Positions 1 to 64,000 of a DNA stretch of 64,000 nt are shown here, piece after piece. The stretch is from Minutocellus sp. GHC0000111 (taxonomy: Eukaryota), in assembly GCA_977018835.1 (NCBI GenBank), contig OZ361259.1, positions 3,844,001 through 3,908,000 of the forward strand, written 5' to 3'. Position 1 is the stretch's first letter; each line of letters begins with the position of its first letter. The notes below the pieces were generated by a model, which was given only the letters and a program-made list of their open reading frames with translations, was not told the DNA's origin and made no database searches. A program made the translations under genes and the position numbers.

Positions 1-3000
1 TCTCTTCTCGGATGGAGTCTAGTTCTTGTCGTAGCCTCTCCATTTCCATGTCTTTAGCAGTGCAGGCATCAGCCAGGGCACGGATTTCTGCTTCTTGGGC
101 GGTTGGTGTCTTGGGAAAGTCACGATAAATGATGGAGGACACCTGTGAACTTGCGACGCTCGATTGTGCGCCATGGTCCACACTGTTGGAGTCAGAAGCT
201 TGTAACATCGCCCTTTGTTCGTCCTCCTCGCGATTCCTTCGGCGGAGATTTTCTAGCTCCTGTTTGGCTCGTAGTGCTTCTCGCCGCAATTGATCTCGTT
301 CCCTGGCGACATTGTTGAGATTTCTTGCCTCCGATTTGAGATGTTTCAGTACGGCGCGGGCTCTTCGGGCCCTGAAGAGCTGTTGGATGTTGATGACAAG
401 ACGGACTGTAGCTCGGAATCGTCGATAAGGCACTGTCATTCGCCAAAACGATTGAAGGACAACGGCCTTGCAGTCTTGGCTGAGTACTGCAAATGATTCC
501 CTCGCCATTCTGCCCCTGAATTGGCGCTGTAGCCAGAGAGCAATGAAACGAGTGTTGGTATAGTCGTCGTATGCTATGAATCGTCGCCAGGCAGCTTGAA
601 TGACCGTAGCGCGATAGAAGTATCGCACTGTATCAACAAATCTCCTTGCCCTGTATCCTCGGAAGACAGTTTGGATCATGATTGCAGATTCGAGAATAAA
701 CATGTAGGAGTCCAAACAGTAGTACATTCGAACAACCGACTGGATTTTGGTTGCTGCGGCAGCAAGCTTTTCCGCTCGAAGCTGCTCGAGGGCCTCGAAC
801 GCTTGTTGTCGAAGAAATACCTTTGTCTTTCCGATTTGAACTCCGACCGAAATAAGGTCATGAACAAACTCCTCGCTCGAATCGGTTGGGGATTGGCGAC
901 CGTGCTGATAATTCCATATTTGTGGAACAAGAACATCGACAAGGACATGACAAATATCATGTCGCCGGTGGCGCCTCGCCGCGTCAAAGGCGTGTCCACC
1001 AAGGACACCATATCGTTGGGCGAAGAGTGAATGTGGATACCTTTGTGGGAAGCCTACGCGTGATACACGGACAGCTTCCAAAACACCAGCGCATCGGAGT
1101 TGGTCGGCGATGATGCCGGGGACAAAATTATCGGGCACGAGCTCATCATTTGGCTTGAGGCAACGGACGTAATGCGGCGCAGTTTTGTCGATGCGTTCTC
1201 TTAGCTGCCGCAGCTGAGAGCCAAATTGACTTCCAACGCTTGCTCGGGATAAGGAGCTTCCCGAACGTTTCAACGGACTGCCTGTGCCACCCGCACGAGG
1301 CGAAGATGCTGCGGACGGCGACAAGGAAGCCGACAGCATCCCACCGAGTTCTTGCAACAGCGGCTTGGACGATGAAAGTAAGAGGTCAGTGGTCTCTTTG
1401 GGAAGCTCATCTTTGTTCTTGGCAATGAATGACTCTGAATTGTACTCGACAGGTCCTGCGTAGTGTTGAATCGAGAAACAACCAACAGCCTTGGACCTAT
1501 CCGAACCGATGAAACGAGGATGGTCTGCACATATCTCGTATGTCTTTGCGACAAATGTTTGGTCCGTGCATTTCGTTAGACGACATTGCTCGTCCAAAAT
1601 CGAAATGATGCCCGTGCGTTTCTTTTCAATGAGATCGAGCACTCCTTGATTATCCGGAAATTCGATGAAGGACCACTCTATACCTTCTCTCTCATATTCC
1701 TGCTGCTCGAGCTTGAAGACATATCTGTTGAATTGGCTTTGAAGGGTCTCGTTGCAGTAGTTAATGCAGAGCTGTTCGAAGGAGTTTACCTTGAAGGATT
1801 CAAAGCCAAAGATATCCAAAATGCGGATAGCTGATGAGGAAGAAGATGTGGTGCCGTCGGTCGATTCAAACATGATGGAACTATTGACCTGCTCAACGAT
1901 GTATCGAAAGAGTGCACCGTATGTTGCCATCATAAACGCTTCCAGGGCCTTGGTGGCCTGGTCACGCGATAGAACCTTCCGAAGAACTTCGCCTGCGACC
2001 TCGATTGTTGAGGTACAAAGAGCATCATTCAGTGCGTTCGCCGTCACTCCAAGCAAATGAAGGACGTTGGGAAGCGATGGATTGCTTCCATCAAGCTGAC
2101 TACTGCCGTCGTGGCTGTCTCCGTCCAAGAAGGAAAGGTTGGAACAAAAGAGCATTGAGGCAGGAACAGACAATATTTCCAGCTGCTCTTCAGAAGTAAA
2201 GCCCACGGTGTCCATAGCCGCCTTGAGGTGTGCAAAAGTGCTGGCATCGCTCACTCCATCTCTTCGATCAAAGGTACCCGATTGAGATGTCATAATAAAA
2301 TGTTCTGGTGTGGCATGGCGCAGACCAAGTGCGGACTTTTCCGACTGTGAAGGACCCGAGCCATCGGACAAGAGCTCATAAAATATGTGAAAATTCCGCT
2401 CTCCCCGACCCTGCGTAATTAAGCGAACCTTTTCTAGCAGATATGTTTCAATGGCCGCTCCCGCCAGCGTTCCAGATCTATGAAATTGCATCTCAATGAA
2501 TTTGCCAAAGCGTGAAGAGTTGTCGTTCCGAATGGTCCGGGCATTCCCAAAACTTTTTTGGTTGGACAGAGTGAAATGACGCAAATGCAAAGAGAGAGTG
2601 AGAGAAAAAGGAAGGTTGGTATAGATTTGTTGAATGCAAATGCAACGAAAAGGACAACAGCACCACCTGCTCACCTTTCGAGGATGGGATTGGATTGTAA
2701 AACTTGGCCTTCGATGCCCCCTTCTCCGCCACTGCTTTCACCAGAATGATCACTTGATTGCTGCGACAGAGTGGCTAGATATCTCATAACAATCTTTGTC
2801 GTGACGGTCTTTCCGGCACCGCTTTCACCCGACACGAGGATGGATTGATCACCACCCACATCACCCGAACGGCCATCCTCGAACGATCTCATCATGGCAC
2901 GGAAGGCAGCGTCGGCAACTCCAAAGGCATGAGGGGGCAGCCTGCCAGTATCGCTGTCACTAACACCCCCACCCTGCCGTTGCCAATACCGTCTCATGGT

Positions 3001-4239
3001 ATCTGCCGAGTACAGTCCATCAATGGTCCGGAATGGGTTGCACGCCAATAGGATGGGTCCGGTGTTGGTGTAAACTTCACCGCTGTCATACCTCGTGCGA
3101 AGACAGTGCACCACCGCCGGTTCATGCAGATGCGTCAACTCAATCAAATCGTCTGGCGGCATCATTGGCGTGGCTGCAGTCACGTTCGTCGTGCTCCACC
3201 ACGAGTTGGCCGGAGCGGTACCATCTCGAACATCCTCGCTCGATATCGTTATCGTTCGTCCAGTATATGTCGGGTAGTCCTCATCTTGTATCGTTATCGT
3301 AAGAGGCAAAACTGGCTTGGAATCATCTTCTGCTGTCTGCCTTTGTCTGTTATGTCTTTGATGTGTTTGTCGTCCATTGGGTATTGGGGTGGAATTGCTC
3401 CGATGGAAAAATGCCGGTGATGTTGACGACGGCGATCTGGTCGTACCATTCTGTTCATTGCCAAATCGAGGCGAAGCCGCAGACCCAACTCTCCGAAGTT
3501 TGACATGGCCAAACGGACTGACGGGTCCTTCTTCCTCAATTGCACCATTGCAAACATTGCCATTGTCGTTGGCGTCATTGTTTGCACCAGCAGCACCATT
3601 ATTTCGGTCTGCACCATCAGACCCAGTGGGAGACGCTGACGTGCCCGCTGGTATGGCCCAACCTCTGACCCAACCCCAGTCCTGCTCCGATCGGCCGCTA
3701 CCCTCTGCCCCCGCACCGTCCATCCCTGTCGATGATGATGCCGAGGGCGAGCCAAATCTGCGATTTCGGCCAAACTGTCGTCGGGCAGCCTGCCCCAAGG
3801 CTGCACCGCCGTTGCCGTCCTCGGAAAGGTAGTGCTCTAGCACCGACGTTTTGATCCAGATTGGGTTGCCCCCGCTCCCACTGCCGCTCGCTGCGTGAGG
3901 GGGTGTGCCGATGCCGGCGGCATTGGACGGTCCATTGCCGCGAGTCGTGTGGTTGCTGCGAGGCAATGCCGAGGAGGGCGAGCGAGGCACATCCCGTGCT
4001 GCGAACGAATTTGATCCGGAGCTGCCAGCAGCACTGCTGCTGCTGCTGCCAGGCCGAGGTCGGACATATCCTGCGCCAGTTCCAGCACCCCCTCGCGACG
4101 CACGGTACGAGCCGCTGAAGCGGCTGGTGTCGGAGGCCGGCCGGTACGACCGCGGAGTGGAGGAGGTGGCGGGTGCGCCACTAATACCACCTCGTCCCGC
4201 CGGCGGGTCGGCGCCCACCCGCGATGGGTTGAAGGGCAT
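1..4239 (-). CDS. Unconventional myosin heavy chain (motor domain plus IQ motifs); 3' end runs off the window; intron 2553-2674
   Basis: Exon 1 has DDLIELTHLHEPAV, YTNTGPILLACNPF and the P-loop GESGAGKT. A GT-AG intron (AG|gtgag...aag|T) joins NPILE to SFGNARTIRNDNSSRFGKF. Exon 2 has YLLEKVR, ERNFHIFY, LDIFGFE, NSFEQLCINYCNE, HYAG and IQ-like motifs (IQAAWRRF, LQRQFRG) near 520-610. Confidence 0.95.
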
Positions 4240-4485
4240 CTAGAAGGATGCAGCAGCTGCTATAATATGGGGGAGATGCGAATGACGTTCGTTCAGATAC
4301 CGCAGCATAGCAGCAACATTAGTGGGTGGTTTGCTGTTTGCTACCCACCCCAAGCAAGGCGAGACGAATAAGATGGTGGCAAAATGGCGGTCTTTTTTAC
4401 AGGAGTGGCTGGCGCGTCGGCGTCGGCAGGCTGGCTCGCAGAGCGACGGCATTGGCGAATGATGGAGGATGGATGACTGCCTGGC

Positions 4486-4595
4486 TGACGACTCTCCCTG
4501 CAAACAAACAACTTAAGAATTAATAGTGTTATAACTATCGCCGGTAAAGGTCTTTATACTCACTTGCTGATACAAGATGACGACTCTCCCTGCAA
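4486..4595. repeat. 18-bp direct repeat TGACGACTCTCCCTGCAA (4486-4503 and 4578-4595) upstream of the myosin gene
   Basis: Exact match read from the sequence. Confidence 0.8.
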
Positions 4596-4610
4596 CTACT
4601 ACATAAAGAT

Positions 4611-5252
4611 CTAGTACTGCATGTGTAAACGCAGCTTGACTTTTAATTCTTCTGTGTAAACAGGACGCGAATGCGATACTACAGAAGTACATACATTGTA
4701 CAGCTGTACGGAGGAGCCTTCCTCGCAGCTCTTTCGCTTCTCGACCATCGATTCCATGCAGTAGACGAGATTATCGATGATAAGTTCCGTCGATGTCTTT
4801 TTGGGCCAGTAGCGAGCTGGCTTCATGTAGAAGACGTCGTGTCCCTCCTTCGATTTGAGGTGAGGGAGCACAAAGAGCGTCTTGCTTAGGAGCTGATCCT
4901 CGAGCTTCTCGGCATGGAGCTCCAGGTACCGGGGGTTGAAGTTCTTCATCACCTTGAAAGCTGGCTCGACGGCAAACTTCTTCGGTCCGGGAGAGCACCG
5001 CGCAAAGCGAAGGATCATGGCATCGGAATACTTATGGCCGCGATCTTTCTTGTTCCAGCGCTCCTTGAGCTCGTCGAAGCACGCCTTCTCTTCCTCCGAG
5101 AGGGCGGCGATCTGCTCCGCGGTGGTCTTCTCATCGATCGGAGCAAAGCGCATGGGTCCATCCCCGAGCTCCTTCTGAGCCTTTTCATAAATCAGCATGT
5201 GGTCGACATTGTCGAGGCCACTGATGATTTCAGATTCGCGGCGGTCGGGCAT
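4611..5252 (-). pseudogene. CRAL-TRIO (Sec14-like) lipid-binding protein, apparently 3'-truncated
   Basis: YSDAMILRFAR, LKSKEGHDVFYMKPARY and IIDNLVYCM match the N-terminal half of the CRAL-TRIO fold. Similarity stops after SCEEG (~4716) and runs into non-coding-like sequence, with no room for the rest of the domain before the myosin promoter. Confidence 0.6.
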
Positions 5253-5660
5253 GTTCTTTCTTGAGATGTGGATGGGATGCGGCAGGGGGCAAGATGTGTT
5301 GGTATTATTGCAAAGTGCGAGTCAGCAGAGAATACGATAAGATGGAGATGCAATGTGCGACTCTGCAGAGAAATGAGGTAAGATATGGTAGGATGGTTCG
5401 CTGGTCGAGCAAGTTGAAGATTTGTGACTCCGCAGAACTTCATGCACAACGCCATCTCGGCGAAGCTTGCTTCGGCGAAATTCAATTCAAACTACTTCAC
5501 GTGCGATCATTTTGCGGCCGCGCAAGCTACAGTACGGTCCATAGCAAGCAAAGCCTGATGAGCCCATGCCAGCCATGCCATCGGCAATACTTTACGGTAT
5601 TCACCATGTTCTATTGAAAGATCTTCTAGAAGACTCTAGAGAGTCGAAGCACTCAATATT

Positions 5661-7178
5661 TTACAACTCACCAGAGTCCAAGGAAGCTGCTCGTCGAAAG
5701 TTCCAAGAACTCAAAATTTCCCATCGTAGATCACTGACACTGATCATAATGAAGCCAGTAACGGCCGCAAGGATCATCATCAACGTTATGATGATCACAT
5801 ATCTTTTCTGTTTATTGCTCATCACCTCCTGACTTGCTCGATCCCCACAACGAGCTACGAGATGAGGCGTCTGCCGCAGTAGCTCATAAACGGTGTCCAG
5901 ATCGCAATTTGTTTCACAACTAGCCGCCAACATGAACGGGTAGAGGCCGTAGACGCCATTCCTAGTCTCCAAAGCTTTTGGTTCGATATCAATAATCATC
6001 TTCATCCGGTTGTCGGAGTAACCACATCCGCTGCCGATGAGGATATGAAGAGGCAAATTACCTTTGCGGTCAAGCATCCTAACCATTCCTGGGTGGCCAA
6101 AAGGAGGCTTCAGGAGCATTCGGACGATATTTTCATTTGCCTTCTTATTCAATAGAGCCAAATGTAGAACTGAACGTCCATGTCGATCACGATCTTGACA
6201 TTGATTTGAATAAACGGCCAGCGCATATCGAATTATCGATTCTGGACAGTCCAATTCAACTAGTGTATGGAGAAGTGGCATCTTTGTCTCACCAAATGAT
6301 CTTCCCTTCGCCTCAATCGTTTCCGAGGCCAAAATCAATAGTTTCTCCCACTTTCGCTTTGCCGATGGGCTCAGACTCTTGGATTTATCGCTTGATGATT
6401 GCCCCGCATCTTTTTTCCCCTCTGAAACTGCCATGTTCCCAAGCAAAAATTCTTGCAATTCGACGCCCTTATCGATCACATCTATCGCAGCACGAAGAGG
6501 AGTAATTCCATTTGTGCTTTCTTGCAGCACATCCCTTGTGCCTTTGCCCCATCCCCAGTTGCACTTTTCCCCTTCTTCAATCAGGTATTGTAAAACATCT
6601 ACACCCACGTTCGTCGCATATGCCGCTCGATGCAACGGTAGATAATCAGCATTGTTCAATATATATACTGCCCGAGGACAAGCCTCCACAATTGTCTTGG
6701 CTGTTGCTAAATTCTTGACGGAATGCAATGGGGTACACCCACCTGAAACTCTGCAGGTCCACGCTGCTGCCTTGGGACAGGCACGAACGATAAGTCGAAT
6801 TATGTCGGGGTCGAGACCAGTTGATACAGCCATGTGGAGAGGACTGACGCGAGTCATGGGATTTGCATAGCTACACGCTCGAGGACATGCCTCTACCATC
6901 TGACGAATGATGTGATCAGGAATCTCTCGACGTGTTCTGGTCGTGGTCTGTATGGCAACCATTAGACAATTGTCCCCTGTTTGTGATACAGAGGCCACCT
7001 CTCGAGGATGCGTCGATATTCGTCTGGATGCAGCCTTCAGAATAGTGCCTTCATAGTCGGAAATTTGGTCAAGGATGTCGTTTGGTACATTGTCGACAAA
7101 GGGTCCTCCCGTCAGTAAATCGAGTAGAGGGGTCACGTCAGCCAATACCGCGACGGGTTCCTTGGCCTTCGACTGCAT
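5661..7178 (-). CDS. Ankyrin-like repeat protein (diatom LPLH type) with a C-terminal transmembrane helix
   Basis: 505-aa ORF with repeated SPLH/TPLH/LPLH/SVLH motifs, a GLYPFMLAA...LDTVYELLR end motif and a hydrophobic C-terminal segment. Confidence 0.8.
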   Translation of the reverse strand: MQSKAKEPVAVLADVTPLLDLLTGGPFVDNVPNDILDQISDYEGTILKAASRRISTHPREVASVSQTGDNCLMVAIQTTTRTRREIPDHIIRQMVEACPRACSYANPMTRVSPLHMAVSTGLDPDIIRLIVRACPKAAAWTCRVSGGCTPLHSVKNLATAKTIVEACPRAVYILNNADYLPLHRAAYATNVGVDVLQYLIEEGEKCNWGWGKGTRDVLQESTNGITPLRAAIDVIDKGVELQEFLLGNMAVSEGKKDAGQSSSDKSKSLSPSAKRKWEKLLILASETIEAKGRSFGETKMPLLHTLVELDCPESIIRYALAVYSNQCQDRDRHGRSVLHLALLNKKANENIVRMLLKPPFGHPGMVRMLDRKGNLPLHILIGSGCGYSDNRMKMIIDIEPKALETRNGVYGLYPFMLAASCETNCDLDTVYELLRQTPHLVARCGDRASQEVMSNKQKRYVIIITLMMILAAVTGFIMISVSDLRWEILSSWNFRRAASLDSGEL

Positions 7179-7279
7179 TCCACTTAGCTACGCAGATAAA
7201 ATTGACTACGTGGTGATTGCATTTGCAGAGCACTGCCGCCACGATTTAGCCCGTGATTACTCGTGCGGTCGCTCGGTAG

Positions 7280-8535
7280 ATGCACGACGCGGCACCAGCA
7301 TACCATACCACGCACATCGAAGCACGGAAGCAATTGCCCGTCTACAAATACAAGTCCGAGATATGCCAAACCGTCACCAACAACGAGGTGACGCTCGTAG
7401 TGGCCGAAACTGGATCGGGAAAGTCTACCCAGATCCCATCGTTCCTTCACGAGGGTGGTTGTCTCAAGCAGAATCGCAGCATGATCCGTAAACCCCAGGT
7501 CAAACGCAAGAGTCCGTATGGCAAGTCGATCTGCGTCACCCAGCCCCGTCGAGTGGCCGCCATTACCGTGGCCAAACGTGTCGCCGAGGAGATGGGGTCG
7601 GTGCCCGGTGGACTCGTCGGTCATCGGGTTCGATTCGACGATACCACCGACCTTGCCGGTCCCAACACATCTCGTGTGTGGACGGTATGCTTCTCAGAGA
7701 GGCACAATCGGACCCACTATTGAAGAGATATGGCATCGTTGTTCTGGATGAGGCTCATGAACGGTCCTTGCAGACAGATGTCCTTTTTGGTGTCGTCAAG
7801 CGCGCAATGGATGCCAGGATGGGACGATACAATAACTCTGCCATGGATCAGCAGGTGGACGAAAATGACAAGGACAACCGCATTCGCAATGCCCTGGGAA
7901 AGGTCGCGGCCCAGCTGGAATTGCCACCGCTCAAGGTTGTGGTCATGTCGGCAACTCTCGAGGTGGAGACCTTTCAGCAATTCTTTCAGAATGTACCAAC
8001 CGAAATGGTCAAGGTTCCTGGACGATTTTTCCCAGTAACGACGCTGTACACCAAGGGGGCACAAGAGGACTACATTGATGCCGCTCTGTCTGCAGCATTG
8101 CAAATTCATCGAGATGGAGAAGAGGGAGATGTATTGATCTTTCTCCCGGGTCAAGAAGAAATTGAAGACCTGGCGGCACTCTTGAGAAAGCATCTGGATG
8201 AGGAGGCTGATCTGGCGAGAACATTAACCAGTGGCGAGAATGAAAGTGGTGGCGATGACGAGGACGATAAGGGCGACGATAAGAAGCCACCCGTAGACAT
8301 TGTCCAGTCTCTCAAGGGAATGGGAACCAATCTCAATTCTGGCCAGAATGCCATTGTCAACGGTGTGCTCGTTTGCGTCCTATATGCAGCCCTGCCGCCA
8401 GAAGCTCAAATGTTTGCCTTCCAGCCCCGACCTGATGGATGCTCTCGCAAGATTATTTTGGAAGGTATTCGCTACGTCATTGATACAGGAAAACAAAAGG
8501 TTCGAGAATTCAGCGGCTCGACTGGTAGATATTGA
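7280..8535 (+). pseudogene. DEAH-box RNA helicase (Prp22/Prp43/DHX33 family), disrupted and truncated
   Basis: Motifs [37 protein letters not shown] and [11 protein letters not shown] are present. There is a frameshift at ~7678, motif V (ATNIAETS) is missing between KIIL and EGIRYVID at ~8460, and the frame stops at 8535 before motif VI. Confidence 0.9.
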
Positions 8536-10987
8536 AGAACAACAAGAGCAATCCCGTGAGTTGACCACCACGCCCCCGTGGGCAACCGGATCCGACTGTA
8601 CGCCCGATGGACCATTCTACAATCCTGGAGCCGTCGATACGTGCCGAGATTGTTGCAAGGAGCGAAAGTGCCGCAATCGGTGCCTCAATCAGTGCAAGAG
8701 CGACGCCTCCAGTAAGGCCCAGAGGCGTAAGGAGTACTGTAAATCATACAGGGGCTACGAGAAGGACGGTCCACCCGACTGGACTACCTGCTCCAACAAA
8801 CTCGGAGAATACAAGGATTCGCACTGCTCGGATTACGATAAGTGTGTGACCAAGTACGAAGCCAGGCATATCGCCGACGACGCGTGGTATTACTGCGACG
8901 ATTTGCACGTTCCTACCTTGGACTGCTCAGGGTTTGGAGATTGCGTTTATGAGAAATTCAAGCAAATCGCCCTTCTGAAAAGCAAATCAGCACTCAATGA
9001 TTGCAAGGCGGGGGTGTATAAGAATTACGCAGAGGGCAAGTGCGATATTTCCTGCCTCCCAAAGAATAGGCGCCTCCAGCAGGATCAGTGGAAAAGTGAC
9101 TGTCCGAAGAAGCAAACATGTTTTGATTGCGAGTAAGTATATTTTCGATTGTATCTGTTTTTTTGTAAGAAATACGGCAATTGTTCCTTTTTCATTGTGC
9201 GTTGATCTAATGCTAATTCCCTCGCTTCGATGCTTCACATCAAATGACAGAACTACATGCTGTGGCGCATATGGCAACCCTGCTGGATGTACCGACCTTT
9301 GTTGTAAGTGCCCAGGCCGATGCACAACTCCGCCAACACCTTCTCCAGGTGGCTGTACCGACCAGGAGTGCATCGACTATTCCAAGTGTGTCTACGGTTT
9401 CTACGAAGCCGAGGCCCAGAAGAAGAAATATGAGGCCGAACACTCCTGCAAGCCTAATAGCTTTGTCAGCGGTAAATGCGACTACAAAATCCCCGAGTGG
9501 AAGCCCAAGTGTGGGGATTGCAACAATTGGCATAGTAAAGATGATGATGACTGGTGCGACGCATGCAAGGCAAACAATTGCGACGACATTCTCAAGGAGC
9601 TTCAGTTTGCCAAGGATCACTCCAAATCCGGTTCCAAGGGTCGACGTGCTATCTGCGACGACTTTTGGTACTGCATCGAGGAGTATGAACGTGATTATGA
9701 TGGTTCGGAGAGTAGGGAAAAAGGCAACGATGCAAGGAGTGACTGCAGAAGATGCGAAAACAACGGCGGGTAAGTTTGGTAAACCGCGCCGAAGTTCATC
9801 ATTTATGAGTCTATTGTTTTGAAAGCCCCGTTTCACTCATCTCTTGCTCATCTCTACTCCACTCGTCTTGAATGTTTACACCCATTACAACGTACTTTAC
9901 AGTGACTGCAAGGACGAGGTCGGCGACGATCACGAAAAGGGCAAAGATGATGTGTGCCTGAGTTATCTCGGCGGCTGGGACCGATCCTGCAACTCGTACT
10001 ATGACTGCTGGAACGATGATCTTCGAGGCGAGTGTAACGATTGCGCCAACAACGTTGGCGGATTCGATTGCGATCTAAAATACGAACAGTGCAAGGATAA
10101 TTGTTTGGAGTCTACATCAATCGTTTCCTGCGAAGATGAATGTGATGTATGCTTCTGTGAGAGTAACCCCGATCTCGGCATTGAGAAATGCCAATCCATC
10201 GGAGACGATTGCTGCAAGGATCCATATGGTGAGTTCGGATATTTTATTGCGCGGATATTTACCTTATCTTCGTTTGCCTTAGCTGACAATTTATCTTACT
10301 CTCTTTCATTTATCTCTCAACTCTTCAGGATGGCTCAACGATCCGGACATGAGAAGTCTGGAATACATTCGCAAATGTTCTCCTTCTAACGACTGTGGCA
10401 CATGCCGTGGTAATTGTGAAAAAAATGATGACTGCCACAACGTCAACCTTTGCTCCAAGGACCCAGACAACTTTAAGGCCATATATGAAATCCCTGGGTG
10501 CAAGGGCGACCCTGCAAATGTGAGAGTTCCAGGAAACCAAGATCCTTTGGAGGTTGGTTATTGCTACAACCCCAACAAGAGCTACCCGGATCGCACCACC
10601 CTCACCAACCGCTGTCTTGCCGAGACCACAACGAATGGGTACGGCCAGTGCTGCGGTCTCCCTCGCTTCGCCTCGCAGTGTGGACAAACCTTCAACAATT
10701 ACTGTGATCGCAAACAAGACGTAGTGGTCATCCAACCAGGAGAGCCAGGCACGGGCACGGAGCCTAGCACTCCCGTCTTCGAGCTTGCTCGATACACAGG
10801 ATCTTACTGTGGCACATCGCTCGTCGATATCTGCAGCCCTTGCCCATCCGTTGACAGCGATGATGGATGTCCTGCCGTTTCTTGCCCTGACAACAAATTC
10901 TGCATCACCGTCAAAGATATCACTTGTCCTGGATGCTTTGTCCAAACTAGTGTGACCAGCGTCGAACGCTCGGGTGGAGGCGATTAG
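8528..10987 (+). pseudogene. Cysteine-rich, probably extracellular protein with a frustulin ACR-like domain; 5' end missing; introns 9133-9250, 9770-9902, 10229-10328
   Basis: Three GT-AG introns join four Cys-rich exons in frame. The last exon has CGTCRGNCEKNDDC...LC...IPGCKG...YCY, resembling the frustulin acidic cysteine-rich repeat. No start codon or signal peptide is visible and the frame abuts the helicase remnant. Confidence 0.7.
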
Positions 10988-11159
10988 ATGTGCCCAGATC
11001 GAGTTGTCCTCTCTTCATTTAGAGTTAGAGAGAATTGTGTCCTTACTCGACTTTAGTTTGTATCATGGCAGCAATTTTTTGCACTGTTTTGATTGTTTGC
11101 ATAAAAGAGCTGTAATCACATTAGGTTTTAGATATGCCTTGTTCCACCTATGCCTCTTC

Positions 11160-12326
11160 CTACCTTATTGAAGCTGAAAGTAGTCGGGCAGATCCCTGAT
11201 GCCTTGCGAGACCGGGCTTTGGCAGCCAGTCAACCAACTCCCAACCGTTCCTGTTTAGCTCTACAATACCATCATCCAGATTACCCTCTGGAATGTTCTC
11301 TAGTCTGTCGGCAAAACACAACGACCCATCAAGACCGTGCTTGTTGAGCACATCACTGCATATTCCAAGTAGCGCTGATGGGACACCGTCATCCAGAAAA
11401 ATCATGACCCCCTCAAAGACGAATATGTTATGAAACTGCTTCCGATCCGACGTATCATCACCGCTGGTAACGATCCCCTCTAGCTTTTCTCTAACTTCGT
11501 CCAATTGGTTGAGATCAATAGGCATCATTTTCGGAAGATCTTGATCTTTCATTCCCCTTCGCCGTCTGCGTCGAAGCAATCGATTGTGGAATAGCTTTTT
11601 CTTGGCTTCGATAACATCAGCCAAATCAAACTCTACCGCCTCATCGACCAAGCCCCTCTGTCTCAGCTTTAAAGATCGAATATCATATCCGCCCCCAAGC
11701 ATAATCAGTCGTATTCTTTTGGTTGTATCCTCTTTCCTCACTTCATTGACAACAGTTGCAATCGCCCTGTCTAAGTATGCCGTTCGTATTTCAACATTGG
11801 CATGGTGAAGACGAGGATAGAAGCGTCGCAAGCGTTTCGACACAATCGCCCGCGTTCCTCTTGGCAATAAGTCGTATGAAAGACCGTCATCGTAGGCCGG
11901 TGACGACTTATCATTCCCACTCAACGCCTTCCACCACAATACCGCCAGGCTGAGAGAGGAATCTGGTGGCTTGTTCCTATCGAATGCGTGCAGGATACCG
12001 CCATGCTCGTTGCCACGTCTTTTTCGTTGCCTTGGGATTTGCCGGTTTCACACCGACGGCCGCAGCTGCCTCCTCGGGAGACAAAATGGTGGAATTGTTC
12101 TCACTGCCGTATCGGTTGCTGCCGCGGATCTCGTTGGGTCGCTTGAGTTGCCGAACGACCTGGCCTGGTTGTGATGGCTCACTGCCGCCGGTGCTTGCGG
12201 TAGATTGCAGCACACTGCTTGGCGGTGATGATGGCTGTGACAGTAGCGGATGAGTAGGAATGCCATCCCGCCAGCGACGAATGCATTAGCCGAGCAGAGC
12301 AGCAGGCATAGGATAGACAGCTTCAT
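11160..12326 (-). pseudogene. SAM-dependent methyltransferase, leucine carboxyl methyltransferase-like, plastid-type presequence; two frameshifts
   Basis: MKLSILCLLLCSANAF signal, EIRTAYLD, MLGGGYDIR, EFDLADV and FVFEGVMIFL. The frame changes at ~12260 and again at ~11995 (QRAWR | ILHAFDRNKPPDSSLSLAVLWWKA). Confidence 0.75.
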
Positions 12327-12511
12327 GGTCCGGTATCGGTTGAAGAATGCAATGAGGACTTGTCTGCTCATTGCTGTGCTGTGCGTGCGAAGGGCTTGAC
12401 TTGTTCGACTAATGTGAATCGTCTGTCCGCCACCGCCGACCTTATCATTTATCATCTTATCATCTTGCTTGCTGACGACCGCGATGCCATTACTAGTATT
12501 ACCGCGCCACC

Positions 12512-12807
12512 ATGACGGGCGAGAAGACGTTCAAGAATCCCTTTGCGAGTGGTCTGGGCCGCAGTGGGTGAGTTTGCCACTGTTTTGGTATCTTGTGCGC
12601 TTCTTTCTCATGCCTTTACTTCCTCTCCGCACCTAACTCATCCTTTCCTCAACAACTCAACTCAAAAGGCGAATGGCGGCGTGGGTGGTAGCAATAGGTG
12701 CAGTGGCGGCATACAACTATTATGAGAGCTCGAAAGTAGGAGAATTCACGAAAGACGAGCAAGAGACGTGGAATAAGCAGAAGAAGGAGGCATCGGCGTC
12801 GAAATGA
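12512..12807 (+). CDS. 64-aa single-pass membrane microprotein; intron 12568-12668
   Basis: ccaccATG start context and a canonical gtgagt...aag intron containing a CTAAC branch-like site. Spliced product: MTGEKTFKNPFASGLGRSGRMAAWVVAIGAVAAYNYYESSKVGEFTKDEQETWNKQKKEASASK. Confidence 0.7.
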
Positions 12808-13104
12808 ATGGACTCACTGGGGGCTGAAGTGAGAGGTTGGAGGTATTGCCCTTCGGCCCATTCTTGGGCAGATGCAGAAAGCAAGCACAAATACATGTAT
12901 TTGGGTCGAAGTTAGGGGGGTGAAATTACTCCGGATTACCTCCTCTATTAAATGGTCTTGTATTATGGGGCAGAATTGGTGGATGCAGTACAACCTACTG
13001 CTCGGCCATCAAAGTGTGCTGAGCAGCAAATGCTGCGATAAGCGAATACAACGCAATTCATTATCGTGGTGCACATCACACCCTCTCGCATATAAAATAG
13101 AGAA

Positions 13105-13964
13105 CTACTCAACTAGTTTACAGTTGCATTCCCCGACCTCAAATCCCAGTTCCTTCTGCAGTTTGTTCACCATATCCTCGCTACATTCCTCCCTCCGTTC
13201 GTATTCATGCTCCCCAAAGCATTCTACAAAGGCAATCTCCTTGAAGCACAATCGATGCTCAAACAATCCCTTGGAGGCATCATTCTCCTTTTTGATTTTG
13301 GCAAAGAATCGCTGTATCTTTAGCTGATGTGATCCATACCACAGCATAATGCGCGATGCCTCCGATCCCATCCCCTTGCCCCTTGCGGATTCTTCGGCAA
13401 TCATAAATCGAGTTCGGCCTGCACGTGTATTTGTTGTTGTGGATTCGATTCTGCATGTTGCGCTGATGTTGCAGATGATGCACTTGTGGTGCTATTGCCA
13501 ACACATGCATTATCGTTTTCGTCGTCGGTATCTGGCTCCTCCTCCGATAGAAACAGATTGACATCGCCCACCATGGCGTCCAGATTCTTCTCTACAAAGT
13601 CGGGTGCTAGATCTGCAACGCCAGCAGCGGGAGTTGGGCAGGAGGGTGTTTCCTTGCCATTGCCATTCTCTTCATCGCCGTTCCCTCCACCGCCATCTTC
13701 AACTTCGGCGCCATTCTCACCTGCCATTGGCGGCAAGCCCACGCACTCCTCCCTGTCCAGCACGATGAAGGTGCACTTCATGTCATCGTCTCGCCATTCC
13801 CTTTGCATGGTAACCTCCTCCTCCATGCTCAGCGGTTCGGAACCGGTCATTTCCAATAGATGTGGATCGGCCATCCACCCATGATACGTCGGCAAGTGCT
13901 CCGGTCGGTACGGTACGAGGACGACGCGCCGTCCGACGAGGACGGTTTCGTAGTTGAGTCTCAT
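13105..13964 (-). pseudogene. NAT9: GNAT N-acetyltransferase 9-like, 1-bp frameshift at ~13405
   Basis: MRLNYETVLVG..VVLVPY, TGSEPLSMEEE, DDMKCTFIVL and MVGDVNLFL are present. AELD continues as MIAEESARGKGMG in another frame (GAT TT ATG). Confidence 0.85.
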
Positions 13965-14172
13965 GGTCAGGTTGGGCGTGATTCTGTGTTGAAATTCACA
14001 TTGTGCGCCACAGGTTATCCATAACCTGATGAGCACCTTCCAGCTGGACAAAAATGACGGCGATTGCAGGCAAACGCCAGCAATGATACAGGCACACTAA
14101 CTGCTGGAACGCTGGAACACGAACAAGCCACCACCAACCGCTCCACCGTACTAGTATCATCACTCCAATACT

Positions 14173-17100
14173 ATGGTAAAACCCAAGTCCAAGAAGAAGG
14201 CCGGGAAGTCCAAGAAGGGCGGTGGCAAGGCCGGCAGCAGCGGCAAGGCGTCATCCGGCAGCGACGCGTCAACAGCGGCAGCACAACCTTCTCCCGTCAC
14301 CGCCGCGGCCGCCGCTCCAAATGCCCCCACCGCCGTTGGCGACCCCTCCCTCACCTCCCCCCTGGACAACGACCCGCGCTTCCTCCGCGAGTACTCCAAG
14401 AACCTCGCCGATGCCCTCCGGGCCAACGAGCGTTTGCCGCCACCCCCACCGTCCAAGCTCGTGCATGCCACGTACCGCGCCCTCTGCCACGACGATCCCC
14501 GCGTCGACGGTCCGACGGGGGGCGATCCCAGCTGCCGCCTCTTGGCCGAACGGTTGGTCGACGATGCGTTCGGTGCCGGGTCGTTCGTCGAGTTGTCGGG
14601 GTCCGGCGGCATTGGTAGCAATGATGAGGGTATTGGCGGCATTACTTCCAGCATGGGCGGCATGACCATGAAGCGTCGGGGAGGCGGAGGAGGCGCAGGC
14701 ACAAGCACGCAGACTGGCACTGGCAGACCGCAGTCAAGACTGGTCGTGCCAACCATGAGCGCACGCAGCGGCAAGGATCCCAAGAAGGACGACAACTTTG
14801 CCCTGTCCGATCGGCTCGTCGGGGGAATCCTTCAGGCTACCGATCGGACGCCGGCGCCAGCGCCAGCATCAACATCGACGGCTACGGCTGGTGCCAGCAA
14901 GGATGGCAACAACGCGGAACAACAAGATGAGCAGCAGCAGGAGAAGCAGGAACCGGAGAGCTTTGCGGCGGGCCCAGCGGGAGGCCAATCGCTGCCCGCC
15001 ACGCCTGCCGGATATGCCGACCTGGCCTACGCCTCCCTCGTCCGTGGTCCGGCGCTTTGCTGCCGTCCGTCTCATGCGTCCAATTTGGATCGCATCAGAG
15101 CGTTCCTGGGGAGCTACGGCGGACATGTTCGGGTGCGTACCGCCGATGTGGATAAAAAGAAGGGTGGAAGGGTGGACGGCGGTGATGACGGCGACAAGGA
15201 TGTTGCGTCCAAGTGGGAAGATGACATGCTGGAAAAGGCTGCCGAGGCCTACATTCAAGGGATGATTGATATGGGAAAGATATCCGGGGGAGATGGCAAG
15301 GCCAGCATTCTGCCTCCAGCGGCCGAAGATGAAAAGAAGGAAAGCAAGGATGACGAAAACAAGGAGGAGGAATGGGACAGCATCGGTGATGGTAGTAGCT
15401 CGTCGTCGTCGTCCTCGGGATTCTTCCGCAACCAACAGCCGGCGCAGCACCTCCCGCCGTCTGATGGTGCTGCTGCCGAAACCAACTCACTCGAGGAGAT
15501 ATTTGCCGAGGAATCCGATCCGGATGACTTTGAGTACGAATCGCACCACGACCCGGCCGCCGAGCTCGCTGCCGCTGTTCAGTATATCGAAGAGTCGTTC
15601 GATCCACACCATTTGAGCCAGCGCAACGCCCAGATGAACTGGGACGGTGCGCGAGATCGGCTGGCCTCGCTTCTCGATGAGTTGGCTTACAACCGTATGC
15701 TCCATCTTTCCAAATTGCGTTGGGAGTCAGTAGGTGCCTCGGCAACTCTGGTCGAACTGACCCGTGCCTTGTTGGACGCCGATATTGCCAACGATCCTGG
15801 ATCGAGCAGCAGTCGGCCTGCGGTCATCAAGACCGAGACGCTGCTCCGGCGGCCGACACATCTGCCCCCCTCTGCATCGCTTTCGGCTTTGACGGCCCAG
15901 TGGTCAAAGCCACTCGCGGTATTGCGAGATCGCGCTTTAGATGCAACATATTCTCACGACGCCCTACAGGCTTACATTGATTTTGTAAAGGGTCTTTTGA
16001 ACGCTCCCACCCCTCGAGCTTGCAGTGTCACATCGAACAGCAAGACAAATCCAACCAAAGTTGTCGGGCTCGCATCATTGTCGACTCTCTGCGGCTATGA
16101 TGGCGTACTCCGAACCAAATCCGGCCCAGCACGGCAAAAGGTGCGGGACAGCATCATTGACAGCATTGATGGAATCATCGACATTGTGGAATGCGTTCGC
16201 CAGTCCACTTGCGCGCCATCTTCTACCGTCACAGGAAATGAAACACCTGCACTTCATCTTCCTAGTGCAGACATTGCGGATGATGACAAAAAAGATAGCA
16301 ACGCTGCAAGAAAAGGCGATGCCGAAGATGAAAATAACATACCAGCGGATTGGGTTCGGGTTGTTGTCAGCCTCTTACCGGTCCTTCAATTTCTTGCCAA
16401 TACGCAATTATCAGATTATGGCCGGCTGGATTGGTCTGACGCGTCAGCCACACTTTCACAGCAGGAGGCACAGTCACTCCTGAATACCGGATTGTTTCGT
16501 GAGCTAATACTGCTCCAGGCAGCCGCTGCTAGTGAGCAGAAGGATGGTGCAGTAGCCGCAACTCGCAACCGTCTCCTCCGAGCTATTTTCGTCCTATCGG
16601 CTCAATCAGTATCTGTTTTGGGGAAGTACGCAACTCGAGTTCCAGAGCTAGCGTCACAGATTCATTCCGCCGCCTTTCTGGAGACAAACTTGGTCGAAGC
16701 GACGCTGTGGGCAGCACTGAGTTCAAATCTGCAGTCGCCGACAAAGTCTACTTTACGGCTTCGAGGTGTGGCAGCTCCTCCTTCGATTGACAAGCAAAAT
16801 GGAGAATGTCTCCATGGATTCACTACTCTATGCGAACGCGTCGATGAAGCACTGAAATCAATGATTTCCAAATCCAAAGATGAAGAAGATGGCAGACCGC
16901 AGGAGTCGAAAGACCGAACAATCGAAGATGCACCATATCACTTTATGGAATTTACAAACTGCATTGCCAACCTCTCAGCCATCTCCCAGTCCTGGGTCAA
17001 TGCAATATCGTCAATCGACGGTGGCACGGAAAAGGCATTGCAGCGTTTGGAGGCGATACGGAGGACACTCGCCCTGATTCCCATCAAGAAGGCTTCCATG

Positions 17101-17358
17101 CGAGCACAAGTGCCTGGCAAAGACCACGAGGTCGAAGGTGGGGACGTCGACGATGATAACAAGGACTCCTCTTCGGCCACTTCAGGCGCTGACGGCAGCA
17201 AGTCATCACGAATCAATGATGAAATTGTTGCCTCTATACGAAAGGGTATCAAGATTGTGTCTTTGTTGCTTGAGGCCGGACCAAGCAAGTCGTCAGACGC
17301 GGGTGCCGGTCAAGGAGAAGACCTCAGCCATCGTGATGTATCCTCTAAAACTGATTAA
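14173..17358 (+). CDS. Hypothetical 1061-aa protein with a basic N-terminus, acidic tract and probably helical C-terminal region
   Basis: Long uninterrupted ORF with coding-like composition; no family recognised. Confidence 0.8.
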   Translation: MVKPKSKKKAGKSKKGGGKAGSSGKASSGSDASTAAAQPSPVTAAAAAPNAPTAVGDPSLTSPLDNDPRFLREYSKNLADALRANERLPPPPPSKLVHATYRALCHDDPRVDGPTGGDPSCRLLAERLVDDAFGAGSFVELSGSGGIGSNDEGIGGITSSMGGMTMKRRGGGGGAGTSTQTGTGRPQSRLVVPTMSARSGKDPKKDDNFALSDRLVGGILQATDRTPAPAPASTSTATAGASKDGNNAEQQDEQQQEKQEPESFAAGPAGGQSLPATPAGYADLAYASLVRGPALCCRPSHASNLDRIRAFLGSYGGHVRVRTADVDKKKGGRVDGGDDGDKDVASKWEDDMLEKAAEAYIQGMIDMGKISGGDGKASILPPAAEDEKKESKDDENKEEEWDSIGDGSSSSSSSSGFFRNQQPAQHLPPSDGAAAETNSLEEIFAEESDPDDFEYESHHDPAAELAAAVQYIEESFDPHHLSQRNAQMNWDGARDRLASLLDELAYNRMLHLSKLRWESVGASATLVELTRALLDADIANDPGSSSSRPAVIKTETLLRRPTHLPPSASLSALTAQWSKPLAVLRDRALDATYSHDALQAYIDFVKGLLNAPTPRACSVTSNSKTNPTKVVGLASLSTLCGYDGVLRTKSGPARQKVRDSIIDSIDGIIDIVECVRQSTCAPSSTVTGNETPALHLPSADIADDDKKDSNAARKGDAEDENNIPADWVRVVVSLLPVLQFLANTQLSDYGRLDWSDASATLSQQEAQSLLNTGLFRELILLQAAAASEQKDGAVAATRNRLLRAIFVLSAQSVSVLGKYATRVPELASQIHSAAFLETNLVEATLWAALSSNLQSPTKSTLRLRGVAAPPSIDKQNGECLHGFTTLCERVDEALKSMISKSKDEEDGRPQESKDRTIEDAPYHFMEFTNCIANLSAISQSWVNAISSIDGGTEKALQRLEAIRRTLALIPIKKASMRAQVPGKDHEVEGGDVDDDNKDSSSATSGADGSKSSRINDEIVASIRKGIKIVSLLLEAGPSKSSDAGAGQGEDLSHRDVSSKTD

Positions 17359-17709
17359 GGGAGCGCTAGGCAGGCTAGACTATGCATGAAGTATAAATAT
17401 GATAGCTAAGTAGTACATGTATGGTGAGGTGGATTTTCTATTCTTAAAATATATATATTACATACTTTGTAATATATATGTAATATGCACTGCTCGTGGC
17501 TGTGGCCTTCCAGCTACACAGCAAGAGTGCCTACAGCGTGTTCTTCGCTGGACTGGGCCTTGTGTTATTAGATTCCAAGCAACATTTAGAAGAAACGGTG
17601 TTCCGAGTAATCGCAAGACGCGACAGGATGGACAAGCACTGCTCAGCTACGTAGTAGTAGGCCTCTGGTTACATTGGTTTGTTATGTGTGTATCATCCAT
17701 CACACGCAC

Positions 17710-18195
17710 TCACGCCGTCATCCCACCCCTCTCTGTATTCTTCATGAGCTTGAGGATAAAACTATCTCTCGATCTGCCCTGAAAGCTTCCATTCTTCCTT
17801 GGAGGTCCTTCCTGGTGCACACCTCGACTGCTTCGTGTTACCTGCTTTTTGCGGAGAGAAGCAGAGGCCGTTTTTGCCTCGTAGTACAGGACGCCATCGC
17901 TCGACGACTTGGGAGTTTGGGAGAGCATGGCCCTCCCGGCCGATGCGGCGGCATGGTTGGTTTGTCTTGGCTTTTTCGTTGGATGGGGCTGAGCAGCAAT
18001 GTCGGAAGTATCGAACGTCTCGTTGACACCAGCTCCGCTCCTTTCGGACTGCCCGAGCTCATCAGACACGCCGATAGATTTGAGCTTTAGAAGTTCCATG
18101 AGACTTGCGAGGCTGGGAGCGCTGAGAGAGATGCTGCTGTCAAAGGAGCCATTTCGAAGGCTGCTGTTGCTGGACCTACTTCGGATTTTGTGCAT
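17710..18195 (-). CDS. Gene A copy 1: small Ser/Arg-rich hypothetical protein
   Basis: Paralogous to the ORFs at 20420-20908 and 50424-50918 (shared PSLxSLMELLKLKS, SSSDGxLYYEAKT, GSFQGRSRDxFILK); the frame is conserved despite divergence. Confidence 0.75.
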   Translation of the reverse strand: MHKIRSRSSNSSLRNGSFDSSISLSAPSLASLMELLKLKSIGVSDELGQSERSGAGVNETFDTSDIAAQPHPTKKPRQTNHAAASAGRAMLSQTPKSSSDGVLYYEAKTASASLRKKQVTRSSRGVHQEGPPRKNGSFQGRSRDSFILKLMKNTERGGMTA

Positions 18196-18772
18196 CGTTG
18201 GCTGGGGTTGGGGGCGGGGTTCGGGGCTGGGATTGGGATTGAAGAAAGTAGGAAATGAATTGGTTGTATTACGTAGCTACGTGGCAAGGCCTACTCTACG
18301 AGCAATTGAGCCCCTGTTGTGCAGATGGATTGACTGACTGACCTGATGCTTCACTCTCTCCAATAAATGTACAGAAGGCCTTTTAGAGAGCGTGCCGCTC
18401 AGTGCCGGATAGCCGATATCTGACGGGGCGGGGGGGGGGGTGGCGAGTAAAGGCAGGAGTGTGATTCTACAGCCCTCGTGTCAGAACATTTTCGATGTTG
18501 CCATGTTTGCAAGTTGTCCCATAATAGGCCTATGTTTTGTAATGTACGGTCAAGGAAGAAACTGGGTGCAAGAAAATTCAGAAATCTGCCTGGGAATGCT
18601 TCCAGAAAATATCAATCCATAAACATGCGCATGTCATTAGCTACGTAGGCCTACTATTATGTGTGACATCCCGGCGACATCCCGCTTGGCTGGGGGTTGG
18701 CCGGCCAATCGCAATCTAATGAGCTGCTACATGTATCCGCATGGTTGGTGATGTGGCCCGCATACCTCGAAC

Positions 18773-18773
<1 letters not shown>

Positions 18774-18836
<63 letters not shown>
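18774..18836. repeat. (CAA)21 microsatellite upstream of gene B copy 1
   Basis: Read directly; not expanded in the paralogous region near 54110. Confidence 0.95.
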
Positions 18837-18897
18837 CCAACTCCCAATACCAATCGACGGCAATATTACTGTACCAGTTGGAAATAAATAAACAACC

Positions 18898-19485
18898 ATG
18901 GCGCCGTCAACCGTAACCCCGCACTCGAGCACGATGATTTCGACGACAGCAACAACCACGTCGCACAATAAACCAGAGATGAGGCCGTCTTCATCTCGAA
19001 TGGAAGGGATAGCACAACAGCATCAGACAAAAGGAAGACGACTGAAATTCTCTCGAAGGACCAGGATATATCTCATACCCACCCTCGACGAGCTCACACA
19101 AACAGAGTACGACGCCTGCTACCGAACACCCCAGGACGAAAAAGAATGCCAAGACCATCTCGTCAAGACCATCACTACGGCACGCCAACACGAAGGCGGG
19201 GGTATCCCTCAAAGCCATCAAGATCAGCTCACAACCCGAGGCATCGAGCACATGACCTGCTCCAACCGCATGCACCGACGCTCGGAAATCAAGAAGCGTG
19301 TGGTGAATGCCGTCCTCGACGAACAAGACCAGCAGTTCGACGACTACGAGGCTGGCAAGACGTCGCATCCGGTCTCCAATCCAGAACGGATCGCATCCAT
19401 ATCGCAGCGTCTGACACGCCAGTGCACCATCGTGTCCAGGAACAAGGCGATGCAAGATGCAGAGGAGGCCGCCATGTACGTGTAA
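18898..19485 (+). CDS. Gene B copy 1: diatom-type hypothetical protein (LKF...IP...RGIE...AVLDEQ motif family)
   Basis: Three paralogues in the window; the motif pattern resembles a widespread uncharacterised diatom family. Confidence 0.8.
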   Translation: MAPSTVTPHSSTMISTTATTTSHNKPEMRPSSSRMEGIAQQHQTKGRRLKFSRRTRIYLIPTLDELTQTEYDACYRTPQDEKECQDHLVKTITTARQHEGGGIPQSHQDQLTTRGIEHMTCSNRMHRRSEIKKRVVNAVLDEQDQQFDDYEAGKTSHPVSNPERIASISQRLTRQCTIVSRNKAMQDAEEAAMYV

Positions 19486-20419
19486 GGTCAAGGCAGGCCC
19501 GTGATTCCAATACCATTGCCAGTTATGCTACCGGTAGTAACATTTCGATCTGCGTACCTAGGTATACCTAAAAATAGTTTATGTGCAAATTTATAAAACG
19601 GTGCCTACAGGCGTTATCAGGCGTTGGGTGGCAGCGGTCGAGTTGTATTCTGCTTGCTCGGCGGTACTCTATTACATTGGTTTGTCAGCTGGGATAGTGG
19701 GTCTGCTTGGTTGAGCTTTGCTCCCAGGAGGAATTACGTCTCAAGCTGTCCGTGTGAGAGTGGCCGATGGTCTTGAGCGGCTTGGAGTCTCGATGATATA
19801 CTCTGCCATATAGCCAGCAACCGAAGAGAAGTCGAGGGCACCGAGTGAAGTCCATGTGCGTCGAAGAATAGATCTCCTACCATTCTATTCCCACGATTGG
19901 TTGGGAAGAGTATGAATGATCATTTAGAGGACACACACCTGTGTGACAATATTTTCTACAGAAACGTTCATCAGATCGACATAATCAGGCGATGGTACAA
20001 ATTGGTACATGCAGGCCTCTGACAGTGGTGGATTCTTAGCATGTTATTCCAAAGCAATTCCGAGGATAGAAGAGGTCCTGAACAGCTGCTCTGTGATTGA
20101 ACTGAGTGATTTGCGGATACTTCTATTGTCGATCTGAGTACATTTAGGAATCCTACATGTGTGCGCCAAATAAATTGTCATACTCTACAAATCTGCAAAG
20201 AATGCCGCTAGTAGTAGGAGTACATAAATGTAGGCCTACAATAGTGGGCTTGAACGCTGTCATGAGTTACATGTAATGTGTTTTTATATTTTTACGTTCG
20301 TCGCCGGTAGCAAGAGATTTGATGTGTCAATTGGTGCACGCTACTTGTTGCATCGTACTTTGGGTTTCAGTTGCTGATTAATGACAATCCGACATGTGCA
20401 TCTGCCGCCTGCGGAAAAG

Positions 20420-20908
20420 TCACTTCTTTTCCGCCATCTTCATGATTTTGAGAATGAAAGTATCTCTCGACCTTCCCTGGAAGCTGCCACACTTTCTTGG
20501 AGCACCATCTTGTTGGATACTTCGATTGCGTGTGACGTTCTTTCTTTGTGGAAGGTCGAACTTTGTCTTTGCCTCGTAGTAAAGGAGACCATCGCTCGAT
20601 GACTTGGGCGTTTGGGAGAGCATGGCCCTTCCAGCTGATGCTGCGGCGGGGTTGGCCTGTCTTGGCTTTTTGAATGGATGTGCCGGTTGGAGAGGCGTGT
20701 GGTCAAAAACCTCGTTGTTTTTTAATGTTGTCCTCCCTGGCTGCGCTGTCGGCTCGAAGTAGTCGCAATCACTATTGCTGGTACCGGTAGATGATTTCAG
20801 CTTTAGAAGTTCCATTAGGCTTGAAAGACTGGGGACGCTCGAAGAAATACTTCCATCATGTGATCCATTTCGACGGATGCTTGAGTTTTCACCTTGTGTG
20901 CCTTGCAT
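20420..20908 (-). CDS. Gene A copy 2 (most divergent copy)
   Basis: Same conserved blocks as copies 1 and 3. Confidence 0.75.
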   Translation of the reverse strand: MQGTQGENSSIRRNGSHDGSISSSVPSLSSLMELLKLKSSTGTSNSDCDYFEPTAQPGRTTLKNNEVFDHTPLQPAHPFKKPRQANPAAASAGRAMLSQTPKSSSDGLLYYEAKTKFDLPQRKNVTRNRSIQQDGAPRKCGSFQGRSRDTFILKIMKMAEKK

Positions 20909-21662
20909 CTCGATGGGTTTGGTCTCAGTGTAACAGCAGATTAGTTGATACGATGCGATTCGATTCGATGCGATTCATTCGTTTTGTTCGGCTTCTATTT
21001 TTGCCTGTATTTTTGAGGCAAACGCAAAATGAGGAGAGCGTCTGCTACGCTTGCTGCTGCTGCGTCATGAATACGACACATGCACGCTGGTCCCCACACG
21101 AGACAAGCAACCTTTTTGGAGGAGGTGACCGACTGATTGAAAAGATATTTTGCTGTGACAAATCCTCCGACATGGATTCTACGACTCGACCGTGCCATGT
21201 GGCCCGGATCGGCCCTTGTGTAAGAAAAGGGCTGTAGTGATGACGCGCTATCTCGTCAAGATTTCTGTGGGATTTGTAAGCCTTAGTAAGGCCGGCCAGA
21301 ACGACGTGGCAGAGAAAACATTGGTGCCGGACTGCAGGACTCTTGGCTGCAGTTTGAGCGTCGTCGCGACGAAGATTTATGTGCGCGGGAGTGTTCTCGC
21401 CCCTCAGAATACCCAGAATGTCAGATCTGCAACAGCTGTTCAGTCGTCGAGGTGTGAAATCAGAAACTGGTCTCTTCGGACGACGCGCAAAAGGTACTCT
21501 AGCTAGTAGAGTAAGACGGAACAAATGAAACTTGGGCACGAATTCAGAAATAAGGCTACGACTGAGTGAAGTGTCGATGTCGCAATGCATTCCGAATGAA
21601 TTCATCTCAGCACAAATTAAAATTGACCAGCAACAATCGCATCAAACTTACTTCCTCCCATC

Positions 21663-22202
21663 ATGTCATCGCTGCGCGTATCTTCAAAGCCAGAGGCGAA
21701 TTCGACGCCCCGTACTCCACGGAGAGCAAGAGATGGCAGGGATCAAACCATCAATAAGCGCCGACTGCAATTCTCTCGAAGAACTAGGATCTACCTGATA
21801 CCCACCCTCGACGAGCTCACGCAATCAGAGTACGACGCCTACTACCGAACACCCCAGGATGAAAAAGAATCCCAAGACCACCTCGTCAAGACCATCACGA
21901 CAGCACGCCAACACGAAGGGGGCAATATACCTCAAGACCTACAAGACCAGCTCACAATCCGAGGAATTGAGCACATGACCTGCCCCAACCGCATGCGCCG
22001 ACGCTCGGAAATCAAGAAGCGCGTGGCGAATGCCGTCCTCGACGAGCAAGACCAGCAGTTCGACGACTACGAGGCTGGCAAGACGTCGCATCCGGTCTCC
22101 AATCCAGAACGGATCGCATCCATATCGCAGCGTCTGACACGCCAGTGCACCATCGTGTCCAGGAACAAGGCGATGCAAGATGCAGAGGAGGCCGCCATGT
22201 AA
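21663..22202 (+). CDS. Gene B copy 2
   Basis: Core near-identical to copies 1 and 3, with a different N-terminus. Confidence 0.8.
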   Translation: MSSLRVSSKPEANSTPRTPRRARDGRDQTINKRRLQFSRRTRIYLIPTLDELTQSEYDAYYRTPQDEKESQDHLVKTITTARQHEGGNIPQDLQDQLTIRGIEHMTCPNRMRRRSEIKKRVANAVLDEQDQQFDDYEAGKTSHPVSNPERIASISQRLTRQCTIVSRNKAMQDAEEAAM

Positions 22203-22304
22203 GATCGAGGCAGACCTGTGATTCTTTTACCATTGGCAGTGGTAGTAATTTTCGCACCACCTAAAATGCATTATTATATGTATATCAATGTTTTTATTCT
22301 GCTG

Positions 22305-23751
22305 TTATCGCCCATCATTACGAGCACCACACGATTCCATGGCCGAACTCAAGTATTTTGCTACATCGCTATCGTCCCCCCAATTTCTTCGAGCAATCTC
22401 GTGGGCTGTAATCTCCTCGCCCCCGCCATCCTCTTCCACAATGATTGCAACATTAGCCCCACTCTCCACCAAGAATCGAACAGCTTCAACATGCCCAGAA
22501 TGAGCTGCGTAAGCCAGCAAGGTCCATCCGTCGTCATCTCGATCGTCAACCTTCACTTGGTGTCCATCAAGATGTATTCTCAACGCTTCGATATCGCCTT
22601 TGTATGCGGCATAGTGTGCCGGCTCCCAATCCTCTTCATTGTCGCTCCAGTCGTCGAGTTTTGCATCATCTATATCATCGTAGTCTTCCCTAGCAGCCTC
22701 GTTTCCTTGGAGTTCCTGTGTATAGTACAGATCGATGAGATCGGGATCAGTACCAGGAACTATGTATTGTGGTGGGAATATCCCTTCGCTGATAGGTTCA
22801 AAGTGCACAAAGACATTGGCGTAGTACTCCCCCTTCAAAGGAATAGGCCGACCATGGATCAAGGAATGGCTCTCATACAGTACCATCTCTCCAGGACTTA
22901 GGGTAATATTCACTGCCATGCCTTGTCTGTCGTAAACCTCCAGAGGCCAAGGTTCTTCGACCGATTGTTCGACGTTGATGATCGCACTACAAACAAGAGG
23001 TAGCCTGTCAGTGTGTGGGAGCAGAACAGACCCTTCCTTGTACACCTGTTGAGGGGGGGAGTATGAACATAGAATTATGACAGGTCAGCTCAAAACTTAT
23101 ATGCTCGTTGCGTCTCACTTTTGCTCTCCTTTCGGTTGATTGTCTACTCACCCGAATTCCATAAATTGATGATCCAACCAATTTTTGACCAGTCCACTCG
23201 CTAACGATAGGACGAGTGACATCCCAAATGGCCTGCTTGATCCTCTCACCACTTCCACGCAACGATTCGTCGTCCAGACTAACCATGGTGGTAGGAATTT
23301 CGAGCTGATTGATTATGCCGGTCTGTCCCTCCTCCTCCTGCAAATGTTTGTTGCTTTCCCAAAATTGAGAAAGCATATCGCTCACTTCTTTTGGGGCCGT
23401 CACCTTGAGATAACCCGTCGAGGTGTAGTTGACCACGATTGCGGGCTGTTCCAGATTGCCCTGGATTCGATCTTGTTCGGCTTCATCCGCTTCGGAAGGA
23501 TCTTGTCCCTCCATGATTAGATTTTGTTTCCACGTTTTCATGAAATCCCGATAGAAACGTCGCCTGTGAGCCATAGATCCGCCGTCAGATAGAGAGGGAT
23601 CGTCATCACGAAACCGATGGTGATGGATTGGAATCGATACGTCGACGCCATATGTTGTTCCGGCGTGGCTGTTCTGTTGGTCGGCGGCATTGTCGGATTC
23701 GCCGCCATTTACGGACGCCAGCGCGCACAGCAAGAGTACCAACGTTATCAT
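22305..23751 (-). CDS. Secreted 2OG-Fe(II) oxygenase (prolyl hydroxylase-like) with C-terminal ankyrin repeats; intron 23046-23151
   Basis: Signal peptide MITLVLLLCALASVNG. The intron (CGG|gtgagt...cag|GTG) gives SIYGIRVYKEGSVLLPHTDRLPL (HxD). LIHGRP supplies the distal His; ankyrin repeats are PAHYAAYKG and GWTLLAYAAHSGH. Confidence 0.85.
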
Positions 23752-23834
23752 AGTCGACAGGAAATATCACCAAAGATGTGCCGGGAGTGGCTTGTCCAGC
23801 AGCAAAGAGCAGTAAGCAAGCACGTGCTAATCCC

Positions 23835-23903
23835 AGGCAGGGTTCGGATTGATGCAAGAGCGCCCACCTAGGCAGGGTTCGGATTGATGCAAGAGCGCCC
23901 ACC
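23835..23903. repeat. Tandem duplication of 34 bp (AGGCAGGGTTCGGATTGATGCAAGAGCGCCCACC, twice, 1-nt spacer) in a bidirectional promoter region
   Basis: Exact copies at 23835-23868 and 23870-23903. Confidence 0.9.
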
Positions 23904-24050
23904 AAGAAAAGTCACTCGCTACTTTGTTTGCTTTGTCGCGGCTGTGCCAAAGTTTCGCCTTGCTTGTGCTGCTTCGCGCTCGCCGTTTTTTATTACGAGC
24001 CATCCAATCCGCCCAGTCGGCACATACCATGTACCTCGCCTCCACCCATC

Positions 24051-25806
24051 ATGTTTGCAGGCATCCTGGACCTCCTGAGAGTGTGCATTGGACTTCGTTT
24101 TGGTCACATATTTGTAATCCTCTATGGCATTGCCTCCATTCTCCTGGCCACCTTTAATTTTACCGTGCGCAATCAATTGTTGGAACTGAGACGGCCGCAG
24201 GTTGAAGCGGATGCGGAGTCGATGGGATATGCAGCAAATTCTTTGCAACCACAACGTGATTATGTTACCACCAATGCCACCGGGGATAATCGACAAAAGC
24301 AAAAGTCTACTACTTGATGTGCATCCTCTCGGGGGATTGGACTGTACTGATTACGGAGGACCAACGGCAAGAGTAGCCGTCGACGACATGATCTATTGGT
24401 CTGATCTCCCAGCGGATTCCACCTATAAAAGCCCGTTCTCACGCAACAAAGATTCAAGGGAAAAATATCTCACGTTTGAACAGGATGATGCAGGCTTTAA
24501 CAATATGCGATCGTCGATGGAGGTAATCGTTGTATTGGCCCATGCGACGGGACGCACGCTGGTCCTGCCACCGAAACAAAAGATCAATATGCTGGGGGGC
24601 AAGAACGGTGGGGAGGAGGGATGGTCATTGAATGACTTTTTCCATCTTGACTTGCTAGCGAAACAACATGAGGGGATCGATATCATATCAACTGAAGAAT
24701 ATCTTCGAGAAAGAACAGCATCCTCGACTGCCGATGTTGACAACCTACCGCCGCCGCCGCAAGGAAGGATCAATTGGGATCATGCAAGCAAAGAAGAGCG
24801 GAAATTATTGGCGTCATATCTCAGAGAGCACTCCATCATACCTCAGGAATGGGATCCCACCGAGTGCGTCCTGGGAATACCGAGTTCTCCAGGACAACAT
24901 GGGCTAGACGAACTCAGGGAAGCCATGGAAACAGTCGCTCAGATGAAACCGGAGGCAGTTCCATGGGATCCTCCTCCAAAGGATTCATCGGTGGAGTACA
25001 GGTTGAGAGAAATACTTGGTGGGCGCAAAAAGCTGTGTTAATACAATGAGAGACTGCAGGAGGCCCCGGTACTTCACATCCCCCGAGACGAAACATATTT
25101 TCGATTATTGACCCACTGGTATGCCTTCCTCTTATTTCAGGGCCACGAGACTGATCTGTATTACAAACGCTTTGTAAGAGACAACATCCGGCTCCATGAC
25201 GAATTACAGTGCGCTGCGGGTCGCATCGTGGCTGAATTACGGCAAAAGGCACGGGAAATGGGCGACAAGGACGGACGATTCCATACCATGCATATTCGGC
25301 GAGGCGACTTTTTGGAATGGTTTCCAATAACTGGGCTATCGGCAGAGGAATTGTATGAGACAAGTAAAGCAGAGCTTGAAAAATTGTCCGATGTGAGGGT
25401 GCTGTATATTGCGACGGATGAACGAAAAAGGGCCTTCTTTGATCCGTTTCGCAAGAAGTACCATGTGTTCTTCCTAGACGATTTTGGCGATATCGCCAAC
25501 CTTTCCGATAAACGCTTTGGTGGTATGGTTGACCAATTAATAGCAGCCAAGGGAGAAGTGTTCTGGGGCACATTTTGGAGTACATTTTCGGGATATATCA
25601 ATCGATTGCGAGGTTATCACGCAACGAGAGCAGAACTTCCAGGAGCTGAGCGAGGCGAATTGAAGAGATTTTACTTTTCTCCAGAGCAAAAGATAAATCA
25701 GATGCGACAGTACATGCCCGTCAAGCTCCCATTGTTCATGCGCGATTTTCCCACGAGTTGGATCAATTTGGAGAAAGATAACAACAAAGGAACGACAAGG
25801 CGGTAG
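24051..25806 (+). pseudogene. GDP-fucose protein O-fucosyltransferase family; frameshift at ~24315 and in-frame TAA at 25039-25041
   Basis: N-terminal membrane anchor, KYLTFEQDDAGFNNMR, ATGRTLVLPP, MHIRRGDF, LYIATDE, DQLIA and GTFWSTFSGYINRLRGY. Similarity continues across the stop (KKLC*YNERLQEAP). Confidence 0.85.
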
Positions 25807-25835
25807 ACCCTCGCTTTGCTGCAGCTATATTAAAA

Positions 25836-27587
25836 TTACATAGCCAAAGGTGGCAACTTACTGGATATCTCATTCAAGCCCCCCAATACATCGACCTGGA
25901 ACGGAACGAAGTATCGGTATCCCTCACGATTCCCGCGATTGTCTCCAGAAAATGCGGAGCGCAATGGCTCGCCATTGAGAGTGAAGAGAACGTAGTAATT
26001 ATCATTCGCCATACCACCACAATCGGCATCAAAATCTGTTCTCTCACAGAGGCCGACATCGTCTCTCAGCAGCTCTACTTTCAAGTAGCTCCCGTAGTCG
26101 GGCCATACCGCAGGCCTCTCGACGCGAAAGAAGCACATCAAAGCAATGAGAGTGGCATCGTGACCACTAAAGACATGTAAGAGGGGTGCTGACGAAGCAC
26201 GGACCCAACCTGTCGACTCGTCCGATCTTTCCCAGCTGTTTGCTGACTGAGATGCATTCAATACAATCTTCTTCGCCAGGCTGAAGATGGCCATGGGTCC
26301 CAGCCGCTCGTCACTCAACAGCGCAAACCATCTCCATGCATTGTGTTCGTGAACACCGCTCAATTCTGCATCTGTAATGGTCTTTGGCAATTTTCCACGC
26401 ACCTCCAAGCATTTCAATATCTCAGCAAGCTGGTTCCACGCAAGGGGCTTGAGAGACGAGGACGATGACCCACCGTGCGCCTTTTGTCCCAAGTCCGTCG
26501 GTATCTCCGCCTTTGCCTTGCCCGTAGCATCGTCCTCCCCAACACCGAACGACACCTTCAATGCCTCTTGGTCAATAACTCCTGTCTCCAGCAATAATTT
26601 TGTCAACCGCAACGCCAGTGGTTTCATCTTGTCCTCCCTCTTGGTAAATTCAGGACCATTCATCAGCTCTCTCTCCAACTCCGCCTCCCCGACGAACCGT
26701 CGTGGTTGTGGGTCCGGTATCATTTTGTTGGTGTGTCTGGAATCGACGTCGATGATGTCCACAAATGGTTGCTGGTCCGACGATGATTGCAGTATCGACT
26801 CCAACACATCGCCATCACTACCTCCCCTCAACGGTGACAATGACGACCCATTGGGCGACGGCTGCTGCAACAACAGCCCAACCAACAATGCCTGGACGCT
26901 TTGTATGGTCCGGGAAAAGTCCGTCGAGGCCACCCGCAGCCATCGGCTCAGATCGATCCCATCTTTGCCCCCATCACTGGCCGACGACACCAACCCCTTG
27001 AGGGCCACACCGTCGTCTTCTTACTGCATGAGCCGCTCGACGTCTGTCCTCAATTTGACCCCCACCTCGAACATTTGGTGCAGTCCCTCGTTGGTTAGAC
27101 GACCGAACACGTCCCCACCACCGGCCGCGTGGACAGTTTGGGCCTGGTTATCGTCGCGAATGACGTTGGTCCGACGGGCCAATGCCGTCAGCGTATCGTC
27201 CGACGGCAGGAGGGAGGACCAGTACGCCGCGTCGGTGAGAGGTGTTATTGGAGTCCGATCGCCGTGCCGGTGGATGACCTGTGTGACTATGGGAGTTAGC
27301 TACAGGGCCAGTTCGAGTATGTGCGCCTTTTGCCGGTCGGTGCGGAGGGAGGAAGAGTCATTGCTGGAGGAGAGCAGCAGGACGAGTAAGAGGGTCAGGA
27401 GGGAACCGGCGCATGTGCCAATCAGCAACTTGTTTTGTGCTGGTGTAGTTGTTGTTTGTGTCAATGATGAGCTTGGTCGTCGTGCGGACGAGGCAACGAG
27501 TGGGACATGGTCATCGTCTTCCACTACTGACTGCTGTTCGGCAGCGCCGGCGCCGGTGATCGTAGACGCAGACCTTCGGACGGCCAT
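25836..27587 (-). pseudogene. Histidine acid phosphatase (branch 2) with an N-terminal membrane anchor; in-frame TAG at 27300-27302 and TAA at 27021-27023
   Basis: VIHRHGDRTP catalytic motif, GRLTNEG, STDFSRTIQS and SGHDATL all lie in one frame interrupted by two stops. Confidence 0.85.
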
Positions 27588-28099
27588 GGTTGCGGAGCTT
27601 CCTTGGCTTTGTTTGTCTTTGAACCATGAACATACGAGTGCCGTGCTACGTACGTCACAAGGTCTATTGAAACATCCTTCAAAACAGCAAGTTCTAAGTT
27701 GTACCCTGCAAACGGCATAAAACATCCAGAAAATCCGCCCATTTCTGTGGCTTCGACCCAATTTTTCAATAAGACTACGGCACCGAGCCTCAGCCAAAGC
27801 CGTCCTGCTGGTGTGGCCACAACCAAACCAAGCACGCCCAGCGAAGGTGCGGCCGGCCGATACAAAATTTATTCTATTTGCTAGTCCCAAGCCAAGAGAG
27901 AAGTAATTAAAGCGCAGAGCGAAAAAGAGGAGGTAGCAAGCGGGTTCTTGGTGGTCAGCAGGGTGTATCGTATTGTATCCAAGTTGAGAATTGTTTTGAC
28001 ACGGCCCAGACAAAGCCGGCAAAGGGAGCCATCGATCGATCGATTGAAATACGATCTACTGGCCTAGCTAGCTAGTCGCAAACAACTCAATAAATAAAT

Positions 28100-31000
28100 A
28101 TGGCCCGAACCAAGCAGACCGCGCGCAGGACGACCGGGAAACCGCCGTACGCCAAGCCAACGGCGTCGTGGAGCACCCTGCCCCAATTGGCCAGCAAGTT
28201 CAGCCGATACAACCATCTCAGCGCCGGTGATAAGTTCGGCAGGAATACTACGAGCAACAAGGAGGTGAATAGCGCCGGTAGCAATAGCAGTAGTGCAGCT
28301 GCCGGTTCCAGTGTCGATAACAACAAGAAGAAGTCCCACAAGGAAGAGGACGTGATTGTGATACTGGACAGCGACGACGAGGAGGAGAAAAAGGGTGGGG
28401 CGGGTGCCGATGCCGCCGATGTAGGCATTCTAGCCACTACGAAGAAGCAGGCGGGAGACAGTGCCAGTACCAGCAGCAAGGAGCAGGTCGAAAGCAGCAC
28501 AGGCCAAATGAAGGCCAAGAATAAGAAGAATGAGGAACCCAAGAAGACCAAGCCAACAACTCGATTCGATGTATTTCAGGCGCTCCATCAAGTGGACTAT
28601 CCGGGGACCTTCTGCGCTGGGGGTGATGCCAAGGACATACTGCCATCAATTCCGGGATTGGTGATCGATGGCATTGGCCCTGTTCCGCTACCTCTCTCCG
28701 ATGCAATGGCCAAAACCCTCCTTACTGCTGCCCCATCAGATAGTTCTGGTTTGTCGGTGACATCCCTCATGGAGGGACCGACTCATCGAAATACGTATGC
28801 CATCCCAGCCGACAAGGTCACATTCAGCAACCCATCGTGGAAGGGTGGGTTGGACGAGCTGCTCGACAAGGTGTGCGCTCTGCTTGGAGCGGATCGCACC
28901 TGCGTCACGGCCAAGCTGGAGTCCCTGCTGATCATGGAGAAGGGATCAACGGTGAATCAGCCGAGGGCCATCGGTGATGATGGCGATGACGATGACGATG
29001 GCGAGCACATGGGCACACTGATCGTACAGCTCCCATCCATATTTAGGGGTGGGAATGAGTCCATTAGGACTCAATTCGAGTATGTCGAGGAAGAATATGA
29101 TGACGATGAGGAGGAGGGCGAAGCTGACGATGAGAAGGAAAACGAACTGCTCCACGCCGTAGATATGCTGTACATTGCCGCCGATGACAAAACATCTTTG
29201 ACCGCCCAAGATGTCATTCGATCGCTTGTGGATGTCCATTCGTACAAACTGGACCAGGCTCAGAAGCAAAAGGTTGGAGAGTATCTGTCAGATCTGCTCG
29301 CTGTGGATGAAGGAAGTGGCAATCAACCCTCTGAAGAAGTATTGGTTCGAGCTGTCAACCTACTGTTTTTGGCTTCCGACGATGCCCGTGGTATCAATGT
29401 AGGCGATGTGTGCCGATCGGTGGAGGAGGCTCACCGGGTGAAGCTCGACGAAGCCTCAAATAAGATTATCACCCAGCACCTCGATGATCTGCTTCAAGGG
29501 AAGAAGCTTCCCATCGATTTGCCTACTGAGAATTCAACCGACGTGGCAGGTGCACCAGCAGCCCCCCGAGAGGCAGATGCGAATGAGGCGGTCGATGGTC
29601 AGCATGGGCACAGCAAGAATCTGCCTGAGGATGGAATGGCACAAGAGAACAATGATAATGAGATCGAGGAAGAAATGCCGACCGAGACGATCACAAAGCA
29701 GCTAGTTCTCAAGGGCGATGCTGATGATGCCTTTGGGTGCCGTTTCACCTGCTATTTCGCGGACTGCGACTACAGGTGCCAATCACTGTCATCTGGGAGG
29801 CGTTTGGTTTTGTCGTATTCTCTTTGCTACAATTCAAATACTCGCTCTAGCGAAAATGAAAATGTCGACGCCAATGAGGGTATTGATACCAGCTCTGACG
29901 AGAATGTGGCATGTTCCGGTGTACTAGTAGAGACCCCTCCCAAGCCCACTGCAAGGCTTGTCTGTAGTTCCACTATCCCACTCAAGAATACTCTCGACCT
30001 CCTACCCCGATCGGATCGAATCTTTCTTGTTCCACTCGAATTCTTGTATGATAGTAATTCTTTGGTCAATGCCGGCATAGATGCATTATTCGATGTCGAT
30101 CGACGTACTTACCAGAGCCTCAAGGTTGCTACAGAAACCACATGGAAGCTCCTCGTCATTGAAGCTGAGATGGTATTCTCGAAGGTCACAGAATACGAAG
30201 GAGATCTGCTCAAAACCTCCGAAAAATCGAAGTTGACTGCCATGGTGGGGGATAACGGGGAGGCAATATCACCTGCCGATAAAGAATGGATCGAAGGTGT
30301 TGTTGATTTCAATTCTTGCGAACGAAACAGTACTGGGATGATGCTATCGTATGATATGGAGGAAATACCCCACGGAGATCACGACAGCTATTTTGGCCAT
30401 TGCAATTGTGCAGAGTGTAACCCTCCTGACTACACCGCCGAGAATGTTTGGGGTGTGGGAAAGAGCGAGCACGACTCCGAGTACCACGAGATACACCATT
30501 ACGGCCGGTATCGAGACAAGACGACGTATCGTAGCAATTTCCTTCTGGCGTTTGATGTGAATTCTGCTTTTGAATTGAAGCTTCAGGGTGGAGTGGAGGC
30601 AATCAGTGATGCCATTGAGACAATCTCGTTGACGAACGACTACAGCCTACTCAAACGATTGATGGATACTGTCGCGGCGATGCCATCGTCAAAGAAAAAG
30701 CTCCCGGAGAAGTCTTGCTGCAAACTGATGTCGATGGTGATGAACGATGATTGTCCGGTGGAGAAGGACGAAGCAGTATCATTCGCGAAGGTGCTTCTGG
30801 GTAATTTTACTGTCGCAGATGCAAATGGGGAGCCAAGCCAGGAGCTTTTCCGTTGCATGTCGTTGGCTATCCCAAAGATTGGGTGGCAAACCATTATTCT
30901 CCGCCTCTCACGAATCTTCGATGATCGAAGGCGCAAGGGAAAGAAGTTGTTCCTTTCCGTGCCCCAATTCGTTCGCAGGGTCGATTTTATCTTCGACGCC

Positions 31001-32032
31001 AAATACCACTGCAGTCAACAAGAGCTTGATTACTTCCTGAAGCTTTGCGTCGACGATTTGACCGGGTCATCGTGCAATTATTCATCACGTTGTGGTGAAG
31101 AGCATCGCCCTGACTCTGACGCCATTTGTCTTGATATCGAAGCTTGGGTCAAAAAATATGGCTGGAGAATGATTGAACCCGTGGCGCTTGCCTTGTGGGA
31201 AAAGCTGCGAATCGCAAATAAAAATCACTGCCGTGTCTACCGCGAAGAATGCAGGGGGCTGATCAACATGGCTCAGTCACTACTTCGTCTCTATTCTGGA
31301 AGCAAATCTTCATCGTTCCGTTCATCTGTCGAGGTGCCCTTGCGTCGCTGTACACGAGATTTCATCGCAAAGATCGAGTTTCCTGATCGATTCAAAAAAA
31401 TCACAACCAGCGGCCAGTCGGCTACAACAACTTTCGATTTACTTTCTGACAAGGACTGGGTCGATCTCTTTCTGACAAAACGCACCCTCTTTGAGCATGC
31501 CTCGCCGGCACAATTGGTTCAATTTGGGCAATGCTTGGCCAACGATGAAAGCAAGCTGTCAAACCTCCTGAAAACGTTGGGCATCGATCGAAGCCGACCT
31601 CACCCTGTACTTCGCGACGTCCTCAACAAGTGCTTCTTCCAGATTACTGTCGGAGGAAAGTGGAAACGTGAGGCAGGTGCTGACCCTTTCCTTACTGCTT
31701 CTTTGCACGTGAAGAAAGTACTCTCGTCATGCCCTCGTATTGCATCGGAGAGGGACCTGGTCGGGCGCCTGCCCCTGCATAATTCTGTCTCATGCTACTG
31801 GCCAAAATTGGAGAACGTGATGGAGATCTTCAAATTCAACACAAATGCCGGTTCGACTATTGATCCGGTCACGGGCCTTTATCCATTTATGTTGGCGGCC
31901 AGACATGGCAGTATCGACGTGGCGTTTCGGCTTCTCCAGGAAGATCCAAACCTAGTGTCTGGTGGCATTCCGGCCGATAGTCGAAAGAGGAAGAGGGCGG
32001 AGAGCAAGGCCGGGGCTGCAACATCCGATTGA
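28100..32032 (+). CDS. H3-tail-mimic protein 1: H3-like N-terminus, degenerate 2OG-oxygenase-like fold, two DEK-C-like domains, ankyrin-like C-terminus
   Basis: 1310-aa ORF starting MARTKQTARRTTGKPP; contains GTLIVQLPSIFRGG, SGRRLVLSYSL, two helical repeats at ~29140-29500, GRLPLH...DPVTGLYPFMLAA and a C-terminal RKRKR. Confidence 0.85.
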   Translation: MARTKQTARRTTGKPPYAKPTASWSTLPQLASKFSRYNHLSAGDKFGRNTTSNKEVNSAGSNSSSAAAGSSVDNNKKKSHKEEDVIVILDSDDEEEKKGGAGADAADVGILATTKKQAGDSASTSSKEQVESSTGQMKAKNKKNEEPKKTKPTTRFDVFQALHQVDYPGTFCAGGDAKDILPSIPGLVIDGIGPVPLPLSDAMAKTLLTAAPSDSSGLSVTSLMEGPTHRNTYAIPADKVTFSNPSWKGGLDELLDKVCALLGADRTCVTAKLESLLIMEKGSTVNQPRAIGDDGDDDDDGEHMGTLIVQLPSIFRGGNESIRTQFEYVEEEYDDDEEEGEADDEKENELLHAVDMLYIAADDKTSLTAQDVIRSLVDVHSYKLDQAQKQKVGEYLSDLLAVDEGSGNQPSEEVLVRAVNLLFLASDDARGINVGDVCRSVEEAHRVKLDEASNKIITQHLDDLLQGKKLPIDLPTENSTDVAGAPAAPREADANEAVDGQHGHSKNLPEDGMAQENNDNEIEEEMPTETITKQLVLKGDADDAFGCRFTCYFADCDYRCQSLSSGRRLVLSYSLCYNSNTRSSENENVDANEGIDTSSDENVACSGVLVETPPKPTARLVCSSTIPLKNTLDLLPRSDRIFLVPLEFLYDSNSLVNAGIDALFDVDRRTYQSLKVATETTWKLLVIEAEMVFSKVTEYEGDLLKTSEKSKLTAMVGDNGEAISPADKEWIEGVVDFNSCERNSTGMMLSYDMEEIPHGDHDSYFGHCNCAECNPPDYTAENVWGVGKSEHDSEYHEIHHYGRYRDKTTYRSNFLLAFDVNSAFELKLQGGVEAISDAIETISLTNDYSLLKRLMDTVAAMPSSKKKLPEKSCCKLMSMVMNDDCPVEKDEAVSFAKVLLGNFTVADANGEPSQELFRCMSLAIPKIGWQTIILRLSRIFDDRRRKGKKLFLSVPQFVRRVDFIFDAKYHCSQQELDYFLKLCVDDLTGSSCNYSSRCGEEHRPDSDAICLDIEAWVKKYGWRMIEPVALALWEKLRIANKNHCRVYREECRGLINMAQSLLRLYSGSKSSSFRSSVEVPLRRCTRDFIAKIEFPDRFKKITTSGQSATTTFDLLSDKDWVDLFLTKRTLFEHASPAQLVQFGQCLANDESKLSNLLKTLGIDRSRPHPVLRDVLNKCFFQITVGGKWKREAGADPFLTASLHVKKVLSSCPRIASERDLVGRLPLHNSVSCYWPKLENVMEIFKFNTNAGSTIDPVTGLYPFMLAARHGSIDVAFRLLQEDPNLVSGGIPADSRKRKRAESKAGAATSD

Positions 32033-32823
32033 ATCGAATACGATGTTCCAGGTCTATATTAGAATATGTGGCTGATTTTGCTGTGTGGGTAGAATTTATT
32101 TGTGACTTGGAATCAATCGTGGGCGTCTAGATCTTCAGTAGAGCGAGCCTGCCTGCCCGATAGTTTGCTAGAGCTGCGTGCACTGTATCTAAGTAGGCCT
32201 TGCATCTCGGAATCGTGATCGGCTTCGATACTCATTTGAATTACTCTCCCACTTGGTATAAATACGGTGCAGTCAAGTTAGTTTTCTGGCTACCTGTACA
32301 TGTAGGTATTGCAGAGTCTAGAGAAGAATGAATCGAACGCATTCCGCTCCCTGCTACATGTACGTCTATTGCTTTAGCTGCTAAGTCATATACAGTGCAT
32401 CGAATGCGAAGTAGCAGAAACAGAGACGATACTACTTACTATCCCCAAAGGCGGCATGTCCTGGTCGATTGTGCGTGGGCGGCTTGGCTGCTTTCTTGTT
32501 CTTTGAGCTGAGGCGTGTGGCATTTCTGCACATTGGATTTGTCGGGACTCGTTTCGGGACTGATACCGGCCGGCAACCTGCCAGCAGCAGAGCAGCAGGC
32601 GAGCGCCCACAACACAACCGCCTGACTTCGTGGCCACCTATCCCAGCGGACGCGACCTCAGCTCGTTCACCAATTGACAATAATTACTATACCAAGAGAT
32701 AATAAGAAGCGGAAGGCGTACGACGTACATAAGAAAGAGTCAGCGTCGTTGGGTTTCATTCAATATTATCATTCGGCATCGCGGCGTATCCGAATTTTGA
32801 CACCACCACCATTCGACCGTACC

Positions 32824-35800
32824 ATGGCCCGGACCAAGCAGACGGCCCGTCGACCGGGCTTCCCGTACAAGAAGCCGACGGCGTCGTGGAGTACCCTGCC
32901 GGCGTTGGCCAGCCGTCCACGGCCAGCGTTGGGCGACGTCGGTTCGGCGGTGACCAACAGCAGCAACAATGCTCGTGCGAGTAGCGATACCATCAGCAGC
33001 GCCAGCGCCAGCGACAAGGCCAGCAAGGAGGGCAAGCTGAACCAGCAGCAGAAGGAGACGAACAGCAATGCCGACGAGAACGGCGATCTCAATGATATTG
33101 GTAGCAAGGAGAACAATAATGATCCGCAGCCTGGACCATCTGGGATGGACGTCGACGCCACGATGGAGGAGGAAACCATCGAACCAAAGCCGAACGAGGA
33201 TTATAATGATGATGACGACGATATTCCAATGCCGCTGCAGGATGGTAATGTTGGCGATGATGATGCGGATGATGGCCTACCAGCACTACTAGAAGGGACG
33301 GAAGACGCTGGTGACGTTGGAATTCTGGCAGAGTCGAGCACTACCAACAATCATGACGACGTCGAAGACGAAGATGACGATGATGAAGATGATGATGAAG
33401 AAGAAGAGCCCACGACGAGGTTCGATGTGTACCAGACCCTCAAACGCGTATCATTCCCTGGCAGCATTGCTAGCAGTGGATGTGCCGATGACATCCTCCC
33501 ATCCCTCCCTGGTCTGACCATCGGTGGTTGTCCCGTATCGCTCCCGCTGACCGACGCCGCGGCCAAGACGCTGCTCAAACGATCGTCGGTGGCGTGGCCC
33601 GTCCGCGATCCCACGTACCGCAACACGTATCGTGTACCAGCCGATAAGATTGCCTTTGGCAACCACTCGTGGGAGGGTGGGATGGACGATCTGTTGGACA
33701 CGGTCTGCATTCGGTTGGGCATGGAGCGCAGCCGAATCACAGCCAAGCTGGACATGATGTTCGTCATGGAGGCCGGGGCCAAGGTGGAGAAGCGCAAGGA
33801 TGAGAATGAAATGGCAGCCGACGAGGTACTGGGAACTCTCCTCGTCCAGCTCCCATCTGTGTTCACCGGGGGTACCATTCGTATCCGACATGAGTATGAG
33901 TATGTTGAGGAGGAGGAAGAGGAAGAAGACGATGAGGAAGACACCGATGATGATGACGACGAAGACGTGGTGGACGAGGCAACGCTACTCCGAGCTGTCG
34001 ATTTGATCTACATTGCTGTCGAAGACGAAGCAAGTCTGACTGCCAAGGATATCATCCGTTCGCTGGAGAGGGATCACGAGTTCCAGCTGAACCAGGACCG
34101 GAAAGACTTGGTAGAGGAGCGTCTATCGGACCTGGTCGCGGGTGATGTGTTGCCCCAGATTGAGGAGCGTAGAGACAATAGCAGTGGTGACCAGCCATCC
34201 CGTGGTCTGTTGCTCCGAGCTGTCAACCTTCTCTACTTTGCTACATGTACCGATGGTACTGGCTCCTTCGGGGTGAACGAGGTATGCCAATCGATTCAGG
34301 ATGCCCACCAAATCACTCTCGATCAAGGTTCCAAGGAAATTATCACCAATCAGGTGGCTGGGATCATTGCGGGTACAGTGCTCCCAACGCTCGATGATGA
34401 TTTCTCCGATGCTTCGGTGGCAATGAGCGAGGCAGGCAATACTAGTACTGAGGATGGGGGTGATGATGATGAAAAAGAAGAAGAAGAAGAAGAGAAGGAT
34501 ATGATGATGATGAGGGAGGAAAAGATGCAATTCACACTCGGAGCGGGGGATGACTCTGCTTTCGGGTGCAGATTCATGTGCTACTACTCTGGCTGCGAAT
34601 TTAGTATGAAGCAAATTCTCACCGGACGACGCGTTATGTTGGCATATTCTCTGTGCTATGGTGCCGACGACGATGAGGTTGGTGACGAGGAGAATTCTAA
34701 GGAGAAGGAGGTGGCAACGACTGACGAGAAGAGTCTCAAGCCGAATGCAACGCTTGTTTGCTCATCCATGGTACCTCTTCAGAGATCTCTGGCCTTGCTC
34801 CCACGCGCCAACCGCATTTTTCTGCGTCCGCTTTCCTTCAATTATGATAACACGATTCTGGCGAACCATGCCATCGAAGCCTTGGAAGATAGCGATCGCA
34901 GGATTGCCGAAGGCCTAAAGGTGGCGATGGGTCAGGACTGGAGATTATTCATCGTGGAGGCCAGATTGGTTCACAAAAGAATCACTGGGTACTATGGCGA
35001 TATTCTTGAAAGTGATTACCTGCCCGGTGATTTGTTGAAGGTCTTTGACGAGGATGGTGACGAGATGGAGGATGAGACCGAGGATTGGATTGGCTCTATC
35101 TTAGAATTCGCTTCCTGCGAAGTGGATGACAATGGTGCGATCCTTTGCCGGGAGATGGGGGATGCATTCAACACCGGCTGTGACTGCGGCGCGTGTGGAC
35201 GAAACTTTCTGCCCAAAGATTACACCATCGACGACGTCTGGGGGGAAGGTGACTGTGTAACCAGCGACTGTGGCGAGTATGATGACAAAAGAAAGAAGGA
35301 AACTACGTGGAGCAGCAATTTCCTCCTAGCATATGACGAGTCTAGCGAATTCGAGCTAATGGCTCTTGGTGGAAAAATTGCCATGGAGGACGCCGTGGAT
35401 GATGTTGTGTGTTCGTGGGACGCTAGCCTTCTGAAGCGCTTGGTTCAAGCCATTCAGCTGAAAGGATCCAAGTGCGCGTTGCCTCTTAGCTCTTGTCGTA
35501 CACTGCTCTCGACAATTCTAGGGGAAGACGAGGATTCAGAGGAAGATCGTCTGGTCCCGGACAAGAAGGATATGGTGTCGTTTGTCCCCACAGTTCTCCG
35601 CAACCTTTGTTCCGAAGATGAGCCCGATGAGGATCTTTACAAGTTGGTCCTATCTGCCATTGAAAAGCTCGGCTGGCACAATCTCGTCGAACCAATTGCA
35701 ACTTTGATGAAGAAGAAGGCCAAATTGCAAACGTTGAAGCTCCCGCAATTCCTGAGCCGCGTCGAGTTCATTTTCAAGGCTGAAGCAAACTCTTCCTGCA

Positions 35801-36807
35801 CCACCGACGAGTTGAGAACCTTTCTGGATCTCTCATGTTATGATTTTTCACAGAGTCCGAACTATAAAAAACACCCTCGCGCCGCAAACAAATCGGACAG
35901 CGTTGCTACTTCTGTCATATACGAGAAGCTCGAAGGCTGGGTCAAGGAGCGAGGGTGGGAGCTAATGGAAGGCGTTGCGCAAGTGACTTTCTCTGCCTGT
36001 GCCAATATTGACGAGCAGCAGAATAATGACTATCAGGAGGAGTTAAAAGGACTGATGAAGCGTTGCGAAGCTCTTCTTCGACTCTACTCGGGAAATCCAT
36101 CCGGGCGCACCGAAATAAAAAAGCTCTTGTGCGATGCTGCCAGTGATATTGTCCGCAAAATTGAGCGTCCAGGCAAGTTCCATATCCTTGCATCTGAAGA
36201 GTGGATGTGCATGCTCTTGAAGCGGCTATTGTTTCGTTTTGGCTCACAGACCATCTTTGATCGATTTGGCAAATGTTTGGTAAAAGACGAGGGCGCCTTG
36301 TTGACTGTTCTCAAATACTTGGGCGATCATCCAAACCAGTTTTATCAAATCCACCGGGATATCCTGAATAAATGCCTCGTCCAACACTCAATAAATGGGG
36401 AGTGGAAGAAAGAAGCGGCGGATGAATTCCGTTCTTCTTCCCTTCATATTCGTCGCGTTCTCTCGTCCTACCCCCGCATCGCGTGCGAAAAAGATTTCGT
36501 TGGCCGCCTTCCTCTTCATTGGAGCACGGACTGCGACGGTCCCAAGGTAGACAATGTGACGGATATTTTCAATTCCAATACCAAGGATTGTTCCGTAGCT
36601 GATCCTATCACTGGCCTATTTCCCTTTATGCTAGCTGCGAAGCAAGAATGTACCGATACAGCTACTCAGGGAGGATCCCAGCCTTGTCAGTGGCGGCATC
36701 CCACAGGAGACCAAGAAGAGAAAGAGGAGCGAGGAAACGGAGGCATCCAGCGACAAATCCTAGCTGGAGGGCACTCTGGCGAGAAAGCTATCAGCGAGAT
36801 CGATTGA
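32824..36807 (+). CDS. H3-tail-mimic protein 2 (tandem paralogue); late frameshift at ~36663, ancestral stop at 36761-36763
   Basis: accATG start of MARTKQTARRPG and the same domain order as paralogue 1. The homologous tail LLREDPSLVSGGIPQETKKRKR lies in a shifted frame. Confidence 0.8.
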   Translation: MARTKQTARRPGFPYKKPTASWSTLPALASRPRPALGDVGSAVTNSSNNARASSDTISSASASDKASKEGKLNQQQKETNSNADENGDLNDIGSKENNNDPQPGPSGMDVDATMEEETIEPKPNEDYNDDDDDIPMPLQDGNVGDDDADDGLPALLEGTEDAGDVGILAESSTTNNHDDVEDEDDDDEDDDEEEEPTTRFDVYQTLKRVSFPGSIASSGCADDILPSLPGLTIGGCPVSLPLTDAAAKTLLKRSSVAWPVRDPTYRNTYRVPADKIAFGNHSWEGGMDDLLDTVCIRLGMERSRITAKLDMMFVMEAGAKVEKRKDENEMAADEVLGTLLVQLPSVFTGGTIRIRHEYEYVEEEEEEEDDEEDTDDDDDEDVVDEATLLRAVDLIYIAVEDEASLTAKDIIRSLERDHEFQLNQDRKDLVEERLSDLVAGDVLPQIEERRDNSSGDQPSRGLLLRAVNLLYFATCTDGTGSFGVNEVCQSIQDAHQITLDQGSKEIITNQVAGIIAGTVLPTLDDDFSDASVAMSEAGNTSTEDGGDDDEKEEEEEEKDMMMMREEKMQFTLGAGDDSAFGCRFMCYYSGCEFSMKQILTGRRVMLAYSLCYGADDDEVGDEENSKEKEVATTDEKSLKPNATLVCSSMVPLQRSLALLPRANRIFLRPLSFNYDNTILANHAIEALEDSDRRIAEGLKVAMGQDWRLFIVEARLVHKRITGYYGDILESDYLPGDLLKVFDEDGDEMEDETEDWIGSILEFASCEVDDNGAILCREMGDAFNTGCDCGACGRNFLPKDYTIDDVWGEGDCVTSDCGEYDDKRKKETTWSSNFLLAYDESSEFELMALGGKIAMEDAVDDVVCSWDASLLKRLVQAIQLKGSKCALPLSSCRTLLSTILGEDEDSEEDRLVPDKKDMVSFVPTVLRNLCSEDEPDEDLYKLVLSAIEKLGWHNLVEPIATLMKKKAKLQTLKLPQFLSRVEFIFKAEANSSCTTDELRTFLDLSCYDFSQSPNYKKHPRAANKSDSVATSVIYEKLEGWVKERGWELMEGVAQVTFSACANIDEQQNNDYQEELKGLMKRCEALLRLYSGNPSGRTEIKKLLCDAASDIVRKIERPGKFHILASEEWMCMLLKRLLFRFGSQTIFDRFGKCLVKDEGALLTVLKYLGDHPNQFYQIHRDILNKCLVQHSINGEWKKEAADEFRSSSLHIRRVLSSYPRIACEKDFVGRLPLHWSTDCDGPKVDNVTDIFNSNTKDCSVADPITGLFPFMLAAKQECTDTATQGGSQPCQWRHPTGDQEEKEERGNGGIQRQILAGGHSGEKAISEID

Positions 36808-37041
36808 ATCAATCACAAGGTGTCTTTTAACCATGGATAAATGGTAAGAACCTACGTACTTGCAGCGACGACGACGTTGAAGCCGGTGTTAGTGCTTCGC
36901 CCAAAGTCCATATGGCAGACACCAATAGGTCATGAATAATATATTGTAAAAGGAAGTTCGATATGGTCTTGTTGTATGCTTACAGTATTTTACAAATTTA
37001 TAGCCTGATGGCCAGGGGGCGAGCAAGTTCTAAAGTACAGC

Positions 37042-39000
37042 TCAATCAAACTTGGAACTGCTCTTTGAGATGTCGCCGGGCATCGACCCAAAGCCACCGC
37101 CGAACATTCCATTTAGCTCCTGATTCATACCCAGACATTCGCGTTCCCTGGCGGCCATCATGTTGAAGAAGCGATCGTCACTCTCCTGTGTCAGAGATCG
37201 GATCTCATCCCGATGGGCCCTTTTAGTCCTCTCGAGCTTGGCCGACGCGTAGTCGGCATCGGCTTTGACCAGCTCCAGCGACATGCGCATCTCGTCCATG
37301 TTGAGATATCCCTCCTCCACCTGCTCGGTAAGCACTGCCTTCTCCTTCTTCAACTCGGCGACGCGGGCCTCATGATCTCGAGTCAGGTCCATCATTTCGT
37401 AGACATGATTCAAATTCTCTTGTGCCCGTTGGGTCGCTTCTTCCTGCAGTGCTGCCTTGGCGCAGTCCAGCTGCATTTCGAGATCGTAGTTGCGATTCTG
37501 AAGATGCTGAACCTGCTGGGTGACGGTCGTGAGCTGCTCTTGCATGCCTCGTAGAGTCTTGGTGTATGCTCCCCGTTGCTCGTTTAGAGCAACCTCGTGA
37601 GTACGACGAAGCTGATTGATCTCAACTTTGTGATCCTTCTTTGTTCGATCCAAAGTCTTCCTGGCTTCCTGGGCTGTGTTCTGCATAGCCTTGAGAGCGG
37701 CCTCGAGCTTGGCATTTGCTGAAAGAGTGGTTTGCAAGACTTTTTTCTCTTCATCATTTCCAACACTATTGTGTCCGCGCGAAAAGATCTTACCGGCACC
37801 ATTGACAGTATCACCAGCACTAGAACCGATTCCCATGTGATGATTACTGGCATTCGAAGCGAACGCTGGGCTCTTTCCGGTCTGCTCCAAATCTCGCAGA
37901 AGAGCCTCGTGGCTGCCCCGGAGCTTTTCGATATCCGCCTCCTTCTCGGCCAGGTTAATTTGCAGCTCGCTGCATTTTTCGGATATCTTACTGACGACGT
38001 CGACCAGATCCTTGTGCCGCTGCCGACGGCGATTTCGGCGGGCCGTGCGACGCTGTCGTTGCTGCTTGCGCGTCTTTCGCACCGAGCTCTTGGGTAGAGT
38101 GTCTCGTTGGGACGGTGATATGGCCTGAATGGGAAAGGAGGGTGTGAATGGTTCGGTACTAGAGGTAGGATTGGCAATGGCTGATCCTTGAGGACTTGCA
38201 GCGTCGAATGCAGCATTTACATTTGCGCCCATGATGACCGAAGAATCCACAACGACATTGCCATCTGTGTCCATGAAACCTGATGGACTTGCGAAGGACG
38301 GCGTATCTCCACCTCCAGAAGAAGACGCACCGAACAAACGACGCTTGGGCTCCACCCTTACGGCACTGGCATCGAACATATCCTCCTCGGAGTCCGATAA
38401 CGTGGCATGGTGCTGATGCATCTCCCCAATCACATCTTGCTGTGCCACGTTGGAGCCGTGTGCGTGTTGTGGCTTCTGAGCGCTGAAGGCATTGTTGGTT
38501 TTGTCAACCGCAGCATCAATCCACTTGGTCTCATCATTTGCAGTGGACGGAGACGGAAAGCGATGGTTGAACTCTGCCGCCCACGAAGTGGACTCCTCGG
38601 ACGGCGTCGCCACGACGGTTGCTGGTGTTGCGATTCCAGCAACGTTGGCACTGTCATTTCTCGTCACATGCTGACCTTGATTGTTATTGGTATTTCCATT
38701 CTTCTTTCGGCGCTTACTATTGCGACCCAGATCACAAAAGCCAAGGGCATACGGGAAGCTACCCGCCAGGCTCACGTGCTTCTTGTCCTCGGCATCGGGA
38801 TGGTCCTTCAACGGCTCCTCGCTCCAGTACAAATCGTTCTCTTCGTCGTTGAGGGATGCAAAGGAAATTTTGTCGTTGCCGCTGCTACTTTTGGAAACGG
38901 CCGTTGATGACTGCTTCCGCTTCTTCTTGTGCTGTGCTGTCAGACGGCACGGGAAGATGGTCCGAAAGACTTGTGACGGCTTGCTGCTGCTCTTGAACAT
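37042..39000 (-). CDS. Hypothetical protein with a disordered N-terminus and long C-terminal coiled coil
   Basis: 652-aa ORF with a heptad-like E/K/L/Q-rich C-terminal half and basic clusters. Confidence 0.8.
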   Translation of the reverse strand: MFKSSSKPSQVFRTIFPCRLTAQHKKKRKQSSTAVSKSSSGNDKISFASLNDEENDLYWSEEPLKDHPDAEDKKHVSLAGSFPYALGFCDLGRNSKRRKKNGNTNNNQGQHVTRNDSANVAGIATPATVVATPSEESTSWAAEFNHRFPSPSTANDETKWIDAAVDKTNNAFSAQKPQHAHGSNVAQQDVIGEMHQHHATLSDSEEDMFDASAVRVEPKRRLFGASSSGGGDTPSFASPSGFMDTDGNVVVDSSVIMGANVNAAFDAASPQGSAIANPTSSTEPFTPSFPIQAISPSQRDTLPKSSVRKTRKQQRQRRTARRNRRRQRHKDLVDVVSKISEKCSELQINLAEKEADIEKLRGSHEALLRDLEQTGKSPAFASNASNHHMGIGSSAGDTVNGAGKIFSRGHNSVGNDEEKKVLQTTLSANAKLEAALKAMQNTAQEARKTLDRTKKDHKVEINQLRRTHEVALNEQRGAYTKTLRGMQEQLTTVTQQVQHLQNRNYDLEMQLDCAKAALQEEATQRAQENLNHVYEMMDLTRDHEARVAELKKEKAVLTEQVEEGYLNMDEMRMSLELVKADADYASAKLERTKRAHRDEIRSLTQESDDRFFNMMAARERECLGMNQELNGMFGGGFGSMPGDISKSSSKFD

Positions 39001-39480
39001 GCTGGGCTCTCTGTATCTTCTGAGACTGGGGATTTATTCCTGTGTATTGATGCTTTGATACGAAGAATATTCATGCATTGGCATAGCTATTGGCATCAAC
39101 TGACTGCCAAGAAGCTCAACGGTTTGCTGGAGAATTGCAAGATGTGCCACTTTCAGACTGGACACACTCGACTGAGATGGATACTCCTCTAGTTAAAATG
39201 TTGAGGAAAGGTTCAGTGAAAATCATTCAAAAAGGAGTGCAGATGTGGCGGCCCGCGAAAGTCATTTTTGCTCTCATCTCGCTTGCCTCCTTGCCTCATG
39301 TCTGCTCTCATTCCGATCAGTCTTGACGAGGAGGAAGCATCCGATGCATTGCCGTTCTGCCATTCGACACAAACCGTAGAACGCGCAGTCATATATCGCC
39401 AGAACAAATGATGGTGGTCATAAAGGAATGAAATGAGGCAAGAATGCCACATAACAACAAGCATGACTTCAAAGGATATC

Positions 39481-40569
39481 ATGATGCCGAAAAGAACAAG
39501 GCCGGTTCGTTGTTGGGAGTTCCGTTTCCTTCTCCTTGTGGCCGCTACCGCTACCGCCGCTGCCGACGACGAGGAGGATGATATTGCCCATCTGTACTCC
39601 ATCCTATCGGAATGTCCAGCCGACCCTGAAGAATCGCCATTGGAGTTTGTCGTGGAATATTGGTCGCACGTTGGTCCATTATTGTCGCCCCTTGCCGACC
39701 TGGCCATGCTTCTCTCATTCCTCGGATTGACCGTTCCATTGATTTGCACCGCAATCGGGGCAGCCTTTGTCGCCCACTTTGTCAAGGAGACGTTCCTACT
39801 CTTGTATTTGGGGTTCAGAGGACTACACATCTCCGGGGAAGTAGTGGGGCTGCACACCCAACACTGGGCGGAGCACCATCTGGCAAGAAGCAGTGGCACA
39901 GGGGGAAGCCACATATATTGCCGAGTGACTGTAAGATACAGATCAGATCACGAGATGGGCAACGACAACTCAAATTCACAGCATGGCTGTATAAGGCGAG
40001 ATTTCCTCCTTCAGACAATACCACCTCGCCGAGGAAAAGTCGACTTACTTGTCTGCCGCACATGGCCGACCATTTCTCGAGTGGTGGAAGAAAACGACAC
40101 AAGTCTACTCCAACAACTACGTTTGACGATCAAGCTTCTCGGCCTTCTTCTCTTATCATGCATAGTGGGAGGCCTCCTGCTCACAATGATTATCGAGATC
40201 ATCCCACCTATGTGCCAAGCCAAGCAAATACTGTGGGTGTCTTACTTCATTTCGTTTCTTGGCTACACTGTCCATTTACTGCTCACAGAGAGCAGACATG
40301 GAGCAACGTCAGAACTGACCAATCAAGAAGAAGACGTCGTTGGAACCCAGACTCACAGGGGGTACGAGTACGTTCCCGACGTAGATGTCGACGCAAGTCC
40401 TTTCTCCGAGGACGCGCCGCCTACTGCCATGCCCATCGCCGAACCAGTCGCTAACTTTGATGTCACCATTCCAATTACGTCCGCGCAAGCTACACGGTCG
40501 ATTTTTGGTCCTCGCCCCGAGGATGCCAATACACTTACCGCCACAGCCACGGCGACAGTGATAGACTAA
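39481..40569 (+). CDS. Hypothetical multi-pass membrane protein (start uncertain)
   Basis: Long ORF with a signal-like segment and about three hydrophobic helices. Confidence 0.65.
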   Translation: MMPKRTRPVRCWEFRFLLLVAATATAAADDEEDDIAHLYSILSECPADPEESPLEFVVEYWSHVGPLLSPLADLAMLLSFLGLTVPLICTAIGAAFVAHFVKETFLLLYLGFRGLHISGEVVGLHTQHWAEHHLARSSGTGGSHIYCRVTVRYRSDHEMGNDNSNSQHGCIRRDFLLQTIPPRRGKVDLLVCRTWPTISRVVEENDTSLLQQLRLTIKLLGLLLLSCIVGGLLLTMIIEIIPPMCQAKQILWVSYFISFLGYTVHLLLTESRHGATSELTNQEEDVVGTQTHRGYEYVPDVDVDASPFSEDAPPTAMPIAEPVANFDVTIPITSAQATRSIFGPRPEDANTLTATATATVID

Positions 40570-40721
40570 GCAGATGCAAACCAGGACTTCCGTCTGTGTC
40601 TCGGAACGAAATTTTGTTTATGAACAGAATAATAACTCGCTCTAAATATTACAAATGTATCTTACGTAGCATACAGTACTTCGGTACACACTTAAGCAAT
40701 GGTACCTCTTTGTCCAGGCAT

Positions 40722-42287
40722 CTAAATGCCGCTTTCGGGATCATCATTGGCTTTAGGAGCACTGCGAGGAGGAGGGCTCCGAGCAAAGGCTTTTGGCGGT
40801 GGGGGTCGAGGTCGAGACGAGTAGGAGTCCTCAGAATAATCACGGATATGCACATATTGACGCTGCCCATCATCACCGAGATTTTGATTCCACAATTGTC
40901 GGTGGTCGCTATCTTCGACATAGAAGCGATGATCGATGGACTTGCCTCTCACTAAATTGCGTGTTGATTTGGCATTTTCAGGATGCAGCTCAGCAACCCA
41001 CTCTTCATAGGTACAGTCTGGAGTTTCGGAGAGAAACACAGTCAAATGCCCTTGAATTGCGTCCAAGCATGCCTGATATGCCTCTTGCTTGAGGTATTCA
41101 AGCGCCTTGTTCTTGTCTTCTTCGCTCTCAAATTCACCGTCGATATCAAGGGCACTGTCGGAGTACTGTTCCGGACCCTCATCGATGGACCTCCCACTTT
41201 CGGTTCTGCGCTTGAAGCGCCTCTGTCTCAAACCCTGGAGGACACGCCTTGCCCTAGCCCCTCGCGTAGTCTTTTGCGTATCCTCACTTCCTATAGAGCT
41301 ACTACTGTGTTTGAACATCGCTTGCTCATTCTGGGCGTTCAGTTCTTCCATCTCAGCGACGCTAAGCTGGAGCTGTTTGAGAGATGCGCTAAGGCTTGAT
41401 CTGGCTGAAGCTTCAAGGCCGTTTCTTCGATTCCCACCTGCTGCTTTGGCGTCACTGTCGTCTTCTTCAATGATCAGCTGGCGGATGGACTCGTTAACAT
41501 TCCGCATGAGCGTGTCTTCATTGTGGTTCCTTTGGTATTCGACACTCAATTTCCGCACTGATTGGGTCGCAAAGACTGCCCTGTCGCGCATCTGCAAGGA
41601 AGCTCGACGATCCCTCAAACCTCTCGGGGGTGGTGGGATCGGCGGACGGATATTTCTCACATGTTCGGCATCAATCGCCGAAGGAGCCAGCTCGAACAAA
41701 ACGGCCTTTGGTCTATCAGAACATTTCAGACGTTGATATATGGCATCCCTATCACCACCTCTGCCATCGATCTTGACCATAGTCGCGCCTTCAAAAACAG
41801 CAGGGTCGAGTAGGCAGTCCAAGCACAAAGCCGTTGACTGGGTGTCCTTCACCAGACCACGAACCTTCAAGACATTCTCATGCAAAGTATCCAGTTGGAT
41901 TCCCAGAGTGCTCTGCTCTCGAAATACAAGCTCTATAAATCGATCGTATCGCTTGTTAACGTTGACTGCCTCCTCGACTCCGCGTGAGTCTTTTGGCATC
42001 AGCATTATGGAAACAGGTCTTTCCATGTTTCCATCGCTCAGATACTTATCGAAAATATGGTCAGCGTCGTCTTCGTTCCACTTTACTCCATTGACGCCTA
42101 GGATGGCGGCACCCCGAAACAAATCTGGATCAATCATTGCCTTGGACGTGCACACTGCTCTCGAGAGTTTGGCCAATGCCTTGACGGTGGGAGGACGGCG
42201 CCGAGCGGGCGCCGACGATGGCGGCCGCTGTTCCAGCTCAATGCCCAGCGGGGCGGCATCTCTCAAGATGAGCTGGATGAAGTTCAT
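40722..42287 (-). CDS. Protein with two PDZ-like repeats and a diatom-type C-terminal domain
   Basis: Two repeats of FI.L..R....LGI.L...GA.I..[VI][ND]G, and a C-terminal TYEEWVAELHPEN...IDHRFYVEDSDHR.LWN block. Confidence 0.7.
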   Translation of the reverse strand: MNFIQLILRDAAPLGIELEQRPPSSAPARRRPPTVKALAKLSRAVCTSKAMIDPDLFRGAAILGVNGVKWNEDDADHIFDKYLSDGNMERPVSIMLMPKDSRGVEEAVNVNKRYDRFIELVFREQSTLGIQLDTLHENVLKVRGLVKDTQSTALCLDCLLDPAVFEGATMVKIDGRGGDRDAIYQRLKCSDRPKAVLFELAPSAIDAEHVRNIRPPIPPPPRGLRDRRASLQMRDRAVFATQSVRKLSVEYQRNHNEDTLMRNVNESIRQLIIEEDDSDAKAAGGNRRNGLEASARSSLSASLKQLQLSVAEMEELNAQNEQAMFKHSSSSIGSEDTQKTTRGARARRVLQGLRQRRFKRRTESGRSIDEGPEQYSDSALDIDGEFESEEDKNKALEYLKQEAYQACLDAIQGHLTVFLSETPDCTYEEWVAELHPENAKSTRNLVRGKSIDHRFYVEDSDHRQLWNQNLGDDGQRQYVHIRDYSEDSYSSRPRPPPPKAFARSPPPRSAPKANDDPESGI

Positions 42288-42523
42288 GGGCGTCGATTAT
42301 CGGTAGTTGGGAGCCGGTATCTGCATACGCCGGCGGTGGTTCGCCGGTCGCCGGGGGCAAGGGCGGGGGTCAAATCCTTCCCCTTCGGATTTTTGTGTGC
42401 CCGCCCTGTCCGTCTATCCGTCAAGTAAGTGCGCCGAGGATAGGAGCCGAGCGAGCGAGATCGATCGAGAGGGGAGGTGGTGGCCGTCATATGCTTGGAA
42501 TACAGCATCCTCAGGTGCCAACT

Positions 42524-43441
42524 ATGTGCGATACCTTTACGACAATAATTCCCAGACACTGTTCAGCGCTTCGTGATACGCCCATTTCGATCAAACCAGA
42601 TCCCGAACGCAAGAGACCACGGCCAAAACCTCCCAAGGTTGGAATTCTCATCATCCAGTGCCATCTCGATAGGGTGGTATGGAATGCGTTCGTTCCGATT
42701 GTGCTTTCCCCTTCGATGGGTGATGATGGCGCACTGTCGAAAGCTTGTATGACCCTCAGGAGACATTACAAGCGTCAGGTTCAGTATGTTTGTCAGAAGG
42801 CAACATCTACAAGCGAAGCGAAACTGATGGATGAGACATCAGACGATAACTTTTACAGGCAGACAGTTTCGGCAGTGGTGCCCCATAGGCGCAAAAGAAA
42901 ACGCCCTCGACATGTTTTGGTGATTGTTTTACCGCCCTACCCACATATCGGCTGCACATCGCCGCCGACATTGGAACCTGAGCGATTGTTCACGTCAAGG
43001 TTGGTTCGGCTGGAAAACATCATGGTTCGTCTCCAGAGCTTGAACGCATTCTTCTCCACACTCGGTGGTGGATACTTTCTCTGCAGATATCTCACCACGG
43101 CAGTGCAGCTGGCGCGGTGGCAGCGAACCATTGCTCTGTCGTTGGGTGATCGAGACTTGGCGGCTCGTTGCACTGTCAATGAAGCGTACAATTACATTCA
43201 TGCGGGTAAACTCAAACATGCATTTCATCTCATCAAGAAGGTAAAGGAAGATGCAACCAAAAGAGGCGACATGCTGACAGTCAGTATGTGCAAGAGTGCC
43301 AGATATTTTGCCAAACGAGTCCAAAATAACATGGCATTCGAGGGCAGCAAACAGGGAGTAGATGACGAGCTGCAACGTATACGAATTGTTGCCGATCACG
43401 ACAAGATCAATCGAACATTTCGGCCTCTTCACGAATTGTAA
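42524..43441 (+). CDS. Conserved hypothetical protein, possibly DUF4807-like or TPR-like (start uncertain)
   Basis: STLGGGYFLC...LARWQRTIALSLGD...RCTVNEAYNYIHAG helical motif. Confidence 0.6.
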   Translation: MCDTFTTIIPRHCSALRDTPISIKPDPERKRPRPKPPKVGILIIQCHLDRVVWNAFVPIVLSPSMGDDGALSKACMTLRRHYKRQVQYVCQKATSTSEAKLMDETSDDNFYRQTVSAVVPHRRKRKRPRHVLVIVLPPYPHIGCTSPPTLEPERLFTSRLVRLENIMVRLQSLNAFFSTLGGGYFLCRYLTTAVQLARWQRTIALSLGDRDLAARCTVNEAYNYIHAGKLKHAFHLIKKVKEDATKRGDMLTVSMCKSARYFAKRVQNNMAFEGSKQGVDDELQRIRIVADHDKINRTFRPLHEL

Positions 43442-43521
43442 TTCTAGCAGTATTGGAAACGGCTGCAGCTAAAGTTAAATTAAACGACTCATGTGTGATC
43501 ACTTGCATATGTAGCTAATGG

Positions 43522-44310
43522 CTAGCTACTACTTCTCAAACTCGTCTTTGGGGCGGCAACGCATGTGAAGCTATCGGCAAATTTTCTCAGTGCAGACTCC
43601 TGCTTTCGGAATCGTGGTGCAGTGCTGCCCGTTACCAACATGAACACCCCATTTCCCACTATTGCGGTCGATATGTAAACCATGCGCTCGCTCTCCCTCC
43701 CACCCGGCGTAAAGGTTGTAAATGCAGCCGAATACAGACCATATCCTGCCCTCGAAGCATCTGTGATCTTCTTTATTTTGACATCAATAGGTTGGCCGTA
43801 GGCGCCATACTTGCCCTTGCCACCCAATATAGTGTCGATGAAGAACTCCTTTATAAGTTCTGCTGGATTGCTAACTCCCTTGGGTGCCTCGGCAACCTGA
43901 AGAAAGGCTGCCTCGGGGTTCTGCAGGTCACGGCTTTCCACGCCAGTGCTGCTCTTGAGAACCGGCCAAGGAGCGTCAAACGACACTATAGCGGCAGTTC
44001 CATCGGGCGCCAGCAACTCATTCGTCAGATCGCTCGCCAAACCAGTAGCGGACGAGGCATCGGTGGACAAGTCAGCATTGCGAAATCGGATGCCCGTCTC
44101 TGGCTTGGTCTTGCCGAGCCCTCCGACGCCACCGTCAAAGGCTGACGAGATGGATGGTCTGCCGCAGACGACGGCGGCAGCTGCACCGGTTGCTTTGGCT
44201 AGGAATGTCCTTCGAGGACTTATTTGCTGGTTGGGTGTGTACGCTGAAACACAAGCGCCGCTGCCTGCAAGGGCGAGCGCGAGGAACAAGGTCAAGCGGC
44301 TCGTCATCAT
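43522..44310 (-). CDS. PsbP-like thylakoid lumen protein, nuclear-encoded
   Basis: Signal peptide ending VSA-Y, twin-arginine RRTFL followed by an Ala-rich segment, GKYGAYG, and FTTFTPGGRESER...FMLVTG. Confidence 0.65.
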   Translation of the reverse strand: MMTSRLTLFLALALAGSGACVSAYTPNQQISPRRTFLAKATGAAAAVVCGRPSISSAFDGGVGGLGKTKPETGIRFRNADLSTDASSATGLASDLTNELLAPDGTAAIVSFDAPWPVLKSSTGVESRDLQNPEAAFLQVAEAPKGVSNPAELIKEFFIDTILGGKGKYGAYGQPIDVKIKKITDASRAGYGLYSAAFTTFTPGGRESERMVYISTAIVGNGVFMLVTGSTAPRFRKQESALRKFADSFTCVAAPKTSLRSSS

Positions 44311-44506
44311 GGTGGCGAATGAGTTGGCTGACAAAAATTCCCAAGTTTCCCCGCAGGGCAAACTTTACCCGCGGAAAGAAAAAGAGGAGAAAGAAGGAAA
44401 AAGAAGGAAAAGGGAGCGAAATGATAAAAGCATCTCTGCTCGGCGAGTCTACATGTAACTACCGGTAACTTCATGTTTACTACATGTGTTGGTAATGAAT
44501 GATTAC

Positions 44507-46866
44507 TTATTTACGAAACATCCCAAAAAGACCCCCATTGGACCTCGGCCATGCATTGTCTGGTAATTTCTGGGCATTCGCTCCCACTCCTAGCACCTGC
44601 GCTGTCAACCTGCTTTTGGTGAGATTCTTATTCATCTTGCTTGCCAACCACCGACGGACTTCAAGATCTAAAGCCTTTCCTTTTGCCACTAGTTCGGCCT
44701 CATCGATCTCGGCTGCTCTAAACACATCATCCTGATCTTTTGTGACAGCTGCATCAACCACACGCATTGCCAACTTATATTTTGTCTTTTCATTGCGATC
44801 AAAAGCCCTGGGAAGTATTGCCAGCGGCGGAGGCATGGATTCATGCGACGACCCTGACTTCAGCTTTCCAGATCGAGCCAATTCTATTACTATTTCGCTC
44901 ATGAGCGGCCACTTATTCTTCTTTTTGCCCCCAGCGCTGCTGACAGTTGACAACTGCTCCGTCGTTGGTAGCGGTGGAGGCCGAAGAGCCGTCGGTAGCG
45001 GTGGCGCTCCTCCAACCATTCTCCTTGCTATGGCAACCGGCGATACTGCAATGGCAGATATTGCGGTGCCGATAATGCCAGAACCTCCAGCGGTGCGCTG
45101 CCGCACGTTTCGGCCAGGGGATCGCGGTGGGGATGGCTCTCTTCGTCGGATGGTGCCACCGCAGGTCTACTGGTACCAGCAACCGCCGAATCAACACGAC
45201 CAGAAGCAATCAATGGCACCGATGTTCCATTTAGCGCCCTTGCATCCGATTTTTGTAGCTGAGTCTCAAGGTGACATGTTGTTCTTGCGTTGGTTGCTGC
45301 CAAAGCCTTCGAATCGGCAATCTCCTTCCGCAAATCTGACACTAAACGATTGTTTTCAGCTACCACAGTAGCAAGCTCCTCCTCAGCGGATGAATACGGT
45401 GCATTGATGGCCTTGAAATCATCTGCCACCTTCCTTGACCACCCCTTCAATTGAGACAGATCAATACCGAGCTCGTCCCCCACATTCATCATCCGACGAA
45501 CGGCAGGGCCTGCAACTCCAAGAAAAGACAGCTTCGTCGAAAAATTCATAATGTTGGTGGCCAGCACCTCCCGTACCAGCTGCCGTAGCCTCCCTCCAGC
45601 CTTGAAATCAGGCATTGTCATTGGATATAATTTGTCTGCAAACCGATCCAAAAGAGCCATGTCGTCAGGCAAAGTGCTGATGGCAATGAGCCGAGGAGGA
45701 CGGTGGGACTTCCGAGGAGAGGGATGGCCAGCAAGAGACCTCATTGGCACATGTTGCATCGCCCGCCGAGATAGCACGTAGTGCCTGGTGTTATCAGCAG
45801 GAGCGTGGCCTGATCGTGCCGTGAGCTCTGGATGATTCACCGACGGATCTTCGTGAAGGTGGGTAGTGCCGCCGTATCGCATGCTTCGACCAGATATGCT
45901 GTCCCGTATTGAATCCGGCAGATCATCTCGCAAGGTTTCGGTGAGGGTCTTGGAAGTCCAGGAATCGCTTCGAGCCTGACACATCGGTACAACAAAGGCC
46001 TGGAGAAAACCTATATTGCCAGAGGAGTTGCAGGTACGAGAGAGGCCACCATCGACGCTCCAGTGGTCACCAAGGGCATCAAATACACAAGTCTCCCACC
46101 GGTCATAATCTGTACAGAAGGTAGTCGGCCTGGTCGTGCCATTCTTCAAGTCCTTCCAGTCAGCAGCAGCACAATTACCGACGGGATCATATATCATGCC
46201 CTGGTAGTTGAGATATTTCACCTCCCCGGACCGGCCATCGGCGGCATATGTCAAGTTGAGAGCAAGGCGTCGCTGGTGCTTGTCGCCGAGCTTGCTGGTT
46301 TTCAGTAGCTTGCGATTGATGGTGACCATATCGGGAACATCGTCGGCAAATGGACTGGTGCTGACACCGTCGTGTCCTTCAATAACACCAGCATCGGGGT
46401 TGAGGCGAACGATGCCGATCTTGCCGGGTACTTCGTCGACACCAGATGTGCCACGGACGCTGTCTCTCTCCAGCTTCTTGACGAGCGCGCCCTTGGAGAG
46501 GGTGAACCAGGTCTCGTCGGTCCAGTCGACGTGGCGGCCGAACCGGTCCTTCAGGTACTCCTTGATGAGGCCGAAGCCGTTGCCGACGCCGTCAGCCTTG
46601 AGGAGCTTGTCCCGGTTGTTCATGTACCTCGGAGGGTTCGTCGACATGTACTCGGCCCAAGAGCACAAAATTGATTCGATGTCGCCGGGCGATGCGACGT
46701 CTTCGGGCGTCAAGTCGTCGACAAAGGGAAGACCGATATGCTGAAGATATGCATTGAATCGGGTCTTGTACGATGATAACTCGGGTGGTGCCCTTGGGAC
46801 TGCCGTGCGGCGAAGGCCGGCGGTGGCGTTCGTGGCGGCGGTAGCAGCAGTAGTAGCGGCGGCCAT
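44507..46866 (-). mobile_element. Crypton-like tyrosine recombinase element; ORF frameshifted at ~45138
   Basis: Ordered tyrosine-recombinase motifs: GRSGE (R), DLKN (K), SGRSMRYGG (HxxR position), RSGH, NTRHYV (Y), followed by LAG. No RT or RNase H nearby. The C-terminus continues in ORF 44507-45106. Coordinates are those of the ORF; element termini are not defined. Confidence 0.75.
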
Positions 46867-47163
46867 GGTGTCAAAAGACTTATGTTTTTTATTTTGGCTC
46901 GCAGCCAAGATGCGCTTTCAGTTGGTGCTTGGCATCGCGGGGAAAATCTTGAAGTCTTCTCGCAGCAAACATGCGAGCCAAACTTTACCCAGGAATCCCC
47001 CCGAAACACCCGGGTAAAGTTCGGAAGCAAGGCGCAAAAGTCTCGCCGTCACGCTGGTCAGATACGACGGCGGGCAGACCAAATTTTTCGTGGTGGCCGG
47101 CCGCTGGCGCAGCTGGCGCGCGCTGATGCGTCACAAAATTCGCCTGGCGTATTGGTGTCCACC

Positions 47164-47757
47164 ATGGTGTCGCTACTGGCTCGTATTGCTCTGTTTCTAT
47201 CGGCCGCGGTCGCGGTGGGGTCGTTCTCCACCGAGGCCCCGCCCGCGAAGAAGGCCTGGTTCCCAGTCCGGCCTGCCGATGCCCTTCCCAACGAGTATGA
47301 CTCTGTCGTTCGCGGAGCCTTCGTTCGGCATGTCGTTGTGGAGACTGAGGAGATGGCCGACCTCGGTTTGAAGACATATCTCAAGGGTGGGAGCGATTCC
47401 GGAGTGACAAAATCGACCGATCCCTTTGGGGACCTTGCGAGAGACTTGAGCGCATGTGAAAAATCCAAGGAGGAGCGGGGAAAAGTTGGATGGGTTGACA
47501 ATCCATCCTACCATCGAGCCAAAAGTAGCAACGAGAGCGGAAGCAAATTGAATGAGGCTGTGATGGGCCTGCTACCAGCCGACATTATTTCAGACATCTT
47601 CGCTAGCAGACCAAAGGGTGGAGATGTCCTCAAATTCTCTTCTACGGAGACGGGCATGTTCCATTTGATCCGTGTGGATGACATTCAGATTGACTACCAG
47701 CAGGATTCCTCTTCCGTGTCCAAGCGTCCACAGTCGCAAGACGAGTCCAAATTCTAA
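47164..47757 (+). CDS. Parvulin (PpiC)-type PPIase-like domain with a signal peptide; possibly a truncated larger gene
   Basis: VRHVVVETEEMA, FGDLARDLSAC..SKEERGKVGWV and FHLIRV; the ORF ends 30 bp before the next gene fragment. Confidence 0.6.
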   Translation: MVSLLARIALFLSAAVAVGSFSTEAPPAKKAWFPVRPADALPNEYDSVVRGAFVRHVVVETEEMADLGLKTYLKGGSDSGVTKSTDPFGDLARDLSACEKSKEERGKVGWVDNPSYHRAKSSNESGSKLNEAVMGLLPADIISDIFASRPKGGDVLKFSSTETGMFHLIRVDDIQIDYQQDSSSVSKRPQSQDESKF

Positions 47758-47786
47758 CGATCAAGAAACCAACTAAGTAAGCCAAT

Positions 47787-47975
47787 ATGTGCGCTCCCGA
47801 ACAAAGAGCCGAAAAGAAGCAAGGCCAGCAGCAGGAAACGCCAAATGGCGACGACGACACCGTCACGAACAGCAAGTGGGTGCTCAAGGCTCGGCCGCAA
47901 GGCGTCTTCGACCCCAGCAACGACGTCGAGCTAACGACCGAGAACATTCCCACCTCGTCCCTCGAGGACGATGAG
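47787..47975 (+). pseudogene. N-terminal fragment of an NADP-dependent oxidoreductase (prostaglandin reductase/CurA-like)
   Basis: NSKWVLKARPQG...DVEL..E.IP...LEDDE matches the family N-terminus; similarity then stops abruptly. Confidence 0.55.
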
Positions 47976-49090
47976 ATGCGGGAAAATGGAGCCTCCAGAC
48001 ATGACCGGTGCGACCTTCGAATGTCGACAGATCCCCCTCCACGGAGTGGAGATGCCGAAAAGCCGGACGGGGACCGACCTCAAATCCGGGGCGATGTCAG
48101 AACAACGGCTGACGGCTGCAGGAGAAGGGCACATGCACCGCAAAGCAGTTTCGTGCTCCTCCTCCCTCTACTAGCTAGGAAACTCCTGAACAACGACGGA
48201 TCCATCGGCAAAGGTCATAAAAACACAACAGTCCGTTCAACAATTGGGTTTAATTGAACAGGCAGCCTCATTTGCATCAGTAAGAACGAATGTCAACACG
48301 ATCGTAACATAAACAAAAATCATAATTTCAGATTAGAAGAGATGACTGACGCACGTGTCACTTTACCATCATGTGTCGCATCTTGCCCAAGAGCCACTAG
48401 CACCACCACCACCCCACCACCACCACCAACTTCACCACATTCTCGAGAAGTGCATCCTCCATGTAGCTCAATGAGTTTCTCGAATTGTTCTTCATGCGAC
48501 ACACATGGAATTCATCGGGAGGGCGAGAGGAGGCCAAATCCGGTGTTTTTGTCGCGTGCGTATCTCGTTTACGTTCGGTTTGATCAAATAGTGACATCAT
48601 GCCCCTTGCCACCTCACGCACGTAGCTAGAATTCCTACGTAGTAGCTACGTGTAGCTAGGCCTGCTATGTAGCTCTCTAGAGTAGCCCTCTGTCACCTCT
48701 TGTGTGCTTGTGTTTTTGTGTACAATTTGAATCATAACTTGGCTGACACAATCGCAAAACTCCTTGTCCCACTTTGAATCGCGGTATCCCGCCGGCAGTC
48801 CCTTTCTTGACATTCATGCATGACTCTTGTTAGTGTGCGGACCGCTCTTTTCTGGATGAAAATTTGCCCTCTATTTTGGCAGATTGATCTGACACAATTT
48901 ATTTCGAAACGGGAGTGTACTAGTACTCGGTTTCCCTGTGCCGCTTTTCAACTTTGCGAAGGCTACATGTACTGTGCTATCGCCATCGCCACGCGTTCAC
49001 ATGTCCTGCCACTAGCTAGCTAGCTAGTACCGAAGAGAACTCAAACCCCAACAATCCTACTCTCAAGCTGCATCCTTTGCAAACCAAATA

Positions 49091-49630
49091 ATGAACTTCA
49101 TTGCATCCAACATGCCCAAGATTCCTAACCGTGATACCTTTCGTCGTGGATTCAGCAAGGAATCAGAGGGTGATATTACCGCGGCAACTATCAGCATTGA
49201 TGAAGATCAAGGTTTCGGGCTCTCATCTTCTTCATTCGCTCCGTTTGAAAACGACACGGAAGATCAACATGGCACATCAACGCACGAAGAAACTTCAAGC
49301 ACCGTACGCGATCCAGCTGAGCTCACGTGCACCATCGGCCCCATCGAAGTTCCCTTGAATGACGACAACAAGAGCTGCGTTCATCGATATGAAAAGGAAG
49401 GACATGACGAAAGAACCAATAAGCAAAATCGGGACATCAAAATCAAGCGCACGCTCTACGGTGCCGATGAAAAAGAATCCCACCCCTTTTTCGATGGGAG
49501 ATTTGTCGAAATCGACGGGATGGTTCAGGTCAACAAAGACTTTGAAGCTCACCGAGAAATTGCCAGGCGGCGACTGAGACGTGGCCGGCGTCGACAACCG
49601 GCTCTGGAGAGAAGTTTTGTGAATGCATAG
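49091..49630 (+). CDS. Hypothetical 179-aa protein
   Basis: Isolated ORF with an A-rich start context and an AT-rich 3' flank. Confidence 0.6.
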   Translation: MNFIASNMPKIPNRDTFRRGFSKESEGDITAATISIDEDQGFGLSSSSFAPFENDTEDQHGTSTHEETSSTVRDPAELTCTIGPIEVPLNDDNKSCVHRYEKEGHDERTNKQNRDIKIKRTLYGADEKESHPFFDGRFVEIDGMVQVNKDFEAHREIARRRLRRGRRRQPALERSFVNA

Positions 49631-50423
49631 GAATTCACAAACGTTCTACACGTATTAGTCGTCTCAACTATGTATTTTGTACATGATGGTTTCAAAATAA
49701 AGTACCTAAGTAAATCAATTTGCACATAAAGTTATATACCATTCTTCTCAGAATGTAGATCTTGCTTGCAGTCCGATACATTATGCTTCAAGTACCAGTA
49801 GATTCTTGGGGAGGGTCGCGTTGATCTTTAGTTGTAGATCGTGCTGATTTGAAGTTGCCTGTACATGTGTTTTCCGCTGCCGTGCCCCTACCGGTATCCC
49901 TCTCTGCTTCTTGGCTGATATTCCGCGTACAATTGCCAATAATTCGGATATCGCTGCGGTACAATTGAATTGCGCTGCACATGCTATTTCGCCTTACTTG
50001 TAGAACCTTTGGAGAATAGGAGTTGATGTCCGGGGGCGGATGAAAAGCCGAGGTTCCAAGGAGGAAGGACATGTGAGGAACCTAGGTTGTGCTATCGCTA
50101 CTTGGAAGGGAGAGATATAAAGCTTCTTTGTTGTGAACTAGCGAAAAGTTGAGAACGAGAACTCATCATCAGCACTCTTTTGTACAGATAATAAATTGTA
50201 ATGTATTTCGTTTTACATGTGACTTATACGGTATATGCATATGCATGGTGTACCAGCTCCATGTAATATGGACCACCTCAAGCTACTCTAGCTAGCTTGT
50301 ATGGGCTGTCAAGGTTTGTCAAACACTAAAGAACGTAGATTCGACGGACTCTGTTCGGCGAGGATAAAGGACCATTTTTGAGCTACATGTGATCGAAGGC
50401 TATTTCGCGCTTGTACGTAGCTA

Positions 50424-50918
50424 CTATGCAGCTGTACCACCTCTCTCGATGCCATTCATGATTTTGAGGATGAAGCTGTCTCTCGATCTGCCCTGGAAGC
50501 TTCCATTCTTTCTTGGGGGTCCTTCCTGGTGCACACCTCGACTGCTTCGTGTTACCTGCCTTCTGCGACGGGGAGCAGAGGCCGTCTTTGCCTCGTAGTA
50601 CAGGACGCCATCGCTCGATGACTTGAGCGTTTGGGAGAGCATGGCCCTCCCGGCCGATGCGGCGGCATGGTTGGTTTGTCTTGGCTTTTTCGTTGGATGG
50701 GGCTGAGCAGCAATGTCGGAAGTGTCGAACGTATCGTTGACACCAGCTCCACTCCTTTCGGACTGCCCGAGCTCATCGGACACGCCGACAGATTTGAGCT
50801 TTAGAAGTTCCATGAGACTCGCGAGGCTGGGAGCGCTGGAAGAGAAGCTGCTGCTGCTGAAGGAGCCATTGCGGAGGCTGCTGTTGCTGGACCTACTGCG
50901 GATTTTGTGCATTGCCAA
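50424..50918 (-). CDS. Gene A copy 3
   Basis: Near-identical to copy 1; the ATG start is probably 50912. Confidence 0.75.
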   Translation of the reverse strand: MAMHKIRSRSSNSSLRNGSFSSSSFSSSAPSLASLMELLKLKSVGVSDELGQSERSGAGVNDTFDTSDIAAQPHPTKKPRQTNHAAASAGRAMLSQTLKSSSDGVLYYEAKTASAPRRRRQVTRSSRGVHQEGPPRKNGSFQGRSRDSFILKIMNGIERGGTAA

Positions 50919-51396
50919 TGGGGTTGGGGGCTGGGATTGGAGAAAGTAGGAAATGAGTTGGTTTGTACTACGTATGTAGCTAACTTGCTGAGCTACTGCT
51001 GCTGCTGCACTTTACCGTCGCTGGCGCCAGAACGCGAAAGCACACAAGCTCTCACCACGCGTCGACGGCGCGGCGTAACGTGTCGCGTCGCTGTCTTTCC
51101 CATTTCGATAATTGATGCATGATCATGACGCGTTGTCACTTTTTCCCAATAAATACATTGAATGTGGCGCTCTCCCAATAAATAAATGTAGGCATGGCGT
51201 CCGCTCTGTGCCGGACATCTTGCTCTAGGCCTAGTAGTAGACATTTTCCCCCATGACCGACAAGCCGTCTATGCATGTGTGTCAGAACACTCTCGACATT
51301 GCCAAGTTGTCCCTTAACATTTTTCCCAAGGTCGAAAACAAACAGGAAACTGGGCGCAGTTCCAGTTCGAAAGTCAGAAATTCTGCCAGGGAATGC

Positions 51397-53967
51397 ATGA
51401 CTCGCATGCTTTTGGTCGCACTTTCGGTGGCCGGCCGGCGCGCGAAGCAACCGACCGGCGCGCCCAACGCGAGCCACCATGGCGGCAAAAATTCAAATTG
51501 CCGCCGCTGCGTGCAGAACGAAGGCGATGTCTCGCGCTGGTGTGGGAGAATTACGGCACGAGACGAACCAGGCACTCCCGACATCCTGGTGACACTCCCG
51601 TTGGTCTCGATCCACAACTCTCCATGAGCAAAAAAAATGACGGCCGCAATCCCGCGGTCAACACCGCAGACAGAATTGCGGTGCAGGACGCCCTGGCTGA
51701 ACTGCTCGTCCGTCTTCGCAGAAAGGAACTTCATCACTACAATTTCATCGGCAACAACAACGACTCCTTGATGAATGTGTTGGGATGCAGTCCCATCATG
51801 CACGGCGCCGTCATGCACACTGCGGGCATCTTGGGTTTGAAGAAGAAGAAACACGAAGACTGCGATGTGTTTTTTGTGAGGACAGACAACCAGAATGGAT
51901 GGGATGAAATGGTATCAAGACACTGCCTTGCCGACGACGTTCAGCGAACCCCATGCAAAAAGAGCATGTTTGTTCGCCTCGGTTCTGTCAATCCTCGTGC
52001 AGCCGACGCTCTCCATGATGATGGATGGATGGCTTTCGACATGGTCACGGTCGAGCAACAATTTCGCCTCGAAATGCCGCCGCCGCGGCTCAATTTGACG
52101 AAATCATGTAATGCATTCCTCAAGTCGGTCGCACCACACACATCGGTGGGACATGCGGCGATGGACTACGAAATCAACAGGCAGATGTTGCTCGAGGCCC
52201 AGAAGTTCCCTGGTGGGTGCAATGGCCAGGACGATGGGTGGGACAATGACGACGATGTTGGGACGGTGGGCACCCTGACCACGACGGAGGCCGGCGAGAT
52301 CAGTGAGGACGATGACGACGAAGACGAGGACTATGTGCCCTGTTATGAGGACGAAGCTGATGTTGCAAGAGAGGACGCTGCACATGAAGCATGCATGCAG
52401 CAGCGCTTTGAGAAGAATCGTCAGAAGCACGGTGATGGCGAGCGAGAGATGGGAGCTGTCGATGATGACGATGCCCCTCACTTCCATTTCCTGAAAAAGG
52501 CCGGCATTGAGGCGGCCGACTCAGGTAAAATAAGGGCAGTGCTGGCAGAATGCTGGAGAGCTTTATCTATTAATGTTTCTGATGGCAACAACAAGAAGAA
52601 ACCAAGGACAATAGAGTTCATCCACCATAACACCTCCACCAAAGGAACTCTCCTAGAGCACAATCGCGAGGAAGATGGCATGACGGATGACGACATCAAA
52701 GAGCTCTGCAAAGCTTGCTCTAATTTGCTCCACACTCTTGACGCAACACATTCCAGGTTTCTGAAATGGCACATGAAATGGGATGATGAGGCAAAGAAGG
52801 CTGTGAGAGAGCTTGAAGCATTGATTGCAAGTGCCCTCAAGCAAGCACGGGCAATCGGCACTAGCATAACGCCCAAGTGGCACTTACTCGAAGATCACAT
52901 CTTGGACCAACAACACATTTGGCTAGTGAAGAATGGATGGGGCGGCATCTATTGGCTCGACGAATCGTTTGTAGAGCGAGCCCACCAAGAGGGCGTTAAG
53001 GAAGATCGTCGGACTCAGGGCGTCAAGGGATATGAGGCCCAACAGACGGCGCAGTTCAAGGCTGAGGAGAGGGCATCCAATCCAAAGGTCGAGGAGAGGC
53101 GGGAGCGAAACTCTCGGGTGGCAAGAACAAGGAAAAGGACAAGGACCGAAGCTGTTAAAGCAGAAACTGATGACAAGCGCCAACAAATGATCATGATGGC
53201 CACCGATGGAGATGAGGATGTAGAGATGGGAGCAGGGCATGCATAAAATTAGAAAATGAAATCACACCACTGGTACACAACAACAAATGAATTGCGCAAT
53301 CCAACTTTTACAAACAGTGTCGCGATTGAGCAAAAAAGTAAATAGTACACCCAAACAAACACATCACGTCCTTCTTAACTCACCCATTTATCTCCCAGAC
53401 CAAAAAGTCCCTTTGTCGGGTTGATTGTTGCATAAACTTATCCCAACACTGTCTGTCTCTCCTCGGGCGCAAAACTGTTGTCGGAATTCCGGGAGAGGTC
53501 GAGTGGGGATGCGATCGGTCGGGATCAGCGAGAGTCGGTCATACGGGGGGTGCGGCGCAATCCCGGCAGTTTATCATCAACAACAACGTGGGAAAGTACC
53601 AGAGGGTCTGGGGCATCACAACGGGAGCACGACGAGCACAAAGACGGAGCAATGGCACCACCCCAGAGAAACGAACGGCCGACAGATGGAGGAAAAGCAG
53701 GCCGATGGTTCGTGGCGTTGATACGCAGCGGAGGCCAATCTGAGGATACAGTAAGCTTCAACTATATCCAAACATGATAATGAATGCGTATTTGGTACGA
53801 AAATATAGTTATACGCCGGCGCAACGCCGACGGACCACCATGGTGTTGGACGGTCAAAGAATGGGTGACGAACGAGATTGGGTTTTGGTGGGTTTCTTCG
53901 TGACGTGTTCGTCTTCTGCCGAAAAACGCTTCATCCGACCGGCGAAACAAGACGAGATGGGGCTGTG
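51397..53967 (+). mobile_element. ~2.6-kb DNA transposon, Transib/RAG1/Chapaev-like, probably non-autonomous
   Basis: Absent from the paralogous intergenic region (empty site GGGAATGCTTCCAGAAAATATCAAT at 18592-18616). Flanked by AATGC at 51392-51396 and 53968-53972. The right end reads CACAGCCCC on the minus strand, and the element contains a transposase-like ORF. Confidence 0.8.
51624..53246 (+). CDS. DDE transposase-like protein, probably internally deleted
   Basis: ITPKWHLLEDH...GGIYWLDESFVERAHQ (~52866-52988) fits the HxxxxH...G...ExxxE pattern around the catalytic Glu of Transib, RAG1 and Chapaev transposases. No Asp-bearing catalytic core was recognised upstream. Confidence 0.7.
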   Translation: MSKKNDGRNPAVNTADRIAVQDALAELLVRLRRKELHHYNFIGNNNDSLMNVLGCSPIMHGAVMHTAGILGLKKKKHEDCDVFFVRTDNQNGWDEMVSRHCLADDVQRTPCKKSMFVRLGSVNPRAADALHDDGWMAFDMVTVEQQFRLEMPPPRLNLTKSCNAFLKSVAPHTSVGHAAMDYEINRQMLLEAQKFPGGCNGQDDGWDNDDDVGTVGTLTTTEAGEISEDDDDEDEDYVPCYEDEADVAREDAAHEACMQQRFEKNRQKHGDGEREMGAVDDDDAPHFHFLKKAGIEAADSGKIRAVLAECWRALSINVSDGNNKKKPRTIEFIHHNTSTKGTLLEHNREEDGMTDDDIKELCKACSNLLHTLDATHSRFLKWHMKWDDEAKKAVRELEALIASALKQARAIGTSITPKWHLLEDHILDQQHIWLVKNGWGGIYWLDESFVERAHQEGVKEDRRTQGVKGYEAQQTAQFKAEERASNPKVEERRERNSRVARTRKRTRTEAVKAETDDKRQQMIMMATDGDEDVEMGAGHA

Positions 53968-54178
53968 AATGCTCCAGAAAATATCAATGCGCGTGAAGAT
54001 GCTTGTGACATCCCGCGGAGAAATAACAACAATTGTTGTGTGGCCTTGGCGGCTTGGCGGCCCGGCCGCACTCGCGGCCAACAGCTGCTGCATCTTGGCC
54101 GCAACCTTGAACAACACAACAAAACAAGAGCCAATCGACGGCTACATTACTGTACCAGTTGGAAATAAATAAACAACC

Positions 54179-54778
54179 ATGGCGCCGTCAACCGTAACCC
54201 CGCACTCGAGCACGATGATTTCGACGACAGCAACAACCACGTCGCACAATAAACCAGAGATGAGGCCGTCTTCATCTCGAATGGAAGGGATAGCACAACG
54301 GCATCAGACAAAAGGAAGACGTCTGAAGTTCTCTCGAAGGACCAGGATCTATCTCATCCCCACCCTCGACGAGCTCACACAACCCGAATACGACGCCTAC
54401 TACCGAACACCCCAGGATGAAAAAGAATCCCAAGACCATCTCGTCAAGACCATCACTACAGCACGCCAACATGAGGGCGGAACCATCCCAAGACGCCTGC
54501 AGGACCAGCTCACCACCCGAGGCATCGAGCACATGACCTGCTCCAACCGCATGAGACGGCGCTCGGAAATCAAGAAGCGCGTGGTGAACGCCGTCCTCGA
54601 CGAGCAAGACCAGCAGTTTGACGACTACGAGGCCGGCAAGACAAAAGTCGCGGTTTCCGATCCAGAACGGATCGCATCCATATCGCAGCGTTTGACACGC
54701 CAGTGTGCCGTCACCGCAAGGAACAAGGCAATGCAAGATGAAGACGAAGTGGCCACCCTCCGGCCGGAAACAAGATAG
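54179..54778 (+). CDS. Gene B copy 3
   Basis: 5' part near-identical to copy 1, with a distinct C-terminus. Confidence 0.8.
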   Translation: MAPSTVTPHSSTMISTTATTTSHNKPEMRPSSSRMEGIAQRHQTKGRRLKFSRRTRIYLIPTLDELTQPEYDAYYRTPQDEKESQDHLVKTITTARQHEGGTIPRRLQDQLTTRGIEHMTCSNRMRRRSEIKKRVVNAVLDEQDQQFDDYEAGKTKVAVSDPERIASISQRLTRQCAVTARNKAMQDEDEVATLRPETR

Positions 54779-55396
54779 GCAGCCATGCGCCGCACAATGA
54801 CATTGAAGGACTACAGACGCCTCGAATACATACATAAAAGAATTCCACTCCACAGCTGCACACTTATCTGTCGCCATTAAAAAGGCATCATATCATAGAT
54901 TTCACTTTTGTATTTTCTTAGACCTGGACAATCAGATAACTGATTATCTACAAGAACGTTGTTTTTTATTTACCAAATCTGAATCTAAGTACCGGTAGTA
55001 TCCTCCTTTGCCTACACGTACCGAGGCGCAAAAGCGCAAAACACACCAGCACAAACCAGTACACGTAGATCTACCGCATCTGAGTCGGTTCTGTTGGGCT
55101 GGAAACCGGTACCGATCGATATCGGTGCCGTTGCCGGCAGACGTCTACCGGCACTAGAGTAGACTAGCTAGCTAGGCCTACGTAGCTGCTCCCTCGAAAG
55201 CATGTGCATACACAATAAGAAGGAATAATCTAGCTAGGAGATCTAGATGCTTTTACAAATTACACATGCTCCGCGTTCAAGACGGAACTTTGAAGAACCA
55301 GCAGTCAGTCTGGATAAGAAAAGCTATCACTGCGGTGCGCCACATGAGAATTCCATGAAATATACTACACGTACTGTTGTCCTATGTGCAGACGAA

Positions 55397-56695
55397 TCAA
55401 ACCCCGATCTCTTCGTCGGGAGGAGCCACGGCGGCGGCGAGCTTGGCAGCCTCCTCCATCGACTCGTCTTCGACCTCGTCTCCGTCGGACGCGACGGCGG
55501 CCGTGATGATGGGGTTGTGCACGGCCTCGGTGGATAGCTTCATGGCCTCTGCGGCCGCCGCGGCGGCGGTGGAGGCGGCTGCGGCGATGATGTCGGCGTG
55601 GGTCTGGGCGACGGAGGCGGCAGCCTCGGCGGCATCCCCTCCGGCCGCAGCAGCGGCGGCGGCTGATTCCTCCCTGGCCTTCTGAACATACGACTCGGCA
55701 GCCTTGACGGCGGCCTCGACGACAGCCTTGTGGACGTAGTCCTCGGCAGCGCTGGCGGCAGCGACGGCGGCGAGAGAGGCGTGGTCGCCGCCAGCCTCCT
55801 CCTCCTCCTCTTCTTCGTCCTCCTCTCCCATGGGATCCTTGAAGTGGTGGTCGACATCGTCGTCGTCGTGGTGATGGTGGTGATGCTCCAGGACGGCGGG
55901 GGTGGGGAGGGACGGTGGTACTTCGGGATTGCCCAGGTGATAGTGCGACGCCAGGGCCAGAGCCGTCGCCGTGGGATTCTTGGCCGTCACCTTGGTCGTG
56001 GCAGCGATCTCGGCCTCGTGGACGGCCTCGGGCTCGTCGCCCTTGAGCTGGTCGACCATCCGCTTGTTCTCCCTGCGGTAGCGCATCCGGCGCCAGATGT
56101 TCTTCTTGAGGAGCCAATCGTGCCCGTCCTTGCCCTTGATGTACTTTTGGTTGTACGTGAACTCCTCCCCGTCGTGCAGCTCCTCCCACGACTTGTACGA
56201 GCGGGTGGCCATGACGGCGTTCTCGTCCATCTCCTCGCGTACCTCGGCGTCGGATTCGGCCAGGCCGGACGGGCGCATCCGCTTCCCGCCGGGCTCGAGG
56301 TAGTCGTCCTCGTCGCTGTCGGCGTCGGCCGCCGAAACCTTGCGGGCCCGCCCGCGCTTGGCACCGCCGGACGCGGCCGAGGTTCCCCTGCCGGACGCGG
56401 CCCCGCCCTTCTTTCGGCCCCGTGCCCCGCCGGCCTTGGACCCCCCCGCGGGATTCCGCCCGGCCGTCCGAGCCTTCTTGAGCAGCTCGTGGTCGCGCAG
56501 GTTGTTCCTTCGGGCGATCATGATGCGGCGCATGAGGCGCTCCTCGTCGTCCTTCTTGCCCTTGATGAAGTCGCGGCAGGCGTAGCGGAGCTTCTCCCCC
56601 TCGTGCAGGGCCTGCCACTTGAGGAAGGTCGGTGCCTGCCGGACGACCTCCTCGTTGAAGTCGGGAGGCCGGGGGCCCATCTTTGGTCCGGGCAT
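55397..56695 (-). CDS. Probable nuclear protein with two related basic helical domains, AT-hook-like motifs and an acidic Ala-rich tail
   Basis: Repeats [24 protein letters not shown] and [23 protein letters not shown]; motifs RGRKK and KRGRARK; strong GC3 bias. Confidence 0.8.
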
Positions 56696-57751
56696 CTTGC
56701 TTGCTTGCTTGCTTTTCTTGGGAGTTAGTTGTTCTGTGCCAAAAACTTTCACGTGCTGCAGTGCGTTTACGTGACGGTTTTTTCAATAAAAGCGCGATTC
56801 AAACCCAGACAATCGACTACGGAACGATGCAACACAGGAAATAGATAGGCAAAGGGTTGGATATACATGGATATCAATCAGCAATGACATGATCCGACAC
56901 AATCTATGGCAACGCATGCTTTGCTTTCCCGCTGGAGGTGAACCGTCTGTTGGCGTTCGTAAAAAAAACGAACTTTTTTGGGAACATCCCCAGCCGATCG
57001 TTTTGGATACCGCCGAGAATTGCGTCGATTGTCACCGACGACGCCGGCGCAAACGACGGACCACCATGGTTGACAATGAGAATCCAAACACAATCATGGG
57101 CTCATAACTCACCTGCCTACGAATGGGTAATGGGCTTCGGTGGTGGCGAGGAAATTACGGAGAAAATGCATTTTGTAATAATTCGATTGCTAACAAGCTT
57201 AACGACTCACTCGATTGATTCGATTCGATTCATTACTAGTAGGCACGAATTCCAGTCTTTTCGGGATTGAAAGCGCGCCAAACTTCGCAGAGAACGAACG
57301 GTCTTGTCGAGTGGGTGCGCCATGTTCGAACGTTCTTGTCGTCGCTCGTGCCAATCAGTCGTCAAGCAGGCAGAAGAGGCAGAGCCTGAGGGCACCAGTG
57401 CGAAGCAAGTGGAATTATTCGCCACCTATTCCTCATCGTATCCGTGGTTTGTGGAAAAGCTGTCGGCATCACTCTTTCGATCGGCTGCTGTTTCATTCTT
57501 TGGTCATCTCTCTCTACTTTCAGACTTGAGACTTGAGAGTTCGCTGTGGCAGGCTACTTTGCAGGAAAATCTCAAAGAGAGAACTTGGGAAATAGTAGGC
57601 AGAGCATCTACCGCTTCCAGTTTGAATCAATTGGTCCCATGTTCTGGTTCCGGCATTAAACAGTTTGCATTCTTCTCCATTCTGGCATTCTGGTATCGAA
57701 CGACAGTGATCACTTATTTTCTCTTGTGAGAATCGAAAAGAAGCAATTGCC

Positions 57752-59384
57752 ATGAGCACCCCCTTGGTAGATACCAGCGCTGTTGGTGCCGGCCATGAGC
57801 ACACTGCACAATATTCGCGGCAACAGCAAGAGGAAAACAAATTCAGTGAGCACAAAGCATCTCCAACGCACAAGCGTGACAATTCTTTGAATACCTGCTC
57901 GCTCTCGTCGGGTGCTGATGATGTTGGTTCCTGCACGGACCAGGAGGATCAGCAACCTCCAAGTGTATGTTGTGAGGCTGTGAACAACGACTTTGAATCT
58001 GAAGAACCACAAACACCTCAGGGTGTTGAGCGTATCCTATCGGTAGACATGTTTTCTCGCTTTGCGACGGCATACTCGTATCCAATTGAGGGCGAATACG
58101 ATGACCAATACAGCAGTGACGATGAAGAAGACGTCGAGACGTATCAGAGGAGACGACATTGACATAAAGACACCAACCTCTTCCGACAACGATAACGAAT
58201 CGGAAAAGAGTCAGAACCGCCATCGCAGCCGCTACAACAACAATGCATGGTCACAGCAGTCGGGTTTTTCATTGGACGGGGAGAAATTCATAGAGAATGA
58301 AGATGCCGATGCTGAAAACGACGTGGGCGATGCAAATACCACCACCCTGCCATACCATTTCCGCAAAGGTCATCGACGAGTCAACTCGTTCCCATGGAAG
58401 ATGGATGAGACAAAGGAAGTAGCGACACCACCGACGGTGGACAAAGGGCTCGTCACGCCCTCGCCGCCGAAAGTACTGAAGAAGAAGGCGCCAGCGATGG
58501 TTCGTCGCAGTCGAAGCATGTCCAATACACGTACTGATCTGAATGACCGATATTATGGTAGTGGTGAGGATGCTCTTCCATCAGGAGCGACAACGCCTCC
58601 TAGAGTCCCCAGTGTGAACAGCAGTGATGCTGATGGATGCAGATCTCACCACCGCGTTGTCTCTGCCCATTCTCCCTTGAGCGATCTCTTGGAAATCACC
58701 TCGCTCAGTGCCAGCCCCAGGCCTCCTCGACCAACATATTTGCCTGGTGGTGCCTCACCTCGGCTACGACCAAGAGTTGGCTTGCCTCCGAGACCAGTTG
58801 GGCATCCGATAACGCTTAGCCCGCAGCTGTCTTGGTCTGAGCCGGGAAGTATTGAAAGGAAAGCACCAACCTCTCAGCACAAGAGATCGCATTCTGCTCC
58901 CATGATTCCTTCACCTCGATCTACTACCAGTACCAACAGCACTGCTGCATCCCAGATTTCCGCTGGGCCAGCTATGCAGCACCATCTTCGCTCCTTCTCG
59001 TATGGAAATTTCAAGGCGTTTCACGACGCCAGCGAAACTTTGTACCTGTCACAAATTCCTCTCGATACAAGTCCGGATCCTTCCTTGCTCGGAAGTCGAC
59101 CAAGACATCATACACGGAACCATTCCCTGGATTCGCGCTCCACGGCGATGAGCACAAAGTCAAAAGAGAGTGTATTATCAGCTGCATCGGAAGTCTCACA
59201 GGCTGAATCAGATGCCGAACAAAAGTGGAATGAGTACTACGAACACAAAATGGTGAAGAGAAATGTTGTGAAAGATGAGTTCAAGTACAGGCTTTCAAAG
59301 GCAATGCCAAAGGGTTTGGCAAAAAGAATATCCCCCTCTTCCAAACCTGCTCTTAAAAGGGCGGACTCTGCTAAATTTGTTTGA
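57752..59384 (+). pseudogene. Ser/Pro-rich disordered protein with repeated HxRxxS motifs; probable frameshift at ~58148
   Basis: ORFs 57752-58162 and 58062-59384 overlap in different frames with continuous acidic composition; motifs HRRVNS, HRVVS, HKRSHS, HLRSFS, HTRNHS. Confidence 0.55.
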
Positions 59385-59501
59385 CTCAAAATGTTGGCTT
59401 TGCAAACTAATTGTAAATGAGAATTTCAAGCTATGATTACATTTTTAGATAGATGTATACTAGTAGATCTCCTGCAAGATGCGGCAATACAAAATAAACG
59501 T

Positions 59502-62480
59502 TCAAGGTGCTCCCCAATCATCACCGGGACATGGAACTCTATGTATCGTAGCCAGCTTGCCCGAAGCTATTCCCCAATCCTTAAGCTTTCTTAATCGCCA
59601 AGTGTCCAGACCGTACTTCCATTGCAACGCAACAGTTGATGTGGTCCCCGTCAAGCAATCCCCAATTTCTTGAAGCTCGCGGAAAATCATCTCCTCTTGG
59701 CTTGTTGGTGTCTCTCCTGTCTCGCCAAGGGATTTCGCTGAAGAATTATTTTTGTCAACCCTACTTTCGTTATTCCACGAAGTCAAAAATTCTTCGGTTG
59801 ACATTGTCTTGACCTTGTTCGCAGATTGATCAGATTCTTCTTTGCTAGCATCGCCGTTTTTGGCGCCATGTGCCCCCGCTTCAGCGTTTGCTTTCGTAGG
59901 CTCGACCTGGGCAAGATATTCTCGCAACTCGATGACGACTCCGTGAGCACGGAGCCAGAGACACATATCATACAATTCATCCTCAATGTCGTCTGTACTT
60001 GTGTCGCCCAAGAGATCTGATTTTTTGTCGGGTCCGCCGGCAACAGGTGGGCTCAGCATGTCGTTGCCGAGGCTTCCCCCACGAGGACGGCCGATGGCAG
60101 CAGCGCTCCTCGAGGCCTGATGAGGAGGCTGTTTTTGTTCCTTTTGTGCACCAACGGCTCGACCTGCCGCCGCCTTTGACGACGCAATACGCCTCCCTAT
60201 ACCATTCTCATCGGTACCTGAAGATGCGGATGATAATATCTCGCCTAGTGTCGATCCACTCGATGTGAGAGCTGCTACGGCAAGAAATATTGGCACAGCT
60301 CGGCCAAAGCTCTGTGAGAAGGGAAGGGCGAGAGACCTGATCCGATCGATTCCTGCTGACGAAACGGCATAGCGTGCCGATCGAGTTGCCAAGGTACATG
60401 TTCCGCTCTCCACAAGATAGCTAGCGAGTTGCAGGGTAATTGGGACCGATAGAGCCGCATCGACGGCAATGTCGGCGAGGGATTTCGTTGGATTCGCCAT
60501 CAGTAAGAGCCTCTGCAGTCGTTGGTTATGAGATGAGGCCGGAGCTGTCTGAATTCCAGTGCCATCTGAGCCACCATTCCCTCCTAAATGTAGGCGGTCA
60601 TGAGACATGGCTTTGGCAAGCTCAGCAGGAGGAGCGTGCGGGAACAGTAGGGTGTGATAGGGCCGTACAACTGCCTGAGGAATCGATACATCCAAGTCAT
60701 AGGCCGTCGGTGACCTATTGATGCCAAAGCCCCCGAAACAGTCGGCTGCATTGGAAAATCCAGAAGCAGGTTCAATCGGAACAGCAATGTGGCGGTTGAT
60801 GTAGACGATGCCATCGCGGCTGCTCAGGAGGGATGAAGGGGTCGGAAAGAACACGGAATTGCCGTCATTGCGGGATAGGGCGTGGAAAACTTGAGCAAGC
60901 TCTCTGCCGAGGTTGCCATGGATGAGCCTTTGGCCTTCCCTCTGTGCACTGTAAAGACCACCGTCGTCCGGCAGTGCACTTTCCTCGCCGCCATCGTCGC
61001 TGTATGCAAATATGAGCTCAATGATTGCCTGTCTCAACTCCTGCTGCGTGTTCTTATCTAGCAGAGCAGCCGTGCCACTGCTGCCGCCCTTTGAAACACC
61101 CGCGCTGTGATCTACGGCTATTCGGCTCGTATCGGTAGTGGCAGTGCTCACTCCGCGATCTGTCATGTTCAGCGTCATCGGCGTCGTTGGGATGCTAATG
61201 GCGGTGGCATTGCTCCCCATCCTCACGTGCCGTGGTCTTGCAACTTGCTTCGGTGGTGGCGCGGCAGCACCGGACAAGTCCCCATCCGATGGACCTCCCT
61301 TGCCGGTCGCCGTCGATCCTGGCGATGGTCCAGCATCTGGCCCGCCGCCGGTTGCAGAAGACGACGCACCGCCGCCGCCGCCGCCGCCAGCACTGGACCT
61401 ACCTTCCGGTCCCTCCTTGATTTCCGACACAATCTTTAGAAAGGCTGCCGATTGATCCGACACGTACGAGCACCGTCGCTCCTCCCGTTCCAGCACGCGG
61501 CACAATCGAGACAACGACACGTGTATCCGCCGTATGGCGAGGAAGGACGACGAGCTCAGCCCATCTCCTCCGTGGTCGGCGGTGGGAGCGTCACCGCTTC
61601 CCTTGCCCTTGCCCTTGCGGCTGCTCATCTTTGGTGACGACTGCTGCGGTGTGCCTCGTCTCGTTGCACTACTAGACACACCTCGCTCGTCACCGTCCCG
61701 GAATGTTCGGGCGTATCCTTTGACCGGCGATAGGGCCACAATGACACTGAACAGTACCAACTGGTTGGGAGAACCACCAGCGCCAGCTGCAGAGGACGAC
61801 GATGCGTCTGCATCCCCGCCGTGCGATTCCGCGGCACTGCTTGTAGCCGACGCGGTGCTCTCCCTCCGAGGTGGCGATTGGACTCCGGCGGCGCCGGCGC
61901 TGGGACTGGCACTTGCACTGCTAGAAGTCGTCCTGTCGCTGGAGTTGGTATTGCTCGCGCTGGTGGCGGTAGTGGCAGCACCAACCGTCGAGGCCGGGAG
62001 CAGGACCGCCCGGCAGCAGAACACGGTGCCGCCGACGCTCAGCGTCATGGGCTGGCCGCACAGGGCCGGCTTGGGACGGAACAGCTTGGCGACGGTCCGG
62101 TCGGGCAGGGAGAAGAAGAGGCCCGCCGCCTCCTCCTCCTCGTTGTTGTTGGTGCCACCGGCCGGATCGGCGGCGTGCGAGGCATCGTGCTCACCAGCAA
62201 AACCGACGTCGGCGCCACTCCGAGCAGTGCCGCTGCCGCCGCTGCTGCTGCCGCCCGAACCGGCATGGGTTGGAGGGGCCGCCGGATACCGAAAGACCAG
62301 GCGGGCTCCCTTGCCGACTTCCTCGGCGACCAGAGCTATTCCCAATACGCGAAAGGGCGAATCGACCGCCTTGGGAGGGTGCCAGGACGATGCCGCCGCC
62401 GACGAAGGAGCTGCTGCGCCGCCGCCCTGATCGTCCCCCACCGCTGCCGCCGCTGCTTGGGCCTTGGGTGGGCCCGTCAT
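59502..62480 (-). CDS. NPRL3: GATOR1 subunit NPRL3 / nitrogen permease regulator 3
   Basis: LGIALV...GARLVFRYP, AKLFRPKPALCGQPMTLSVG..VF, LEREERRCSYVS and VRPYHTLL. Confidence 0.75.
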   Translation of the reverse strand: MTGPPKAQAAAAAVGDDQGGGAAAPSSAAASSWHPPKAVDSPFRVLGIALVAEEVGKGARLVFRYPAAPPTHAGSGGSSSGGSGTARSGADVGFAGEHDASHAADPAGGTNNNEEEEAAGLFFSLPDRTVAKLFRPKPALCGQPMTLSVGGTVFCCRAVLLPASTVGAATTATSASNTNSSDRTTSSSASASPSAGAAGVQSPPRRESTASATSSAAESHGGDADASSSSAAGAGGSPNQLVLFSVIVALSPVKGYARTFRDGDERGVSSSATRRGTPQQSSPKMSSRKGKGKGSGDAPTADHGGDGLSSSSFLAIRRIHVSLSRLCRVLEREERRCSYVSDQSAAFLKIVSEIKEGPEGRSSAGGGGGGGASSSATGGGPDAGPSPGSTATGKGGPSDGDLSGAAAPPPKQVARPRHVRMGSNATAISIPTTPMTLNMTDRGVSTATTDTSRIAVDHSAGVSKGGSSGTAALLDKNTQQELRQAIIELIFAYSDDGGEESALPDDGGLYSAQREGQRLIHGNLGRELAQVFHALSRNDGNSVFFPTPSSLLSSRDGIVYINRHIAVPIEPASGFSNAADCFGGFGINRSPTAYDLDVSIPQAVVRPYHTLLFPHAPPAELAKAMSHDRLHLGGNGGSDGTGIQTAPASSHNQRLQRLLLMANPTKSLADIAVDAALSVPITLQLASYLVESGTCTLATRSARYAVSSAGIDRIRSLALPFSQSFGRAVPIFLAVAALTSSGSTLGEILSSASSGTDENGIGRRIASSKAAAGRAVGAQKEQKQPPHQASRSAAAIGRPRGGSLGNDMLSPPVAGGPDKKSDLLGDTSTDDIEDELYDMCLWLRAHGVVIELREYLAQVEPTKANAEAGAHGAKNGDASKEESDQSANKVKTMSTEEFLTSWNNESRVDKNNSSAKSLGETGETPTSQEEMIFRELQEIGDCLTGTTSTVALQWKYGLDTWRLRKLKDWGIASGKLATIHRVPCPGDDWGAP

Positions 62481-62736
62481 CTTGCTTTGCCCTTTGACTT
62501 GGCTGGCATGCGCTGCAGTTGGCTTCACTCGTCTCTCTTTCGCGTCAGGAAGAAACGAGCACAAGGTTCGCACCTTGACCTGTGGTGCGAACCGAGGAAA
62601 ACAGAACCCCAAAGGTTCTCCTTCCGGCGTATCTTCGAGAAGTTTTCAGGCGGGGGCGACGCAAGTCAAGGGCAAGTCCTCAAACATTCCCCATACGCAC
62701 ATCAGCAAACGCCCTCATTCCCATACCCTCCAAGCC

Positions 62737-64000
62737 ATGAAGATCGTCCCGACCGGTGGCACCATCGATTTTCACCGCTCCGAGACAGATCCGCTCCATC
62801 ACGGGCCAGATGCTGCTTCTGATCGTCACGACGACCACCACGACGACGATGATGATCAAGATCCTGCAGGAGACAGCAGTAAAGATGCAAGTGGAGGCGC
62901 AGAGCCCGCTTCTTCTTCTTCTCCTCGTACCAAGCGGAAGCAGAAGACGGCCTCCACTCTCGCCACGGCCATGTCGTCGACCGGATCGACCGGTGAGGAC
63001 GGCACCGCCATCATCCTCGAGGCCGACCACCATCACCATCACATCCTGTGGCGCCGCCGAGGAGATGGCAACGGTTGGGGCCGCGGCATCGCCAACGACG
63101 TCCGCCAAACCCTGGGGAAGAACTGGAAGAAGGACATGACCAATCTCAACTGCAAGACCTTGGCCGTGTCCTTCTTTCTCTTCTTTGCCTGCATTGCACC
63201 TGCCATCACGTTTGCCAAGGCTACCAACAACTACATTGGCGCCGTGGAGATGATCACGGCAACCGCTTGGTTCGGCATTACCTTTTCACTCATAGGGGGT
63301 CAACCCATCAGGATTAATGGCGGCACTGGTCCAGTCCTCGCCTTTGCAGCGATTCTCTACAAGCTATCGGAATCTCTGGACGTTCCCTTCCTCGTTCTGA
63401 ACGCATGGGTCGGCATCTGGGTCTGCATCTATTTGGTTGTAGCAGCCGTATCCGACCTCAACCGCTTCGTCCTGTACGCCACTCGCTTCACCGACGAGAT
63501 CTTCAGCTTCTTGATCGCGGTCATCTTTATTATCAATGCGTTGGGCTCGCCGTTCTCAACCGTCGGAATCTACCATTACTTTGACTTTTCCCACAAATCA
63601 CATGACCCTTATGAGGACGATCCCTACTATTCCCATTGGGCTTCCGCTCTCCTCTCGTTGGGCGTTTGTATTGGAACCGTTCAGCTAGCCTTCCTCCTGC
63701 GCAAGGTCAAATTCAGTCCCTATCTGCCCAATCAAGCGTTGCGGAATGCAGCCACCGACTTTGCGGTCGTTACATCTATACTCATCTGGTCCCTCATTGG
63801 GAATTTGGTCTTTAGCAGTATCCCGCTGGAGACCTTGACAGTCCCAAATGAATTCGCTCCAACTTTCCAGTGCTGTGATCAGACCTGCACAACGAACTGG
63901 CCAAACGATTGCTACGAGCAGGAAGAACCTTGGGGGACGAGGAGTTGGTTTGTAGATTTGTCAAATCTGAATGGCAAGACCTGGATCCCGGTGATGGCCG
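62737..64000 (+). CDS. SLC4-family bicarbonate/borate transporter; 3' end runs off the window
   Basis: Open frame from ATG 62737 with FLFFACIAPAITF, IGAVEM, GGQP..INGGTGP, AWVGIW and ATRFTDEIF. Confidence 0.9.
   Translation, partial: MKIVPTGGTIDFHRSETDPLHHGPDAASDRHDDHHDDDDDQDPAGDSSKDASGGAEPASSSSPRTKRKQKTASTLATAMSSTGSTGEDGTAIILEADHHHHHILWRRRGDGNGWGRGIANDVRQTLGKNWKKDMTNLNCKTLAVSFFLFFACIAPAITFAKATNNYIGAVEMITATAWFGITFSLIGGQPIRINGGTGPVLAFAAILYKLSESLDVPFLVLNAWVGIWVCIYLVVAAVSDLNRFVLYATRFTDEIFSFLIAVIFIINALGSPFSTVGIYHYFDFSHKSHDPYEDDPYYSHWASALLSLGVCIGTVQLAFLLRKVKFSPYLPNQALRNAATDFAVVTSILIWSLIGNLVFSSIPLETLTVPNEFAPTFQCCDQTCTTNWPNDCYEQEEPWGTRSWFVDLSNLNGKTWIPVMA

Follow-up and report, generated by a model that had tools for sequence, protein, structure and literature searches.

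Why should two neighbouring genes of a microbial eukaryote encode large non-histone proteins that begin with the tip of the histone H3 tail? The window analyzed here, a 64,000-nt stretch of contig OZ361259.1 from Minutocellus sp. GHC0000111, had been described in an earlier note as carrying such a pair, each opening with MARTKQTARR, and both openings were confirmed on intact ORFs. The paralogues are 36% identical, lie next to each other on the same strand, and hold the only two MARTKQTARR motifs found in a six-frame scan of the window.

28100..32032, + strand: paralogue 1 (P1, P0001), 1310 aa, one uninterrupted ORF
32824..36807, + strand: paralogue 2 (P2, P0002), 1327 aa, one uninterrupted ORF
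28100..28129, + strand: P1 H3-tip mimic, residues 1-10, equal to H3 residues 1-8 after Met removal, with Arg at H3 position 9
32824..32853, + strand: P2 H3-tip mimic, residues 1-10, MARTKQTARR

The mimic is likely to sit at the true start of both proteins. An in-frame stop lies 9 nt upstream of the P1 start and the preceding 400 nt are free of ATG; the single ATG in the 400 nt before the P2 start, at 32456, is out of frame, and the 29 codons before the start of the orthologous L075 hold no in-frame ATG. The RNA check of the starts that had been proposed gave contigs running unspliced over both (P1 27897-28151, X4; P2 32630-33245, X1), which is consistent with the predicted starts, although contigs of such low depth from mixed samples can neither fix a start nor exclude DNA. 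The intergenic stretch 32115-32455 has a depth of 0-0.22 in 6/6 RNA runs and is covered in two other runs, a weak hint of separate transcripts for P1 and P2.

The match to H3 residues 1-8 followed by Arg at the K9 position is exact in both proteins, and both carry the H3TM pattern (initiator Met, small residue, Arg, x, Lys, on a non-histone protein). The longest run invariant in the full-length proteins P1, P2, L075 and P0003 is residues 1-10. Further echoes of H3 that the earlier note had seen beyond this point (TTGKPP, QLASK) do not rise above chance: 279/5000 shuffles of P1 and 3631/5000 of P2 score at least as high in H3 likeness past residue 10, and the mimic therefore comprises residues 2-10 only. 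The features that follow the tip are these:

28145..28198, + strand: P1 second conserved block, ~residues 16-33, not significantly H3-like
32863..32916, + strand: P2 second conserved block, ~residues 14-31
28352..28387, + strand: P1 stretch, hydrophobic then acidic in sequence, resembling a SUMO-interacting motif; absent from P2
28415..28432, + strand: P1 short linker motif, residues 106-111, marking the older N-terminus of the enzyme-dead clade
33310..33327, + strand: P2 short linker motif, residues 163-168

The KPTASWSTLP block is genuinely common to both paralogues (15/23 identical, P1 11-33 against P2). The next ~150-200 aa, which had been called unalignable, are indeed poorly conserved (31/117 identical over P1 34-150) but keep a six-residue motif (P1 106-111), and this motif occurs in 20/26 rows of the enzyme-dead clade versus 1/127 other rows. 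The P1 stretch 28352..28387 has the general pattern of a putative SUMO-interacting motif.

Codon comparison supports selection as the force that would hold the H3 tip of P1 and P2. Codons 2-10 show 0 non-synonymous differences in 3/3 pairs, with 6/8, 5/8 and 3/8.3 synonymous sites changed per pair, and the adjacent linker reaches a pN of 0.42-0.56 in the same pairwise comparisons. If the tip changed as fast as the dioxygenase part, the probability of its staying unaltered would be 0.001 for P1/P2 and 0.08 for P2/L075. None of the six mimic proteins has a K/R swap or a change of Thr, Gln or Ala within the tip, and the Arg at position 9 is invariant while encoded by three codons (AGG, CGA, CGG). 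The first 10 codons thus show silent changes only and orthologues keep the mimic, both as anticipated. The idea that Arg9 is a designed, K9-dead feature fared less well, as selection for it was not shown and Arg9 is frequent on histone-fold proteins too: these account for 68/121 metagenome motif matches with Arg at position 9, making K9R a common drift of H3 itself. A further 26/121 of the matches are non-histone ORFs of at least 100 aa. The mimic of the P1/P2 family was found in only about three species-level lineages; among 120 motif loci there was no carrier of the family besides L075, and searches with P2 residues 1-45 gave no members beyond those known (1/19 and 4/16 candidates).

What the tip is attached to was resolved as follows:

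28553..29074, + strand: P1 2OG-Fe(II) dioxygenase fold, part 1, first iron His lost
29138..29506, + strand: P1 two tandem ~57-aa helical repeats inside the dioxygenase fold
29702..29839, + strand: P1 dioxygenase fold, part 2, Tyr558 in place of the distal His, Arg568 retained
33409..34659, + strand: P2 dioxygenase fold (~196-356, 565-612) with helical repeats 385-522 inserted
31700..31945, + strand: P1 weak ankyrin-like repeats (Pfam E 0.14, below cut-off; DARPins E 0.002)
31982..31996, + strand: five consecutive basic residues near the end of P1, a predicted nuclear localisation signal
36659..36807, + strand: P2 C-terminus, out of frame with its orthologue owing to an 8-nt deletion, basic cluster now in another frame

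By sequence and model, the body of P1 and P2 is a 2OG-Fe(II) dioxygenase fold without its iron triad, and predicted to be enzyme-dead. The absence of a histone fold was upheld, in that Pfam returned no histone family, and the non-histone label was correct; the dead dioxygenase body and the broken alleles described below had been overlooked. A profile built from relatives matches the fold at iE 6e-46 and 5e-43, and a Pfam search gave no match of PF13640 itself in P1 or P2. The best structural matches of the fold model (pLDDT 73.9) are all 2OG oxygenases (top Z 12.9, rmsd 3.2, 159 aligned), and the closest solved structures include peptide-modifying prolyl hydroxylases. Foldseek with the same model returned nothing at E 0.001, its top rows being 2OG oxygenases; a fold predicted from the sequence of P1 148-867 alone was of no use (pLDDT 33.9). 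Both His of the triad (His-x-Asp...His) are lost in both proteins, the P2 positions being Arg324 and Phe593, and the distal Arg that binds 2OG is retained (Arg568 in P1, Arg603 in P2). The triad is absent in 5/5 mimic-bearing proteins long enough for testing and intact in 90/139 relatives with all columns filled. The helical repeats, of three helices each as seen within the larger model, match no family in Pfam, PDB sequences or Atlas; the two inserts may resemble the DEK C-terminal domain, although no DEK_C profile matched.

Toward the C-terminus, the ankyrin profile gives an E of 0.0055 in P0005. The five-basic-residue run ends P1, P0003 and most full-length members of the enzyme-dead clade. 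The earlier proposal of a nuclear protein is favoured by this basic cluster in P1 and its clade, but P2 has lost its basic tail here, and contigs of X5, X6 and X8 carry 36659..36807 gap-free. A second haplotype lacks 7 nt of P1 at 29466 (X2, X4, X5, X11) and 1 nt of P2 at 35449-35450 (X1, X8, X11; about half of the depth), frameshifts that agree with the truncated P0007 and P0004. With frameshifted alleles of both genes and the basic tail of P2 lost, both genes evidently tolerate loss in this lineage.

The gene tree places the origin of the tip. The six mimic proteins fall into a single clade (98/95) nested in the enzyme-dead clade, most of which is without an H3 tip. The linker motif lies at residues 6-18 in 12 non-mimic members and at residues 106-163 in the mimic proteins. 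Judged on these alignments, the tip was gained once, before the P1/P2 duplication, ahead of an older N-terminus in the enzyme-dead clade. One relative of the catalytically intact (active) type gained an H3 tail independently, so that the tail joined the family twice. No histone-reader domain was present among 42 relatives scanned. The wider family of uncharacterised 2OG-Fe(II) oxygenases of PF13640 type comprises 1353 representatives with E values up to 0.001 in bacteria and eukaryotes.

What, then, would the tip do? With slightly more confidence than doubt, we favour the reading that P1 and P2 are dead dioxygenase-fold proteins whose selected H3 tip is a docking handle for H3-tip readers, and that they probably act as nuclear scaffolds tied to chromatin complexes. 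Removal of the initiator Met, which is followed by Ala, would leave a free A-R-T-K end on a flexible arm of 140-190 residues. Domains of PHD, WD40 and BIR type read unmodified or K4-methylated H3, and candidate readers of these types could bind the tip. The basic C-terminal tail may import the protein into the nucleus, where the dead fold, helical repeats and ankyrin-like repeats might bind other partners, and Arg9, together with a sequence that is no longer H3-like beyond it, would repel K9 writers and readers. H3K4me2 is present in a diatom, according to the accessible part of PMC4504042, and the part of PMC8166343 available to us records that K4me3 has not been found in vivo even on human H3TMs.

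Mimics of the H3 N-terminus have been described as a class; in the literature available to our searches, some of it in part, an H3 tip on a dead dioxygenase was not found, in keeping with the earlier statement that no described family has this architecture. In the cellular H3 mimics known so far, mostly from animals, the match extends over three or four residues. H3TMs such as VRK1, BCL11B and PCLAF likewise have Met-small-Arg-x-Lys at the extreme N-terminus of a non-histone carrier but, as far as PMC8166343 was accessible, match the R-x-K core, whereas P1 and P2 match eight H3 residues exactly, on a pseudo-dioxygenase of a microbial eukaryote, with a tip that looks like a copy of the H3 sequence joined to a protein that already existed. 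The N-terminus of PAF15/PCLAF also resembles that of H3, and a PHD finger binds it in the same way (UHRF1 PHD, Kd 2.2 uM); in the available portion of PMC7060239 the protein is small and ubiquitylated at H3-like lysines further along, whereas the likeness of P1 and P2 ends at residue 10. G9a/GLP and influenza NS1 also bear short H3-like motifs on non-histone proteins, but these are four-residue, internal or C-terminal mimics, and G9a mimics the K9 that is missing here (PMC6028506, accessible part). Oxygenases of PF13640 type are homologous in core and fold, and differ from P1 and P2, which lack the iron triad and carry helical repeats, an ankyrin-like end and an H3 tip. The Ofd1 C-terminal domain and vaccinia C16, dioxygenase folds used without catalysis, are alike at the level of fold only (Z 9.7-9.9) and bear no histone mimic. 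The part of PMC2938197 available to us does not describe the P1/P2 family.

Among other readings, the tip might be a decoy or sink that draws H3K4 writers, erasers or readers away from nucleosomes and lowers their activity, recruiting no scaffold. We regard this as unlikely: conservation of the tip would fit it equally well, but a single copy per 140-kDa protein with a low RNA contig depth would be a poor competitor of abundant H3. Methyltransferase inhibitors of the K-to-M type (EZHIP) carry Met or Ile at the target lysine, and P1 and P2 have Arg at position 9 instead of such a trap. NS1 offers a precedent for a decoy (PMC6028506, accessible part). A slightly less probable proposal is that the tip is a built-in ligand that folds back onto the dead pocket or the helical repeats of the same chain and controls binding to real H3 or another partner. 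The kinship to peptide-modifying prolyl hydroxylases, the retained 2OG-binding Arg and the double arrival of an H3 tail would suit it; the lack of a tip in most of the dead clade and the 0/42 relatives with a reader domain speak against it. Equally improbable is a role without readers, in nuclear import, in DNA or nucleosome contact through basic residues, or in N-terminal stability. The tip is basic, P2 of the window haplotype keeps it though its basic tail is lost, and many unrelated proteins open with the same residues, but such a role should allow the K/R swaps and Thr, Gln and Ala changes that are seen in 0/6 proteins.

We give very little weight to a neutral remnant of part of an H3 gene or to renewal by gene conversion from H3, to which broken alleles of both genes and the alignment of true-H3 contigs to the first 39 nt of P1 at 85% or more (28099-28137; X6, X8, X11) might point: the silent sites of the tip have diverged as elsewhere between the paralogues (pS 0.75) with amino acids unchanged, and the non-H3 Arg persists on three different codons where conversion would erase it, which largely refutes both. 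That another start or splicing keeps the tip from the N-terminus is hardly credible, even though the gene call of P0010 begins at an in-frame Met 38 codons before the mimic, given the lack of upstream in-frame ATGs in the window and L075, the unspliced contigs and the coding-type selection on the tip.

P1 and P2 offer a clean case for how mimics arise and what they bind, with an exact eight-residue copy selected across saturated silent sites and an origin datable in the gene tree. The motif scan suggests that H3-tip grafts are common in microbial eukaryotes, where they could mislead work with anti-H3K4me antibodies, with H3 tryptic peptides and with short-read mapping, the last because true H3 contigs cross-map to the P1 start. 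More tentatively, and with our doubts outweighing our belief, the H3 tip may be a portable chromatin-address module that microbial eukaryotes have repeatedly grafted onto unrelated proteins, captured here by an already-dead dioxygenase to give a histone-mimicking scaffold, with a second capture in the same family on an active enzyme. The tip is a hint that a large, uncharacterised family of dioxygenases may work in the nucleus and, if that last view is true, the two captures would suggest that this family has a hidden connection with H3-tail chemistry.

P1 and P2, the tandem paralogues whose starts mimic the tip of histone H3, are both open throughout, and the ten-residue tip is intact at 28100 and 32824, as the earlier note had read it.

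28100-32032, + strand: P1, uninterrupted ORF of 1310 aa beginning MARTKQTARR
32824-36807, + strand: P2, uninterrupted ORF of 1327 aa beginning MARTKQTARR, in tandem to P1

Aligned over 1357 columns, the two proteins share 492 residues (36%). They match no histone family, in keeping with the claim that no histone fold follows, and a six-frame search of the whole window found no motif of this type beyond the two starts. The neighbouring genes are ordinary.

2671-4239: myosin head
5661-7178: ankyrin protein
24211-25041: O-fucosyltransferase-like
42491-43441: DUF4807

Two overlapping Cys-rich ORFs lie at 8348-9773, and at a threshold of E 0.001 Pfam has no match for the first. The neighbour at 40722-42287 has a cluster relative whose contig equals that of the related protein P0003 in length (10,967), which suggests that gene order has been kept.

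Translation from another start is the weakest of the rival explanations. An in-frame stop lies 9 nt upstream of the P1 start with no ATG in the 400 nt before it, and the sole ATG in the same span before P2 (32456) is out of frame; the gene call of the related protein P0010 begins at a Met 38 codons upstream. The locus is partly covered by seven RNA runs from two studies, and contigs cross both starts without a joint (27897-28151 in run X4 for P1; 32630-33245 in X1 for P2). These contigs, assembled at low depth from mixed samples, reveal neither start position nor strand. With the threshold relaxed, X6, X8 and X11 supply contigs that match 28099-28137 only and then run on as true H3. The first 39 nt of P1 accordingly resemble an H3 gene at 85% or more, consistent with a copied tip; short reads there are consequently contaminated by H3.

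A protein search yielded P0003 (1287 aa), P0004, P0005 and P0006, and a second search P0007; a metagenome contig scan for the back-translated start, covering 31 of 64 parts, added L075, a P2 orthologue of 1305 aa (61% identical). The ten residues are identical in six proteins (P1, P2, L075, P0003, P0004 and P0007), so that orthologues do keep the mimic, and residues 1-10 form the longest invariant run in P1, P2, L075 and P0003, the next longest being six residues. Among the three with DNA (P1, P2 and L075), codons 2-10 carry no non-synonymous difference in any of the three pairs despite changes at synonymous sites (6 of 8, 5 of 8 and 3 of 8.3), the outcome sought from a selection check on the first codons; pN is 0.42-0.56 in the linker behind the tip and 0.12-0.41 in the folded parts. 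Arg at H3 position 9 is preserved via three different codons. The tip is real and under selection, which makes a relic an unlikely reading. The second block, soon after the tip, is indeed kept between the paralogues (15 of 23 identical), and in all six proteins it holds a Trp-x-x-Leu core (28163-28183 and 32881-32901), which has the pattern of Atg8-binding motifs and may be one. The supposed H3 echo after residue 10 is not significant: in 5000 shuffles, a score as high came up 279 times for P1 and 1692-3631 times for the other three proteins.

The body of the protein is an enzyme-dead 2OG-Fe(II) dioxygenase. In the Atlas, residues 150-850 of P1 fall with PF13640 clusters, at a score of 0.90 and with the family annotated on 17-36% of cluster members. 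Among representatives, 1353 relatives reached E 0.001 or better, and the best 150 of these were examined. A profile built from relatives matches P1 and P2 in two parts each (iE 6e-46 and 4e-12 in P1), separated by an insert of two repeats of ~57 aa, modelled as three helices each, for which the searches found no family. The model of P2 195-615 (71 rows, pLDDT 73.9) resembles 2OG oxygenases, with Z of 12.9, 12.5 and 12.3 for the top three matches and prolyl-hydroxylase-like enzymes leading. Of the 139 rows that are complete at all four columns, 90 have the His-x-Asp...His iron-ligand triad intact (18 further rows are incomplete); P1, P2, L075, P0003 and P0004 have lost both iron histidines and retained the distal Arg. 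The C-terminus is weakly ankyrin-like, and five basic residues end P1, P0003 and most full-length members of the enzyme-dead clade to which they belong. Many active eukaryotic relatives finish with a basic patch and then a hydrophobic-acidic stretch, presumably import and SUMO-binding signals, respectively. A three-cysteine cluster common to P1 (30401-30418), P2, L075 and P0003 is a possible metal site.

A quick tree built on 137 core rows unites the six mimic proteins in a single clade, nested within 26 rows of which none shows a complete triad (two are truncated). A careful tree also placed them together with support of 98/95, using 34 rows of our choosing from the 137, a simple model and an outgroup that did not hold together as a single branch. 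A six-residue linker motif (28415-28432 in P1) occurs in 20 of the 26 dead-clade rows vs 1 of 127 others. Of the 14 non-mimic rows having it, 12 place it at residues 6-18, and the mimic proteins at 106-163, positions that gene calls missing a first exon could blur. Because the motif is near the N-terminus in the former and far inside the latter, a single addition in front of the older N-terminus, prior to the duplication, most likely brought in the tip, second block and much of the linker. P0033, the sole H3-like start among 149 other representatives examined (best 150 of 1353), is predicted to be an active enzyme and begins with ~55 residues of degenerate H3, its tip damaged but 19 of 19 residues behind it matching an H3 tail. 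Grouping it with the six was rejected (p-AU 1.3e-7, for a group defined once the first tree was known), and its tail is an independent capture. It is a single record on a 1624-nt contig, and may therefore be an artefact or dead gene.

Such tips appear to be common. The metagenome scan matched the motif 121 times, at 120 loci; a histone fold accompanies 68 of the matches, and the available DNA shows none for the other 53. Some of these could be H3 genes, since flanks are short at 40 loci and introns were not modelled. The pattern fixed Arg at position 9, and a favouring of Arg is not deducible from these counts. ORFs of at least 100 aa numbered 26 among the 53, and 25 were profiled (L075 left out): two have VWA and U-box, one ankyrin and MORN, two gave weak matches, and 20 had no domain match. 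The VWA and U-box family (L024:69-2162, L041:54-1895, L081, L112) has a longer H3 tail of ~25 residues and is a candidate ubiquitin ligase with an H3 mimic. A multicopy family, possibly a mobile element, has the tip, then an Arg/Asp-rich stretch and a Cys/His finger-like motif.

Multicopy tip family: L006, L028, L032, L062, L064, L092, L094, L099, L116, L118
Other unrelated tip ORFs: L001, L040, L106; L009, L066; L013, L029; L048 (ankyrin and MORN); L030 (weak Agenet match); L120

Broken alleles are present. A diverged second haplotype, detected among RNA contigs from two studies and among runs of organism A, lacks 7 nt of P1 at 29466 (X2, X4, X5, X11) and 1 nt of P2 at 35449-35450 (X1, X8, X11; about half depth in X8 and X11). 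The frame shifted by the 7-nt loss reproduces the end of P0007, and P0004 terminates at the second site. The start of P0004 is near-identical to P2 and its later part is like P0003, a hint that the genome is hybrid or mosaic. In the window itself, 8 nt present in L075 and P1 are missing from P2 after 36659, which places the basic tail out of frame and gives a new C-terminus (36659-36807) without the conserved basic cluster; contigs of X5, X6 and X8 agree, so it is no assembly error. The family is alive, as L075 and P0003 are intact, but in this lineage it seems to be dispensable or redundant.

The likeliest reading, held with moderate confidence, is a nuclear pseudoenzyme scaffold which, once processed and imported, would dock through its free A-R-T-K end on H3-tip readers. 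The data establish the sequence, the selection on it, the fold, the lost catalysis and the origin, and from there on the processing, import, binding and effect are inferred. The tip might instead be a decoy, a ligand in cis, or have a non-reader role. The proposed docking resembles that of PAF15, whose N-terminus docks on the PHD finger of UHRF1 according to PMC7060239, and that of H3TM peptides, which PMC8166343 describes as binding H3-tip readers in vitro. The combination of a histone H3 tip and a dead dioxygenase was not found in the literature searched, in line with the claim that no such family is described. H3 tip mimicry itself is already known.
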